Shown: positions 1 to 35,884 of the stretch, one piece after another
Position numbering within the stretch: position 1 is the first letter of the stretch
Layout of the letters: the number at the start of each line of letters is the position of its first letter
NCBI GenBank assembly: GCA_035455615.1
Contig: DATIET010000269.1
Span: forward strand, 1-35,884
Direction of reading: 5' to 3'
Source of the DNA: Thermodesulfobacteriota bacterium
GTDB taxonomy: Bacteria; Desulfobacterota_D; UBA1144; Nemesobacterales; UBA2774
Length of the DNA: 35,884 nucleotides
The notes under the pieces: model-generated
The model's input: only the letters and a program-made list of their open reading frames with translations
Told to the model about the DNA's origin: nothing
Database searches by the model: none
Made by a program: the position numbers and the translations under genes

Positions 1-2
1 TG

Positions 3-743
3 AACACCGCCATAGTAGCTCAGGGGCAGGGGATCGGGTTCGCGATTCCCATAAAGATGGCCGAGTTCGTAATCGGCCAGCTCAAAGGGGGAGGCAAAGT
101 GGTCCGGGGATGGCTCGGTGTTTACGTTCAGGAGCTCACTCCCGAAATCGCTTCGGGGTTAAGCCTTAACGAGGACGACGGGGTGCTCGTCAGCGACGTC
201 ACTCCTGGGAGCCCGGCGGATAAAGCGGGGATAAAGAGGGGCGACGTAGTCGTGGAATTCGAGGGCAAAAAGGTTGACGACGTGTCCGACCTCACTACCA
301 TGGCGGCCGTTGCCGAGCCCGGTACGGAGGTCAATATTAAATTGATACACGACGGGAAGCCGAGGGACGTGACCGTAAAGCTCGCGGAGGCTCCCGATGA
401 TGGTATCCCTGCCGAGGAAGAGGAGAAGGCGCAAGAGCATCTCGGTCTCAGCGTGAAGGAGGTTAACCCGCAGATCGCCCGGAGGTTCAATCTGGATGTG
501 GATAAGGGAGTGATCATATCTGAAGTCGCGGACGGGAGCCCGGCTGAGGACGCGGGGCTCAGGCCAGGCGATATAATTCTCGAGATCGACAAAAAAGGTA
601 TCACCGACCTGAAACAGTACACTCAGGCGGTCTCGAATGCGAAACCCGGCAGCACGATACTTATCCTGGTAAAGAGGGCCGATACTACTGTCTATGCGGC
701 GCTCAGAGTTGAAAGCGGCGGGGAAAAGAGTAAATCCAACTGA
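3..743 (+). CDS. htrA: HtrA/DegP-family periplasmic serine protease, C-terminal part (5' end outside window)
   Basis: The frame of the 57..743 ORF stays open to the window edge and reads NTAIVAQGQGIGFAIPI, the conserved HtrA segment after the catalytic Ser region. Two PDZ-like segments follow (GVLVSDVTPGSPADKAGIKRGDVV and GVIISEVADGSPAEDAGLRPGDIILEID). Confidence 0.85.
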   Translation, partial: NTAIVAQGQGIGFAIPIKMAEFVIGQLKGGGKVVRGWLGVYVQELTPEIASGLSLNEDDGVLVSDVTPGSPADKAGIKRGDVVVEFEGKKVDDVSDLTTMAAVAEPGTEVNIKLIHDGKPRDVTVKLAEAPDDGIPAEEEEKAQEHLGLSVKEVNPQIARRFNLDVDKGVIISEVADGSPAEDAGLRPGDIILEIDKKGITDLKQYTQAVSNAKPGSTILILVKRADTTVYAALRVESGGEKSKSN

Positions 744-956
744 AACGAAATTGTCCGGGCAGTCCTTTCAGGCGTGCCTGGAGCATCCGACGACAGCGGC
801 TTCCCGAGTCTATCATCACCGCTGCTTAAGGAGAGGGACGTATTCGTTCGTTTACACCGGGTCCGGCTCCATGGGAGAATGATTGCTGCTTTTACTTCCC
901 GTGCCGTGGTGATAAGCTTACTCTCGAAAGCATTGCAATGAGGAGGATCGAGCCGG

Positions 957-2243
957 ATGCCGGATACCGTTACTAACCGTGTGCTAATACTGGGCGGAGG
1001 ATTTGCGGGACTCGAGGTCGCCCAGAACCTCGAAAAGATCTTCAAGCATAGAGACGACGTCGAAATAACCCTCATTAACCAAAACAACTATCTCATATTC
1101 ACGTCGATGCTCGCCGAGGTGGTATCGAGCAGCATCGAAGCCAAGAATATCGTCATACCGCTGAGGGAGTGTCTCAATAGAGCCGGGTTTAAAGAGCTCA
1201 TCGCCGACTCCATAGACCTCGTTAAAAAAACTGTCTCGTGCCGACGGCCGGACAACAATGAAAACTTCACGCTCGGATACGACTACCTCGTTCTCGCTAT
1301 GGGGTCTATTACCGGGTTCCACGGGGTCGAAGGGGCGGAGGAGTATTCATTTCCTCTCAAGAACCTCGCCGACGCGATGGAGCTCAGGAGTCATGTGATC
1401 GATATGTTCGAAATGGCCGACTTGGAAGGGGACCACGACGTAAGGAGGAGGCTCCTCACGTTCGCTGTTGTAGGCGGGGGCTATACGGGCATAGAAGTCG
1501 CGGCAGAGCTTAACGATTACGTGGACGCGAGCAGGAGGTTCTACAAGAACGTCAAATCTGACGAGGTCAAAGTAGTCGTCATCGATCCCGGGGACCGGAT
1601 CATGCACGAGATGAGCGAAGGGCTCGCTGACTACGGGATGGCGCTCCTCAAGAAACGCGGGATGGAATTCCGCCTCAATACGAGGATATCCAAAGTCACT
1701 CCTGATTCCGTGGAGACCGCGGACGGTGGAAAGATCGAAACGCACACTGCTATCTGGGCCGCGGGCACGTCGCCTCAGCCGGTTATCGCCGCGCTCCCCT
1801 TTGCTGACAAGAAAGGGAGGATAGAGGTAAACGACTATATGGAAGTCCCCGGGTTCCCGGGCGTCTGGGCGCTCGGCGACTGCGCAGTGATACCCGACCC
1901 TCACACCGGTAAGCCGTATCCGCCGACGGCTCAGCACGCGACCCGGGAGGGCAAGCGCACCGCTTACAACGTCGCGGCCTCAATTAACGGGAAAGAGGGG
2001 GACAGGAGGCCCTTTATATACAAGACGCAGGGCATGCTGGCCCCGCTCGGACACAGGTCTGCGGTCGCCGAGATAAAAGGTCTCAAGTTCTCCGGGTTCT
2101 TCGCCTGGGTGCTCTGGCGCTGTATCTATCTCGGCAAGCTGCCGGGATGGGACAGGAAGATAAGGGTCGCGATAGACTGGTTTCTCGACATATTCCTTCC
2201 GAAGGACATAGTACAGCTCAAGTTTCTGATGAGGGTGCGTTAG
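957..2243 (+). CDS. ndh: Type II NADH:quinone oxidoreductase (NDH-2) / FAD-dependent pyridine nucleotide-disulfide oxidoreductase
   Basis: 428 aa. Two Rossmann dinucleotide motifs (VLILGGGFAGLE, AVVGGGYTGIEVAAE) and a WALGDCA motif. GGAGG sits about 9 nt upstream of the ATG. Confidence 0.75.
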   Translation: MPDTVTNRVLILGGGFAGLEVAQNLEKIFKHRDDVEITLINQNNYLIFTSMLAEVVSSSIEAKNIVIPLRECLNRAGFKELIADSIDLVKKTVSCRRPDNNENFTLGYDYLVLAMGSITGFHGVEGAEEYSFPLKNLADAMELRSHVIDMFEMADLEGDHDVRRRLLTFAVVGGGYTGIEVAAELNDYVDASRRFYKNVKSDEVKVVVIDPGDRIMHEMSEGLADYGMALLKKRGMEFRLNTRISKVTPDSVETADGGKIETHTAIWAAGTSPQPVIAALPFADKKGRIEVNDYMEVPGFPGVWALGDCAVIPDPHTGKPYPPTAQHATREGKRTAYNVAASINGKEGDRRPFIYKTQGMLAPLGHRSAVAEIKGLKFSGFFAWVLWRCIYLGKLPGWDRKIRVAIDWFLDIFLPKDIVQLKFLMRVR

Positions 2244-2267
2244 TCGGAAGCTGCCGACAAACGCTGA

Positions 2268-3668
2268 TCATTTCTTTTTTCTCGAAGATAGAAATTCGAC
2301 GAGGTCGCTCAGCTCCTGGTTGTTGAGAGTCCCTCCGAAGCCCGGCATGTTCAGTCCTCCGTTCATAATCCTCCACGTGAGCTCGTTCGCGCTCAGTCTG
2401 TCCCCTATGTATGTGAGGTCGGGCCCCCTGAGCCCTCCGTGCCCGGATATCGTATGGCAGTACAGGCAGCCTTTGTCGTTAAAGTTCATCCCCCCACGCC
2501 AGAGTGGCCCGCTGTCAGCGCCTATTATCTCCGCTGTTAGGGGCTTCGCGTCGAAGTGGGGGGACCAGGGCGACGTTATTCCTATTGCCCACAGCCCCGA
2601 TATCGTCGCAATAGTGAGCGCCACGATAGCGACGGCCCACGGACGGCGGAGCGGGCTCCTCTCTCCTCTATTCGAGATGAACGGGAGGCAGAAGAGCAGA
2701 AGTCCCACCAGGAGAGGCCCGAACACCATCAGGTACGTCTCGATTTCTGGCGGCATGAGCGCCAGGAACGCGAAATAAAATACGAAGTACCAGTCGGGCA
2801 CCGGGAGCGCGTGGATGTCGGACGGGTTGGGCGGAGGCCCCAGCTCCGGGGGCCCTATTATGATTGCTATCGCCAGTATCGTGCATATGACTATAAAACC
2901 GAAGACCATGTCCTTCCAGGCGGCGTCGGGCCAGAAGGGGATACCCTTCTGCTTGACCATGGCCTCGTACTTCTCTCTATAGCTGGCGGGATCGACAGGG
3001 TCTCCCGCTCTCGGGAACTCGGAGATACCGTTCTTAATCACGAGGTAGAGGTGAAATCCTATGAAGACGAAAAGAAGCGCCGGTATGAGGAATACGTGGT
3101 AGGCGAACATACGGCTGAGAGTCGTGCCCCCGACCGTGTCGCCTCCGAGTATGAAGTCGGCGAGCCACTCCCCAAGGAGAGGCACGCGCCCCGCCTGCTC
3201 GGCGGCCACTATCGTCGACCACACGGCCGTCTGGTCCCACCTCACTACCTGCCCGGTGAATCCCATAACTATGGTGAGCGCCAGGAGGACAACACCCGAT
3301 ATCCAGTTCATTTCCCTCGGGAACTTGTAGGCCGCGGTGAGATAGACCTGGATCATATGTATGCCTACGAGGAGTATCATCGCCGAAGCGCCCCAGTTGT
3401 GCATACCCCTTACTATCCTTCCGAAGGTAGTCTGGGTGGTGATGTACTGGAGGCTCTGGTACGCCTCGCCTGAGGAGGGGACGTATATGAATGCGAGCGT
3501 TACGCCTGTAGCCACCTGGAGCATGAACGTGAACAGCGTGGCGCTCCCGAATACGTAGAACCACGTCGCGGTGTTCGGGGGGACGGCGTGTCTGGCTATC
3601 GGCCCTATGGCGCCCGAGAGGCCGGTGCGGTCGTCAAACCAGAGCCATGTGCGCTTGAGAAAATTCAT
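2268..3668 (-). CDS. Cytochrome b (full-length, b6-like) fused to a C-terminal monohaem cytochrome c domain
   Basis: 466 aa, polytopic. Helix-B His pair has 13 residues between (GMHNWGASAMILLVGIH). Helix-D His pair has 14 between (YHVFLIPALLFVFIGFH), the b6/Firmicute-type spacing. The Qo-site motif is PDWY. The C-terminal soluble domain carries CLYCH (CxxCH). Confidence 0.85.
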   Translation of the reverse strand: MNFLKRTWLWFDDRTGLSGAIGPIARHAVPPNTATWFYVFGSATLFTFMLQVATGVTLAFIYVPSSGEAYQSLQYITTQTTFGRIVRGMHNWGASAMILLVGIHMIQVYLTAAYKFPREMNWISGVVLLALTIVMGFTGQVVRWDQTAVWSTIVAAEQAGRVPLLGEWLADFILGGDTVGGTTLSRMFAYHVFLIPALLFVFIGFHLYLVIKNGISEFPRAGDPVDPASYREKYEAMVKQKGIPFWPDAAWKDMVFGFIVICTILAIAIIIGPPELGPPPNPSDIHALPVPDWYFVFYFAFLALMPPEIETYLMVFGPLLVGLLLFCLPFISNRGERSPLRRPWAVAIVALTIATISGLWAIGITSPWSPHFDAKPLTAEIIGADSGPLWRGGMNFNDKGCLYCHTISGHGGLRGPDLTYIGDRLSANELTWRIMNGGLNMPGFGGTLNNQELSDLVEFLSSRKKK

Positions 3669-3717
3669 CTGCTGTACCCCGTATTCAGGTTTATTCTCGA
3701 GGTGATCGTTATAGTTT

Positions 3718-4227
3718 TCATACGGTCGTTATCGGTATAGGGCTCGCCAGTATTTCGACCTGTCCGTTATTTACCCTTACCGGGTACTGATAGAGGCCCC
3801 GAGGCGGCGGCCCGGCGGCGACGGAACCGTCTTCGTAATATACCCCGCCGTGACAGGGGCACATAAAGAGCTTCGCACCCTCTATCCATCTTACGGGGCA
3901 GCCAAGGTGCGCACAGTTTACGGAAAAAGCGATGAATTTATCCTCGCTCTCCCTCCTTAGCCATGCCGCCGACTGCGCCGTCACCCCTGCCCAGGGCAGC
4001 GGAGAAGTGTTCACGTAGTCGACCTTCACGTAGTCTCCTCCGACCTTGAAGCCGTCCACCGTACCAACCACTCTCCATTCGGGCTTTGGCTTCTTTATTA
4101 TAGGGGCGAGTATGGAGCCCACTATAGGGATACCCACGAGTACCGCGGCTATGCTCCCTAAAGCTATGCTCACGTGCATGAAGAACTGTCTTCTTGTGCA
4201 GTCACCCGTTCCAGTCTTTTCGCTCAT
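3718..4227 (-). CDS. Rieske [2Fe-2S] subunit of a cytochrome bc complex, Tat-exported
   Basis: 169 aa. Rieske boxes CAHLGCP and CPCHGG. Twin-arginine signal TRRQFF followed by a hydrophobic helix. Confidence 0.9.
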   Translation of the reverse strand: MSEKTGTGDCTRRQFFMHVSIALGSIAAVLVGIPIVGSILAPIIKKPKPEWRVVGTVDGFKVGGDYVKVDYVNTSPLPWAGVTAQSAAWLRRESEDKFIAFSVNCAHLGCPVRWIEGAKLFMCPCHGGVYYEDGSVAAGPPPRGLYQYPVRVNNGQVEILASPIPITTV

Positions 4228-4549
4228 GTCTCATGTCTCCTATCCATCCTGAAAGCGCTCCTATGAACAGCACGAATCCTATGAAGAAAATTATTATGAT
4301 GGTACTCACGACTTCGTTAAAACCGACGGCGAGCCCCCAGAGCATGAACGTGATCCCGAGCGCCATGATTGCGGGCCAGTAACCGGGTGACGGCAGCTTT
4401 TCAGGGAGCGGCCTGTGCCAGCCGGGTGGTATGCCTTTCTTTAAAGCCTCAGCCTCCATGGCCTGGAAATTGATCGTCCCGCCCGAAGTCCCGTAATCGA
4501 CTGCTGGCGAAGCCGATTTCGGCGCCTGAAACTCGCTTCCCGTGCTCAT
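4202..4549 (-). CDS. Small two-TM membrane protein of unknown function embedded in the respiratory operon
   Basis: 115 aa. Hydrophilic N-terminus, then two hydrophobic helices (YWPAIMALGITFMLWGLAVGF, VVSTIIIIFFIGFVLFIGALSGWI). GGAGGAGAGAGA lies just upstream of the ATG. The stop overlaps the Rieske start by 26 nt. Confidence 0.55.
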   Translation of the reverse strand: MSTGSEFQAPKSASPAVDYGTSGGTINFQAMEAEALKKGIPPGWHRPLPEKLPSPGYWPAIMALGITFMLWGLAVGFNEVVSTIIIIFFIGFVLFIGALSGWIGDMRHERKDWNG

Positions 4550-4583
4550 TCTCTCTCCTCCGTCCCTTTATGTTTTATTTCCG

Positions 4584-5441
4584 TCATGATCGTTTAATCC
4601 CCGTCGTAAATCCCGCTTTCGCGAGCGGATTTGCCCCGACGCGAATACCGGCTGCGTCTGTTTCCGGGGCCGCGTACCACCGTGCGATCGTTACAATGCT
4701 CGCGGCAAGGTATATGAGGCATCCGGGCACCCACATCGTAAGGCCGCCTATCTGCTGGTCCACCCCGGGCGTGATGCAGAGGTCGTTCCTCAAATAAGAC
4801 AGTATCCCCGCCGGGTCAGCCGGGTTTGCGTACGCGGGGTAAAGCCCAGCTCCGGCGAATGTGATGAGCATGCCGAGTATAGTGCAGCCGAGGCAGGCTG
4901 AGGCAAGATAGAGAGTAGCCGCGAGGGGCGCGAGCCTCGCACTCTTGACCGGGGCGAATACTGGCCACCAGAATATAACGCCGGTAAGCACGAAGCTTAT
5001 TTGCTGCGCGATGTAAAGGTTCTCGCTCTTCATGACGGTATCGTGGAGCGGCGGCATGTGCCAGACCCACATCGATCCCACGCCGAGCAGCCATGCCGGT
5101 ACAGGGTTTCCCAGGAATCTGATTACCCTGCCCGCTATAGGCAGCGTCAACGATTTTTCCGCAGCCGTTTCCGGTATCCCCGAGTGAAGCATTAGAGGAA
5201 TTACCAGGAGGAGGAGTATGTGCTGGACCATGTGGGCGCTGAAAAGGTAATTCCGCCCGAGATAGTCGAGCGGGGATGTAAGGGCCAGTACCATGAGCAA
5301 AATCCCCGAAGCGAACATCAGGGACTTTCTGTCGAGCCTGGACCCGGGCATGACAGCGTAAGACGCAATAAGCGCCAGTGCGAAAATAACCGCCCAGGGT
5401 TCAAACGACCATGCCGTGCCTAAAAATTGTGATACGCTCAT
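4584..5441 (-). CDS. ctaG: Cytochrome c oxidase assembly factor CtaG-like (caa3-type) membrane protein
   Basis: 285 aa, polytopic. Sits directly after coxIII. Contains the MWVWHMPPLHD-type segment typical of Bacillus-type CtaG. GGAGAGGG lies upstream. Confidence 0.6.
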   Translation of the reverse strand: MSVSQFLGTAWSFEPWAVIFALALIASYAVMPGSRLDRKSLMFASGILLMVLALTSPLDYLGRNYLFSAHMVQHILLLLVIPLMLHSGIPETAAEKSLTLPIAGRVIRFLGNPVPAWLLGVGSMWVWHMPPLHDTVMKSENLYIAQQISFVLTGVIFWWPVFAPVKSARLAPLAATLYLASACLGCTILGMLITFAGAGLYPAYANPADPAGILSYLRNDLCITPGVDQQIGGLTMWVPGCLIYLAASIVTIARWYAAPETDAAGIRVGANPLAKAGFTTGIKRS

Positions 5442-5475
5442 AGCGCCCTCTCCAAAATATTTGATAAAATAGCTA

Positions 5476-6027
5476 TCATAAGAACGCCCATAGATAAATC
5501 ACGGAAAATACCACTACCCACACGCCGTCGACGAAGTGCCAGTAAAGCGAGATGCACTCGACGGCGTCTGATTTCGGCCCTTTGAAGTCCCCCGCGAGTG
5601 CGAGCCCGAGGAGGAGCGAAAGCATAATCAGGCCCACGCATACGTGAAAACCATGGAACCCGGTGAGAGTGAAGAAAGTCGTGCCGAATACGTTCCGGCT
5701 GATTGTTATGTTCTTGTCTATGAGACCGCTCCATTCGAGGCCCTGCCCGAATATGAAGACCGCGCCTAAAGCGATCGTCGCCAGTATCCAGACCTTGAGC
5801 ATGAAGTGGTTTTTCTCTCTCAGGCTTTTACCCGCAAGCCATATAGTGAAGCTGCTCGCGAAAAGGAACAGGCTGAATATGCCCGTAACTACGGGGTTCA
5901 GGCTGTTTACAGCCGTAGGGCCCGAGGTTACGGAGCCGTGGAAGTTTACGTAGGCGAGTATAAGCATCAGAAAGAATATCGATTCCGAGGCTATGAAAAA
6001 ACCGACGAGCATTTTGTTATTCGCCAT
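5476..6027 (-). CDS. ctaE: Cytochrome c oxidase subunit III (short, 5-TM type)
   Basis: The conserved FFTLTGFHGFHVCVG motif is present. I place the start at the ATG at 6027 (MANNKMLVGFF) because GGAG precedes it and it lies 11 nt after the coxI stop. The longer ORF to 6177 would overlap coxI with an Arg/Gly-rich extension. Confidence 0.85.
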   Translation of the reverse strand: MANNKMLVGFFIASESIFFLMLILAYVNFHGSVTSGPTAVNSLNPVVTGIFSLFLFASSFTIWLAGKSLREKNHFMLKVWILATIALGAVFIFGQGLEWSGLIDKNITISRNVFGTTFFTLTGFHGFHVCVGLIMLSLLLGLALAGDFKGPKSDAVECISLYWHFVDGVWVVVFSVIYLWAFL

Positions 6028-6038
6028 ACATACTTCTC

Positions 6039-7709
6039 CTAAACGATCTTCGCATCGGGCTCGTCCGGCATATCCGGGTGGGCGAGGTCCCAGAGCGGAC
6101 GCCTGCCCCTGACCGGCGGGACGAGCTCGAAATTCTCCACTGCAGGCGGCGATGTGGTGGCCCATTCGAGAGTCCACGCATTCCAGGGGTTATCCCCGGC
6201 GGGCTTCCCGTGCCTGAGACTCACGAGGATATTCCATACGAAGACTATGACCGACAGCCCCAGGATCATCGCCCCTATAGTGGATATGAGGTTCATCGGA
6301 CCCCAGTAGGGCATGTCGTAGTACGTATAAGTGCGCCTGGGCATGCCCATCACTCCCAGGAAATGCTGTATGAAGAACGTCATGTTGAATCCGATCACCG
6401 TGAGCCAGAAGTGCCATTTGCCGAGGGTCTCCGAGAGCATCCGTCCCGTGAACTTGGGGAACCAGTAATAAACGCCCGCGAATATGGCGAAGACAGAGCC
6501 GCCGAAGATGGCGTAATGGAAATGAGCTACTATGAAGTAGCTGTCCGTCACGACCCAGTCTATGGGCACAGATGCGATTGCGACGCCCGTGAGGCCGCCA
6601 ATCACGAACTCTATTATGAACGCCGTGCCGAAGAGCATCGGGGTCGCGAAATTTATCCTTCCGCCCCACATGGTCGCCACCCAGTTGAGCACCTTGACTC
6701 CGGTCGGTATGGCGATAAGCATGCTCGCGAGGGAGAAAAATGCGTTCGTTACGTTGCCGAGCCCTACGGCGAACATGTGGTGCGCCCATACGCCAAGGCT
6801 CAAGAGCCCTATAGCCACGGTAGACGCGGCGACGAACTCATAGCCGTAGATGGGCTTCCTCGAGAAGACCGGGATGACCTCCGAGATGATCCCGAAAGCC
6901 GGGAGTATTAATATGTAGACTTCTGGGTGGCCGAACCCCCAGAAGAAGTGCTGCCAGAGTATGGCCGAGCCGCCGTGCGCTGGGGTGAAGAAGGTCGCGC
7001 CCAGGATGCTGTCGAGGAGCATCATGGCGAAAGCTGCGGTGATTATGGGTATCACGAATACGAGGAGGAGCGACGTGACAAGCATCATCCACACGAAAAG
7101 GGGTATCCTGCGCATCGTCATTCCCGGGGTCCTCATAGTCAGTATCGTGACGACGTTGTTGAGCCCCGAGGCGACCGAGCCTATTCCTGAAGCGAGGAGG
7201 CCGAGCGCCCAGTAAGTTGGCCCCTTGTTGAGAGAGAAAGGCTTTTCACTTAACGGGGCGTACGCGAACCAGCCGACGTCCGGCGCGCCGCTCTGCGTGA
7301 AAAAACTGTAGTAAAGCAGTATGCCGCCAAAGAAAAAGAGCCAGAAGCTGAGCGCGTTCAGACGTGGGAAGGCCATGTCGCGCGCGCCTATCATGAGAGG
7401 GAGGAGGTAAACGCCCACCCCGATGAGGAACGGCATGACGACGAAAAATATCATCGTGGTGCCGTGCATCGTAAAAAGCTGGTTATATAGCTCGGGCGTA
7501 AGGAAATCGTTTCCGGGGTGAGCGAGCTGTACTCGTATAAGGAGCGCTTCGACGCCTCCCAGAAGGAAATAGATGAGTGTTATGATGAGGTACATGATCC
7601 CTATCTGCTTGTGGTCTACGGAAGAGACCCAGCTGAGTAGCCCGTTATTCGCCTTTAGCGAAGGCAGGGGTACGGTATTCTCCGGCACGAGGGGGATTCT
7701 ACTGCTCAT
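6039..7709 (-). CDS. ctaD: Cytochrome c oxidase subunit I (haem-copper oxidase, A-type)
   Basis: 556 aa. FWGFGHPEVYILILPAFG and WAHHMFAVG motifs, 12+ TM pattern. The start overlaps the coxII stop by 11 nt. Confidence 0.95.
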   Translation of the reverse strand: MSSRIPLVPENTVPLPSLKANNGLLSWVSSVDHKQIGIMYLIITLIYFLLGGVEALLIRVQLAHPGNDFLTPELYNQLFTMHGTTMIFFVVMPFLIGVGVYLLPLMIGARDMAFPRLNALSFWLFFFGGILLYYSFFTQSGAPDVGWFAYAPLSEKPFSLNKGPTYWALGLLASGIGSVASGLNNVVTILTMRTPGMTMRRIPLFVWMMLVTSLLLVFVIPIITAAFAMMLLDSILGATFFTPAHGGSAILWQHFFWGFGHPEVYILILPAFGIISEVIPVFSRKPIYGYEFVAASTVAIGLLSLGVWAHHMFAVGLGNVTNAFFSLASMLIAIPTGVKVLNWVATMWGGRINFATPMLFGTAFIIEFVIGGLTGVAIASVPIDWVVTDSYFIVAHFHYAIFGGSVFAIFAGVYYWFPKFTGRMLSETLGKWHFWLTVIGFNMTFFIQHFLGVMGMPRRTYTYYDMPYWGPMNLISTIGAMILGLSVIVFVWNILVSLRHGKPAGDNPWNAWTLEWATTSPPAVENFELVPPVRGRRPLWDLAHPDMPDEPDAKIV

Positions 7710-8721
7710 CCAGCGCCTCCAGGTATGCGACTATGGATTTCACTTCCGAATCCGAGAGCTTCATGTTGGGCATGAAAGCCCCCTGTTTATACCTCTGGGG
7801 GTTGGCGAGCCATTTGGCCAGGTTCTCGGGCGTATTCGTTAGCACCCCGGCGCCTATAGTAGCGCGGTCGGCGAGATGGGTCAGATCGGGCCCGACCCTC
7901 GCTGCCGCTGCCGTCCCGCGTATCGTATGGCAGTTCATGCAGGCCATCGTCTGGAAGAGCTTCGCCCCCTCCCCGGCTATTCCCTCGGTCGGAGTGCGGG
8001 GTATGGCGAGCTGCTCGTCCTGCCATTTATTGAATTCATCCTCCGGCTCCGCGACGACGCGTATACGCATGTTGGCGTGCTGTTCGCCGCAGAACTCGGC
8101 GCAGGCGCCGAGGTACACGCCGGGCTTTCCCGCCACAAGCCAGATGTAGTTGGGGTGTCCCGGGACGAGGTCTATTTTTCTCCCGAGCTCGGGCACCCAG
8201 AAGTCGTGTATCACGTCTATGGATTCGAGACGGACGAGCATTTTTTCCCCTGCCGGTATGTGTATCTCGTTTGAGGTCGATACACCTGAAGACGGATACC
8301 GAATCTCCCACCACCACTGATGGCCTATTATGACCAGGTCGGGCTCCCTGTCTCCGGCCGGGGGGTCCACTGTTTTCATAGTGCTGCACGTAAGAAGGAA
8401 AAGCACAGCGACCATCGCTATCGGTATCGCTGTCCAGACTATTTCGAGCTTTATGTTGCCGAAATCCTGATAGGGCTCGCTGTCGTCGCCCGGCTTCTTT
8501 CTGTACCGGATGATTATGTACGCGACTGCAATGACGATGATGCCGAGTATCACTACGGTTATGGCTATCGTATAGTAGGTTAAACCGGCCATCGCCTCCA
8601 TTTCGGGTGAGCTGGGATTGAAGAGGCCGCCAAGGTTTTCCATTGTGATTTGTCGGAGCGAAGGATTTAAATCGATCGTTAATTCGAACCCCAAATCATT
8701 ATAATGACTAGCGTGCTTCAT
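7699..8721 (-). CDS. ctaC: Cytochrome c oxidase subunit II with C-terminal cytochrome c domain (caa3-type)
   Basis: CuA site CAEFCGEQHANM. C-terminal CMNCH (CxxCH) domain. I prefer the ATG at 8721 (GAGAGG 8 nt upstream). The GTG at 8730 and ATG at 8643 are alternatives. Confidence 0.9.
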   Translation of the reverse strand: MKHASHYNDLGFELTIDLNPSLRQITMENLGGLFNPSSPEMEAMAGLTYYTIAITVVILGIIVIAVAYIIIRYRKKPGDDSEPYQDFGNIKLEIVWTAIPIAMVAVLFLLTCSTMKTVDPPAGDREPDLVIIGHQWWWEIRYPSSGVSTSNEIHIPAGEKMLVRLESIDVIHDFWVPELGRKIDLVPGHPNYIWLVAGKPGVYLGACAEFCGEQHANMRIRVVAEPEDEFNKWQDEQLAIPRTPTEGIAGEGAKLFQTMACMNCHTIRGTAAAARVGPDLTHLADRATIGAGVLTNTPENLAKWLANPQRYKQGAFMPNMKLSDSEVKSIVAYLEALDEQ

Positions 8722-8878
8722 TGTCAACACCTCTCACGAATTCGGGAAGTCATTCCGCCGTTATTTTGAGATAACGGGATGCAATTTATGGTATTCTCTT
8801 GCATAATAGCAGTAGCTCAGCATAATAGAAATTTGGTTTTTCTTGACTTCAACGGAAAGAGTTACCTTTGCCCTCTAA

Positions 8879-10738
8879 ATGAAAAAATATATCTTTTTAT
8901 CTTTTTCATACCTGCTCATATATGTATCAATAATTCATGCACCGGTCGTTACATTCTGTCAGGAAAAAGATAAGGGAGCGCCGAGCGCCGGGAGCGAAGA
9001 AGCCGCTGAGCCGGTCGTCCGCATTTCCAAGATAAAAATCAAGGGGGCGAAAGTCCTCACCAAGCAGGATATAGAGCAGAGCATAGGGACTGGTTTCCCT
9101 TCCATCAAGTTCTGGGTGAAGAAGCCCGAGTTCAACGAAGAGGTGCTGAAGGATGACATGATCAGGATAAAGAGGCTCTATGCGAACCAGGGTTATTACG
9201 ACGCCCAGGCCTCTTACGAGCTCAAGTTCAATAAAGACAACACTAGGGTCGAGATAACGATCAACATAACGGAGGGGGAGCCGATAATACTCACGGAGCT
9301 CAGCCTCGAGTACGAGGGGGACCTGAGCGACGACATAAAAAAGGAAATAGAAAAAGCCGTGCCGCTCAAAGTGGATAAGAATTTCTCTCCTAACGGATAC
9401 CAGCAGACCAAGGGGGCGATCACGGAGATACTCTCCGAGAAGGGCTACCCCAAGGCTGAAATAGAGGGCGAGGCCCTCGTAAACAGGAAGGAGAAATGGG
9501 CGAAGGCGACTTTCGTCGTCAAACCGGGCTCCATCTACAGGTTCGGAACGGTCGCCGTCGAGGGGAACGAGCAGGTGAAGAGTTATATCATTTCGAGGGA
9601 AGCGGTTTTCAAGCAGGGCGAAGAGTATTCATTGACCAAGATAAACGAAACGCAGGCCAATATATTCCAGCTGGGCTTGTTCAGGTCGGTCGTGATCGAC
9701 CCCGTATACGACGAGGCTTCGAGGATCGCCGACATGAAAATAGTCGTGAAAGAAAGAAAACAGGGGTCGGTGAAATTCGGTGTCGGTTTCGGCACCGAAG
9801 ACAAGCTGAGGGGGCAGGTGATCTGGACGAAGAGAAATTTCTTCGGCGGGGGACGGAGGCTCGAAGTCGCGGGTAAGGCCTCTTTCATTACCCAGAGGCT
9901 CGAGACGAGCGTCATACAGCCGTTTATATTGGGCAGGGATTCGAGTCTCACGGGCGCTCTCAATTTCCAGAGGGACGACGTACCGAGCTTCGAGGGCGAA
10001 AGCTTCCTCGCTACGGCCGAGCTCCAGAAGGACTTTGCTCAATACTACTCGTCCTTCGGCTCATTCAACGTACAGTTCTCGAGGGTCCAGAAGAGCGCGA
10101 GGAGGACCCCGGAGGAAGAGAGCAGGGAAAATTTCTTCCTCACATTCTTCAATACCGGGATCGAGCGGGACACCACGGACAACATACTTAACCCCACGCG
10201 CGGTTTCGTCGTCTCAACGGGGCTCGAGTCCTCGTTCCGGGCCCTCCTCTCTGACGTGAATTACCTGAAGGGCACGGTCGAGTTGAGAGGGTATAAAAAA
10301 TTATACAAGATGATCCTTGCGAAGAAGATAACGATGGGAGTGATTCAGCCTTTCGGCAACACAGGCACATTCGACATACCTATATTCAAGAGGTTCTTTG
10401 CGGGGGGCAGCACCAGCATGAGGGGCTTCCCTTTCCAGAAGCTCGGTCCGCTAAGCGACGGGGGGGACCCGCTCGGAGGCAACTCTCTCCTCGTGGGCAG
10501 CTTCGAGGTCAGGTATCCGATCTACGGGGAATTCGGCGGGGTCGTGTTCTTCGACTACGGTAACGTATTCGCCGACGAGTGGAGCTTCCCCCTGGGGGGC
10601 CTTAAGTACGCCCCCGGCGTGGGGCTCAGGTATGACACTATAATCGGGCCGGTAAGGTTCGACGTGGGTTATGCGCTCAACCCGGAGCCAGGCATAAGGA
10701 GGGTTCAGTTCTTTATAAGCATAGGGCAGGCGTTCTGA
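8879..10738 (+). CDS. Omp85-family outer-membrane protein, short (about 3 POTRA) TamA/BamA-like
   Basis: 619 aa. N-terminal signal peptide. About 250 aa of POTRA-like repeats (VRISKIKIKGAKVLTKQDIE, YRFGTVAVEGNEQVKSYIISRE). The barrel starts near GSVKFGVGFGTEDKLRG and ends in FFISIGQAF (aromatic terminus). Confidence 0.8.
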   Translation: MKKYIFLSFSYLLIYVSIIHAPVVTFCQEKDKGAPSAGSEEAAEPVVRISKIKIKGAKVLTKQDIEQSIGTGFPSIKFWVKKPEFNEEVLKDDMIRIKRLYANQGYYDAQASYELKFNKDNTRVEITINITEGEPIILTELSLEYEGDLSDDIKKEIEKAVPLKVDKNFSPNGYQQTKGAITEILSEKGYPKAEIEGEALVNRKEKWAKATFVVKPGSIYRFGTVAVEGNEQVKSYIISREAVFKQGEEYSLTKINETQANIFQLGLFRSVVIDPVYDEASRIADMKIVVKERKQGSVKFGVGFGTEDKLRGQVIWTKRNFFGGGRRLEVAGKASFITQRLETSVIQPFILGRDSSLTGALNFQRDDVPSFEGESFLATAELQKDFAQYYSSFGSFNVQFSRVQKSARRTPEEESRENFFLTFFNTGIERDTTDNILNPTRGFVVSTGLESSFRALLSDVNYLKGTVELRGYKKLYKMILAKKITMGVIQPFGNTGTFDIPIFKRFFAGGSTSMRGFPFQKLGPLSDGGDPLGGNSLLVGSFEVRYPIYGEFGGVVFFDYGNVFADEWSFPLGGLKYAPGVGLRYDTIIGPVRFDVGYALNPEPGIRRVQFFISIGQAF

Positions 10739-11023
10739 TCACACAGGCGAATTGCTGGTGGGGTTTTTGATCGAGCTGTTTTCTTCTTCCTCTTTGTCTT
10801 CCGTGGACTCTTCGTTTTCCGTCTTTTCGGGTGCTTTCGCCTCGCGGGTTTCTTTTTCGTCTATCTCGAACTGTATGGAGTCCTTGAGCTCGTTCTTGGC
10901 CCTCTCGAGCTCGCGCATTCCCCTGCCGAGGGTCTTAGCGAGCTTCGGTATCTCGTTAGGCCCCAGCACGAGCAGCGCGATGAGGAGTATTATTAATATT
11001 TCGCTCGTTCCTATTCCGAACAT
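10739..11023 (-). CDS. tatA: Twin-arginine translocase TatA/TatB-family protein
   Basis: 94 aa. MFGIGTSEILIILLIALLVLGPNEIPKLAKTLGRGMRELERAKNELK is the canonical TatA/E TM plus amphipathic helix. The tail is acidic. Confidence 0.85.
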   Translation of the reverse strand: MFGIGTSEILIILLIALLVLGPNEIPKLAKTLGRGMRELERAKNELKDSIQFEIDEKETREAKAPEKTENEESTEDKEEEENSSIKNPTSNSPV

Positions 11024-11182
11024 AACCCCGCCTGACCGTCATGAGAAAGGCTACCTCATTATACCTGCATGTTCAATAAACGCTGCGAAACCCGGTCAGG
11101 CGATTTGTGCTACAATTATTCACTGCTTGTAGTAAAATGAACTTGAGAGTAATAAAATAACTGCACACAAAGGAGTGTGATC

Positions 11183-12178
11183 ATGAAAGCGATCCGTTAT
11201 CACGAGTTTGGGGAAGTGGATGTGCTCAAGTACGAAGACGTGCCTGAGCCCGAGCTCGGGGACGATGAAGTCCTCGTAAGGGTCAAAGCCGCGTCTTTAA
11301 ACCATCTTGACTTGAGACTCAGGTCCGGCAAATCGCCCCGTCCCGTCGACCTCCCGCACATAGGCGGCGTCGATATCGCGGGCGACGTGGAGAGAGCCGG
11401 CAAGAACGTAAAGGACCTCTTCCCAGGCACGCGCGTCGTCATAGACCCGACCGTGAAGACCCCGAAAGGCCCCATGGTGATCGGAGTCAATTTCTACGGG
11501 GGGTTTGCGGAGTACGTGAAAGTCCCCGCGGCAAACGCTGTCCCGATACCGGACGAAGTGTCCTATGACGACGCATCGGCGCTCCCGATATGCTACGTGA
11601 CGGCGTGGTACGGGCTCTTCGACAGGGGCGGGATGCAGAGCGGAGAGACGGTGCTCGTCCACGCGGCCGGGAGCGGGACCGGGAGCGCCGCCGTCCAGAT
11701 CGCGAAGGAGGGCGGAGCCTTTGTTATCGCGACCGCGGGGAGCGACGAAAAACTGGAGAAGGTGCGGAAGCTCGGCGCGGACGCCACGATCAACTACAAC
11801 ACGACCGACTTCTCGGAAGAGGTGAAGAAGATAACTGACAACAAAGGGGTGGACCTGATTTTCGACCAGATAGGCGCATCAGTCTGGGAGAACAACCTCA
11901 AGTCGCTCAAGATGAAGGGCCGGCTCCTTCTTATCGGTGTAGTCGGCGGGGGACAGACTACGTTCAATTTCGGCCCGGTCATAGTCAAAGACCTGTCCGT
12001 TCTCGGCGTCACGGTGTTTAACGCCCCGAGGGGCAACCTTATAAACGTCATCAACCTCGTTTCGCTCGGGAGGCTCTCGCCCGTGATAGACAAGAGGTTC
12101 CCGCTCTCCGAAGCTGCCGCGGCGCAGAAGATGTTAGAAGACAGGAGCCAGTTCGGAAAGGTGATACTGAACCCGTGA
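11183..12178 (+). CDS. Zinc-type alcohol dehydrogenase-like / NADPH:quinone oxidoreductase (MDR superfamily)
   Basis: MKAIRYHEFG start with AGGAG 7 nt upstream. GroES-like N-domain. Cofactor-binding motif LVHAAGSGTGSAAVQIAK. C-terminal FGKVIL ending typical of QOR-like MDRs. Confidence 0.8.
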   Translation: MKAIRYHEFGEVDVLKYEDVPEPELGDDEVLVRVKAASLNHLDLRLRSGKSPRPVDLPHIGGVDIAGDVERAGKNVKDLFPGTRVVIDPTVKTPKGPMVIGVNFYGGFAEYVKVPAANAVPIPDEVSYDDASALPICYVTAWYGLFDRGGMQSGETVLVHAAGSGTGSAAVQIAKEGGAFVIATAGSDEKLEKVRKLGADATINYNTTDFSEEVKKITDNKGVDLIFDQIGASVWENNLKSLKMKGRLLLIGVVGGGQTTFNFGPVIVKDLSVLGVTVFNAPRGNLINVINLVSLGRLSPVIDKRFPLSEAAAAQKMLEDRSQFGKVILNP

Positions 12179-12282
12179 GGTTCGGTCTGCATGAGTAATA
12201 AAAAGACGCTTACTGAATAGATACATCGACAGGCTCTCAAGAATCCAGACGTCTCTTATCAGTTCAAGCACGAGGTTTTGAA

Positions 12283-13074
12283 ATGGATATAAAAACGTTA
12301 ATGCCTGTTATACCGCTATGGGCCGTATTTATTGGGTCGTTTCTGATTGTCTTCCTATCTATTTTTCTAGGCTTCAGGTTCGGCACCTATCACAAGAGGC
12401 ACGCCGACGGGCAGGGGGAGGCGCCGATCGGCGCCGTCGTTGGAGCGACGCTGGGCCTGCTCGCGTTCCTGCTGGCTTTCACGTTCGGGATAACTGCTTC
12501 CCGTTTCGACACGAGGAAGCAGCTTCTCCTCGATGAGGTAAATGCGATAGGGACGGCGTTCCTGCGGACGGATTTTCTGGTGGAGCCCTACCGCACGGAA
12601 ATACGGAAGCTCTTCCGCGAATATGTGGATATAAGAACCGCGTGGGTAAAGGAACCTGAGAGGCTTCCTGAGTTGATAACCGAGTCTGCCGAGATACAGG
12701 ACAAGCTCTGGGCCCGTTCAGTGGAGGCGGTGGCGAATACCCCAAACCAGGAGATTACGTCATCTTATATCGAGTCGCTCAACGAGGTAATAGACTTTCA
12801 TACGAAGAGAATAACCGTAGCCCTGATGTATCGAATTCCCACAGTCATTTGGTATGCACTGATTTTTGTGACCGTTCTTACCATGGGTGCGGTAGGTTAT
12901 CAGTTCGGAATCACGGGCGGCAGGAACCTCATTCTCACAATTCTACTGGCGCTGACATTCTCGGCGGTCATATATCTGATCGCGGACATCGACCGCAGTC
13001 TTGGAGGGGCGATAAAGGTGAGCCAGCAGCCCATGATCGAGCTTCAGAAAAAGATCGACGCGGCTTTTCCCTGA
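12283..13074 (+). CDS. Integral membrane protein, DUF4239/bestrophin-like domain family (tentative)
   Basis: 263 aa. Two N-terminal and two C-terminal TM helices flank a soluble helical segment. LLAFTFGITASRFDTRKQLLLDEVNAIGTAFLR resembles my recollection of the DUF4239 signature. Confidence 0.55.
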   Translation: MDIKTLMPVIPLWAVFIGSFLIVFLSIFLGFRFGTYHKRHADGQGEAPIGAVVGATLGLLAFLLAFTFGITASRFDTRKQLLLDEVNAIGTAFLRTDFLVEPYRTEIRKLFREYVDIRTAWVKEPERLPELITESAEIQDKLWARSVEAVANTPNQEITSSYIESLNEVIDFHTKRITVALMYRIPTVIWYALIFVTVLTMGAVGYQFGITGGRNLILTILLALTFSAVIYLIADIDRSLGGAIKVSQQPMIELQKKIDAAFP

Positions 13075-13105
13075 CCGGAAACCCGGTTTCATCCCCTGAA
13101 TTGAT

Positions 13106-14608
13106 TTAACGGAGCACCGCTTCGAAATCCCTGACGAGCGCTTTCGATCCCTGGTCTTCAATGCCGCATCTCTTTAAAAGCGAGCCCGCGGTTATCCTCC
13201 CTCCTTCCGACCAGACGCCCTTGAGGAAATCCCCCGCGCCCCCGGTCCTCCACCATTCCTCGTCGAACGATTCCGTCATGAATCGACGGAGTCCGGGCCC
13301 GGCAAGCGCGGCTTTAAACCTGAAAGGAGAGGAGAGCGGAGAGAGGAATTCGGCGATGTAATTCCGTCCGTCGGCTTCGCATTGCGCCGCGCCGTTCATG
13401 ATTTCTGTGAATATTTCGGGCAAATCACGAGGGTCTCCGATTCCGAAGAGCTCACCTGCATAGAGTGCTCGCCCCGCGTCGAGCCTCGCCGTCATGAGCC
13501 GCCTTAGACGGACGAAATCGAGGAAATCCCCGTCAGCGTCTATTTTTAAATGCCTCCTCAACCATCTTGGCTCGCAGACGAGACCCCCGAATAGCCCGGA
13601 GAAGAGGTCTGTGAGCGCCCCGTCTCTCAGGAATACGAATTCGAAATCGTCGTCCGGGTCCGTATGACAGAAGCATAGCGAGTGACCGAGACACCTGAGA
13701 AACGATTCGTAATCGTGGATACCGCCTGCGGGATAAATTGAGATAGCGGTTTCAAAAGGCGGGTTCAGCGGAAGCGAAAAGCCGTCCGTCTCCTTCCCGG
13801 CTCTCTTCTCCGTGTCGGAGCTCAGCTCGCGGGCCGGTGATAGCGCCATGCCTTCGAGAAAGGTCCTCGATAGGACAGCGGGTTCGATATTCGGGAAATA
13901 CCCTCGCAGCTCAGCCGAGTTGAATAAGAACGTCATATCATATACGGAGGCGTCCTTTAGCGGGAGCTCCATCTTTTTTATGAAGTGCCACCCGAGCATA
14001 TCCCGGGCTATGTAATCGGTATCGGTGAGGAACCTCTTCGCCTCCTCTCCGAGGCGCATAATCCCGGTACCGAAAGCCGCATCCAGGAGCTCCCCATAAC
14101 TTCCGAAGCCGAGGGACTCCGCGCATTCCGTCATTATCCCGAGCTTCCTCCGGCAGAGGGTGTTGAGCTCTGATAAGATTTCCGGGTCCACGATCGCGAT
14201 CTCGTCCCTTTTGTGTTTTTTCGGCTCGGATAATAAGGCGGCTTTTGCGGAGCGGAGCGTCAGATTCTTTCCGCCCGCGCGGAACTCGGCGCCCGCTTCG
14301 AGCGCGAGCATCATGTCTGTGGGCCCGGAGGTCTTTCCTCCGAGAATGGCCCCGGCCAGGAATGAGGAAATGAGCCTCTGCCTCGCTCTCTCTTCCTCGT
14401 CTCCGCAGGCGGGTTCTCTGTACGATAAATAGCTCTCGGGCTCTAGGAGCTCTCTATGCGAGCCATAGATATACTTTATGCGGGTCTTAATCTTTCTGCC
14501 GGAGAAATTGAGGAAGAGCTCCCTGTTGAGCTCCGTCAACAAACCGACGCCTTCTGATCTGATGAACCGGACCGTGTCTCCGCTCAATCCCGACACTCCC
14601 TCTTTCAA
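13106..14608 (-). CDS. Hypothetical soluble protein (500 aa), family not recognised
   Basis: Long ORF with codon usage consistent with its neighbours. No TM segment or signal peptide. It only vaguely resembles M3-type peptidase folds, with GHSLCFCH where HExxH would be expected, so no function is assigned. Confidence 0.6.
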   Translation of the reverse strand: MKEGVSGLSGDTVRFIRSEGVGLLTELNRELFLNFSGRKIKTRIKYIYGSHRELLEPESYLSYREPACGDEEERARQRLISSFLAGAILGGKTSGPTDMMLALEAGAEFRAGGKNLTLRSAKAALLSEPKKHKRDEIAIVDPEILSELNTLCRRKLGIMTECAESLGFGSYGELLDAAFGTGIMRLGEEAKRFLTDTDYIARDMLGWHFIKKMELPLKDASVYDMTFLFNSAELRGYFPNIEPAVLSRTFLEGMALSPARELSSDTEKRAGKETDGFSLPLNPPFETAISIYPAGGIHDYESFLRCLGHSLCFCHTDPDDDFEFVFLRDGALTDLFSGLFGGLVCEPRWLRRHLKIDADGDFLDFVRLRRLMTARLDAGRALYAGELFGIGDPRDLPEIFTEIMNGAAQCEADGRNYIAEFLSPLSSPFRFKAALAGPGLRRFMTESFDEEWWRTGGAGDFLKGVWSEGGRITAGSLLKRCGIEDQGSKALVRDFEAVLR

Positions 14609-14696
14609 ATTTAACTCCGGATATTACTCTGGCAATTATATAAGACCAGAGCTTTCATTGGAAGAAGTCCGCACGCCTTGCCCGGCGGGAGCGGGC

Positions 14697-15941
14697 TCAT
14701 GCCGTTTTGCGGACGGGGGCCTTCATAAAAAAGGCGCCCGCTGCCGCAAGGTAGCAGCAGATTATCGTGAACACGAACGGGTAAACATATGTCCCCGTGA
14801 TGTCGTGGACGTATCCAGCGAGGATCGGTCCTCCGATCGCTGCTATGGAGTAGGAAGTCCCGAAAATCCCGTATATGGTGCCGAGCGAGCGCAGTCCGAA
14901 AAACTTTCCAAGCAGCGTGGGAAAGATGGGCACCCAGGCGCTGTAGAAGAAGCCGAACAGGAACCCGAAAATGTAGAACGCCCAGATGTGGTCGAAGACG
15001 AGGAGCAGTATTATGGAACTCCCCTGAGCGAAGAAGCATATGAGCAGGACTTTTCTATACTCGAGCACCTCGGCGAGTATGGACGAAAGTAGGGTCCTGC
15101 CGATTATGCTCCCGAGCCCGATCGCCGCGGGCGGGCCCGCCGCCGCCAAAGCGGCGACCTTCAGGTCTATCTCGAAGTTGTAGAACTGGGTTACGATAAT
15201 AAGGAACGTGGTGAACCCGAGGAAGTACATCGAGTACATAAGCCAGTAGTTAGGCGTCGATATCGCTTCGAGGGCGGTCCAGTCGCCCTTGTCCGCCGGG
15301 ATGCCTGCGGCGCCGCCCGGCCTCTCGTCCTTACCGTTGTCCTCATCGCCGTAGGGCCTGAGGTTCATATCCGCGGGCCGCGCCCTCAGCACGAATGCGG
15401 TCATTATCACCGTCGTCATCAGCACGCCTAGAGCGAAGAGGGCGTTCCTCACCCCGAACCCGTTTATGAGCCACGCCGTGAGCGGGTTGGTTATGAGCCC
15501 GCTGAGCGGCACGCCCGTCGTTATAATCCCGATCGCGAGCGCCCTCTTTTTTGCGAACCACCTGCTTACGAGGGCGACGCACGTTATATACAGGACCGCG
15601 TCTCCGAGACCGACGAAAAATCCGTATGAAATATAGAGCTGCCATGTCGTTTCCGCGACGCCGGACATGAACATCCCGAGGGCAGCGATCAGGCCGCCGC
15701 CGAGTATCACCGCCCTCGGGTCGAACCTGTCGATCAGCCTGCCCGCGAGTATGAAAGCGGGGGCCTGTACCAGGGACCTGAAAGAGAAGAGCGACGAGCC
15801 CGCGGCGCGGGTGAGCCCGAAGTCTTCGTTAAGGTATGGAAGAAACACTCCGAATGAGTAGAGGAGGAGGCCGTCCAGGATGATAATAAAAAGTGAGGCT
15901 GCGACGATATACCAGCCGTAGAATATCTTTTTCCCGAACAT
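14697..15941 (-). CDS. MFS transporter
   Basis: 414 aa, 12-TM pattern. MFS loop motif GRLIDRFDPR between TM2 and TM3. Confidence 0.85.
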   Translation of the reverse strand: MFGKKIFYGWYIVAASLFIIILDGLLLYSFGVFLPYLNEDFGLTRAAGSSLFSFRSLVQAPAFILAGRLIDRFDPRAVILGGGLIAALGMFMSGVAETTWQLYISYGFFVGLGDAVLYITCVALVSRWFAKKRALAIGIITTGVPLSGLITNPLTAWLINGFGVRNALFALGVLMTTVIMTAFVLRARPADMNLRPYGDEDNGKDERPGGAAGIPADKGDWTALEAISTPNYWLMYSMYFLGFTTFLIIVTQFYNFEIDLKVAALAAAGPPAAIGLGSIIGRTLLSSILAEVLEYRKVLLICFFAQGSSIILLLVFDHIWAFYIFGFLFGFFYSAWVPIFPTLLGKFFGLRSLGTIYGIFGTSYSIAAIGGPILAGYVHDITGTYVYPFVFTIICCYLAAAGAFFMKAPVRKTA

Positions 15942-16089
15942 TTCGTCTCTCTTTATTGACTAAGGTTATGAATCCACGCGTGCGTAACCGGATTTTCCGG
16001 GCCGTGAGGTAACGCCTCATTCGTTAAGGGGGGTAATCATACCTGAAAAAGGCCTCGTGTTTCCATGCCCGAGCTTATGCACCGGGAAA

Positions 16090-16106
16090 GGCCCGAGGCC
16101 CGGGCC
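16090..16106 (-). terminator. Possible weak terminator hairpin directly after the HEAT-repeat gene stop
   Basis: GGCCCG-AGGCC-CGGGCC hairpin abutting the stop codon. On the minus strand only a short TTT run follows. Confidence 0.3.
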
Positions 16107-18587
16107 TCAGCCCTGCAGTTTCACTATTCTCTGATTTACGGTATTCGCTTGGCTTTCGTACTTGCCTGAGGCTTTCAGGGTTTCCTCCGCTTGTTTCAGT
16201 AACGGGATGTCCTTCTTCGTCCATTTCCCTGATTCGGTTATCTCGGAAATCCGCTTGGCGAAATCGTCCCTCATGTTCTTCCGATCCGCGGTGAAATCCC
16301 AGTTGTCGAGATAGATGCCGAGCAGCGCCGCGCTTTCCTTGCCGTTGATCGAGGCCGGTATTTCCGCAGCATCCGTTCCGATCCATTTGATAAGCATCTC
16401 GGACTCCTCGTCACCGCCGCTTGCGTAGTGTGCGAGCAGGCGGACCTTGTCCGACTCCTGCGGGTATTTGTATGTGGAGCCTAGAACCATAAGCACGGCG
16501 GTCTTGTCGAGCGGGCTCATATTCCAGAGAGCCTGTCTTGCTTTGATGCGGATTACTATCCTCTTGTTTCTGAGCGTTTCCGCGGCAGCGTCCGCCTCGC
16601 CGCTCGCCGCATGCCCCATATTCCCTAACGCTTCGAGCGCTGCGAGCACGCTGTTCGTATTCTCCGGTTTACTGTCATTCCTGGCTCTTATGAATTCGCC
16701 GAGTCCGGGGGCCTGGTCTGATGCGGACGCGCCCATCCTGCCGAGCGCGGTAGCTGTAATCAGCTGAACCCTTTCGCTCTTATCGTTGAGGAGCGCCGCC
16801 ACATCTGCATTATATTTCCTCGCGGGCTCGCCGAGGCCGAGCAGGGCGTCGACGGCGTTGATCCTCACCTTTTCCGATTCGTCTTTCAACATCGCGGCTA
16901 TCTCGGGTATGTAGGATTCGGCTGGCGGCCCTATCTGACCGAGCGCCCATGCGGCTTCTGCGCGGACGATCTCGTCCGGGTCTTTCAGGAGAGGAGCGAT
17001 TTCAGCCACCTGAGCGTCGGCGCCTGGACCAATCTCCCCCAGGGCTTCGAGCGCCGACGACCTTATGGCCGGGTTTCGGTCCTTCAGGAGCGCCGCCACG
17101 GCGGGGGCCATGGGCCTCCCCTTTTCTCCGAGCTCCCTGAAAAGAAATATCCCAGTACCGCGGAACTTAATTTGCTTCTTCTTCAGTAATCCCACGATCT
17201 CCTCTGACTGGGATTCCGTGAATTCACCTATAGAGGCGAGCGCCAGCGCTGCGTTGGCTCTTATTATTTTATATGGGCCATCGAGTAATCCGATTAATGT
17301 GTCCGTAATCTCCGACCCGCCTCCGGCCATCTCTCTTGAAACGAAGATCGCGTGATACCTGACCGCCTCATTGGTGCTTGTCACCTGCTTCAGGATTTTC
17401 GGGGCATAAGTTTTTCCGGCGTCCCCCATTTCGCTCAGTGTGTTCATCGCCGCAATGCGCACTTCGGGGTAGGGGTCGTTGAGGCGCTCGGCAACCCGAG
17501 GGGCCTTGTCCTTTGCGTTCGTTCCCAGTTCGCCGAGCGCGGCGAGTGCTCCGAGCCTCGCATTGGAGTCGATGTCTTTAAGCAAATACACGACAGCGTC
17601 TATGGTGTCGCTCTGCCCTATCGCCGTCTTGCCTATCGTCGCCGCGGCCTGGTCCCTGACCCTGCTGTTTTTATCTTTCAAAAGCTCTACGACGACGAGC
17701 CTCGAATCCTTCGGTATGTCGCCTATGCTGCCGAGCGCCTTCAAAGCGCTGGTTCTAACGTATACGTTCTTTCTCTTAAGCAGACCTGTGAGCTCGTCTG
17801 CGTAATCCGCAGATACTTTCCCGAACGCGCCCAGGGCAGCGGCCGCTCTCATGACGACGTCCACGTCTTCATCATTAAGGAGTTTCGCGATACCGGCGCT
17901 CTCGGCGGCTCCCGCGGGACCAAGGTGCCCGAGTACCTCCAGCGCCCCGGACCTCGCAGACGGGTTTGTGTCACTCAGCAGTTTCACTATTGCGGGTATC
18001 TGCTGTTCGGCTGCTTTCGGGTTTTTCGAAAGCAGCTCGACTGCGGCCATACTCACCTTGCTGCTGCCATCGCTTAGGAGCGGCACCGCCGCCTCCACCT
18101 GCTCAGGGCTGAGACCGCCTATGTTCCCGAGCGCCTGGAGCGCAGTGTAGCGGATGTTGGGGTCTTCGTCGGTCAGGCTTTTCATGATTACGGGGATCAG
18201 GTCCCTCGAAGACTCTCCCATCCCGCCCGCAGCCGTCAAAGCGGCCCTCCGTATTTGCGGGTTTTCGTCCTTGAGGAGCTGCGGGAGTCCCGGCATATCG
18301 CTCCTTTTCTTCGACTTTGCAAGCTCGTTTATCGCTTCTATCCTGACCTTGGGATCCGGGTCTTTCAGTGCCCGGCTGAGTCCCTCAACCTGCCATGGTT
18401 CGAAAACGGCCGCCGGTTCGATCTCGATCGCGGGCATTTTCTCGGATGCGTAACCCGAAGGAGTGAAAAGGCATGCCGCTGCGATTGATATAGCGAGCAG
18501 CATTATGCGGGCGGGCCGCGGTCGGGGGGTATCCGAAGTATCCGCGCTTCGCTTTTCTGTGTGACTGCAACTGTATGGCAAGCTCAT
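16107..18587 (-). CDS. Exported HEAT-repeat (PBS-lyase HEAT-like) protein
   Basis: 826 aa. AGGGAG lies 7 nt upstream of the ATG at 18587. Signal-like segment RIMLLAISIAAACLFTPSGYA. About 20 tandem units of roughly 31 aa of the form LLKD.dp.VR..A..ALG.iG. Non-repeat C-terminal domain of about 150 aa. Confidence 0.85.
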   Translation of the reverse strand: MSLPYSCSHTEKRSADTSDTPRPRPARIMLLAISIAAACLFTPSGYASEKMPAIEIEPAAVFEPWQVEGLSRALKDPDPKVRIEAINELAKSKKRSDMPGLPQLLKDENPQIRRAALTAAGGMGESSRDLIPVIMKSLTDEDPNIRYTALQALGNIGGLSPEQVEAAVPLLSDGSSKVSMAAVELLSKNPKAAEQQIPAIVKLLSDTNPSARSGALEVLGHLGPAGAAESAGIAKLLNDEDVDVVMRAAAALGAFGKVSADYADELTGLLKRKNVYVRTSALKALGSIGDIPKDSRLVVVELLKDKNSRVRDQAAATIGKTAIGQSDTIDAVVYLLKDIDSNARLGALAALGELGTNAKDKAPRVAERLNDPYPEVRIAAMNTLSEMGDAGKTYAPKILKQVTSTNEAVRYHAIFVSREMAGGGSEITDTLIGLLDGPYKIIRANAALALASIGEFTESQSEEIVGLLKKKQIKFRGTGIFLFRELGEKGRPMAPAVAALLKDRNPAIRSSALEALGEIGPGADAQVAEIAPLLKDPDEIVRAEAAWALGQIGPPAESYIPEIAAMLKDESEKVRINAVDALLGLGEPARKYNADVAALLNDKSERVQLITATALGRMGASASDQAPGLGEFIRARNDSKPENTNSVLAALEALGNMGHAASGEADAAAETLRNKRIVIRIKARQALWNMSPLDKTAVLMVLGSTYKYPQESDKVRLLAHYASGGDEESEMLIKWIGTDAAEIPASINGKESAALLGIYLDNWDFTADRKNMRDDFAKRISEITESGKWTKKDIPLLKQAEETLKASGKYESQANTVNQRIVKLQG

Positions 18588-18913
18588 TAAACATCTCCCT
18601 CGGTATGAACGTTATTTTTTCGGGCGGGCCGTATGTTCCCCTTACTATCGGGGACTGCAGGCTGTGCGGTGCAGACAAAAAGAGGTATCCCTGACACTCC
18701 TATAGCCTCTATCGAGTTTACTGGCTCCTAAAATAGTATCCTATGTCTTCCGGCAGTCAATGATTATTCGCAGGGGCCCGGCGGCGGTCAACCCGTCCGG
18801 ACGCTCCGCTGGTTCCGATAATCGAATAATCGTTTATAAGGCCTTCTAAATCGAGTATTATTTCTTCGCAGGGGGAGAATCAGGGGGCAAAGCTAGAGAG
18901 AGGAGCGATAAAG

Positions 18914-19345
18914 ATGTCCTACGAAAGGGATGATCGGGATTTACTGACGATGTTCAAAGACGGCATAAACAAGGGCCTCAGGGTGATTAATATAAGATCG
19001 AAAGAGGCATACGACACGCTTAAGATCAAAAATACAATCAGGCAGCTCGAGCGCAGGAGGAGGGACGCTGTCTACGATATGGGCGCCTCGGTCTACAGGA
19101 CCTTCACGCACACTGGGAAAATCGTCGAGGATACCGTGGCCGCCAGGTGTGCGGATATAGATAGAATAGAATCCGAGATCGAGGGGTGGCGGGAGGATCT
19201 GAATCTCGTCCATCTGAACGCCCGGAAGGCCCTCGGGAGCGTCAAGGCCCTCGCCAGGCCCAGGGTTGCCGCGTTCTGCGACTGCGGGGCCGAGATAGAG
19301 GAGGGGGCCAGGTTTTGCGGTCAATGCTACAAGGAACTCAATTGA
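18914..19345 (+). CDS. Zinc-ribbon domain protein with coiled-coil N-terminal region
   Basis: 143 aa. GAGGAG 8 nt upstream. C-terminal CDCGAEIEEGARFCGQC (CxC..CxxC) zinc ribbon. Confidence 0.7.
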   Translation: MSYERDDRDLLTMFKDGINKGLRVINIRSKEAYDTLKIKNTIRQLERRRRDAVYDMGASVYRTFTHTGKIVEDTVAARCADIDRIESEIEGWREDLNLVHLNARKALGSVKALARPRVAAFCDCGAEIEEGARFCGQCYKELN

Positions 19346-19492
19346 CACGCCGGGGGTGCGCGTCATGTCTCGATACATCGCGGATTGGACCTGGCCTCCG
19401 GGTACATGTGAGGCAGGGATATAACCCATCAGCCGCGGAGGTTTTCTTAGTTTGTCTTTACTGTCTAAGGCGCAAACATTATTGAAATTATA

Positions 19493-19521
19493 TTGACATT
19501 AAACCGATTACGATATAGAGT
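19493..19521 (+). promoter_or_regulatory. Putative sigma70-type promoter for the riboswitch-led transcript
   Basis: Perfect TTGACA at 19493..19498. TAGAGT follows after a 17-nt spacer (or TATAGA after 15 nt), about 30 nt upstream of the aptamer. Confidence 0.45.
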
Positions 19522-19549
19522 TTGAAAAGATGGGGTCATAAATTTCCAT

Positions 19550-19650
19550 GACCGAAAAGGCAAACCATTCGAAAGGGTGGGACGCAAAGCCACAGGCCTG
19601 AATGCTCCGGGTATGAGCATGATGGCGGCTGGGCCGCCGAAGTCGGGATA
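19550..19650 (+). promoter_or_regulatory. c-di-GMP-I (GEMM-I) riboswitch aptamer
   Basis: 19559..19591 reads GGCAAACCATTCGAAAGGGTGGGACGCAAAGCC. As I recall it, the Vibrio cholerae Vc2 aptamer has GGCAAACCAUUCGAAAGAGUGGGACGCAAAGCC. The single difference turns a U-A pair into a U-G wobble in the GAAA-capped stem. A second stem-loop (ATGCTC-CGGGTAT-GAGCAT) follows. P1 closure is CCGA (19552..19555) with TCGG (19643..19646). Confidence 0.88.
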
Positions 19651-19828
19651 TGCCTTAGTTCTTACTCCTTAACTGTACGTCTAGCTTCAGGCCTAACCTG
19701 CTTATACGGCGTTGCGTAGTCCGTAAATCCTCACCGGGAATGTTTGCCGATATGCCGAAAACGGCTGTATGTCCGGCTCGAAATTCAGGACGCACCGTTT
19801 CCGGGTGGTCGTAAGAGGATAAAGGGAT

Positions 19829-22800
19829 ATGTCGGGCGTAACTGTTTCCGGGTCAGGAAGGGTAAGGGTATCGGCGCGGCTCATAGGCAATGACTGCGAA
19901 TTCTCCTGCGTCGTGCTGGACGGAGCGAAAGGGAGCGGCGGAATCCCGCGCGCAATCCTCGACCAGCTCCGCGACTGTCTCCTCCGAACGGGCATACGTC
20001 TAGACCTCCTCTCCGATTTCACCTTTTTAAACGGACATTACATCGAGCGTTTCGAAGAGCTTGCCGGGGAATGCGTGCTCGGCGTGCTGATACTGGACGG
20101 GCTCGGGCCCGAAGAGCTGTACGAGCTCGGGTATCTGAGGGGCCGCGGAAAATTCATACTCACGTTCGGGAATAAAAATACCGCGGACGCAGATGGGACT
20201 GTTACAAACCTGAGCAGTGCCGCTGGAGAAAAGCCTACCGGCTTCGCTGCATATTCCGGGAAAGAGCAGGATCACGACGATGCGCGCTATTACTGTGACA
20301 AATTCATCAGCCGTCATATGTCTGACATCGCCGGCTCAGGGCCGGACGGGGAAGCCGGTCCGGGCGATCGGCCGGAAACGAGAATCGTGAACGATCTGAG
20401 CCGTGCGCTCCCGGGCGTTATCGACAGGTACGTATCGGATTCGCTCGGGGATGCCGGAAGCGGGGTGGAGGCGGAGAGCCTGCGCGGTTTGGCGCTCAGG
20501 ATATCCGGGTACTTCGCGTCGAGGAGCGGATTCGGAATGTTCGATCTCGACGATATCTACGAAGGGCTTGTATCATGGGAATCCCGGACGGGGCGGAGCG
20601 CCCCTTCGCGCGTGCTCCGCTGTCTCGCTTCACTATACACGGGTCTCGACTCTCCCGGGGCGGGTGAGGACGCCGGGCGCGAGTGCCGGATGAAACTCGT
20701 CTCCATATACGAAAAGATACTCGAGCGGGAAAAACCGGGGCTTCTCGCGGGAGTCACCGCAAAGAGGCTCGCCGACCTGCTCGTCACCCGTCCGTTCGCG
20801 GAAGATGCGGCCGGAGATATCGAGCGAGCGGCCGGGTTATACAAAGAAATCCTGGGTTTTTTTACAAAGGACAAATACCCCCGCGAGTCCGCGTCCGTCC
20901 GCAATAACCTCGGAGCCGCGTTAAACGCGCTTTGCCTCAAGACCGGAGAGCCCGCTTACGCGAGGCAGGCGGTGGAATCCATCGCGGAGTCCCTGTCGTC
21001 TGAAATTTTCAAAAATTCCCCGTACGACCGTGCGCTCTCGTACCGGAACCTCGGCTCCGCATACGCGAGCCTCGCCGTTCACGAAAACCCCCGCGAGAAC
21101 TATCTGAAGGCCGCCGAAGCGCTCGGCATCGCGCTCGACATTTACAAATCATGCGAGCGGCATGACGATATCGCCGAGACGTGCGGAGCCCTCGGGGACG
21201 TATATACGCGGCTAGCCGGGGAGAGCGGCGAGACGCCCTGTTATACGCAGGCATTGAGCTCTTACGAGGAAGCCCTTCGCATATATACGGCCGATAATTT
21301 CCCAGGCGAATACGCGGACTTAATGACTAGGCTCGGCGACGCGCGCGCCTCGCTCGCGCTTAAGCTGGGCGACCCTCATGACTACGAGGAGGCCCTTAAG
21401 GCCTACGGGGAATCGCTCGGCGTTTATACCCGCGAAGGGGCGGCCGCCGAGGCCGACACGCTCAACGTCAGGATAGGCCGTGTCTACAAGGCACTCGGCG
21501 ACAGGGAGGCCGATTCGAATAACACGGACAAGGCGATCGAATATTATGACGAGGCATTACTTTATTACCCTGAAGAAACGGCCCGCGGGGAGCACGCCGC
21601 CTCCGGCAGGAAGCTCGGCGAGGCATTTGAAAGGCTGTATAGAGAGAGCGGGGACGAAACCCATATAAGGAAGGCCATAGCCGCGTATTCGGAAGCGCTC
21701 TACGCCTCGGGTGTCGCCGGCGATCCCGGCACCCGTGATATCGAGCTCGCTCTCCGGGCCCTGTATACGGGGCTTGCGGATCATCTGGAGAGGTCGGGCG
21801 ATCACGAGGGAGCGGCCGAATGCTGCAAGGGGCTTCTCGGTCTCTTAGACCCTCTCGATTACCCGATGGAATACGCGGAAGCCCAGAGGAGGCTGGGCGG
21901 TCTCCTTGCCGGCATACCGAAGCAGTACGAAAGGGCGCTTAATATCGAGCTCGCAATAGATTCGTACAAGGAGGCGCTCGGCTTCTACGTGGAGGAATCC
22001 CATGCGGATGTGAGGAATGAGCTCCGCGGCCTCGTCGGAGGGCTGTTGACGGAGCTCGCCGATTACGAGCCGCGGGACTTGAATAAGAGAATAGGTCTTT
22101 ATCAGGAAGCGCTCGAATATTATCCGTCAGGCCCGTTCCCGTACGAGCACGCCCTTATACAGAAGGCGCTCGGCGGGGCGCATTCCGAATTGAGCTTTGC
22201 GGAAGAGCCTCATCAGAACGCATGCAAGGCTGTGGATTATTATAATAAGGCGCTCGAGTATCTGAGCCTCCGGGAGCACCGCCGGGAATTCGCTTCGGCG
22301 CATTATGATCTGGGTGCGCTCTATGCGCGTCTTTACGATATTTCAGGTGACAGGGAGTTCCTCGGCCGCTCTGTCTCCGCCTACGAGAAGTCGACAGCGG
22401 GTTACACGCCTGAAGAATCGCCTGATGAATACGAGGCGGCCCTGAAAGGGCTCGAAGTGGTGCGGGGTTTGATCTCGGAGACGGAAAGGGCCATGGCCTC
22501 CGGTGACGAGGCCCCGGTCGTGGACGGCCCGGAGGAAGACGAAAAACCGAAAGAGAGGCCCGTGCTCAAGCTCGTCTCGGAAGACGCGCATGAAAGGGAG
22601 GAAGGGTCTGCTCCGGGGTCAGGAGATGAAGACAACGAGATAATAACGCTCGCCCGCGAAGTCGAATTCGACGACCCGGAAGAGGCGGCGGAGTATTTCG
22701 AGGAGAGTCTCAGGCGAATATCGAAAGAGGAATTCCCCGCCGAGTACGCCTCTCTTAAGCTCGGCCTAGGCAGGGTGTACGGGGAGCTCGGGGAAGCTGC

Positions 22801-24370
22801 CGGGGGCGCGAATGACTTCAGAAAAGCGCTCAAGGCATACGAGGACTCCCTCGCGTTCTACACCCGGGAAAATTTCCCTGTCGAGTTCGCCGAGGCCACA
22901 AGCGGCTCAGCCTTCTCGTGGATGCAGCTCGCTGACCAAACGGGGGACATCAAGGGCTACGAGCGCGCCGCCGCCTCATACAACGAGGCGCTCCGCGTCG
23001 TCACCAGGGAGTCAGCTCCGCTCGAGTGGGGAGGGATAAAGGAAAATCTCGGTAACATATACCGCACGCTCGCCCAGATGAAGGGGGAAGCCGGGGAATA
23101 CAGGAAGGCTGTCGCGGAATATAACGAAGCGCTCGAAGTCTTCGGCCCCGGGGAGCACCAGCCCGAATACGGGAGGATTCAAAAAAATATCGGCTTCGTA
23201 TACGGCATTCTTGCGGGGGTGGAAGACCGCACGGAGGATTACACCCGGGCGCTCGACGCGCTGACCAAGGCACTCACTGCTTACGGGCAGGAGGACGCGC
23301 CCGCGGAATACGCTGAGATACATAAGTACTTGGGCATCGCGTATGGCAACATCGCGAGGAAGGACGGCGTGCCGGAATATTACGGGAAGGCGGTAGACGC
23401 CTACGCGAAAGCGCTCTCGGTCATTACGTTCGAGACCTCCCCCAAGGATTACGGGCTCATAAAGAGGAACACGGCTTCCGCATTCGACAGCCTCTCCAAA
23501 TTTTCGGACGCCGCCCAGGACATGATATCCGCGGTTCGGTCCTACGAAGAAGCGCTCGGATACTATACGTGCGAGCGCATGCCCGCCGAGTACGCGTCCA
23601 TATTGAGCGGCCTCGGCAACCTGTACCAGCGTCTCGCCGAGAAGGAGGACGCCTCGGGGAACTGCAGGAATGCCGTCAAGTGCTACGAGCGGCTGCTCAA
23701 GGTCTATAACATAAAGGAATACCCGCTCGAATACGCCGCCACCGAGAACAACCTCGGGATCATCTACAGGACCCTCGCCGAGCAGGAGGAAAAGGGTAAG
23801 AACTGCAAGAGGGCAGTGAACGCGTACAGGGAGGCGCTCAGGGTATATAACGATAAGGAGCACCCGGTACAGTACGGCTCGACGAAGAACAACCTCGGCA
23901 CCGCTTACATGACTCTTGCCGACGTCGAGGATAAGGAGATCAACTGCAGGATGGCGCGGAGCGCGTTCGAGGAGGCGCTCAAGGTGAGGACCATTCAGAA
24001 CTATCCGATGCAGTTCGCTGCGACCCAGAACAACCTGGGTGTCGTCTACAGGATGCTTTCCGAGGTCGAGGACAGGGCGAAGAATTGCAAGAGGGCAGTA
24101 AATGCATACGAGACCGCGCTCATAATTTATACGATCGACAGGTTCCCGATACAGTACGCGACCACGCAGAACAACATCGGCGGGGCCTATACCACGCTCG
24201 CGGAGGAGGAAGACAGGAGCAAAAACTGCGACAAGGCGTCCGAGGCGTACCAGGAAGCGCTCAAGGTGTTTACGAAAAATTCCTACCCGTCGCAGCACGA
24301 GATTGTGAAAGCCAATCTGGAGCTCCTCTGCGAATTCAGCGGGCAGAAGGCTTCGACTGCTGCTCCGTAA
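19829..24370 (+). CDS. Giant repeat protein: N-terminal TIR-like/nucleoside 2-deoxyribosyltransferase-like domain, then two arrays of 47-aa TPR-like repeats split by an acidic linker
   Basis: 1513 aa. AGAGGATAAAGGG precedes the ATG. The N-domain contains CVLGVLILDGLGPEELYELGYLRGRGKFIL (ELGY-type motif). The repeats follow A..Y.EAL.vYT.E.FP.EYA....NLG..Y..LA. No Walker A, signal peptide or TM segment seen. Confidence 0.85.
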   Translation: MSGVTVSGSGRVRVSARLIGNDCEFSCVVLDGAKGSGGIPRAILDQLRDCLLRTGIRLDLLSDFTFLNGHYIERFEELAGECVLGVLILDGLGPEELYELGYLRGRGKFILTFGNKNTADADGTVTNLSSAAGEKPTGFAAYSGKEQDHDDARYYCDKFISRHMSDIAGSGPDGEAGPGDRPETRIVNDLSRALPGVIDRYVSDSLGDAGSGVEAESLRGLALRISGYFASRSGFGMFDLDDIYEGLVSWESRTGRSAPSRVLRCLASLYTGLDSPGAGEDAGRECRMKLVSIYEKILEREKPGLLAGVTAKRLADLLVTRPFAEDAAGDIERAAGLYKEILGFFTKDKYPRESASVRNNLGAALNALCLKTGEPAYARQAVESIAESLSSEIFKNSPYDRALSYRNLGSAYASLAVHENPRENYLKAAEALGIALDIYKSCERHDDIAETCGALGDVYTRLAGESGETPCYTQALSSYEEALRIYTADNFPGEYADLMTRLGDARASLALKLGDPHDYEEALKAYGESLGVYTREGAAAEADTLNVRIGRVYKALGDREADSNNTDKAIEYYDEALLYYPEETARGEHAASGRKLGEAFERLYRESGDETHIRKAIAAYSEALYASGVAGDPGTRDIELALRALYTGLADHLERSGDHEGAAECCKGLLGLLDPLDYPMEYAEAQRRLGGLLAGIPKQYERALNIELAIDSYKEALGFYVEESHADVRNELRGLVGGLLTELADYEPRDLNKRIGLYQEALEYYPSGPFPYEHALIQKALGGAHSELSFAEEPHQNACKAVDYYNKALEYLSLREHRREFASAHYDLGALYARLYDISGDREFLGRSVSAYEKSTAGYTPEESPDEYEAALKGLEVVRGLISETERAMASGDEAPVVDGPEEDEKPKERPVLKLVSEDAHEREEGSAPGSGDEDNEIITLAREVEFDDPEEAAEYFEESLRRISKEEFPAEYASLKLGLGRVYGELGEAAGGANDFRKALKAYEDSLAFYTRENFPVEFAEATSGSAFSWMQLADQTGDIKGYERAAASYNEALRVVTRESAPLEWGGIKENLGNIYRTLAQMKGEAGEYRKAVAEYNEALEVFGPGEHQPEYGRIQKNIGFVYGILAGVEDRTEDYTRALDALTKALTAYGQEDAPAEYAEIHKYLGIAYGNIARKDGVPEYYGKAVDAYAKALSVITFETSPKDYGLIKRNTASAFDSLSKFSDAAQDMISAVRSYEEALGYYTCERMPAEYASILSGLGNLYQRLAEKEDASGNCRNAVKCYERLLKVYNIKEYPLEYAATENNLGIIYRTLAEQEEKGKNCKRAVNAYREALRVYNDKEHPVQYGSTKNNLGTAYMTLADVEDKEINCRMARSAFEEALKVRTIQNYPMQFAATQNNLGVVYRMLSEVEDRAKNCKRAVNAYETALIIYTIDRFPIQYATTQNNIGGAYTTLAEEEDRSKNCDKASEAYQEALKVFTKNSYPSQHEIVKANLELLCEFSGQKASTAAP

Positions 24371-24433
24371 GAGCCCCCCGAATCCGTAAAGTCTTTTTAC
24401 TTTCCCCGCACGACCGAATATAGTATTAAAATC

Positions 24434-24976
24434 TTGAAGACTCCGCTCTACATTCTATTTTCCGTGACCGTGCTTCTCGCGGGCGAACGGGCTTTCGCCG
24501 TGGGGAAGGAAACGCTCGTCGATATAACGGGCGTCGCCGTCGTGGTGGACGAGGTGTCGCCTGCCGCGAGGGAGGACGGGCTCAGTGAGACCGGAATAAA
24601 GGCATTGGTCGAGGATAAGCTCACCAGGGCCAACATCATGGTGCTCGAAGACCGCGAGTGGTTCATGGTCTTCGGGGGCTCATACCTTCTTATCAAGATC
24701 ATAGCCAGCAAGGCCGTGAGTGGAGACAGGTACGCGGTCTACATCGACATGGAGCTCTATCAGACGGTCGTGCTGATGGGGAAGAGGCTCGGGCAGAATA
24801 TCAACACGGCTGCCGCCACGTGGTCCATAGGGAAGCTCTTTTCCTGCAATTCCACAGCGTTGGAGGACTGTGTAGAGGGTACTGTCGCGGAGCTCACAGG
24901 CCTGTTCATCAAGGATTACATAGAGGTAAACACGCTAAAGTGGAAGCAGGAGCAGGAGAGGCTCCAGAAGAAGTGA
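24434..24976 (+). CDS. Small exported protein of unknown function
   Basis: 180 aa. Apparent TTG start 64 nt after the repeat-protein stop. Signal peptide KTPLYILFSVTVLLAGERAFA-VG. Basic, coiled C-terminus (KWKQEQERLQKK). Confidence 0.55.
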   Translation: MKTPLYILFSVTVLLAGERAFAVGKETLVDITGVAVVVDEVSPAAREDGLSETGIKALVEDKLTRANIMVLEDREWFMVFGGSYLLIKIIASKAVSGDRYAVYIDMELYQTVVLMGKRLGQNINTAAATWSIGKLFSCNSTALEDCVEGTVAELTGLFIKDYIEVNTLKWKQEQERLQKK

Positions 24977-25026
24977 GGAGATGAACACTTCATTTATGGT
25001 AAAAGTGTAAAGTTAAGAAATGGATA

Positions 25027-26355
25027 TTACCGTCCTTCTTCTTTTTCTTCTAAAAACTTGAAGAGCGCCTCGTCTACAGCCTTTTGTATATTCTTTCTTA
25101 TTTTTAATGATTTGATTAAACTCTCTATGTCTATATCAAACTCTTTTTCTATGCTTGTATCCATCTGCTTAACTTTCAGCTTTGCACGTTTTAGCTCGTC
25201 GTCGCCGATTATGATCGTGTACTTCACGCCCAATTTATCGGCACGTTTGAACTGACTCTTTAGGCTCTTGTTGCCATATTCCATCTCGGTTGAGATTCCC
25301 CTATTCCTAAACTCTGAAGCAAGCTGAAAGGAAATTTTCCTTGCCTCTTCCCCCATGTGCGCGATGAAGACCCTCACTTCCTTCCCAAACCCTTCGGGGA
25401 AGGCCATCTGGTGGAGGAGTATGAGCCTCTCCATTCCTACCGCGAATCCGACCGCCGGCGTCCGGGGCCCACCCAGCTCCTCGACGAGCCCGTCGTAACG
25501 GCCCCCGGCGGCGACCGCGTTCTGCGACCCGAGCTCTTCGGTAGTTATCTCGAATACGGTCCTCGTGTAATAGTCGAGTCCCCTTACTATCCCGGGGTTC
25601 AGGACGTAGGGGACGCCCACCGCGTCGAGGCTCTCCTTTACTTCGCCCAGGTGACGGCTGCAGTCGGGGCAGAGGCTGTCTATCATCCTCGGGGCGCGCG
25701 CCGCTGTCTCCCTGCACCCCTTTACCTTGCAGTCGAGTATGCGGAGCGGGTTCGTTTCGAGCCTCCTTTGACAATCTTCACACAGGCGCTCCTTTTCAGG
25801 GGTGAAGAATGCGATGAGCCTTTCCTTGTACTGAGGCCGGCAGTTCTCGTCTCCGAGAGAGCTAAGCTCGAGCTTCAAATATTTCGTTATCCCTATCCTC
25901 TCCAGGAGCCTCCATACCATTGTAATGATCTCTGCGTCGGAGGAGGGCTCTTCGGGCCCCAGGAGCTCGGCCCCTATCTGGTAAAACCCCCTGAAGCGTC
26001 CTTTTTGAGGCCTTTCGTGCCTGAACATCATGCCCGTGTAGTAGAGCTTCGTGACGGGGGATTTGGCCCACATCGAGTTCTCGATATACGCCCTCACCAC
26101 ACCGGCAGTGCCTTCGGGTCGGAGCGTGAGCGACGAGCCGTCCCTGTCGGTAAACGTGTACATCTCCTTCTCCACTATGTCGGTCGTCGAGCCGAGACTC
26201 CGGGCGAATATCTCGGTGAATTCGAGGACCGGCATCCGGAGCTCCGAGTACCCGTGGAGCTCGAAGACGGACTTCGCCTTCTCCTCTATATCGTGCCACC
26301 GCTTGATGTCCTCGGGAAGGATGTCGTGGAACCCTCTTATCGATCTTGCTTCCAT
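25027..26355 (-). CDS. hisS: Histidine--tRNA ligase
   Basis: Class II aaRS HisRS motifs (RGFHDILPED, LRPEGTAGVVRAY, GGGRYDGLV). I place the start at the ATG at 26355 (MEARSIRGF) with AGGAG upstream. The ORF extension to 26511 is Arg/Ser-rich and unlikely to be translated. Confidence 0.92.
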   Translation of the reverse strand: MEARSIRGFHDILPEDIKRWHDIEEKAKSVFELHGYSELRMPVLEFTEIFARSLGSTTDIVEKEMYTFTDRDGSSLTLRPEGTAGVVRAYIENSMWAKSPVTKLYYTGMMFRHERPQKGRFRGFYQIGAELLGPEEPSSDAEIITMVWRLLERIGITKYLKLELSSLGDENCRPQYKERLIAFFTPEKERLCEDCQRRLETNPLRILDCKVKGCRETAARAPRMIDSLCPDCSRHLGEVKESLDAVGVPYVLNPGIVRGLDYYTRTVFEITTEELGSQNAVAAGGRYDGLVEELGGPRTPAVGFAVGMERLILLHQMAFPEGFGKEVRVFIAHMGEEARKISFQLASEFRNRGISTEMEYGNKSLKSQFKRADKLGVKYTIIIGDDELKRAKLKVKQMDTSIEKEFDIDIESLIKSLKIRKNIQKAVDEALFKFLEEKEEGR

Positions 26356-26535
26356 TGCGCTCCTACTAGATTGACTGTATGTATCCCGCGCCGTCCGGGA
26401 CGGCCTAGTTTTACCTGAGATTGTCTCGGCCGCCGGTTTATTATATCCAACACCCGTGGCTATTTCTAATGAGCCCCGGAAACGGGAGGCGGGTCCGCCC
26501 GGATTCGTCAACGGGCGAATATCACCATATAATAA

Positions 26536-27714
26536 ATGCCGAAGCGACTGACATCACGCCGGATCTCTAATATGCGGAACGGAACCCCCGAGAGTGTATT
26601 CTACGTAGGAAGCCCGGAGCTCTTCTCGAAAGGCGCGAGCGCCATACACATCATGAAGATGTGCCAGGCCATGGGGAGGCTCGGCATAACTGCGACCCTC
26701 CTTATCCCGGCTTACCGTACGCCCGGGGAGATGCTTCGGTACTACTGCGTGGAATCGAATTTCAGGATCGTCCCGTTCCCTTACTTCGGCAACTCGTCCG
26801 TGAGGAATATAACGCACGGCGTCCTCGCCTCTATATACGCGGGGACGCACAGGAAGGAGTTCGACCTGGCAGTCACGAGGAACATCGTGTTCGCCTCGAT
26901 CGCGACTAACGTATTCGGCGTGCCGACCGTATACGACGCGCACCATCCGCTCGTGACCGGCGCGCACCTGCTCTTCAACTCTTTCAAGCGCTCGGAGCGG
27001 CTCGTCCGGTTCTCGACCAACTCGCGCGGATTAGGCGAAATATACCTCCGCGAAGGCCTCCCTCCTGAAAAGCTCGTAGTCGCACACAACGGGGTGGACC
27101 TCCAAGTATACGGGTCGCTCCCTGAGAAAGCCCGGGCCAGGGCCGACCTCGGCCTGTCCCCGGATAAGAAGATAGTCTGCTACTCGGGCAACATATACGA
27201 GGGCAGGGGGATAGAGCACTTGATAGAGATCGCCCCCGGCATGAGCGGAGTGCTCTTCCTCATAGTGGGCGGGCTCGAGTCGGACGTCCAGCGCTGCCGC
27301 AGTCTCACCCGTGAAAAGAGAGCGGAGAACATCAGGTTCACGAGCTACGTCCACAACAATACGGTCCCGCTATATCTCGCGGCTTCGGATGTCCTCGTCA
27401 TGCCCTACACCTCGCGCATGACGATAAGGGGCGGCACCCTTGCCCGCGACTTCACTTCCCCGATAAAACTCTTCGAGTACATGGCGTCCGGGCGTCCTAT
27501 TGTAGCTACATCCATCCCGTCCGTCTCGGAGATACTCGAGGACGGCGTGAACGCGCTCCTCGTCCCCCCCGACAGCCCCGAGGCGCTCGCGGCCGGCATA
27601 AAAAGGGCGCTCGACGACGCCGCGCTCGCGAAGGCCCTATCCGGGAGGGCCGCATCCGACGCCGTGGGTTATACATGGGAGGCGAGGGCCAAAAAATTGC
27701 TCGGAATAGATTAG
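26536..27714 (+). CDS. Glycosyltransferase, GT4 (GT-B fold) family
   Basis: 392 aa. C-terminal GT1/GT4 signature region (LASDVLVMPYTS ... SPIKLFEYMASGRPIVATSIPSVSEIL.DGVNALLV). The start codon is ambiguous: a TATAAT lies only 3-4 nt before 26536, so the ATG at 26572 is an alternative. Confidence 0.8.
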   Translation: MPKRLTSRRISNMRNGTPESVFYVGSPELFSKGASAIHIMKMCQAMGRLGITATLLIPAYRTPGEMLRYYCVESNFRIVPFPYFGNSSVRNITHGVLASIYAGTHRKEFDLAVTRNIVFASIATNVFGVPTVYDAHHPLVTGAHLLFNSFKRSERLVRFSTNSRGLGEIYLREGLPPEKLVVAHNGVDLQVYGSLPEKARARADLGLSPDKKIVCYSGNIYEGRGIEHLIEIAPGMSGVLFLIVGGLESDVQRCRSLTREKRAENIRFTSYVHNNTVPLYLAASDVLVMPYTSRMTIRGGTLARDFTSPIKLFEYMASGRPIVATSIPSVSEILEDGVNALLVPPDSPEALAAGIKRALDDAALAKALSGRAASDAVGYTWEARAKKLLGID

Positions 27715-27808
27715 CTATTCAGGTTATATAATTTTTAGGGTATTTTATCACTTCAATTTTAATCGATTCTCATCAGGATTGATTTGAGCAGCGTGACAAG
27801 GTAAAGAA

Positions 27809-29320
27809 GTGAGGGTGATGCACAGGTATCTCTTTATATTTTTGACCCTACTCGCCGCATTCCAGGCGTCGGCAGAGGAGGATGTCCGCGTGAACGAGAT
27901 GTTCGATTACGCATTCTCCGAGAACGCCGCCACGGGGCAGAAGCAGGAGGAAGGGAAGGACGGGGAATTCGTCACTGGCGAGGAGGGGAGGGAGCGCCTC
28001 GGCTTAAACGCCTTCCTCCGCGATTCCGCCATAATGTACGGGGGCCTCTGGGCGTCCAGGTTTTTCTACGTAAGGAACAAGAACAGCAGGATATTCGATA
28101 CGTCCTTTTCCAAATGGTGGCACAACATCACGCAGTGGCCGGAATGGGACGACGGGGATTCGTTCTTCACCAACTGGGTCACGCACCCCACGATAGGAGC
28201 GGTGGAGTATCTCTTCTACAGGCAGATGGGGCACGGCTACCTCGTTTCCGCCCTGGGCGTGGTGCTACAGAGCACGCTCTTCGAGTACACGATCGAGGGC
28301 ACGGTCGAAGTCCCTTCGCTCGTCGACCTCGTATCGACGCCGCTCGTCGGCGTCCCGATGGGGTTCGCGCTCGAGAAGTCCTCCGACTGGCTCGTATCCA
28401 CGGACTTCGTTCCGGCGAAGATACTCGGCCACATTCTTAACCCCATGAGGAACTTCATCTACGAGAGACAGGTCGGCATATACAACCCCTTCTCGAAGAC
28501 GTTCTTTTCGGTGACCGGGCCTATAGTGTTCACGCCTAATAAGGACATCGCTATCGACCTCGCGTATCCATACTTCCTCGAGGAACCGCTCCCGATGGGC
28601 AGGTTCAGGGCGGACCTCGAGATCCTCAACCTCAAGAAGAAAAACAGCGGACAGTTCATATTCTATTCGCTCCGGGCCGACGTACCTTCCAAGAGCGGGC
28701 TCTGGGGCGTCTATGTGAAAATAGCGCAGTCCGGGGTGAACTCGGTCGTTATAAACGGCGAAGAAGTGAGGGACGGGTTCGAGTTCGCGAACGTGCTCGC
28801 GGGCGGGAAGGCCATCCTCTGGAAGTCCCACAATTCGGCAATCTCCGGAGGCGTCGAGCTGATATTGCCGACCTCTTACAAGGACAACATAGACAGGCTT
28901 TCGACGGTCACGATGTTCAAAAGGAACTTCCCTATAAATTTGCAGAAGGCCTGGACCGTGACCCCGTACGTGACCGCGGCCGCGTGGAAAGGGATATTCA
29001 ACGTGCAGGCGATGGCTTCGACGGACGTTGTGTTTAACGCAGGGGAGCTCGAAGGGAACTCTGCCGAGTGGAGGCTCAATTACGGGGCCTCGGCCGGGGC
29101 GAACTTCCCGGTGATCGCGTCCCCCGTGCTCTACGCGGAGTTCGGCGCGTACACGACCCTCACGGCCGACACGTTTCAGAAGAACGGCATGTTCATGACG
29201 TCGGGCGTGAGGTTCGGGAGGAAGTTCAGCCCGGGCTTCGCGATGCAGCTCCCGGTTTACGGAGCGGACAGAGACATTGACAGGTTCAGCTATATGTTCG
29301 ACTTCCAGATAAGGTTCTAG
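27809..29320 (+). CDS. Exported protein, DUF3943-like N-terminal domain plus putative C-terminal beta-barrel (paralog 1)
   Basis: 503 aa. Signal peptide LFIFLTLLAAFQASA. Conserved block WDDGDSFFTNWVTHPTIGAVEYLFYRQMGHGY...QSTLFEYTIEG...PSLVDLVSTPLVGVPMG. Alternating-hydrophobicity C-terminal half ends in FDFQIRF. The start is GTG 27809 or ATG 27818. Confidence 0.75.
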   Translation: MRVMHRYLFIFLTLLAAFQASAEEDVRVNEMFDYAFSENAATGQKQEEGKDGEFVTGEEGRERLGLNAFLRDSAIMYGGLWASRFFYVRNKNSRIFDTSFSKWWHNITQWPEWDDGDSFFTNWVTHPTIGAVEYLFYRQMGHGYLVSALGVVLQSTLFEYTIEGTVEVPSLVDLVSTPLVGVPMGFALEKSSDWLVSTDFVPAKILGHILNPMRNFIYERQVGIYNPFSKTFFSVTGPIVFTPNKDIAIDLAYPYFLEEPLPMGRFRADLEILNLKKKNSGQFIFYSLRADVPSKSGLWGVYVKIAQSGVNSVVINGEEVRDGFEFANVLAGGKAILWKSHNSAISGGVELILPTSYKDNIDRLSTVTMFKRNFPINLQKAWTVTPYVTAAAWKGIFNVQAMASTDVVFNAGELEGNSAEWRLNYGASAGANFPVIASPVLYAEFGAYTTLTADTFQKNGMFMTSGVRFGRKFSPGFAMQLPVYGADRDIDRFSYMFDFQIRF

Positions 29321-29892
29321 TCCTTCATTCCTTCTTTAATTCAGTCATGCTGAACTATGTTTCTGAGCACGATTGCAAACAAGCGCGCAATCGGTCGATC
29401 ATCGCAGATTGCAAAGAAGATCCTTATCCTCTTCTTGAGGAATATCAATCCAAAATATTCAGGGTCTCGTCTTTATCCCGTTCGTCCTTCGGCACACAAT
29501 GTGTGCTCATTTATGATTCCATCCAACTCCTTCGATAAAGGGGGATTCTCCACACTCAATTGACACACGTTTGCCAGCGGATGCTATCCGCCGCAGAACC
29601 TGCGCTCGGATACGATCCCTCTGTCGCGCCTTAGCTCTAGCCAAAGAATGGAGCCGAGATAATCCTGGGCTGCGTGTCTGTCCTGAGCGAAGTCGCTCGT
29701 TTCGGCAAAGGCCTGAGCCGTAGCCGGGAAGGATCGAAGGATTGAAAGGGTTGTACTATCATATATCCGCGGCGGCTCCCCGCCCGGACGAATTTGGAGC
29801 ATTCGTAAATTCTTCTTTTATTTCCGCTAAATTATTGTTAAAATGTGCTATGCGCCCGGACGTGATCTCTCGGCCTTGGCGCTTAAGGGAGG

Positions 29893-31407
29893 ATGTGGTT
29901 GAAGGCGACAATCGTATGTACCGCTTTACTCATGATTTTTCAGCTCGTCCCTGCCTCGGCCGAGGATAGTCCCTACCTTTACGCGGCCGGGGAATCCGTC
30001 ACTCCCCACGAACCTGACGACGCCGTATTGCCCGTTGAGCCTCCAGCCGGCGAGGAGCCCGCTCCCAAACCCAACCTGAGGCCGCCCGGATTCAAGACCT
30101 ACATGGAAGACACGACCATCTGGTACGGCGCGCAGTGGGCGGCGAGGCTCTGGTGGGTGAGGGACAAGAACCTCAAGATCTTCGACGGAGGGTTCCACAC
30201 GTTCTGGAGCAACCTGACGAGCGAGCCGCTTTGGGACGACGAGGACGATTTCGTCGTCAACTGGGTGCTCCACCCGTTCTTCGGCATGCTCTCCTACCAG
30301 TTCTACAGGGCGAGGGGACACAGCGTCTGGGCATCGGCCCTGGGCTCGGTCATACAGAGCACGCTCTTCGAATACGGAATCGAGGGGTGGGCGGTCAGGC
30401 CCTCTGGCCTCGATCTCATCGTTACCCCTGCCCTCGGCGTACCGCTCGGATGGACGATGGAGCAGTTCTCCGAATGGCTGATACAGCAGGACTCCAAGGT
30501 CGCCAGGGTCGCTGCGTACGTCACGAACCCGACGAGGGTCTTCGTCAAGGACACACAGTTCGGCCTCATCAACCCCGTAACGGGCGCGTTCCAGTACCGG
30601 GGGCAGTTCACGATATCAACGACGAAGGGCAAGGCGCTCGAGCTCGGTTACCCGAAATTCTTCGAGCCCCCGCTCCCGCTCGGCAGGGTGGGGATAGACC
30701 TCGAACTTATCACGCTCGAGAAGGCGCTCGGCGGGGAGTTCATACTATATCCGATGAGGCTCGAGTTCCCGTCCGAGAGCAATTACTGGGGGGTCTACAC
30801 GGACATACCGTATGGCGGAACGAACAATGTGACCGACGGGGATACGGACATAAGGGACGGATACGAGTTCGGGAACCTGATGGTCGGGGTGAAATCGCTC
30901 CTGGCGAAATCGAAGGACTTCGCCCTGGGCGCTGGGCTCGAGGTTTATTTCCCGACCTCGTTCACCGACGACCAGGACAGGCTAGCGCAGATTATAAAAT
31001 ACAGAAGGGACTTCCAGATGTACCTCTACAAGGCGACGACCGTTTCGCCGTACGTCACGGCGGGGGCGTGGAGAGGGCCTTTCAGCGTGCAGGGCGCGCT
31101 CGGCTCGGACTTCATTTTCAACGCCGAGGAATTCGCTGGGCAGGACTTCGAGTTCAGGATCAACTACCACGCGGCCGCGGGGCTGAACGTCCCCATGACG
31201 GGGTCGCCGATCCTGTACTGCGAATTCGATGGGTACTCGATCACGACGTACGACGGCGCGGGAGGGGGCACGGACCTGTTCCTCACTCCGGGCATAAGGT
31301 TCGGGAAAAAGTACAGCCCTGGCTTCTCGGCCCAGCTCCCGGTCTACGGGCCTACGAAGGACATCGCCGACGCCGATTTCGTGTTCGACTTCCAGCTCCG
31401 GGTCTGA
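29893..31407 (+). CDS. Exported protein, DUF3943-like N-terminal domain plus putative C-terminal beta-barrel (paralog 2)
   Basis: 504 aa. Alignable end to end with 27809..29320 (WDDEDDFVVNWVLHPFFGMLSYQFYRARGH, QSTLFEYGIEG, SPYVTAGAWRGPFSVQ, SPGFSAQLPVYG). Ends in FDFQLRV. AAGGGAGG abuts the ATG, so the TTG at 29899 is an alternative start. Confidence 0.75.
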   Translation: MWLKATIVCTALLMIFQLVPASAEDSPYLYAAGESVTPHEPDDAVLPVEPPAGEEPAPKPNLRPPGFKTYMEDTTIWYGAQWAARLWWVRDKNLKIFDGGFHTFWSNLTSEPLWDDEDDFVVNWVLHPFFGMLSYQFYRARGHSVWASALGSVIQSTLFEYGIEGWAVRPSGLDLIVTPALGVPLGWTMEQFSEWLIQQDSKVARVAAYVTNPTRVFVKDTQFGLINPVTGAFQYRGQFTISTTKGKALELGYPKFFEPPLPLGRVGIDLELITLEKALGGEFILYPMRLEFPSESNYWGVYTDIPYGGTNNVTDGDTDIRDGYEFGNLMVGVKSLLAKSKDFALGAGLEVYFPTSFTDDQDRLAQIIKYRRDFQMYLYKATTVSPYVTAGAWRGPFSVQGALGSDFIFNAEEFAGQDFEFRINYHAAAGLNVPMTGSPILYCEFDGYSITTYDGAGGGTDLFLTPGIRFGKKYSPGFSAQLPVYGPTKDIADADFVFDFQLRV

Positions 31408-32182
31408 GGGGGAGGGGATTTCTCTTTTTGTTCTGTCATTGTTGTAGATGTTAAATAATTCGTGGCTGGAATTTTTCTGGATAACATGTAATGAAGGGGG
31501 TTTGTATTTCCCGACATGCACAAACGATTCCGAGCTAGTGAGGAATTGGTCGCGCCTGGTTGAGAGCACGAACGTATTATCCATCCTCCCATCGTTATTG
31601 AAGCCAAATTAGAGGAATCGGTCGCCCTTGCTTATGAGCAACAACGTAAATTCATCCGGCACGACAAATCTTCATCGCTCCTTATGCGGGCGGAATTGAT
31701 AGATTTTCGCCGTAATAAGATATTTTAGCCAGGATTCTGTGCTGTCTTTTCATAAACCATACTACGTGTGTGATTTTTGCTTCTTTCCAGGCTACGGCAG
31801 GCTCCGCCCTGACGAGTCATCAAGGAAAAGAAGAGCAATATATCGCTTTCTTTTGTATTCCGATGGGACAACTTTTGTCCACGAATTACTTGACATCTAA
31901 AATTGCGAGGAACGGTTCTGAACGTGTGCAAGAACCGATGGCCGAAATGACACAATGTGGGGAAGTCCTGTGTAAAAAAGTAACGCATTACCCGATCGTT
32001 TCCTCGAACCCATGCTCCGGGCATCGGTGCGCTCGCATCACCTCTATCGTGCCTGCCATCCCTTAAAGCCTCTGCAGTAAACTCGTCCCGGTTTCTGGTC
32101 GGAGCTAATGTATTAAAACTATGGAATTATTATCAGTACCGCAAGCAGACTTTTGTATTTATAAAAAAGTACTTGAGGCCTG

Positions 32183-32211
32183 TTTACATTTATGCTTAAC
32201 TATAATATAAT
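32183..32211 (+). promoter_or_regulatory. Near-consensus sigma70 promoter heading the low-GC two-component module
   Basis: TTTACA (32183..32188), a 17-nt spacer, then TATAAT (32206..32211). It lies in AT-rich DNA, so a chance match is possible. Confidence 0.45.
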
Positions 32212-32256
32212 AATTTGGGGGTTTCTGTTTTCTTTTATTCTGAGGTGGTCGGAATA

Positions 32257-32484
32257 ATGGAAAAAACTTTAAATTTCGGGGTGGTCCGTACCAAAATTGC
32301 CTTGATTAAACTGACCTGCATGTCAGTTATCTGTGTGTTATATCTTATTAAAAAGAAATTTGGTTCTCACCACTCCATAATACCTAAAACACATGACGAG
32401 GATCCGGATCTATTCGCCAGTGGGGTATTCTTCTCAATTCTATTCTCCAAGCGGTTGATTCCGAATTCTCTGATTACTATTTGA
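32257..32484 (+). CDS. Possible small hydrophobic protein (75 aa)
   Basis: ATG at 32257 with GAGGTGG 8 nt upstream. One hydrophobic stretch (IALIKLTCMSVICVLYLI). No recognisable family. Confidence 0.25.
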   Translation: MEKTLNFGVVRTKIALIKLTCMSVICVLYLIKKKFGSHHSIIPKTHDEDPDLFASGVFFSILFSKRLIPNSLITI

Positions 32485-32519
32485 TACCGTATTTAGAAAG
32501 TTGTAAGGGAGGATATCAA

Positions 32520-32633
32520 TTGCCAGCAATTATGAAAATTTTAGTGTTAGATTGCTTGCAAACCATGCATATACAAACTCCCAATTATCTAACTGGTGGA
32601 ACGAGTTATGTAAGTATAGGGATATGGGTATGA
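32520..32633 (+). CDS. Possible 37-codon small ORF behind a strong Shine-Dalgarno
   Basis: AAGGGAGG (32505..32512) lies 7 nt before the TTG at 32520. An in-frame ATG is at 32532. It encodes MPAIMKILVLDCLQTMHIQTPNYLTGGTSYVSIGIWV, with a stop at 32631..32633. Confidence 0.2.
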   Translation: MPAIMKILVLDCLQTMHIQTPNYLTGGTSYVSIGIWV

Positions 32634-32708
32634 CTAAATTAAATTTAGTAGAAATAAAAAATTTATGAGAGATTCTTGTACACGTAATATCAAGTCGACG
32701 GGTAGAGC

Positions 32709-34958
32709 ATGATAATGAAGGGCATGATTGAGAATACCAAAATTATGAAACCAACTAGTAATGAACCTCTATTGCTCCATCAGAACATCGATCGAAGTAC
32801 CTACAATCTTGTATTTGTATTAAATATTAATTACGAACTTATATTTACCAGTCCCAACCTTGTTAGTGTTTTGGGTTATGAAGCCGAAGGTTTTGTGGGT
32901 ACAAACTTTTTTCAACATGTTCATACTGATGATTGTGAGAGGGTTAAGGCCGAATTTGATAATTCATTTTGGATTATTTCCAAAATAATCGGACAAGATA
33001 ATTATGAACTTAATGTCGGCGACATTTTTAAGTTAACAACAAAAGACCGGATTAAGACTTTTCTACAAAACTATTCTAAAACACTCAGATCTCTGTCTGC
33101 AATTAAGCCAATTATGTTCAGAGTCAAACGAAAGAACGGAAAATGGTGCTGGCTTGAAAGCAGCGGTATCCCTTTTCTTGCGGAACATGGCGAGATCATG
33201 ATAACGATTTCAGCCTGTGACGTCACAGAGCGCATTAAGCTGCAGGAGGCGCTTAAATTTAACTTGAAGAAGCTTAACAAAACAAGAAGGCATGAGAGTA
33301 TCATACGGGCTATTACTCAAGATGTTCACAAAACTATCAATTTACAGGAAGTGTTTGATAACGCTGTTTATGCCATTCACAAAAACGTACTTGGGGCGAA
33401 AAATGTTGCAATATACATAATTGAGAATGGCAATGCGGTTATTAAGTCTCACAATGGATTCCCCGATAGGTTTCTCGATAGAGTAAGAATAATTCCTTAT
33501 CCCAAAGACTACACATGGAAAACGATTATTGATGAGAAGTCCATATACTGTGCCGATGTAGTCAGGGATCCCATAGTCGGCAGAGTGGGAAGGGAGATTG
33601 GAGTTAAAAGTTATTTATCAATGCCTATTCGTTCCAGGAACAGTATACTGGGTGTGATAAATATTAGTTCAACCAAGAAAAATATCTTCGACAAGAATGA
33701 GTTGATGTTGCTTGAACATATAACGCAGCAAATAGAAACCGCTATCAATAATGCTCAAAAAGCTGAAAAGTTAAGAAAGAGTGAAAAACGTTTCAGGACC
33801 CTCTTCGAAAATGTGCCAACCGGGGTTTATAGAATTACTCCTGACGGCCAGATACTGGATGCGAATCCGTCATTCATAGCTATGCTGGGTTTTTCATCGA
33901 TAGAGGAATTGGCCGTAAATGTGATTCAACATCAGCATTTCAGGTGCGATGGTACCTGGGAGGAAGTCAGGAAAACCATTGAGCGGCATGGAGAGATAAA
34001 AGGCATGGAATCCGTATGGAATAAACGGGACGGGACAAAGATATTTGTACTTGAGAATATTACGGTGCTGAGAACAGACGACGGAAATATTTTATTTTAT
34101 GAAGGGACAGTCGAAGAAATTACCGAACGTAAAGTAGCGGAAAATAAGTTAAAAGAGGTTAATTTAAATCTGGAAAAGGAGATCAGCAGAAGAACTGCTC
34201 TACTGATAAAAGCCAACAAATCCCTGCGAAAAGAAATATCTGAGAAGAGGCTGAAGGAAGCCGAACTCGAGAATTCATACAAGCAGCTTCGCGCACTCAC
34301 AACACACCTGGAGTCGGTACGCGAAGAAGAAAGAACCAAGATATCGCGGGAGGTTCATGACGAGTTAGGACAGTCATTGACGGGTCTGAAAATAGATCTT
34401 GACCTGCTAAGTAAGCACCTCTGCGAAAGTGATGACAATTCCCGGACCGGGAAACTCACTGAAATGATAAATAAGATGTCGGCTCTCGTTGATTATAATA
34501 TTCAGTCGGTTCGCAGAATAGCGATGGAGCTGAGACCCGGTATCCTTGATGATCTGGGAATGGTTGCAGCTATCGAATGGCAGGTACAGGATTTTGAAAA
34601 ACTTACCGGTATTAAGTGCATCTTCAGCTCTGAAGCGGAGGATATCCCCTTGGACCGAGAGGTTTCGACTGCCCTATTCCGTATTTTTCAGGAAGTCATA
34701 ACTAACATCGCGCGCCATTCGAAAGCTACAGTTGTAAATGTAAATATAAAAGACTGTCGCAGCGAATACATACTGGAAGTTGAAGATAACGGAGTAGGGA
34801 TCTCGAACGACGCGATGGTCGCTCCGCAATCCTTGGGATTACTCGGAATGAAAGAACGTGCCTTGATTTTCGGGGGTAATGTAAAGATAACAAGTGAATA
34901 TAACAAAGGGACCAAAGTCTCGGTAAATGTTCCTAAAGCGAGGTGCTCTAATGATTAG
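32709..34958 (+). CDS. Soluble sensor histidine kinase, PAS-GAF-PAS-HisKA_3-HATPase_c
   Basis: 749 aa with no TM segments. PAS-like segments near LIFTSPNLVSVLGYEAEGFVG and YRITPDGQILDANPSFIAMLGF. A GAF-like block lies between them. Coiled coil, then H-box REVHDELGQSLTGLK (HisKA_3 type). ATPase N and G boxes (EVITNIARHS, VEDNGVGIS, GLLGMKERA). Confidence 0.88.
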   Translation: MIMKGMIENTKIMKPTSNEPLLLHQNIDRSTYNLVFVLNINYELIFTSPNLVSVLGYEAEGFVGTNFFQHVHTDDCERVKAEFDNSFWIISKIIGQDNYELNVGDIFKLTTKDRIKTFLQNYSKTLRSLSAIKPIMFRVKRKNGKWCWLESSGIPFLAEHGEIMITISACDVTERIKLQEALKFNLKKLNKTRRHESIIRAITQDVHKTINLQEVFDNAVYAIHKNVLGAKNVAIYIIENGNAVIKSHNGFPDRFLDRVRIIPYPKDYTWKTIIDEKSIYCADVVRDPIVGRVGREIGVKSYLSMPIRSRNSILGVINISSTKKNIFDKNELMLLEHITQQIETAINNAQKAEKLRKSEKRFRTLFENVPTGVYRITPDGQILDANPSFIAMLGFSSIEELAVNVIQHQHFRCDGTWEEVRKTIERHGEIKGMESVWNKRDGTKIFVLENITVLRTDDGNILFYEGTVEEITERKVAENKLKEVNLNLEKEISRRTALLIKANKSLRKEISEKRLKEAELENSYKQLRALTTHLESVREEERTKISREVHDELGQSLTGLKIDLDLLSKHLCESDDNSRTGKLTEMINKMSALVDYNIQSVRRIAMELRPGILDDLGMVAAIEWQVQDFEKLTGIKCIFSSEAEDIPLDREVSTALFRIFQEVITNIARHSKATVVNVNIKDCRSEYILEVEDNGVGISNDAMVAPQSLGLLGMKERALIFGGNVKITSEYNKGTKVSVNVPKARCSND

Positions 34959-35580
34959 AATACTAATTGCAGACGACCATCCGGTAGTTCGGCTGGGTTT
35001 AAAATTAATCCTCGAAAAAGAAGCCGACTTTTCTGTGAATAATCAGGCGAGAACAGCTCGTGAAGCTCTTGAGCACGTTAGTAATATGAATTATGATTTG
35101 GTATTGCTTGATATATCGTTGCCTGACAGAAACGGACTCGAAGTATTGCATCAATTGAAAATCGAGCATCCTGAAATTAAAGTGCTGGTCATAAGTATGC
35201 ATTCTGAGGACTTATACGCAATGAGGGTTCTAAAGGAAGGCGCTTCGGGGTATTTGACCAAGGATAGCGCACCGGAGGATCTGGTAAAGGCCGTCAGGAA
35301 AGTCCTCTCGGGTGGTAAATATGTAAGCTCTTCCCTTGCTGAAAAACTGGCTCACGAACTAACAAGTGGTTCTGACCGTCCTCCAGATCGTTTTCTGTCT
35401 AACCGTGAATTTCAGGTGATGTGTATGATCGCCTCCGGAAAGAAAATTAAGGATATATCCAATGAACTTTATTTAAGTGAAAAAACTGTAAGTACTTACC
35501 GTGCCCGGATATTGCTAAAAATGAACTTGAAGAATAATGCCGAAATAATCAGATATACAATAAATAATAAGCTGATTTGA
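34951..35580 (+). CDS. NarL/LuxR-family response regulator (REC plus HTH)
   Basis: MIRILIADDHPVVR start with GAGGTG 6 nt upstream, overlapping the kinase stop by 8 nt (ATGATTAG). Phospho-acceptor context DLVLLDISLPD. LuxR HTH LSNREFQVMCMIASGKKIKDISNELYLSEKTVSTYRARIL. Confidence 0.9.
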   Translation: MIRILIADDHPVVRLGLKLILEKEADFSVNNQARTAREALEHVSNMNYDLVLLDISLPDRNGLEVLHQLKIEHPEIKVLVISMHSEDLYAMRVLKEGASGYLTKDSAPEDLVKAVRKVLSGGKYVSSSLAEKLAHELTSGSDRPPDRFLSNREFQVMCMIASGKKIKDISNELYLSEKTVSTYRARILLKMNLKNNAEIIRYTINNKLI

Positions 35581-35594
35581 TTCTATCTATGTTG

Positions 35595-35622
35595 CCTGAT
35601 TTACGGCATTGATCAGGTTTTT
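35595..35622 (+). terminator. Putative rho-independent terminator after the response regulator
   Basis: CCTGAT (35595..35600) pairs with ATCAGG (35612..35617), followed by TTTTT. The stem is short and AT-rich. Confidence 0.4.
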
Positions 35623-35884
35623 CAAATGTCATTCTACCCGAAGAATTCCTCCCCGGTATTAATAATCCGGTTTCCGGACTTCTGATTTATTTTAGACCGG
35701 TCATTCAAGAAATCCTGAGAATAACTTCTTTGAATTTCGTCATAGCTTGAATACAAAGAGTTTGCAATATCTTCTGAAACATTCTCTTTTAACCGTGCAG
35801 GCTTGCTTTCCTGACTTGTCCATTTGTAGGATTAACCCTACAGGTCCAATACTCGTAATCCTATATTAACAATAGTCTTTATCT

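Follow-up and report, generated by a model that had tools for sequence, protein, structure and literature searches.

A c-di-GMP-I-type aptamer leader and a TIR/NDT-like-TPR gene as a putative cis-regulated unit in Dadabacteria-like bacteria

A c-di-GMP-I-clan aptamer lies upstream of a gene for a 1,513-aa TIR/NDT-like-TPR protein in the 35.9-kb stretch of DNA analyzed here (the window), and we consider it probable that promoter, aptamer leader, and gene form a single-gene, cis-regulated unit. An initial annotation had placed a riboswitch directly before this giant gene, on the same strand and about 180 nt away, and this is confirmed: Rfam recognizes the aptamer, and the large open reading frame (ORF) begins 186 nt past its Rfam end. 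The sizes and coordinates given for the 1,513-aa ORF, a 180-aa ORF, and a convergent hisS agree with ours to within a few nucleotides. That earlier reading as a whole, which joined the two ORFs into a candidate c-di-GMP-controlled module with a nucleotide-binding or -cleaving head, is partly supported, and the observation underlying it stands. It knew of no riboswitch-controlled TIR-like/TPR scaffold, and this is consistent with the literature searched, which yielded no paper in which a GEMM riboswitch is tied to a TPR or TIR-like protein.

A cmscan of the whole window against Rfam returned a single match above the gathering score, at 19550 to 19642 on the plus strand. It is to RF03167 (the c-di-GMP-I-GGC variant; clan CL00126), with 66.1 bits (gathering score, 59) and an E value of 1.2e-13 (2e-15 when the scan was restricted to a 601-nt region), and P1 pairing extends the aptamer out to 19646. 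RF03167 is the best model for this RNA under Rfam clan competition, so that the earlier GEMM-I label holds for the clan and for the canonical pocket bases but not for the best-scoring model. With c-di-GMP-I (RF01051), the RNA shares P1, P1a with a GNRA tetraloop (here GAAA), P2, the bases G20, A47, and C92, and location within a 5' leader that runs on the same strand as the gene it precedes. It differs from RF01051 in scoring best with the sister model, in lacking an intrinsic terminator, and in having an extra distal hairpin in P2 where the RF01051 consensus has a CUAA...AUG internal motif, which we take to be the tetraloop receptor. It also differs in the type of downstream gene, as the literature searched contained no example of a TIR-like-TPR protein in that position. 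The sequence is very near the RF03167 consensus, and the eight orthologous loci score 63.6 to 67.5 bits, all passing the gathering score of that model. Compensatory changes were found among these eight aptamers at five pairs, in P2 and its distal hairpin. Overall, the RNA at 19550 to 19646 is a real GEMM-I/c-di-GMP-I-clan aptamer, placed to control the large gene.

The aptamer is present at all eight orthologous genes (the window, L001, L002, L004, L005, L006, L033, and L034). The association of homologues with upstream GEMM motifs raised by the earlier reading thus holds among orthologues but not in the wider TIR-like-TPR family, in which a riboswitch was found at none of 24 distant loci. The pairing is therefore lineage specific, conserved within one clade of uncultivated Dadabacteria-like bacteria. 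At a syntenic locus, L003, neither the aptamer nor the TPR gene is present, and a decayed copy of the promoter (TTGATC) is kept along with remnants of the 5' leader up to about G20. Because aptamer and gene are both gone while these remnants stay, L003 appears to have undergone one deletion that removed the whole unit.

Upstream of the aptamer, a consensus scan identified a sigma-70-type promoter-like site, TTGACA-17-TAGAGT (19493 to 19521, plus strand; 10 of 12 matches), whose first base is also where the initial annotation began its module. Across six orthologous leaders, TTGACA is invariant and the -10 element fits TAnAnT, and the riboswitch transcript would start near 19528. A 5' leader hairpin read from the sequence, GGUCAU(N8)AUGACC (19534 to 19553, plus strand), overlaps the 5' strand of aptamer P1 with its 3' arm and is kept in all leaders, including that of L004, where the altered version (GGUCAU/UUGAUC) still pairs. 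The same hairpin was scored as terminator-like on the minus strand.

Downstream of the aptamer, the segment GUUGCGU...UCCUCACCGGGAAUGUUUGCCG (19711 to 19749, plus strand) is complementary to the aptamer 5' half, GGCAAAC..CAUUC..GGGUGGGACGCAA, G20 and A47 included, and is a candidate anti-aptamer. RNAduplex gives a dG of -27.8 kcal/mol for this duplex in the window and -27 to -34 across all eight loci, and the segment lies 115 to 118 nt 5' of the ATG in six of them (71 nt in L034 and 85 nt in L004). Relative to dinucleotide-shuffled sequences, z ranges from -1.05 to -3.2; it is modest among the nearest relatives, for which 4 to 31 of 200 shuffles pair as well as the real sequence. The UGUUUGCC and UGCGU blocks are conserved amid an otherwise variable leader, and we infer a possible switching role for the segment. 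The ribosome-binding region (19813 to 19831, plus strand), likewise read from the sequence, consists of the Shine-Dalgarno-like motifs AAGAGGA and AAGGGA at 19813 to 19827 and the ATG of the large ORF; a scan found no intrinsic terminator between the aptamer and this start codon. Partition function calculations that compared a forced with a free aptamer showed no consistent shift in Shine-Dalgarno accessibility across six leaders: it went up in the window and L006, slightly up in L001 and L002, and down in L004 and was unchanged in L005. Nor did the anti-aptamer segment pair with the Shine-Dalgarno/AUG region consistently better than shuffles did (z of -3.2 to +1.3).

The next gene (24434 to 24976, plus strand; TTG start) begins 63 nt past the stop of the large ORF and encodes an exported protein of 180 aa whose N-terminus resembles a signal peptide and ends AFA|VGKE; this protein has two invariant Cys residues and 38 homologues. 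Its AlphaFold2 model (pLDDT of 82.5) has a PelC/LptE-like predicted fold, Foldseek placing PelC first (E of 1.4e-5; target-normalized TM-score [TMt] of 0.57), followed by LptE, PqiC, and CsgG. In the earlier reading this protein was part of the module, and one alternative is accordingly a three-part operon, in which a single riboswitch-controlled transcript yields TPR and exported proteins acting together as a c-di-GMP-dependent module. The shared strand, the short gap, and the closure of the region by convergent hisS (25027 to 26511, minus strand) fit this idea; a scan found no terminator-like site between the two genes, and read-through cotranscription is conceivable. The genes are also adjacent wherever an orthologous contig reaches the small one. 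However, L003 retains the small gene in the same place without riboswitch or TPR gene, and the gap widens to about 450 nt in L033. Furthermore, a promoter-like element, TTTACT-17-TATAGT (24396 to 24424, plus strand; consensus scan), lies 5' of the small gene, where a block TTTTTACWTTC...AATATAKT is kept in all loci (the window, L004, L005, L006, and L003), which is evidence that the gene is capable of independent expression. The two proteins would also occupy different compartments, the small one having a signal peptide and a periplasmic-like fold and the TPR protein having no export signal. The operon is thus unlikely, and because the small gene persists in L003, is preceded by a conserved promoter-like element of its own, and encodes a PelC/LptE-like fold, its product is a conserved neighbor rather than a dependent part of the riboswitch unit.

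In the product of the single gene of the favored unit (19829 to 24370, plus strand), about 24 TPR-like repeats are combined with a TIR/NDT-like head, a disordered linker, and a helical region. The N-terminus MSGVTVSGS is kept in orthologues, which are 1,353 to 1,514 aa long in L005, L006, L033, and L034. Pfam matches are to TPR_12 (E of 6.5e-24), TPR-S, and SNAP; there is no match at all over residues 1 to 300 and no NTPase domain, as the initial annotation had noted in reporting no STAND NTPase. The TPR-S stretch (PF20308; residues 430 to 493; 21116 to 21307, plus strand) has an hmmscan E of 9e-15 and 55.6 bits against a cut-off of 27.6, and TPR-S is also matched by 11 of 55 members of the wider family. 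The repeats are highly regular, with a 47-residue period, and number about 12 in residues 288 to 851 and about 12 in residues 946 to 1509, slightly fewer than the 25 to 30 first counted. Composition and a break in register define an acidic, disordered, Gly/Ser/Pro-rich linker between the arrays at about residues 880 to 945 (22466 to 22663, plus strand); over the 81 residues from 880 to 960, there are 28 Asp/Glu against 7 Lys/Arg, and the 47-residue register is broken. Since no transmembrane-like segment was found in the protein (maximum Kyte-Doolittle score of 1.23 over 19 residues), the soluble, cytoplasmic character originally assigned to it is plausible.

The head is an N-terminal alpha/beta domain at about residues 22 to 116 (19892 to 20176, plus strand), supported by AlphaFold2, Foldseek, and a family motif. 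AlphaFold2 predicts a four-stranded fold (strands at 25 to 31, 56 to 60, 84 to 89, and 109 to 114), with a mean pLDDT of 68.0 overall and block values of 55 to 85 within the head. The best Foldseek matches in the PDB are DNPH1/Rcl, a cyanobacterial NDT, SPARTA TIR-APAZ, RPPT-TIR, and SfSTING TIR (E of 0.018 to 0.16; probability of 1.0; TMt of 0.18 to 0.57, with DNPH1 and NDT chains at 0.42 to 0.57), which bears out the TIR/NDT/flavodoxin-like N domain first proposed. The head belongs to an unnamed, widespread TIR-like-TPR family, with 54 representatives at E<=1e-3 spread through archaea and bacteria. Weak matches to PF10137 occur in 28 of 55 family sequences, most of them under the Pfam cut-off, and to PF05014 in 13 of 55, and there is a weak profile match to Cap12 and NDT chains in the PDB. 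With PF10137 and PF05014 (NDT/DNPH1 superfamily), the head has in common the four-stranded parallel alpha/beta fold and a D-G...E-x-G-x-L-x-G-x-x-K motif past strand 3, seen here in the degenerate form LILDGLGPEELYELGYLRGRGKF. It differs from them in having no direct Pfam match, in its fusion to a very large TPR array, in the absence of a cyclase or CD-NTase partner, and in the loss of conserved residues: throughout the riboswitch clade, the His and the Arg-Pro-Asn conserved in the family are gone, and residue 99, the putative catalytic Glu, varies between Glu and Gln (Gln in L005, L006, P0041, and P0042). Because of these changes, the head of this clade is probably noncatalytic, contrary to the nucleotide-cleaving option of the initial annotation, and binding or oligomerization is more likely.

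The same losses argue against a conflict or abortive-infection effector, whose head would degrade NAD+ or nucleotides once the TPR array sensed an invader or a TIR-made nucleotide, as has been proposed for ThsI, and whose amount c-di-GMP would set. Such an effector would be in keeping with the relatedness of the head to PF10137 (Cap12/Pycsar TIR) and NDT families, the significant TPR-S match, the dispensability of the gene, and the patchy occurrence of the family over distant phyla, which suggests horizontal spread. The protein is also similar in architecture to ThsI, the effector of Thoeris type VIII, which has a CMP-hydrolase domain and a TPR domain for which cADPR sensing has been proposed (bioRxiv 10.64898/2025.12.03.692087); both join a nucleotide-processing-type head to a TPR region of a type predicted to recognize nucleotides made by TIR proteins. 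However, in contrast to ThsI, it has a degenerate head, a far larger TPR array, and neither an adjacent TIR (ThsB) gene nor a defense context. There was no PADLOC match, no defense-model match, and no defense island around the locus, and no partner TIR, cyclase, or NTPase gene was found nearby. On either side, respiratory, BamA-like, hisS, and glycosyltransferase genes keep a stable synteny, and GC content at the locus is native. The resemblance to conflict systems pointed out earlier is thus without contextual support, and an effector of this kind is quite improbable.

Exopolysaccharide production is under classical c-di-GMP control in the Pel, cellulose, and PNAG systems, and the c-di-GMP-dependent Pel system includes the TPR proteins PelB/PelE and the ring protein PelC. 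By analogy, the TPR scaffold, the PelC-like protein, a GT4 glycosyltransferase, and DUF3943 proteins might form a c-di-GMP-responsive envelope or exopolysaccharide apparatus. The conserved neighborhood does encode the GT4 glycosyltransferase, two DUF3943 proteins, an exported HEAT-repeat protein, and an Omp85 protein, and the small neighbor, and it alone, is like PelC (PDB 5t10, 5t11, and 5t0z) in predicted fold, the long C-terminal helix included. However, this neighbor has no lipobox cysteine, sequence-level PelC match, or pel operon, and homologues of PelA, PelD, PelE, or PelG were not observed. Neither a signal peptide nor a membrane segment or beta-barrel occurs in the TPR protein, and the neighborhood is unchanged in L003 without the TPR gene, so that we give such an apparatus little probability.

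Within the aptamer, the pocket bases of the window are canonical. The consensus of RF03167 (GACGCGAAgCc) departs from that of RF01051 (GACGCAAAgCc) at one pocket position, A47G, at which the window (GACGCAAAGCC) has A. A47 and G20 are found in all eight orthologous aptamers and C92 in seven, the exception being U92 in L005. To our knowledge, no ligand has been established for the GGC variant class (RF03167). Because the pocket is canonical despite the best-scoring model, c-di-GMP is most likely the ligand sensed, a call made from the three pocket bases. That a GGC-variant member here senses something else, as the top rank of RF03167 at passing scores in all eight loci and U92 in L005 could suggest, is scarcely likely given the absence of the defining G47, the retention of G20 and C92, and a P1a half presumably near-identical to that of the Vibrio cholerae Vc2 aptamer.

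In the single-gene unit favored here, the sigma-70-type promoter would drive a leader of about 300 nt in which the aptamer senses c-di-GMP. Ligand binding would compete with the long-range helix between the aptamer 5' half and 19711 to 19749, and this competition, with no intrinsic terminator involved, may alter how strongly the following gene is expressed, control acting on translation initiation or Rho-dependent termination and turning the gene either on or off. The controlled product would be a soluble protein whose repeats may form a very large protein-interaction scaffold, with a head that would serve binding or oligomerization more than catalysis, and the downstream PelC-like gene and hisS are conserved neighbors with their own expression signals. 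The aptamer-gene unit appears to be ancestral to the Dadabacteria-like clade, yet, because one lineage has lost it as a block, it would seem to be dispensable.

A c-di-GMP-I-clan aptamer lies on the plus strand at positions 19550 to 19642 and is the sole Rfam match above its gathering score in the window (RF03167; 66.1 bits; gathering score, 59; E = 1.2e-13 when all of the window is scanned and 2e-15 for the local 601 nt). It covers the covariance model of clan CL00126 over its full length (positions 1 to 80 of 80) and has the GEMM fold, with P1, P1a closed by a GNRA tetraloop (GAAA here and GCAA in the related locus L004), and P2. This fold is backed by covariation, including double compensatory changes at five aptamer pairs among eight sequences.

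The highest-scoring Rfam model after clan competition is the RF03167 “GGC” variant and not RF01051. Comparison of the consensus lines, with that of RF01051 taken from two ordinary plasmid-borne c-di-GMP-I riboswitches, reveals a one-base difference in the conserved core (GACGCAAAgCc in RF01051 versus GACGCGAAgCc in RF03167). We take the differing base to be A47 (V. cholerae Vc2 structure numbering), which is stacked between the two ligand guanines. The models agree at G20 and C92, and “GGC,” as read from these consensus lines, would thus denote G20/G47/C92. With positions assigned against the RF01051 consensus, the window aptamer (GACGCAAAGCC) has the ligand-contact bases of RF01051, namely, G20 (context AAAAG-GC), A47 (GACGC-A-AAG), and C92 (at a GC junction). 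The variant-defining G47 of RF03167 is absent, this position being A in the window aptamer as in its seven orthologues; G20 is likewise present in all seven, and C92 is found in 7 of the 8 sequences. These canonical pocket bases make c-di-GMP the most likely ligand of the window aptamer, judging from the binding site alone, and RF03167 tops the scoring because of overall sequence similarity. The window aptamer and all of its orthologues are labeled by Rfam as the orphan c-di-GMP-I-GGC variant, although the position that defines it is A. This is a pitfall of clan competition in Rfam, as annotation taken automatically would misstate their likely ligand class. The aptamer of one orthologous locus (L005, 5554 to 5646) retains G20 and A47 and has a U at the equivalent of C92 (junction GU for GC); it may be a natural pocket variant with altered affinity or specificity.

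The next same-strand open reading frame (ORF) after the aptamer, at 19829 to 24370, encodes a protein of 1,513 amino acids. A word-indexed protein search with its residues 1 to 300 returned only two near-identical relatives, one of which is from a “Candidatus Dadabacteria” metagenome-assembled genome. Syntenic loci were fetched via 38 homologues of the small exported protein encoded downstream, and a metagenome scan yielded two further loci. Wherever an orthologue of the large gene was found (the window, L001, L002, L004, L005, L006, L033, and L034), an aptamer lies approximately 160 to 190 nt upstream of it, and all eight aptamers exceed the RF03167 gathering threshold (63.6 to 67.5 bits). 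The leader is better conserved than the protein, with 94% identity among the three closest loci and an aptamer core that is nearly invariant in all of them, while the identity of the N-terminal head domain of the protein falls to 35 to 45% in L004 and L005.

Both the aptamer and the large gene are missing from the syntenic locus L003, whose neighbors are unchanged: a HEAT-repeat protein, a 144-aa zinc-ribbon protein, the small exported protein, hisS, a glycosyltransferase, and two DUF3943 proteins. Alignment of its intergenic region (L003 9650 to 10000) reveals decayed remnants of the promoter, with TTGATC in place of TTGACA, and of the 5′ leader as far as approximately G20, past which homology resumes upstream of the small gene. 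Such remnants followed by a jump point to the loss of the aptamer and the large gene in a single deletion. Comparison of the loci thus provides good evidence that the aptamer and the large gene behave as a single dispensable unit from which the small gene is independent. Overall, the coordinates and description in the initial annotation are accurate, and by sequence comparison this is a real, conserved riboswitch-gene unit in which a c-di-GMP-I riboswitch with a predicted canonical pocket precedes a giant soluble TIR/NDT-like-TPR protein.

The small gene (24434 to 24976; 180 aa, with a signal-peptide-like start) is on the same strand, 63 nt after the end of the large ORF, and a convergent hisS closes the region after it. 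It had been counted as the third part of a c-di-GMP-controlled module, but the comparative data argue against its inclusion, since L003 retains it without an aptamer or a TPR gene. All loci, L003 among them, have a conserved TTTTTACWTTC...AATATAKT block just before the small gene; the block corresponds to a promoter-like match at 24396 to 24424. There is also no terminator-like site between the two genes, as would suit read-through from the large gene into the small one, and some read-through may occur. The small gene is nevertheless probably an independently conserved and independently expressed periplasmic neighbor.

The signal peptide of the small protein ends AFA|VGKE, and two of its cysteines are invariant. 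A start at the GTG at residue 11, which gives the 170-aa form of some assemblies, is ruled out by the conservation of the hydrophobic N-terminal extension as protein. The predicted structure (pLDDT, 82.5) is most similar to PelC rings in Foldseek (E = 1.4e-5; probability, 1.0; TMt of 0.57 to 5t11), followed by LptE, PqiC, and CsgG. The likeness to PelC is one of predicted fold; the protein has no lipobox and no Cys at +1, and no pel genes were detected around the small gene in the window or the related loci. Judging from the model, it may form a soluble ring or plug in the periplasm as part of an envelope system. Neighbors of the small gene include a GT4 glycosyltransferase gene and two DUF3943 genes.

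The plus-strand unit begins with a promoter-like sequence (TTGACA-17-TAGAGT; 19493 to 19521), and AAGAGGA and AAGGGA motifs precede the start of the large ORF. A classic transcription-termination platform is unsupported, since no terminator-like hairpin was found on the plus strand in the 186-nt spacer between the aptamer and the ORF. A segment at 19711 to 19749 looks like an anti-aptamer element, being complementary to the 5′ half of the aptamer, including G20 and A47. This candidate sits 115 to 118 nt before the ATG in 6 of the 8 loci (71 nt in L034 and 85 nt in L004), and the spacer, although variable, contains conservation islands (UGUUUGCC and UGCGU blocks). The aptamer/anti-aptamer duplex has a predicted energy of −27.8 kcal/mol in the window; across all eight loci the values range from −27 to −34 kcal/mol, with z scores of −1.05 to −3.2 against dinucleotide shuffles and stronger values in the divergent loci. 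Pairing of the same segment with the Shine-Dalgarno sequence or AUG was considered as a general mechanism and rejected, as it is not above shuffles in L004, L006, and L034. Furthermore, partition-function models of six leaders gave inconsistent changes in Shine-Dalgarno accessibility between the forced-aptamer and free states. Ligand-dependent control would thus operate without an intrinsic terminator, via translation initiation or Rho, and could be either on or off in direction.

A conserved hairpin at the 5′ end of the leader (19534 to 19553) shares sequence with the 5′ strand of aptamer P1 and might contribute to switching or to the stability of the transcript. The consensus scan called it a minus-strand terminator-like site.

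Most of the large protein consists of TPR-like repeats (residues 288 to 1509; window positions 20690 to 24355). Pfam matches include TPR_12 (E = 6.5e-24), TPR-S (E = 9e-15), TPR_14, TPR_10, and SNAP. The tandem TPR-like array of the initial annotation is thus upheld, although its approximately 24 units, which have a strict 47-residue period, are slightly fewer than had been estimated. About 12 units lie on either side of an acidic linker (approximately residues 880 to 945), and orthologues range in length from 1,353 to 1,514 aa. A search of PDB sequences with a 335-position profile returned TPR proteins only, the best matches of the repeats being the TPRs of kinesin light chain (KLC). No membrane-spanning-looking segment was found in the large protein. 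Nor did Pfam, NCBIfam, and PADLOC scans detect a NACHT, NB-ARC, or similar NTPase family, confirming that the protein has no central STAND NTPase. The last six units are highly alike (consensus YPxQYAxTxNNLGxAYxxLAexEDkxkNCkrAvnAYeEALkVyt), which suggests a recent internal duplication.

Residues 1 to 300 of the window protein, which include the N-terminal head, have no Pfam match, with PF10137 absent at an E value of ≤0.1, and neither residues 1 to 330 nor the small protein received a family assignment from Pfam, NCBIfam, or PADLOC. An exhaustive HMMER search with residues 1 to 330 recovered 54 representatives at an E value of ≤1e-3 with approximately 300 residues in common. These share a layout in which an alpha/beta head is followed by a variable linker and a helical region running into KLC-like TPRs, and their heads carry the motif [VI]ILDGfRPNVLFE[FY]G[FY]LxGxxKP as well as a His after strand 1. 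At an E value of ≤0.01, PF10137 (Cap12/Pycsar TIR) matches 28 of 55 sequences (best E = 2.5e-7) and PF05014 (NDT) matches 13 of 55, most of these matches being under the Pfam cutoff (20.6 to 23.0 bits versus 24.7 in the PF10137 examples inspected). Some members are labeled “nucleoside 2-deoxyribosyltransferase” by JGI. A head-only profile searched against PDB sequences retrieved designed coiled coils first, followed by Cap12 (E = 0.33), SinR (E = 1.1), and NDT (E = 1.7).

An AlphaFold2 model of residues 11 to 328 (mean pLDDT, 68; head block means, 55 to 85) has a four-stranded parallel alpha/beta head with the order strand-helix-strand-helix-strand-helix-strand, then disorder at approximately residues 116 to 179, and then helices. 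Foldseek matches in the PDB include DNPH1/Rcl, a cyanobacterial NDT, SPARTA TIR-APAZ, RPPT-TIR, and the SfSTING TIR (E = 0.018 to 0.16; probability, 1.0), with target TM-scores of 0.42 to 0.57 for the DNPH1 and NDT chains and 0.18 to 0.39 for the three TIR chains; the top 50 matches are mostly DNPH1, NDT, and TIR chains. Together with the weak family profile matches, the model and the structural search bear out the description of the head as TIR/NDT-like at the level of fold and superfamily.

The head is probably noncatalytic in the Dadabacteria-like clade that has the aptamer. There, the family motif is degenerate (LDGLGPEELYELG; pattern GP[ED]ELY[EQ]xG), and the family His and Arg-Pro-Asn are replaced throughout. 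The invariant Glu of the family is presumably the catalytic residue, by analogy with NDT (E88/E98) and DNPH1. It is kept in the window as Glu99, and the aligned position is Gln in the orthologues from L005 and L006 and in two related proteins (P0041 and P0042). It is the loss of His and Arg-Pro-Asn, together with the change of Glu to Gln in some members, that gives the head its noncatalytic appearance.

A genome scan with a nine-sequence head-only alignment located 24 distant loci of the wider family in Asgard archaea, Methanothrix, Methanoperedens, Chloroflexota, anammox Planctomycetota, Terriglobia, Nitrospirae, and Omnitrophota. This TIR-like-TPR family appears to be uncharacterized. At none of the 24 loci was an Rfam family found within 1.2 kb or a match to the aptamer core pattern, which makes the association with the riboswitch a feature of the Dadabacteria-like clade alone. 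The signature ILDGfRPNVLFE[FY]G marks the wider family (L009 to L032), whose Asgard members are from Hodarchaeota, Hermodarchaeota, and Promethearchaeota.

The resemblance to conflict systems noted in the initial annotation finds no support in the genomic context, given an empty PADLOC result, housekeeping neighbors, and native GC content. PADLOC v2.0.0, a version that predates ThsI, had no match for the three local proteins, and neither an adjacent partner gene (ThsB TIR or cyclase) nor a defense island is present among the window neighbors. The surroundings contain cytochrome oxidase and bc-complex genes and genes for NDH-2, a BamA-like Omp85 protein, an alcohol dehydrogenase, and a bestrophin-like protein, along with an MFS transporter, hisS, the GT4 glycosyltransferase, and the DUF3943 proteins, all of which are ordinary chromosomal genes. 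The GC content across the riboswitch-TPR region (0.55 to 0.60) is like that of the rest of the window, and horizontal acquisition of the unit is ruled out for the window by this native composition and by the synteny of the locus across genomes. The closest described architecture that we found is that of ThsI, the Thoeris type VIII effector, in which a CMP-hydrolase domain is joined to a TPR domain, the proposed cADPR sensor (bioRxiv 10.64898/2025.12.03.692087). ThsI is likened to the window protein by domain description alone, and, unlike Thoeris with ThsI, the window locus has no partner TIR gene.

Several other features of the window were also observed. Directly upstream of the riboswitch promoter is a gene for a 143-aa protein with a C-terminal CxxC...CxxC zinc ribbon (18914 to 19345, plus strand), which is kept in every related locus, with or without the riboswitch unit. 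An 826-aa protein (16107 to 18587, minus strand) consists almost entirely of HEAT repeats after a hydrophobic signal-like N-terminal segment; this gene and a 500-aa ORF with no Pfam match (13106 to 14608, minus strand) are syntenic in all related loci, including L003. The stretch from 32000 to 35580 has a low GC content (0.36 to 0.44 versus approximately 0.56 elsewhere in the window) and contains a gene for a PAS-GAF-PAS HisKA_3 histidine kinase (32709 to 34958) overlapped by one for a LuxR-type response regulator (34927 to 35580). This two-component system (32709 to 35580) may have been recently acquired.

c-di-GMP-I riboswitches mark genes of the c-di-GMP regulon. Literature searches on GEMM or c-di-GMP riboswitches with TPR or TIR and on Dadabacteria with c-di-GMP returned nothing relevant. 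The value of the finding is moderate, since it concerns a familiar RNA class, a lineage-specific link, and a head that looks catalytically dead; no new mechanism is demonstrated. The unit nonetheless provides the first regulatory clue for a widespread protein family of as yet undescribed role and the first candidate c-di-GMP output for Dadabacteria-like organisms. It is conceivable, although we consider it improbable, that the TIR/NDT-like-TPR family is a nucleotide-sensing cell-fate or dormancy switch that has been wired to c-di-GMP by the riboswitch in this clade. If so, this would be a new class of c-di-GMP output, distinct from the control of motility, adhesion, or polysaccharide genes, in which the messenger would determine how much of a giant TIR-like scaffold is made.

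Follow-up and report, generated by a model that had tools for sequence, protein, structure and literature searches.

The intergenic region between positions 19346 and 19828 raises three questions, i.e. whether it carries a class-I (GEMM-I) c-di-GMP riboswitch aptamer, which ligand the pocket would accept, and how such an aptamer could control the gene that follows. We analysed the whole stretch of 35,884 nucleotides, termed the window, which derives from a Dadabacteria-like member of the Thermodesulfobacteriota. The original prediction had placed the aptamer in a 480-nt intergenic region, and the gap between the preceding ORF (18914..19345) and the ATG at 19829 measures 483 nt. The window surroundings are ordinary chromosome, with genes for cytochrome oxidase, BamA, HisRS, a glycosyltransferase, and a PAS-GAF histidine kinase with a LuxR-type regulator; a search of the window for GGDEF, EAL, HD-GYP or PilZ genes found none. 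Two adjoining paralogous proteins of about 500 aa (27809..29320 and 29893..31407, + strand) contain a DUF3943 domain each. The signals that frame the leader are the following:

19493..19521, + strand: sigma-70-type promoter, TTGACA at 19493-98, 17-nt spacer, TAGAGT at 19516-21 (10 of 12 matches)
19815-20, + strand: Shine-Dalgarno (SD) motif GAGGAU (sequence and alignment of eight leaders)
19829-31, + strand: start codon ATG (ORF list and alignment of eight leaders)

The −35 hexamer is located 52-57 nt 5′ of the aptamer, where a TTGACA promoter at a distance of about 55 nt had been anticipated, and transcription would start near 19528. This hexamer, an A/T-rich block upstream of it and the −10 region are kept across all orthologous loci. 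Transcripts from this conserved promoter (19493..19521) would carry the aptamer in the 5′ portion of a leader of about 300 nt. Its placement is that of a cis-regulatory element, in the 5′-UTR and on the same strand as the downstream gene, and the same arrangement was found in seven other loci.

A scan of the whole window with Rfam 15 returned a single match, at 19550..19642 (+ strand, 66.1 bits, E 1.2e-13), which covers the RF03167 model over its full length (1-80 of 80) and is far beyond chance. RF03167 and RF01051 both belong to clan CL00126, of which only the best-scoring member is displayed. The original prediction, which had named RF01051, was right about the c-di-GMP-I clan, given 66.1 bits against a gathering score of 59, but the top-scoring Rfam model is RF03167. 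The predicted 33-mer core, GGCAAACCATTCGAAAGGGTGGGACGCAAAGCC, is present at 19559..19591; relative to the Vc2 core it presumably carries one A-to-G change that converts a U-A pair to U-G. The predicted two-helix architecture was recovered as a full clan match with a P1-P2-P3 junction, composed of the following elements:

19549..19645, + strand: c-di-GMP-I aptamer (cmscan, 66.1 bits; structure with 97.1% of cells paired in seven sequences)
19549-54 with 19638-45, + strand: P1 (family architecture)
19555-59, + strand: J1/2, AAAAG, ending in the G20 equivalent at 19559
19560-85, + strand: P2, GAAA loop at 19571-74, C44 equivalent at 19583
19588-19635, + strand: P3, G83 equivalent at 19628
G19636 and C19637, + strand: J3/1, C19637 being the C92 equivalent

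The GAAA tetraloop at 19571-74 is invariant. J1/2 has 5 nt, one fewer than in the commonest family arrangement, and thus represents a minority state. P3 contains a 3x3 internal loop, UGA/GAU (UCG/AGU and UUU/UAU in orthologues), and not the CCUAAG/UAUGG receptor; two compensatory pairs in P3 (A-U to G-C and U-A to C-G) occur among the orthologues. For P1, the preferred register has the inner pairs C19553-G19639 and G19554-C19638, then a bulge of A19640/A19641, and the outer pairs C19552-G19642, A19551-U19643, G19550-C19644 and U19549.G19645, with 100% of the cells paired in seven sequences. A CCGA/TCGG pairing had been predicted instead; the RNAfold MFE structure does pick that register, but it would stretch J3/1 to 7 nt, and the family architecture is better fitted by the preferred one. 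Covariation does not separate the two registers because all positions concerned are invariant.

Several short elements flank P1. A tiny ORF, ATG CCT TAG (19650..19658), directly follows it; A.ATG is invariant in eight leaders, while the length and content of the ORF vary, and the conservation more likely reflects pairing of the AUG with CAU (19537-39) in an extended P1. Two direct repeats, exact or near-exact, were noticed, GGGATATG at 19645..19652 and 19824..19831, and GATATGCC at 19647..19654 and 19749..19756. The GUCGGG/GGGAUAUG repeat at the P1 flank and the start codon was examined as a possible mimic of P1 and then dismissed, since the orthologues differ in their second codon (UCG, CCG, CUA, GCA, UUA).

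Only a handful of homologues were found for the first 580 residues of the downstream protein, one from a Candidatus Dadabacteria MAG (90% identity), one from an ENA metagenome (80%), and two from Thermodesulfobacteriota MAGs (45-51%). Dadabacteria ranks as a class of the Thermodesulfobacteriota. From the contigs of the homologues and a metagenome scan for CCATGACCGAAAAGGCAAACC, we gathered seven further independent leaders (L121, L122, L123, L125, L128, L129, and L131; L127 is nearly identical to L121), so that eight sequences, four of them closely related, were compared in all. Two other sequences, L126 and L130, were chance matches of the scan. The aptamer lies upstream of the orthologues P0001, P0002, P0004, and P0006, and in 7/7 further leaders its distance to the start codon of the orthologue is unchanged. 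Neighbouring genes are also common to L121 and L122. An 826-aa all-HEAT-repeat protein is encoded just upstream (16107..18587, − strand), followed by the 143-aa protein of the preceding ORF (18914..19345, + strand), which has a C-terminal zinc ribbon; both keep their positions in these two loci.

Among the eight sequences, 56 of the 58 positions of 19532-19589 are invariant, with proteins down to 47% identical. In the most diverged leaders compared (L123, L128, and L129), the aptamer and the 5′ hairpin described below are 90-91% identical, the rest of the leader 53-68%, and the first part of the coding sequence 58-75%. Variation within the aptamer is confined to P3, except for a G-to-A change in L123 at position 19647, on the 3′ margin of the block that was compared. 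The gene behind this conserved leader and its neighbour are as follows:

19829..24370, + strand: putatively regulated TPR-protein gene, 1513 aa (Pfam TPR_12, 6.5e-24; TPR-S, 9e-15)
24434..24976, + strand: 180-aa ORF, 64 nt downstream of the TPR gene, no family match

The 1513-aa protein consists of an uncharacterised N-terminal region of about 400 aa and long TPR arrays, with TPR matches from about residue 430. Its first 374 residues matched no Pfam family even at E 5, a comparison of the protein with NCBIfam gave weak TPR-region matches only and none near a curated cutoff, and an exact-protein look-up of this protein and the glycosyltransferase returned no match. An AlphaFold2 model of residues 1-417, built from a shallow alignment, is confident only in the helical repeats; residues 1-188 have pLDDT values below 50 and a beta-alpha-beta pattern. 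Residues 1-125 (19829..20200) form a strongly conserved N-terminal module (e.g. LNGHYIERFEELA...VLGVLILDGLGPEELYELGYLRGRGKFIL), likewise beta-alpha-beta and without a Pfam family, perhaps a small Rossmann/TIR-like domain to which TPR-S arrays are fused. The 180-aa ORF is probably co-transcribed with the TPR gene, and a 158-aa gene occupies the equivalent position in the syntenic locus L121. On the ENA contig of L121 (6001..10678), the TPR orthologue is called as five consecutive ORFs of 489, 134, 126, 124, and 519 aa, which indicates frameshifts, either from assembly errors or in a pseudogene.

The choice of ligand depends on three positions. The original prediction had left the G20 equivalent to be read from an alignment, and in the cmscan alignment it is G19559, which is unpaired and immediately precedes the G19560-C19585 pair on the 5′ side; against the RF01051 consensus, A47 corresponds to A19586 and C92 to C19637. 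All three are invariant in the eight sequences, as are the two interhelix partners, C19583, part of the GAC bulge in P2, and G19628, part of a two-nucleotide bulge in the P3 3′ strand, which would form the C19583-G19628 pair. G20, A47, and C92 all contact the ligand, G20 reading one guanine via its Hoogsteen face and C92 pairing with the other, and c-AMP-GMP riboswitches have an A at position 20 (PMC6140456, PMC5888326, PMC4744006). Wild-type G20 discriminates against cGAMP (about 10 uM vs pM; PMC6140456). The G20/A47/C92 configuration, with G and not A at position 20, predicts c-di-GMP and not cGAMP as the ligand, a prediction that is very probably right. The AAAAGG leader was found before GCAAACC as had been read by eye; its deviation from ACAGGG in Vc2 is of no concern, because the RF01051 consensus itself reads AAaGGCAAAcc.

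The family label has to be reconciled with this pocket. When gathering thresholds were applied, a second clan model also passed its own threshold but was masked by clan competition; it is most likely RF01051 (gathering score 35), which scores below 66.1 bits on the window aptamer and below 54 bits on the truncated core. Rescans of small sub-ranges in E-value mode likewise displayed RF03167 alone. The consensus core reads GGGACGCGAAgCc in RF03167 and gggGACGCAAAgCc in RF01051, and within the core the two lines differ only after GACGC, with a G in RF03167 and an A in RF01051, at the equivalent of Vc2 A47. The name c-di-GMP-I-GGC of RF03167 reportedly goes back to Weinberg and colleagues, in PNAS in 2017, and is said to denote positions 20/47/92. 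The defining G (consensus GGGACGCGAA) is missing from the window, which reads GGGACGCAAA with A19586, and all seven orthologues also have an A.

For comparison, a genome-wide pattern scan (AAAGGCAAACC..GGGACGCRAAGCCAC, either purine allowed at position 47) yielded 123 aptamers from many phyla. Position 47 was an A in 123/123, and a G before C92, as in the window, was the majority state (69/123). As a control, cmscan was run on 18 of these loci, holding 21 aptamers, of which 11 were labelled RF01051 (70-92 bits) and 10 RF03167 (66-75 bits). The CCUAA(G/A) tetraloop-receptor motif in P3 is present in 11/11 of the former and absent from 9/10 of the latter, showing that the label tracks the P3 architecture and not the pocket. 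With 10/21 of the A47 control aptamers labelled RF03167, the label is not diagnostic, and to judge from the sequence it is best understood in the window as a model cross-hit and not as a sign of altered specificity. The RF03167-labelled control aptamers come from unrelated phyla (L005, L017, L022, L025, L039, L046, L056, L079, and L115). These ten A47-core aptamers pass the RF03167 gathering score and outscore RF01051, so that automated annotation will over-call the GGC variant. Other genomes (L019, L043, L046, L057, and L120) contain two GEMM-I aptamers 150-900 nt apart, i.e. tandem or duplicated riboswitches.

Other explanations of the match have to be weighed against these results. A true c-di-GMP-I-GGC member, whose altered pocket may bind a different ligand, would be suggested by RF03167 ranking first among the clan models, both in the window (66.1 bits against a gathering score of 59) and in each of the seven orthologues, by the common flanks AAAAGG, GCCAC, and GC-CGAAG, and by a model without the expectation of a canonical P3 receptor. 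The sole separating core position is, however, an A throughout, and the same label fell on ten of the 21 A47 control aptamers, nine of these ten being without the CUAAG receptor that RF01051 expects, which leaves true membership highly improbable. Even less credit can be given to a c-AMP-GMP (3′3′-cGAMP, GEMM-Ib) riboswitch. Such riboswitches share the same architecture, their first description came from Geobacter, which is a related lineage, and to the eye the A-rich J1/2 (AAAAG) might suggest one; but the base 5′ of the first P2 pair is G19559, invariant in eight sequences, where GEMM-Ib has an A, and the discrimination of wild-type G20 against cGAMP also speaks against it. The non-canonical P3 receptor and a J1/2 that is one nucleotide short would be compatible with a decayed, non-functional relic or a chance match, a reading whose probability is negligible in view of the E value of 1e-13, the invariance of 56/58 positions despite proteins down to 47% identity, and the conserved placement ahead of the same gene. 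That the element is a c-di-GMP-I aptamer is thus almost certain, and the explanation as a whole, a class-I (GEMM-I) c-di-GMP riboswitch aptamer with a canonical pocket, is probable; this overall judgement weights identity and ligand most heavily.

The remaining question is the expression platform, which the original prediction had described as undefined and without an obvious intrinsic terminator. The latter point stands, as the + strand of 19300..19900 yielded 0 sites resembling a terminator (a hairpin with a U-run); the former is now partly resolved by a proposed long-range anti-aptamer with an overlapping anti-SD. The elements involved upstream of the anti-SD are as follows:

19534..19553, + strand: 5′ leader hairpin GGUCAU-N8-AUGACC, 19534-39 paired with 19548-53 (RNAalifold)
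19648..19696, + strand: pyrimidine-rich spacer, containing UUCAGGCCU at 19686-94
19697..19748, + strand: anti-aptamer (switching) region (RNAalifold consensus, duplex energies)

All six pairs of the 5′ hairpin are identical in seven sequences, the stem is invariant in eight, and the hairpin folds alone at −7.5 kcal/mol. Its 3′ arm (19548-53) overlaps the P1 5′ strand (19549-54), so that hairpin and P1 are mutually exclusive. The hairpin loop, AAAUUUCC, is almost invariant, with two variable positions. A terminator-like site (stem and CCATCTTTTC) was flagged on the minus strand at 19553..19534; it is merely the 5′ hairpin read in reverse and was rejected because no minus-strand gene ends nearby. 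In the spacer, UUCAGGCCU is perfectly complementary over 9 nt to the P3 5′ strand AGGCCUGAA (19594-19602). The spacer composition is C 0.28, G 0.17, and U 0.35 (alignment columns 121-192, about 19648-19712), with more C than G in 7/7 leaders of alignment A3.

Applied to the full leader, RNAalifold returned an alternative fold instead of the aptamer. In this fold, 19697-19710 pairs with GCCGAAG.CGGG at 19636-47 (C92 and the P1 3′ strand), UGCGU at 19713-17 with ACGCA at 19582-86 (C44 and A47), CUCACC at 19730-35 with GGUGGG at 19576-81 (P2), and GAAUGUUUGCC at 19738-48 with GGCAAACCAUUC at 19559-70 (G20 and the P2 5′ strand), so that each of G20, A47, and C92 forms a Watson-Crick pair with downstream leader sequence. 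Pairing of the aptamer 5′ half with the downstream segment has duplex energies of −27 to −30 kcal/mol in each of seven leaders, with z values of −2.9 to −4.3 against dinucleotide shuffles (0-4 of 300 shuffles as good). The anti-aptamer helices pair in 93% of the cells, compared with 37-46% when the partners are slid by 1-3 columns. Changes on the downstream side are mostly between G-C and G-U, and no classical covariation is visible because the aptamer side is invariant. Enforcing the aptamer costs the leader 7-17 kcal/mol relative to unconstrained folding, implying that ligand capture must be co-transcriptional and precede synthesis of the competitor; the orthologues do not share one full-length MFE fold.

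These analyses point to a long-range expression platform with two mutually exclusive leader folds, for which there is computational support. Fold A has P1 closing the aptamer. In fold B, the 5′ hairpin (19534-53) would take the P1 5′ strand, and segments of 19697-19748 would pair with the P1 3′ strand, C92, A47, both P2 strands, and G20, which would dismantle the pocket. Caught during transcription, c-di-GMP would lock fold A ahead of the synthesis of the competitor, which begins about 50 nt and ends about 100 nt downstream of the aptamer 3′ end. We regard the competition between folds A and B as rather likely. A three-state, kinetically gated switch, in which the 5′ hairpin competes for P1 and a distal antisense copy of the aptamer of about 50 nt, pairing with G20, A47, C92 and both P2 strands, also carries the anti-SD, can be suggested only tentatively. 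Several simultaneous pairing partners would explain why 56/58 positions (19532-19589) are frozen with proteins about 50% identical.

For the output, two elements near the ribosome-binding site (RBS) are relevant:

19727..19732, + strand: candidate anti-SD AUCCUC, complementary to GAGGAU at 19815-20
19755-64 with 19795-19804, + strand: conserved stem, CCG.AAACGG with CCGUUU.CGG (RNAalifold)

The candidate anti-SD shares 19730-32 with the CUCACC anti-P2 segment, so that pairing with the aptamer precludes pairing with the SD motif and vice versa. In the eight-sequence alignment, 81% of the cells of the anti-SD/SD helix pair, compared with 38-56% for slid partners; two of the six pairs show a compensatory change, and the covariation score is 0.286 vs 0.146 +/- 0.035, with 0/500 shuffles as high. 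At column 212 (window 19731), a U-to-C change in L123, L129, and L131 converts a G.U with the aptamer to G-C, and its SD partner changes from A to G in the same three leaders. In 7/7 leaders, the RBS region has the anti-SD segment (columns about 191-235) as its first- or second-ranked partner. The 19755..19804 stem encloses a small hairpin and sits between anti-SD and SD; stem and SD helix together have 89.5% of the cells paired and three compensatory pairs (one in the stem), and their covariation score was reached by 0/500 shuffles. A further short direct repeat, exact or near-exact (ACCGTTTCCGGGT/ACTGTTTCCGGGT, 19794..19806 and 19841..19853), could give the 19755-64 strand an alternative partner within the ORF.

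Energy-based analyses gave no significant support for this pairing. The anti-SD/SD duplexes of seven leaders had non-significant z-scores of −0.4 to −1.8, and +0.5 for L123, and a permutation test of cognate vs non-cognate anti-SD/SD pairs was not significant (28/120). Whole-leader MFE and partition-function folding, with the aptamer enforced or free, gave RBS accessibility changes that are inconsistent among orthologues. A restricted two-state model predicted a lower RBS accessibility in the bound state in 6/7 sequences, but the drop was no larger than with shuffled upstream sequence; because this control shows it to be non-specific, the model was not counted as support.

In fold A, the released AUCCUC (19727-32) would pair with GAGGAU (19815-20) across the 19755-19804 stem, a step with moderate support, and masking of the RBS would let c-di-GMP repress translation. 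Among the possible outputs this translational OFF response is the most likely, although we put it forward with reserve. The main rival to translational repression is Rho-dependent termination or control of mRNA stability: aptamer and fold competition would be the same, with an output through Rho-dependent termination, mRNA decay or an ON switch instead of RBS masking. It would be in line with a leader that has no intrinsic terminator and a pyrimidine-rich spacer with C above G in 7/7 A3 leaders, with an invariant 5′ hairpin at the predicted 5′ end of the transcript, where stem-loops affect decay, and with the weak statistics of RBS masking. The spacer is, however, poorly conserved and 24 alignment columns shorter in L129 and L131, compensatory changes occur in the anti-SD/SD columns, and anti-SD and anti-aptamer overlap. 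A class-I precedent also exists in Vc2, which masks a distant RBS according to what is cited from Inuzuka et al. 2018 (in PMC11705072). On balance, an output other than RBS masking is considered somewhat less likely, and repression of translation by c-di-GMP is retained as the preferred reading.

The sensor is standard and belongs to an already well-known class; only the long downstream switching region is somewhat unusual. With Vc2 and RF01051 it shares the three-helix junction, the GAAA-capped P2, the GGCAAACC...GGGACGCAAAGCC core, the G20/A47/C92 pocket, the predicted C44-G83 interhelix pair and the 5′-UTR location. It differs from RF01051 by its 5-nt J1/2, its non-canonical receptor loop in P3 and the higher score of RF03167, and from characterised RF01051 examples by its host, Dadabacteria/Thermodesulfobacteriota MAGs, and its target, a giant TPR protein. 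The proposed translational OFF mechanism resembles that of Vc2 (Inuzuka et al. 2018, Genes Cells 23:435, as cited in PMC11705072 and PMC11218506), as far as these citations describe it, in having a c-di-GMP-I aptamer, no terminator and a distant RBS. Features of the window are an anti-SD about 85 nt downstream of the aptamer that doubles as the anti-P2 strand, and a separate 5′ hairpin competing for P1. The c-di-GMP-I riboswitch Bc1 of Bacillus thuringiensis likewise couples its class-I aptamer to an expression platform of unusual length, but this contains two rho-independent terminators (PMC11218506), in contrast to none in the window.

For the family, the results mean that the RF03167 label c-di-GMP-I-GGC is no proof of a variant pocket and that position 47 must be read directly, because about half of the sampled canonical-core aptamers carry this label. 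The leader would be a compact natural example for the study of a distal anti-aptamer and a 5′ hairpin gating a putative terminator-less translational riboswitch. For the organism, the analysis predicts a gene responsive to c-di-GMP in an uncultured lineage about which little is known (Candidatus Dadabacteria, Thermodesulfobacteriota), and the riboswitch link offers a handle on the biology of a giant TPR protein with an uncharacterised N-terminal domain.

What the first reader, a model, noticed from the sequence alone, without database searches (positions are those of the whole stretch)
19829..20203. N-terminal domain with an ELGY motif resembling TIR-like / nucleoside 2-deoxyribosyltransferase-like effectors
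Residues about 80-112 read ECVLGVLILDGLGPEELYELGYLRGRGKFILTF. This is a buried beta-strand, a loop, then x-E-L-G-Y followed by a basic G-rich turn and another strand. The same layout occurs in the (N)VxFELGYfxGxLGxxRVxxL segment of Cap12/Pycsar-type TIR-like domains and NDT-like domains, where the Glu is catalytic or ligand-contacting. The candidate Glu is E99, codon 20123..20125. Residues about 125-330 that link it to the repeats have no recognisable motif.
Basis: inference. Interest (0 to 1): 0.6.

Follow-up and report, generated by a model that had tools for sequence, protein, structure and literature searches.

The report
Degenerate TIR-like head on giant TPR protein
The first ~115 residues of a 1513-residue repeat protein from an uncultured Dadabacteria bacterium are a real but eroded relative of the TIR-like NAD-cleaving domains of bacterial immune effectors. 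The gene is inherited vertically behind a c-di-GMP riboswitch, so it looks more like a domesticated binding or assembly module than a defence enzyme.

Summary
Residues 80-112 of ORF 19829..24370 (+) read as stated, and E99 is codon 20123-20125.

The homology reading holds only through an extended family. No library model hits the N-terminus directly. A profile of the orthologs finds 63 remote relatives with the signature LDG-x-RPN-x-x-x-E-x-G-x-L-x-G-x-x-KP.
- 33 of the 63 hit Pfam PF10137 (CAP12/Pycsar TIR), and two split forms pass its cut-off.
- Profile-profile comparison with bona fide PF10137 domains gives 95% probability (E 3.7e-8).
- The AlphaFold model's best PDB matches are nucleoside 2-deoxyribosyltransferases, DNPH1, MilB and TIR domains.

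The catalytic "effector" reading is weak.
- The Arg and Asn that hold NAD+ in SfSTING (R78, N80) are replaced by G93 and E95.
- E99 is E, Q, F or S among syntenic orthologs.
- The Dadabacteria clade is nested inside the canonical family.
- The locus is syntenic in all seven genomes examined (three genera), lies among housekeeping-type genes, and sits behind a conserved c-di-GMP-I riboswitch.

Residues 116-181 are a disordered linker, and residues 182 onward are a helical solenoid with no NTPase.

Verdict: a new, degenerate variant of a known domain kind, probably non-catalytic. The scan noted the same protein in another genome (e1-1410409).

The parts
19493..19521 (+). Sigma-70-like promoter match (TTGACA-17-TAGAGT, 10/12) just upstream of the riboswitch
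   Evidence: Consensus scan only. Function not shown.
19550..19642 (+). c-di-GMP-I-clan riboswitch aptamer in the 5' leader of the gene, 186 nt before the start codon
   Evidence: Rfam RF03167 at 66.1 bits (gathering 59) and RF01051 at 68.6 bits (gathering 35). The same element lies upstream of all six orthologs examined, in three genera.
19829..24370 (+). Gene for the 1513-aa TIR-like/TPR protein. It is predicted soluble, with no segment of TM-like hydropathy.
   Evidence: ORF and translation. The conserved N-terminus MSxxTVSG in orthologs supports this start. The maximum 19-aa Kyte-Doolittle mean is 1.23.
19886..20173 (+). Residues 20-115: degenerate TIR-like (PF10137-related) Rossmannoid domain, with b1 25-31, a1 41-53, b2 56-60, a2 71-81, b3 82-89, aC-like helix 94-105 and b4 109-114
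   Evidence: AF2 model, Foldseek and VIA-align matches to NDT and TIR folds, HHalign at 95% to PF10137. It is the most conserved part of the protein within the genus, at 73% identity.
20096..20152 (+). Residues 90-108: D90-G-L-G93-P-E95-E96-L-Y-E99-L-G101-Y-L-R-G105-R-G-K108, the remnant of the family motif D-G-x-R-P-N-V-x-x-E-x-G-x-L-x-G-x-x-K
   Evidence: Column counts over 67 family members. Alignment to PF10137 R-Q-N-V-I-x-E. The SfSTING roles of R78, N80 and E84 are from PMC9402430.
20123..20125 (+). Codon of E99, the counterpart of the catalytic Glu of TIR-like and NDT enzymes
   Evidence: It varies as E/Q/F/S among orthologs.
20174..20371 (+). Residues 116-181: low-complexity (A/D/G/S-rich), poorly conserved, predicted disordered linker
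   Evidence: pLDDT 24-35 in the 420-aa model, 33% identity within the genus, composition.
20372..22477 (+). Residues 182-883: first alpha-solenoid / TPR array, including the TPR-S (PF20308) matches. It has no NTPase module.
   Evidence: Helical hairpins from residue 182, pLDDT 70-93. Pfam TPR-S scores 55.6 bits against a cut-off of 27.6, with best stretch 430-493.
22478..22678 (+). Residues ~884-950: Glu/Asp/Pro-rich hinge between the two repeat arrays
   Evidence: Sequence composition.
22679..24367 (+). Residues ~951-1513: second, more regular TPR_12-type array
   Evidence: Pfam TPR_12 at 84.4 bits, with stretches such as 1076-1152.
24434..24976 (+). 180-aa protein with an N-terminal hydrophobic signal-like segment, 63 nt downstream on the same strand. 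It is syntenic with the TPR gene in all orthologous loci.
   Evidence: ORF, no Pfam family, conserved position in 6 genomes at 52-86% identity. Co-transcription is inferred, not shown.

Best explanation
Residues ~20-115 form a four-stranded Rossmannoid domain. It descends from the TIR-like (CAP12/Pycsar-type, PF10137) branch of the TIR-DrHyd(NDT)-SLOG class.

Its closest canonical relatives carry an intact S...D-G-x-R-P-N-x-x-x-E-x-G motif. They are fused to TPR/TPR-S sensor repeats, or are translationally coupled to a separate TPR/TPR-S gene. That is the usual effector-plus-sensor layout.

In one Dadabacteria family this module became a vertically inherited chromosomal gene:
- the repeat arm grew to 1400-3100 residues;
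- a c-di-GMP-I riboswitch was placed in the leader;
- the substrate-holding residues were lost (S to G32, R to G93, N to E95), and the catalytic-equivalent Glu became dispensable (E, Q, F or S).

The head nevertheless remained the most conserved part of the protein.

Inferred mechanism: the head no longer cleaves NAD+ in the canonical way. It acts as a ligand-binding and/or self-associating (TIR-type head-to-head) module, tethered by a ~65-residue flexible linker to a huge TPR scaffold. The cell makes the protein, probably together with the downstream exported 180-aa protein, according to c-di-GMP level, as part of a regulon that is otherwise mostly envelope and secreted proteins.

Shown: homology, fold, motif erosion, synteny, riboswitch presence and regulon content. 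Inferred: loss of catalysis, binding or assembly role, co-transcription, direction of riboswitch control.
For: Homology chain:
- The ortholog-only profile A1 finds 63 relatives (11 at E<=1e-10) in 1.84 billion proteins, nearly always at the N-terminus.
- 33/63 hit PF10137 and 17/63 hit PF05014.
- Two split relatives exceed the PF10137 cut-off, at 25.7 and 30.1 bits against 24.7.
- HHalign of the family profile against 8 genuine PF10137 domains from the same phylum gives Prob 95%, E 3.7e-8. G93-P94-E95 aligns on R-Q-N and E99 on the invariant Glu.

Fold: AF2 pLDDT is 77-94 in the core. Foldseek's top hits are NDT 6qai and 2a0k (E ~3e-4), DNPH1, BcmB, TIR and TIR-STING. VIA-align gives 6qai Z 9.9, MilB Z 9.3 and SfSTING TIR Z 8.5.

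Erosion: in 60 distant relatives the counts are R93 52, N95 51, E99 53 and S32 33. The window clade has G93, E/D95 and G32, and E99 is E, Q, F or S. In SfSTING, S10, R78 and N80 coordinate NAD+ and E84 is catalytic (PMC9402430). The Dadabacteria clade is nested within the canonical family on a tree rooted with PF10137 (SH-aLRT 89).

Selection: the head is 73% identical within the genus, against 33% for the linker and 60-69% for the solenoid.

Context:
- The block unk500-MFS-HEAT | Zn143-riboswitch-TIR/TPR-SP180 | HisRS is conserved in the window and in all six other genomes examined, across three genera.
- The riboswitch is upstream of every ortholog.
- The genome holds 8 such riboswitches and 5 GGDEF genes. 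The other riboswitches precede CBM96, RTX/CAP, SLT-SPOR and GSDH-like proteins, small exported proteins and a PilZ-aminotransferase.
- PADLOC gives no significant match (best E 0.16, in the TPR part).

Inactive members of this class are described as nucleotide-binding sensors (PMC9503650).
Against: - The window itself keeps D90 and E99, and gained E95/E96 next to them. An altered active site that is still catalytic is not excluded.
- E99 is E in 7 of 9 species of the genus examined (G000-G004, G008, G009; Q in G006 and G007), so it could matter in this lineage.
- No ligand, partner or oligomer has been observed. The assembly or binding role is an inference by analogy.
- The model shows four strands where the class normally has five, and the shallow-alignment model of residues 1-420 gives the head only pLDDT 44-69.
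- Synteny in Dadabacteria may reflect general genome collinearity rather than functional linkage.
- The best Rfam model for the riboswitch is the GGC variant RF03167. I could not verify its ligand specificity here.
Confidence: 0.6

Rival explanations
1. Active conflict or defence effector. The head is a working NADase or N-glycosidase (TIR-like), switched on when the TPR/TPR-S arm senses an invader or a stress signal, as proposed for TIR-plus-repeat proteins.
For: - Canonical relatives have the complete motif and a TIR-like + TPR-S layout, either fused or as overlapping gene pairs.
- One relative lies beside an integrase fragment, and several lie near tRNA genes.
- The window keeps D90 and E99.
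- TPR-S is a sensor-type repeat by its Pfam name.
Against: - R93 and N95, and the S after strand 1, are lost. E99 is replaced by Q, F or S in orthologs at the same locus.
- The gene is vertically inherited, and its locus is syntenic in all seven genomes examined (three genera), among housekeeping-type genes.
- PADLOC gives no significant match.
- No cyclase, CD-NTase or sensor domain is nearby.
- Expression is under a metabolite-type riboswitch shared with envelope genes.
Confidence: 0.2
2. NDT/DNPH1/MilB-type nucleoside or nucleotide N-glycosidase or transferase, acting on a nucleotide rather than NAD+, perhaps one tied to cyclic-dinucleotide metabolism.
For: - The top structural matches are NDTs, DNPH1 and MilB.
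- ELGY....GK is shared letter for letter with Lactobacillus NDT in the ungapped alignment. NDTs are the best PDB profile hits, at E 0.076-0.45.
- 17/63 relatives touch PF05014.
Against: - HHalign to NDT domains of the same phylum gives only Prob 17%, over the motif region alone.
- All PDB sequence hits are sub-significant.
- The strand-1 loop motif of these NDTs (LYLANPYGFS) is absent.
- The argument from a variable Glu applies here too.
Confidence: 0.08
3. A generic flavodoxin-like or receiver-like alpha/beta domain whose ELGY motif resembles TIR/NDT by chance.
For: - No direct hit to any library model.
- The ortholog-only profile against PF10137 gives Prob 11%.
- Many unrelated Rossmannoid folds score Z 7-8.
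Against: - There is a significant chain of homology through the canonical family.
- Catalytic-site columns are aligned consistently in three independent comparisons.
- 9 of the top 11 VIA-align hits are NDT or TIR.
Confidence: 0.05

Closest known systems
CAP12/Pycsar effector TIR-like domain (Pfam PF10137), e.g. the TIR domain of SfSTING (PDB 7UN8)
   Same: - Same Rossmannoid fold.
[quoted passage not shown]
- Glu99 aligns with the catalytic Glu (E84 in SfSTING), and the G and K/G-rich turn that follow are shared.
- HHalign gives 95% and the structural match gives Z 8.5.
   Different: - The window's sequence is not detected by the Pfam model.
- It lacks the ~16-residue insert before the R-x-N motif.
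- R and N are replaced by G and E.
- The strand-1 HG/S loop is replaced by a Gly-rich loop.
- There is no STING, SAVED or cNMP sensor domain and no cyclase operon.
- It is fused to a giant TPR array and controlled by a riboswitch.
Unannotated canonical 'RPNVxFExG' TIR-like + TPR/TPR-S proteins found here (e.g. MFX0097485.1 from Hodarchaeota, MGR3311514.1 from Brocadiales, and metagenome loci L047, L052, L060, L062)
   Same: - Same N-terminal domain (E down to 1e-19 from the ortholog profile).
- Same head-linker-TPR layout.
- TPR-S matches in 14/63.
- The window's clade is nested among them.
   Different: - They keep S, R, N and E.
- They are 280-790 aa long, or split into two overlapping genes.
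- None of the 18 loci examined has a riboswitch.
- They occur in scattered taxa.
Nucleoside 2-deoxyribosyltransferase / DNPH1 / MilB family (Pfam PF05014; PDB 6QAI, 1F8X, 4OHR)
   Same: - Best overall structural matches (Foldseek E 3e-4, Z 9.3-9.9).
- An identical E-L-G-Y...G-K stretch around the nucleophile Glu.
   Different: - Sequence-profile similarity is not significant (Prob 17%, PDB E >0.07).
- The strand-1 loop differs.
- NDTs are small stand-alone oligomeric enzymes, not heads of repeat proteins.
Catalytically inactive scaffolding TIR domains (e.g. MyD88, IL-1R family; PDB 7BEQ, 7FCC)
   Same: The fold matches at Z 7.8-8.0. They set a precedent for TIR domains that act by self-association rather than catalysis.
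   Different: They are eukaryotic, with no detectable sequence relationship here. Self-association of the window's domain is untested.

Membership tests
PF10137 CAP12/Pycsar TIR-like domain | Score at or above the Pfam gathering cut-off (24.7 bits) | tested here: not met
   The window's residues 1-330, and the full protein, give no PF10137 hit even at E<=1. PF10137 searched over the whole genome finds nothing. Relatives score 20-23 bits, and two split forms score 25.7 and 30.1 bits.
PF10137 CAP12/Pycsar TIR-like domain | Profile-level homology to bona fide members | tested here: met
   HHalign of A3 against A5 gives Prob 95%, E 3.7e-8, covering window residues 42-114 and PF10137 positions 11-102. 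This holds only with the extended family. The ortholog-only profile gives Prob 11%.
PF10137 CAP12/Pycsar TIR-like domain | R-x-N-x-x-x-E motif after strand 3 (R78, N80, E84 in SfSTING) | tested here: not met
   The window has G93-P94-E95-E96-L-Y-E99, so only the Glu is kept. R is present in 52/60 and N in 51/60 distant relatives. Residue roles are from PMC9402430.
PF10137 CAP12/Pycsar TIR-like domain | Partnership with a cyclic-nucleotide sensor domain (STING, SAVED, cNMP-binding) and a cyclase or CD-NTase gene | tested here: not met
   No such domain is in the protein or in the neighbouring genes. PADLOC gives no significant match.
TIR-DrHyd(NDT)-SLOG class of Rossmannoid domains | [quoted passage not shown] | tested here: met
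   The AF2 topology is b1-a-b2-a-b3-loop-helix-b4. Conserved D90, G91, P94, E99 and G101 lie in that loop and helix. Top fold matches are NDT, MilB and TIR. The class definition is from PMC9503650.
TIR-DrHyd(NDT)-SLOG class of Rossmannoid domains | Central five-stranded sheet | tested here: inconclusive
   Only four strands are predicted before the disordered linker. Distant relatives have a further conserved INIKTLY-like segment that the window lacks.
Nucleoside 2-deoxyribosyltransferase (PF05014) | Pfam model or profile-level match | tested here: inconclusive
   No direct Pfam hit. HHalign gives Prob 17%, E 1.4e-3, over the motif only. PDB profile hits to NDTs have E 0.076-0.45. 17/63 relatives hit below the cut-off.
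Nucleoside 2-deoxyribosyltransferase (PF05014) | Nucleophile Glu in the E-x-G motif | tested here: met
   E99 aligns with the Glu of MELGY, FEIGF and VELG in three comparisons. It is not invariant among orthologs.
Nucleoside 2-deoxyribosyltransferase (PF05014) | Strand-1 loop motif of the family (LYLANPYGFS in the NDTs of the same phylum) | tested here: not met
   The window has FSCVVLDGAKGSGG at that place.
TPR-S sensor repeats (PF20308) | Score above the gathering cut-off (27.6 bits) | tested here: met
   55.6 bits, three stretches, best at 430-493.
Known anti-phage systems (CBASS, Pycsar, Thoeris and others in PADLOC) | Match to a system component model and a defence-island context | tested here: not met
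   PADLOC's best E is 0.16, in the TPR part only. Neighbours are HisRS, MFS, a glycosyltransferase and a HEAT-repeat protein, and they are syntenic in all seven genomes examined, across three genera.

The most novel reading that the evidence does not exclude
A conflict-system module (TIR-like effector + TPR-S sensor) was domesticated in Dadabacteria into a housekeeping, c-di-GMP-riboswitch-controlled giant scaffold. Its catalytically dead TIR-like head now works by binding a nucleotide-derived ligand or by head-to-head polymerisation, organising an envelope or biofilm programme together with the exported 180-aa partner. This would be a bacterial parallel to the shift from enzymatic to scaffolding TIR domains in animals.
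Probability: 0.3. Interest if true: 0.65.

Novelty: new variant of a known kind. Interest (0 to 1): 0.45.

Why it matters
TIR-like domains are central enzymes of bacterial, plant and animal immunity, and how they turn into non-enzymatic adaptors is an open evolutionary question. This case offers three things.
- It defines a widespread subfamily (RPNVxFExG head + TPR/TPR-S) whose head no source annotation seen here names. The subfamily sits mostly just under the PF10137 cut-off and reaches Asgard archaea and anammox bacteria.
- It shows a graded natural series in one syntenic locus: full motif, then R/N lost, then Glu lost, then Asp lost. That series could be used to ask what a TIR-like fold does once catalysis is gone.
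- It links such a domain to c-di-GMP riboswitch control, which would place it in lifestyle signalling rather than phage defence.

For annotation, it gives a name to the N-terminus of a conserved giant protein of the uncultured Dadabacteria.

Tried and rejected
Direct library searches found nothing for the N-terminus.
- Pfam, NCBIfam and PADLOC scans of residues 1-125, 1-330 and the full protein were empty for that region.
- phmmer of residues 1-330 against PDB gave only chance antibody hits.
- The ortholog-only profile gave a single non-significant NDT hit in PDB (E 1.6) and Prob 11% against PF10137.

A STAND/NTPase module between head and repeats was rejected. There is no Pfam hit, and residues 182-420 fold as helical hairpins.

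A receiver-domain reading was rejected. Response regulators appear only at Z 7.3-7.6, below NDT and TIR, and no profile links the domain to them.

Riboswitch control is not a general trait of the domain family. None was found in 18 metagenome loci of canonical members.

Literature gave limited help.
- The search for the term 'TPR-S' in the two eLife conflict-system papers found no occurrence.
- I found no paper establishing the ligand of the c-di-GMP-I-GGC variant.

Contexts came from the genome search, the fetch from genomes and the search for related loci instead.
- The protein-atlas search could not read the sequence.
- The search for related loci with the broad alignment A3 failed for lack of a conserved stretch. 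A1 and A7 were used.
Full report
**Observation.** The window's largest ORF, 19829..24370 (+), encodes 1513 residues. An AlphaFold2 model of residues 1-135, built on a 46-sequence alignment, has mean pLDDT 73.8 and 77-94 in the core. It gives strand 25-31, helix 41-53, strand 56-60, helix 71-81, strand 82-89, loop 90-93, helix 94-105, turn 106-108 and strand 109-114. The described strand-loop-ELGY-basic turn-strand layout is therefore real, and ELGY sits in the helix after strand 3.

**Direct searches fail.** Pfam, NCBIfam and PADLOC find nothing in residues 1-330. The rest of the protein is TPR_12 and TPR-S (PF20308, 55.6 bits). phmmer against PDB gives only chance hits.

**Orthologs and organism.**
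- Six close homologs (48-96% identical over residues 1-330) exist in the 5.8-billion-protein set.
- The gene is found in 8 of 9 other species of the genus and in parts of the family.
- Record titles identify the lineage as Candidatus Dadabacteria MAGs.
- Within the genus, the head (residues 20-115) is the most conserved part at 73% mean identity. The linker 116-181 is at 33% and the solenoid at 60-69%.
- E99 is not invariant. It is E in the window and 6 of the 8 other genus species examined, and in one other genus (G011). It is Q in G006, G007 and five metagenomic relatives, F in G014 and S in G021.

**Extended family.** A profile of the orthologs' first 118 residues was scored against 1.84 billion representative proteins. 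It finds 63 proteins at E<=1e-3, 11 of them at E<=1e-10, and the match is almost always at the N-terminus.
- Their signature is C-V-L-G-I-V-I-L-D-G-(F/L)-R-P-N-V-L-F-E-(F/Y)-G-x-L-x-G-x-x-K-P.
- Scanned one by one, 33 of 63 hit PF10137 (CAP12/Pycsar effector TIR domain; best 2.5e-7) and 17 hit PF05014 (nucleoside 2-deoxyribosyltransferase).
- 32 carry TPR_12 and 14 carry TPR-S.
- Most PF10137 scores lie just under the 24.7-bit cut-off. Two 279-287-aa members recovered from metagenomes exceed it, at 25.7 and 30.1 bits.
- Named members are annotated only as 'hypothetical' or 'TPR repeat protein', from Hodarchaeota and Brocadiales.

**Profile-profile test.**
- I collected eight genuine PF10137 domains (66-139 bits) from genomes of the same phylum and compared them with the family alignment headed by the window's sequence.
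- HHalign gives Prob 95.0%, E 3.7e-8, aligning window residues 42-114 to PF10137 positions 11-102. L-G93-P-E95-E-L-Y-E99-L-G lies on a-R-Q-N-V-I-x-E-L-G. PF10137 has a ~16-residue insert before the motif that this family lacks.
- The same test against NDT domains of the phylum gives Prob 17%, over the motif only.
- With the ortholog-only profile the PF10137 match disappears (Prob 11%). The relationship is therefore visible only through the canonical intermediates.

**Structure.**
- Foldseek against PDB ranks NDTs (6qai and 2a0k, E ~3e-4, TM 0.55), DNPH1, the CMP N-glycosidase BcmB, plant TIR domains and TIR-STING at the top.
- The Foldseek-independent VIA-align search gives 6qai Z 9.9, 7m5h Z 9.5, MilB Z 9.3, further NDTs at Z 8.3-8.8 and the SfSTING TIR at Z 8.5. 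Generic Rossmannoid folds follow at Z 7-8.
- PDB sequence-profile hits are sub-significant but again are NDTs, Cap12 and TIR proteins. The E99 column lies on the NDT nucleophile Glu.

**The active site is eroded.**
- In SfSTING, S10, R78 and N80 coordinate NAD+ and E84 is the catalytic residue (PMC9402430). The R/+2 N/+6 E spacing is exactly that of R93, N95 and E99 in the canonical family.
- Among 60 distant relatives, R93 occurs in 52, N95 in 51, E99 in 53, D90 in 54 and S32 (after strand 1) in 33.
- The window's clade has G93, E/D95 and G32, a new invariant E96, and a variable position 99.
- The 2822-3092-aa orthologs of other genera vary further. G014 also lacks D90 and K108 is T in G011.
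- On a tree rooted with PF10137, the family is separated from PF10137 (SH-aLRT 98). All motif-eroded sequences form one clade nested among canonical TPR-fused members (SH-aLRT 89). The alignment is short and many forks are unresolved.

**The rest of the N-terminal third.** A model of residues 1-420 shows 115-179 disordered (pLDDT 24-35). From residue 182 there is an uninterrupted series of helical hairpins (pLDDT 70-93) that continues into the TPR array. There is no NTPase. No 19-residue window is hydrophobic enough for a membrane helix.

**Context.**
- The block 'unknown 500-aa protein, MFS transporter, exported HEAT-repeat protein (minus strand) | 143-aa zinc-ribbon protein, TIR-like/TPR protein, 180-aa signal-peptide protein (plus strand) | HisRS' is conserved in the window and in all six other genomes examined, representing three genera.
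- Following a lead from the scan's notebook, I confirmed a c-di-GMP-I-clan riboswitch at 19550-19642 (+). It scores 66 bits on RF03167 and 68.6 bits on RF01051. It lies 186 nt before the start codon, and the same element precedes all six orthologs.
- A promoter-like site lies at 19493-19521, and no intrinsic terminator-like site follows the aptamer on the plus strand.
- The genome has eight such riboswitches and five GGDEF genes. The other seven riboswitches precede a CBM96 protein, an RTX/CAP protein, an SLT-SPOR transglycosylase, a GSDH-like protein, small exported proteins, one protein with no Pfam family and a PilZ-aminotransferase fusion.
- None of 18 metagenome loci with canonical family members has a riboswitch.
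- In those loci the head is either fused to ~400-600 residues of TPR/TPR-S, or encoded as a 270-290-aa protein whose stop overlaps the start of a 420-810-aa TPR-S gene. This fused/split pattern argues for a functional head-sensor unit.

**Interpretation.**
This is a TIR-like domain of the PF10137 branch, with NDT-like structural neighbours.
- The effector part is doubtful for this protein. Three of the four polar NAD+-site residues are gone. The Glu is replaceable in orthologs that share locus and riboswitch. The gene behaves as a vertically inherited member of a c-di-GMP regulon rather than a mobile defence gene. Yet the head is the best-conserved region.
- I therefore favour a non-catalytic ligand-binding or self-association role on a flexible tether to a giant TPR scaffold (0.6). 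An altered but active glycosidase remains the main rival (0.2).

**Limits.**
- There is no experimental evidence.
- The AF2 model is of moderate confidence.
- The tree rests on ~125 columns.
- The riboswitch's ligand and logic were not tested.
- The look-up of encoding contigs and the ESM Atlas were unavailable.

Noticed in passing
window 19550-19642 (+); L011-L016: A c-di-GMP-I-clan riboswitch (best model RF03167, the GGC variant) lies in the 483-nt leader of the gene. It is conserved upstream of every ortholog in three genera. No plus-strand terminator-like site follows it, so control may be translational or Rho-dependent.
   Followed up: partly
G000 contigs C19, C209, C280, C255, C363, C249, C98 (loci L070-L077): Seven more c-di-GMP-I riboswitches occur in this 2.6-Mb genome. 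They precede a CBM96 protein, an RTX/CAP protein, an SLT-SPOR transglycosylase, a GSDH-like protein, small exported proteins, one protein with no Pfam family and a PilZ-aminotransferase fusion. The last has c-di-GMP control at both the RNA and the protein level.
   Followed up: partly
L062:5971-6810 + 6800-8350; L060:1710-2573 + 2575-4998; also L055, L056, L059, L061, L064: In metagenomes the canonical TIR-like head occurs as a separate 270-290-aa protein. Its gene overlaps the start of a 420-810-aa TPR-S gene. These are split versions of the fused architecture.
   Followed up: partly
L047:5323-5820; tRNA genes in L049, L052, L058, L059, L061: One canonical family member sits next to a phage-integrase fragment, and several sit within a few kb of tRNA genes. 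This hints at mobile or island contexts for the canonical forms.
   Followed up: no
L015:7680-16148 (G014) and L016:1855-11133 (G011): Orthologs in two other genera are 2822 and 3092 aa, twice the size of the window's protein, through expansion of the repeat arm.
   Followed up: no
G007:C9:1781197-1782078, G008:C1:259403-260284, G020:C2:257205-258002, G017:C8, G012:C7: A second, paralogous ~1550-1590-aa protein with weak similarity to the head and the first solenoid (E 1e-6 to 1e-17) exists in some relatives. It was not found in the window's own, 89%-complete genome.
   Followed up: no
window 16107-18587 (-) and 18914-19345 (+): An 826-aa HEAT-repeat protein with an N-terminal hydrophobic signal-like segment, and a 143-aa helical protein ending in a zinc ribbon, flank the leader. 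Both are syntenic with the TPR gene in all six other genomes examined.
   Followed up: partly
window 32001-35000: GC content drops from ~57% to 36-44%. The region encodes a PAS-GAF-PAS histidine kinase (32709-34958) and a LuxR-type response regulator (34927-35580), and is possibly acquired DNA.
   Followed up: no
L028 (G006:C21:2832-3170): A genuine PF10137 gene in a congeneric genome carries an in-frame TGA.
   Followed up: no

Follow-up and report, generated by a model that had tools for sequence, protein, structure and literature searches.

The genes at the locus

The window, a stretch of 35,884 nucleotides (contig DATIET010000269.1 of the Thermodesulfobacteriota bacterium assembly GCA_035455615.1), contains a gene for a GT4 glycosyltransferase followed by two genes, here called A and B, which encode proteins composed of a DUF3943 (Griddle) domain and a C-terminal barrel (Table 1). 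An earlier note, made from the DNA letters alone, had given positions, strands and lengths for A and B, and these are correct.

Table 1. Positions of the glycosyltransferase gene, the two Griddle-barrel genes and the spacer between them (window numbering; residues in protein numbering)
Feature	Position	Strand	Remarks
GT4 glycosyltransferase	26536..27714	+	392 aa; GT-B fold; first gene of the module; GT modules are the sole Pfam domains
Gene A	27809..29320	+	503 aa ORF; Griddle (DUF3943)-barrel fusion
Gene A, parts			signal peptide residues 1-22; acidic/Gly-rich variable linker; Griddle ~66-222; linker; 12-stranded barrel ~246-503 (28547-29314)
Variable part of the A-B spacer	29321..29776	.	unconserved even where relatives' genes are ~86% identical; short unconserved ORFs only
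Conserved block upstream of gene B	29777..29898	+	extended -10-like TGtTAAAAT (29836-29844), 5' leader, ribosome-binding site GGGAGG (29885-29890)
Gene B	29893..31407	+	504 aa ORF; probable true start TTG 29899
Gene B, parts			signal peptide residues 1-23; Pro-rich variable linker; Griddle domain; disordered linker 223-240; 12-stranded barrel 247-504 (30631-31404)
Gene B, Griddle elements			helices 67-87, 101-109, 120-140, 145-166, 172-197; hairpin 202-219

A and B align over their full length, as had been claimed, with 213 of 502 residues identical (42%, BLASTP E 5e-145), which is far beyond chance. Both proteins carry the motifs WDD.D.F..NWV.HP..G...Y.FYR..GH and QSTLFEY.IEG....PS..DL..TP..GVP.G quoted in the note. 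The mature N-termini, described there as unrelated, indeed do not align (residues ~23-65); the region after the signal peptide also varies among 40 homologues, and residues 18-59 are modelled with a pLDDT below 50. The cleavage site of the gene A signal peptide, between ASA and EE, was read by eye. For gene B the most likely start is TTG 29899, giving a protein of 502 aa, because this codon is aligned with the start of the relatives, lies 8 nt after GGAGG and agrees with a 502-aa database record (P0004).

Gene A begins 94 nt past the stop of the GT4 gene, and a consensus scan finds no terminator-like site in this gap. The spacer between A and B had been called regulatory-looking. Its length of 572 nt and a promoter-like block before gene B stand, but conservation is limited to the last ~110 nt, and in an alignment of six spacers the block before gene B shows invariant columns. 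No Rfam family matched between 26000 and 33000 at E ≤ 1, which leaves the spacer without any known RNA, and none of its small reading frames is conserved in relatives. A consensus scan for promoters and terminators gave counts near the shuffle expectation and did not call the conserved block, which we infer to act as a promoter.

In a quick tree search gene A falls into one orthologue clade (30 rows, SH-aLRT 99) and gene B into another (22 rows, SH-aLRT 100). These separate, well-supported clades rule out a recent duplication, and on this tree the duplication is old. Both clades retain all catalytic residues; 104 positions are at least 90% conserved in both and 14 are clade-specific. An assembly chimera as the origin of the low-GC tail was also rejected, since gene B is followed by the same kinase and regulator in a relative.

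The Griddle domain

The N-terminal domain had been described as DUF3943-like. The Pfam model DUF3943 (PF13084) matches A at residues 115-213 (28151-28447; E 4e-20, 72.1 bits) and B at residues 116-213 (30238-30531; E 3e-24, 85.4 bits), both well above the gathering cut-off of 27 bits. The hmmscan that had been proposed returned no other Pfam family at E ≤ 1, and a search of A and B against NCBIfam gave no match. With 2,042 representative clusters matching at E ≤ 0.001, the domain is common. A genome-wide scan found a third copy in the same genome, on contig C125, which has no barrel and no glycosyltransferase gene nearby.

The domain is modelled with good confidence (pLDDT 87.8, pTM 0.82). DSSP assigns helices to residues 67-87, 120-140, 145-166, 172-197, 202-211 and 214-219, and in addition a short one to 101-109. 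At the level of secondary structure this gives four long helices, a helical element in the linker between H1 and H2, and a C-terminal two-helix hairpin with N212-P213 at its turn. The hydrophobicity of the helices is moderate (mean KD 0.6-0.8, maximum 1.09 in a 19-residue window) and therefore compatible with Sec export.

The dense block of polar residues, which had been likened to an active or binding site, is constant over 74 diverse DUF3943 domains. D116, H127, E160, E164 and T178 are invariant there, and N123, R139, S171, D174, G182 and G186 are at least 90% conserved; among 40 full-length homologues H127, E160, E164, D174, T178 and G182/G186 are invariant. As the 74 domains average only 17% column identity, the conservation of His, Glu, Glu, Asp and Thr argues for catalysis rather than binding. 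The pattern published for the family, with a His in H2, a Glu in H3 and a polar residue where this helix ends, an Asp in H4, a downstream polar residue and a Gly in H4, is matched by A, B and their relatives.

The C-terminal barrel

The second structural proposal of the earlier note, a barrel ending in an outer-membrane beta-signal, is borne out by the AlphaFold model: behind the helical head the C-terminal ~260 residues form a barrel of 12 strands (DSSP, residues 265-503), and the ends, ...FDFQIRF and ...FDFQLRV, alternate. The best structural matches are FapF (5o65; Z 23.4, rmsd 2.6 A over 232 residues) and the COG4313 channel Pput2725 (4rl8; Z 22.1, rmsd 2.8 A over 234 residues), with superpositions spanning model residues 247/255-504. 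These proteins share the 12-stranded fold and the beta-signal-like C-terminal motif with A and B, yet only 7-9% of the residues are identical, and at E ≤ 1 A and B match no Pfam barrel family. Judged by the model, the barrel folds like FapF and COG4313 (Phenol_MetA_deg) proteins, and we do not file it as a member of that sequence family. The N-terminus of FapF is a coiled-coil and plug for the secretion of amyloid subunits, while A and B have an enzyme-like domain in this place.

That the closest matches are transport channels, and that a feature search of the Atlas led to Phenol_MetA_deg-like clusters (score 0.93, a lead only), would suit a non-catalytic protein, i.e. a FapF/COG4313-type channel for hydrophobic or polymeric cargo whose head binds lipid or gates the pore in the manner of MlaA. 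We regard this as very improbable in view of the residue conservation described above and of the sister family YfiM, an enzyme that uses equivalent residues (see below).

A second possibility is autotransporter-like display, in which the Griddle domain is passed through the barrel to the outside of the cell and works there on the outer leaflet or on foreign membranes. The beta-domains of autotransporters resemble the barrel at Z 16-17.6, and the disordered linker 223-240 could by its length span the pore. A passenger-plus-barrel layout is known from P0089 (979 aa), in which a signal peptide and Chlamydia-PMP-type repeats precede a C-terminal barrel 45% identical to residues 247-504 of B; a search for longer barrel-bearing proteins (883-2520 aa) scored none, a weak null since it missed P0089 itself. 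However, the match to FapF and COG4313 is clearly better (Z 22-23), the Pfam family Autotransporter (PF03797) is unmatched by A and B, and strand 1 is not preceded by a pore-spanning helix, as residues 223-246 are coil or of low confidence and only a 4-residue helix is found at 247-250. Furthermore, the same barrel occurs alone (a 291-aa protein on contig C98, P0105 and P0111), and a conserved, chromosomal gene in an operon with GT4 speaks for housekeeping rather than conflict. Surface display is in our opinion quite unlikely.

LpxR (3fid), PagP and PagL are outer-membrane enzymes that modify membrane lipids, and LpxR matches the barrel of A and B at Z 15.0. In all three the active site lies in the barrel itself, whereas the polar cluster of A and B sits in the helical head.

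Relation to the Lipocone superfamily and YfiM

The statement that no function is assigned to this family is outdated. Burroughs, Nicastro & Aravind (eLife 2025, PMC12419801; bioRxiv 10.1101/2025.01.14.632903) named DUF3943 'YfiM-Griddle' and placed it in the Lipocone superfamily, predicting from sequence analysis a transesterification of head groups or a cleavage of phosphoesters, and for a sister family an activity has been measured. According to the same paper, Griddle domains are near-obligately fused or linked to outer-membrane barrels, occur in up to three tandem copies and have GT-B glycosyltransferases among their operon partners, in other lineages too. A and B share with the family described there the Pfam match, the helix layout, the His/Glu/Glu/Asp residues, the barrel and the GT-B operon partner, and among their relatives there are two or three copies in tandem. 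Compared with that description we see no essential difference; the clade of A and B is Dadabacteria-specific, has a partner barrel like those of FapF and COG4313 proteins, and keeps GT4 as its sole conserved partner. Other partners listed in the paper (LolA, POTRA, Plug, TolB-N, patatin and PAP2) were absent from the flanks examined. A and B are therefore members of a kind already described computationally in 2025, our annotation agrees with that work, and the envelope-modifying role proposed in the earlier note coincides with the published inference for DUF3943. In the literature on DUF3943 we found no experimental study or enzyme assay.

The measured activity is that of E. coli YfiM (DUF2279), a Ca2+-dependent lipid-linked-oligosaccharide pyrophosphatase in which each of the exchanges K28A, H31A, E72A and D91A abolishes activity (Li et al., bioRxiv 10.64898/2026.09.16.752124). 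YfiM is assigned to the same YfiM clade as Griddle (PMC12419801), and by helix position its catalytic residues H31, E72 and D87 correspond to H127, E160 and D174 of Griddle. YfiM differs from A and B in its size (107 aa), in lacking a barrel and in its gene adjoining pssA. Griddle has D116 and E164 as additional invariant residues, and in place of D91 it apparently has Thr178; because this Thr seems to replace the second catalytic Asp of YfiM and VanZ, the chemistry may differ. In this genome, with a completeness of 88.7%, no DUF2279 gene was found.

Profile and structure comparisons of the head stay close to background. An hhalign comparison of the DUF3943 profile with the single E. coli YfiM sequence is not significant (probability 0.6%, E 0.089), and its short alignment pairs the H3 Glu and H4 Asp motifs. 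The PDB sequence search with this profile gave a chance match only (E 0.37), Foldseek with the head domain gave nothing at E ≤ 0.001, and the best of 48,161 chains in VIA-align was a designed protein at Z 5.7. The phosphatidylserine synthases PSS2 (9n0x) and PSS1 (9b4f) reach Z 4.0 with the top sequence identities listed (18-19%). No solved relative of the head rose above the helical-bundle background in the structure searches.

The glycosyltransferase and conservation of the operon

The gene upstream of A, taken for a GT4 glycosyltransferase before, does match Glyco_trans_1_4 (1.3e-25), Glycos_transf_1 (3.9e-23) and Glyco_transf_4 (2.3e-9) and has the two-domain signature of GT-B enzymes. All NCBIfam subfamily matches are far below their cut-offs, so the protein is assigned to no subfamily, and the closest proteins of solved structure match weakly (6kih 1e-10, 4xso 1e-7, PimA 2gej 7e-6).

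Among 54 loci examined, all from Dadabacteria-like genomes, 49 were testable, and in 45 of these the first Griddle gene is immediately preceded by a GT4 ortholog on the same strand (four loci lack it). This conserved GT4-Griddle operon is, together with the age of the A/B duplication and the scarcity of LpxC in the class, what our analysis adds, and it answers the proposal to look for GT4 genes beside homologs. The gap is at most 150 nt in 42 loci, and in the most distant relatives (Griddle protein 27-30% identical) the genes abut or overlap, which points to co-transcription or translational coupling. The genes downstream of Griddle are not conserved among relatives. Since the 54 loci come from a single lineage they are not independent, and a HisRS gene beside the operon is equally conserved, so inherited synteny alone keeps neighbours together in this lineage. 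At E ≤ 1e-40, 77 of the 81 genomes of the class and all 24 genera have a GT4 ortholog, including three genera without any DUF3943 (g9, 26 of 30 genomes; g19, 5 of 5; g20, 2 of 2). Strict co-occurrence is thereby ruled out; the pairing is not obligate, and the synteny could be partly inherited.

These observations would fit the view that Griddle remodels the head groups of ordinary glycerophospholipids at the outer membrane and has no functional link to GT4, the adjacency being inherited synteny. The barrel-less third Griddle gene, away from any glycosyltransferase, points in the same direction, as does ClsO of Acinetobacter, a surface-exposed outer-membrane cardiolipin synthase (PNAS 2026, PMC12846801). 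ClsO shows that head-group transesterification exists at the outer rather than the inner membrane; it is a lipoprotein with the unrelated fold of a cardiolipin synthase homolog, whereas A and B are barrel fusions. Against a glycerophospholipid substrate stand the gaps of 0-150 nt and the overlap of GT4 and Griddle in the most diverged relatives, as well as the independent listing of GT-B glycosyltransferases as Griddle partners elsewhere (PMC12419801). On balance we find this view unlikely.

The Dadabacteria-like class appears to be diderm without LPS, as far as its gene content indicates. LpxC was found in only one of 81 genomes, as a contig-end fragment, and LpxB and LptD in none of 17; BamA is present in the window. 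Because LpxC is missing class-wide irrespective of Griddle, a complementary pattern of the two was ruled out. LpxR, PagP and PagL all use lipid A as substrate, whereas the lineage of A and B seems to lack lipid A synthesis.

Proposed function

Our favoured reading, held with moderate confidence, is that A and B are Griddle enzymes anchored in the outer membrane by their barrels and acting on lipid head groups, the likely substrate being a GT4-linked glycolipid or lipid-linked glycan. Our data show the identity of the domain, the fold of the barrel and the conservation of the residues and of the operon; which reaction is catalysed, on which substrate and on which face of the membrane, and how this relates to the product of GT4, we infer as follows. 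Both proteins would be exported through Sec, and the FapF/COG4313-type barrel would anchor each of them in the outer membrane. The Griddle domain would most likely be a metal-dependent enzyme whose target is a phosphate ester or pyrophosphate within a membrane lipid's head group, either hydrolysing the bond like YfiM and TelC or swapping the head group like the phosphatidylserine synthases PSS1/2. The lipid tail would lie inside the helical cone, and at its mouth His127, Glu160, Glu164 and Asp174, together with Asp116 and Thr178, would make up the active site. Gene A is probably co-transcribed with the gene for the cytoplasmic GT4, and for this reason a glycolipid or lipid-linked glycan which GT4 helps to build would be the likeliest substrate, to be remodelled or released at the outer membrane. 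Gene B would be driven by its own promoter, and the two old paralogues, with their catalytic residues intact, probably differ in substrate preference.

We give only a slim chance to a more far-reaching version, in which, given the apparent lack of LPS, GT4 and the Griddle-barrel proteins form a minimal pathway that makes or installs, directly at the outer membrane, the glycolipid of the outer leaflet. The barrel would then be a route for lipids between the leaflets and the Griddle head would carry out the head-group transfer; if true, the module would functionally replace late LPS assembly.

DUF3943 domains are widespread, and the clade of A and B is an unusually clean test case for them, with a two-component module of GT4 and fusion protein, no other conserved partners, two old paralogues with intact catalytic residues, and a lineage that seemingly builds its outer membrane without lipid A. 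The substrate of A and B would reveal the role of a whole Lipocone branch in outer membranes, and it could reveal the surface lipid of an uncultivated, globally distributed group.

Genes A and B and their products

The finding of the earlier note is real and its reading sound. The ORF call places gene A and gene B exactly where the note had them, with the same sizes and on the same strand (see table). The two proteins align from end to end with 213 of 502 residues identical (42%, E 5e-145), which bears out the proposed whole-length paralogy. At the start of each lies a hydrophobic signal peptide with an A-S-A end, recognised by eye. About 40 residues follow that cannot be aligned between A and B: those of A are acidic and rich in Gly, those of B rich in Pro. 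This stretch varies among 40 homologues and has pLDDT values below 50 in the full-length model (residues 18-59). For gene B the alignment of the relatives and the position of a GGAGG box point to the TTG at 29899 as the true start. The protein would then have 502 aa, as does the database record P0004.

The gene directly upstream of A is by Pfam the GT4/GT-B glycosyltransferase that had been proposed. No subfamily can be given to it, as all its NCBIfam matches are far under the cut-offs and its nearest solved relatives are weak ones (a sucrose-phosphate-synthase-like protein, Alr3699 and PimA).

Features of the window (forward-strand coordinates)
Feature	Position	Strand	Remarks
Respiratory cluster	957-8730		NDH-2-type oxidoreductase, cytochrome b/c fusion, Rieske protein, CtaG, COX3, COX1, COX2 fused to cytochrome c
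BamA-type Omp85/POTRA protein	8879-10738		
500-aa ORF	13106-14608	-	no Pfam match at E <= 1e-5
162-aa ORF	18941-19429	-	no Pfam match at E <= 1e-5
180-aa ORF	24434-24976	+	no Pfam match at E <= 1e-5
GT4/GT-B glycosyltransferase	26536-27714		Pfam; upstream gene
Gene A	27809-29320	+	503 aa, ORF call
Conserved spacer block	29777-29892		
Extended -10-like TGtTAAAAT	29836-29844		within the conserved block
Gene B	29893-31407	+	504 aa, ORF call
PAS-GAF-PAS HisKA_3 histidine kinase	32709-34958		low-G+C tail
LuxR-type response regulator	34927-35580		low-G+C tail

The Griddle head domain

The DUF3943-like head is confirmed by Pfam, as PF13084 matches A at residues 115-213 (E 4e-20) and B at 116-213 (E 3e-24); an NCBIfam scan of both proteins gave no match. 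The domain is also present in H. pylori HP0803 (PMC3688963). Burroughs, Nicastro and Aravind named it 'YfiM-Griddle' and placed it in the new Lipocone superfamily (bioRxiv 10.1101/2025.01.14.632903; eLife 2025, PMC12419801), whose fold is described as a four-helix cone with an ancestral active site made up of a His (helix 2), a Glu and, at the helix end, a polar residue (both helix 3), and an Asp (helix 4). According to the same paper Griddle is set apart by a special H1-H2 linker and by two C-terminal helices that form a hairpin with an hhsP turn.

The invariant motifs quoted in the earlier note are found in both A and B. In 40 full-length homologues D116, D118, N123, H127, P128, Y138, R139, Q155, S156, E160, Y161, E164, P170, S171, D174, P179, G182, G186 and E190 are invariant (B numbering). 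In a far more varied set of 74 DUF3943 domains, with 17% mean column identity, D116, H127, E160, E164 and T178 are still invariant, and N123, G131, R139, S171, D174, P179, G182, G186 and P213 are conserved to at least 90%, so the suggested active-site-like set of polar residues holds far beyond the close relatives. As read from these alignments, the conserved residues are those of the published Lipocone His/Glu/polar/Asp/polar/Gly pattern. A confident AlphaFold2 model of the head only (pLDDT 87.8, pTM 0.82) has helices at 67-87, 101-109 (the linker), 120-140, 145-166 and 172-197, and a C-terminal hairpin (202-211/214-219) with its turn at N212-P213. The helices are of no more than moderate hydrophobicity (Kyte-Doolittle mean 0.6-0.8, with 1.09 in the best 19-residue window), which fits Sec passage across the inner membrane followed by association with a membrane surface.

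The membership of A and B in DUF3943/Griddle is firm. The deeper Lipocone kinship rests on the 2025 paper, because our own tests of the superfamily link all fell short of significance. A structure search of the head against 48,161 solved chains gave nothing above the helical-bundle background, human PSS2 and PSS1 having the top identities of the list (Z 4.0, identity 18-19%), and neither Foldseek nor a profile search of PDB sequences returned anything for the head.

The barrel

The putative C-terminal barrel appears as twelve strands (residues 265-503) in the full-length AlphaFold model (pLDDT 78.9, pTM 0.66). The even-numbered turns are short and the odd loops long and partly variable; the loop 353-381 is long, conserved and holds two short helices. 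VIA-align of the barrel finds FapF first (Z 23.4, rmsd 2.6 A, 232 residues aligned), followed by the COG4313 channel 4rl8 (Z 22.1, rmsd 2.8 A, 234 residues), KdgM/NanC (Z about 18.7), autotransporter beta-domains (Z 16-17.6) and LpxR (Z 15.0), and Foldseek concurs (FapF, E 4.5e-9). Since no Pfam barrel model matches A or B, the likeness to FapF and COG4313 is one of fold level only. The beta-signal-like ends were seen correctly: both C-termini have the alternating aromatic pattern of OMP beta-signals. The last residue of B is Val, versus Phe in more than 90% of the homologues.

The same barrel recurs alone and behind other N-termini, and we therefore regard it as a lineage-typical anchor module. 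The window's own genome encodes a stand-alone paralogue of 291 aa on contig C98 (L063 7020-7895, minus strand) with a signal peptide and 36% identity to the B barrel, and P0105 and P0111 likewise consist of the barrel alone. The C98 gene adjoins a threonine-synthase-like gene and has no DUF3943 gene near it. In P0089 (979 aa) a signal peptide and Chlamydia-PMP-type repeats precede a C-terminal barrel that is 45% identical to B 247-504 over 259 residues. This autotransporter-like architecture with a barrel of the same family raises the possibility that the N-terminal domains of A and B, too, might be shown on the cell surface by the barrel; however, the model has no pore-spanning helix and the best barrel matches are not autotransporters.

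Linkage to the glycosyltransferase

A one-genome-per-species scan gave 54 loci, all from one group of uncultivated bacteria, with a few records labelled 'Spirochaetia'. ORFs were called in each locus and matched to the window proteins. In 49 loci the sequence reaches 1,300 nt or more beyond the 5' end of the first Griddle gene; L010, L013, L015, L026 and L049 were too short for this test, and a truncated GT4 gene lies at the edge of L049. As the earlier note had led us to expect, a GT4 ortholog stands directly upstream on the same strand in 45 of the 49 loci (exceptions L036, L037, L043 and L057), with a gap of at most 150 nt in 42 of the 45. The GT4 and Griddle genes abut or overlap where the relationship is most remote (27-30% identity). 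The divergently transcribed HisRS gene is likewise conserved at Griddle loci, which shows the extent of plain synteny kept in the lineage. Many relatives also keep the 180-aa gene of the window in synteny with HisRS. The genes 3' of Griddle vary by clade (thioredoxin/fumarase, GYD/HAD, SAM decarboxylase/H+-PPase or cupredoxin; in the window the kinase/regulator pair). Beyond HisRS, L057 carries a Cas9-like gene (726-3947, minus strand; 1074 aa with HNH_4, RuvC_III and Cas9 alpha-lobe).

The class was sampled with 81 genomes, the window's own and 80 relatives. Of these, 77 have a GT4 ortholog (E <= 1e-40), with every one of the 24 genera represented, and 44 have DUF3943, from 21 of the 24 genera. 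The three genera without DUF3943 still have GT4 (g9, 26/30 genomes; g19, 5/5; g20, 2/2), and one g19 genome has an otherwise similar locus without the Griddle gene. The Griddle protein is therefore at most an accessory, downstream step relative to GT4. Two g9 genomes without DUF3943 (L064, L065) have an AsnB-type glutamine amidotransferase after their GT4 ortholog (45-48% identity), which is flanked by a second GT4 (L064) or a sugar-nucleotidyltransferase (L065); these surroundings are a glycan-synthesis, exopolysaccharide-like cluster.

Gene A starts 94 nt after GT4, and no terminator-like site lies between them. The A-B spacer does have the 572 nt reported, and its regulatory look holds for one part: in an alignment with five close relatives only the last about 110 nt are conserved, with the extended -10-like sequence and a GGGAGG box, and the rest cannot be aligned, its length ranging across relatives from about 200 to 680 nt. 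Rfam has no match in the spacer. Judged by the promoter-like block, gene B is probably transcribed from a promoter of its own. In L006 and L008 the variable spacer part contains short G/C-rich palindromes with GGGAGG...CCTCCC-type arms, absent from the window, which could be small insertions.

Distribution and duplication

A word-seeded search found 81 relatives, all but two of which (P0077, P0079) have PF13084. Where named, they are called 'DUF3943 domain-containing protein', 'hypothetical protein' or carry a domain-of-unknown-function label, and where an organism is given it is labelled as a Thermodesulfobacteriota, Candidatus Dadabacteria or 'Deltaproteobacteria' MAG. At E <= 0.001 an exhaustive profile search gave 2,042 representative clusters, and at E <= 1e-30 it gave only 31; the DUF3943 domain is thus widespread, and the full-length architecture of A and B confined to few clusters. 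In other architectures the domain forms the C-terminal end of 330-560-aa proteins.

Among the 54 loci 31 have one Griddle copy, 17 two and five three, and L028 has five pieces above 100 bits, of which just two reach 400 aa. The window's own genome holds three DUF3943 copies: A, B and a 271-aa copy on contig C125 (L002 1063-1878, plus strand; L058 6124-6939) that keeps all catalytic residues, has no barrel and divergently adjoins an OmpA-family/DUF4398 lipoprotein gene. Several relatives have similar Griddle copies of about 265-290 aa.

In a maximum-likelihood tree of 77 proteins (ORFs below 400 aa dropped; quick search only, SH-aLRT support) the first-position genes form one clade (30 rows, SH-aLRT 99) and the last-position genes another (22 rows, SH-aLRT 100), for which reason the A/B duplication is old. 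Single-copy lineages fall outside both clades, and in the three-copy genomes A was duplicated once more. Both clades retain every catalytic residue; 14 clade-specific positions separate them, several of these on or beside helix 2.

The outer membrane and the remaining window

LpxC, LpxB and LptD are each found in 0 of 17 genomes of the family sample, 14 of which are at least 90% complete, and LpxC in 1 of 81 class genomes, this lone match being a 44-residue contig-end fragment from a 78%-complete MAG; positive controls were detected every time. Because of these results, together with the BamA-type protein coded in the window, the lineage looks like an LPS-less diderm without lipid A. As genera without Griddle are also without LpxC, this absence has no discriminating power inside the class. 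Literature searches that paired Dadabacteria with LPS or outer-membrane terms yielded nothing on this matter.

The respiratory cluster indicates an aerobic lifestyle. Over 31600-35884 the G+C content drops from about 56% to 36-44%. An assembly chimera is out, as L004 has homologues of kinase and regulator after its gene B, and this tail may be a horizontally acquired island.

A possible role of the Griddle proteins

The 2025 paper reports that Griddle domains are near-obligately fused or operonically linked to OMP barrels, that as many as three copies stand in tandem and that GT-B glycosyltransferases are among the operon partners, and it proposes head-group transesterification or the linkage or release of outer-membrane polysaccharides (PMC12419801). 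Barrel architecture, tandem arrangement and GT-B partnership were thus all described there from sequence analysis, and the A/B locus is a new, lineage-specific instance of this design.

The closest experimental anchor for the mechanism is a preprint on YfiM of E. coli, whose family, DUF2279, is the sister of Griddle in the 2025 classification (PMC12419801). It reports a Ca2+-dependent lipid-linked-oligosaccharide pyrophosphatase that is inactivated singly by K28A, H31A, E72A and D91A (Li et al., 2026 preprint, bioRxiv 10.64898/2026.09.16.752124). With a non-significant hhalign alignment of the DUF3943 profile to the single E. coli YfiM sequence (probability 0.6%, E 0.089) as single support, we infer that H31, E72 and D87 of YfiM would match H127, E160 and D174 of Griddle by helix position and that the D91 position is seemingly Thr178, whereas the invariant D116 and E164 would be extra in Griddle. 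We therefore favour a metal-dependent reaction in which the Griddle head would attack a lipid head group at its phosphate ester or pyrophosphate. The barrel would keep this putative enzyme in the outer membrane, and it may act downstream of GT4, with a lipid-linked glycan or a glycolipid as its substrate.
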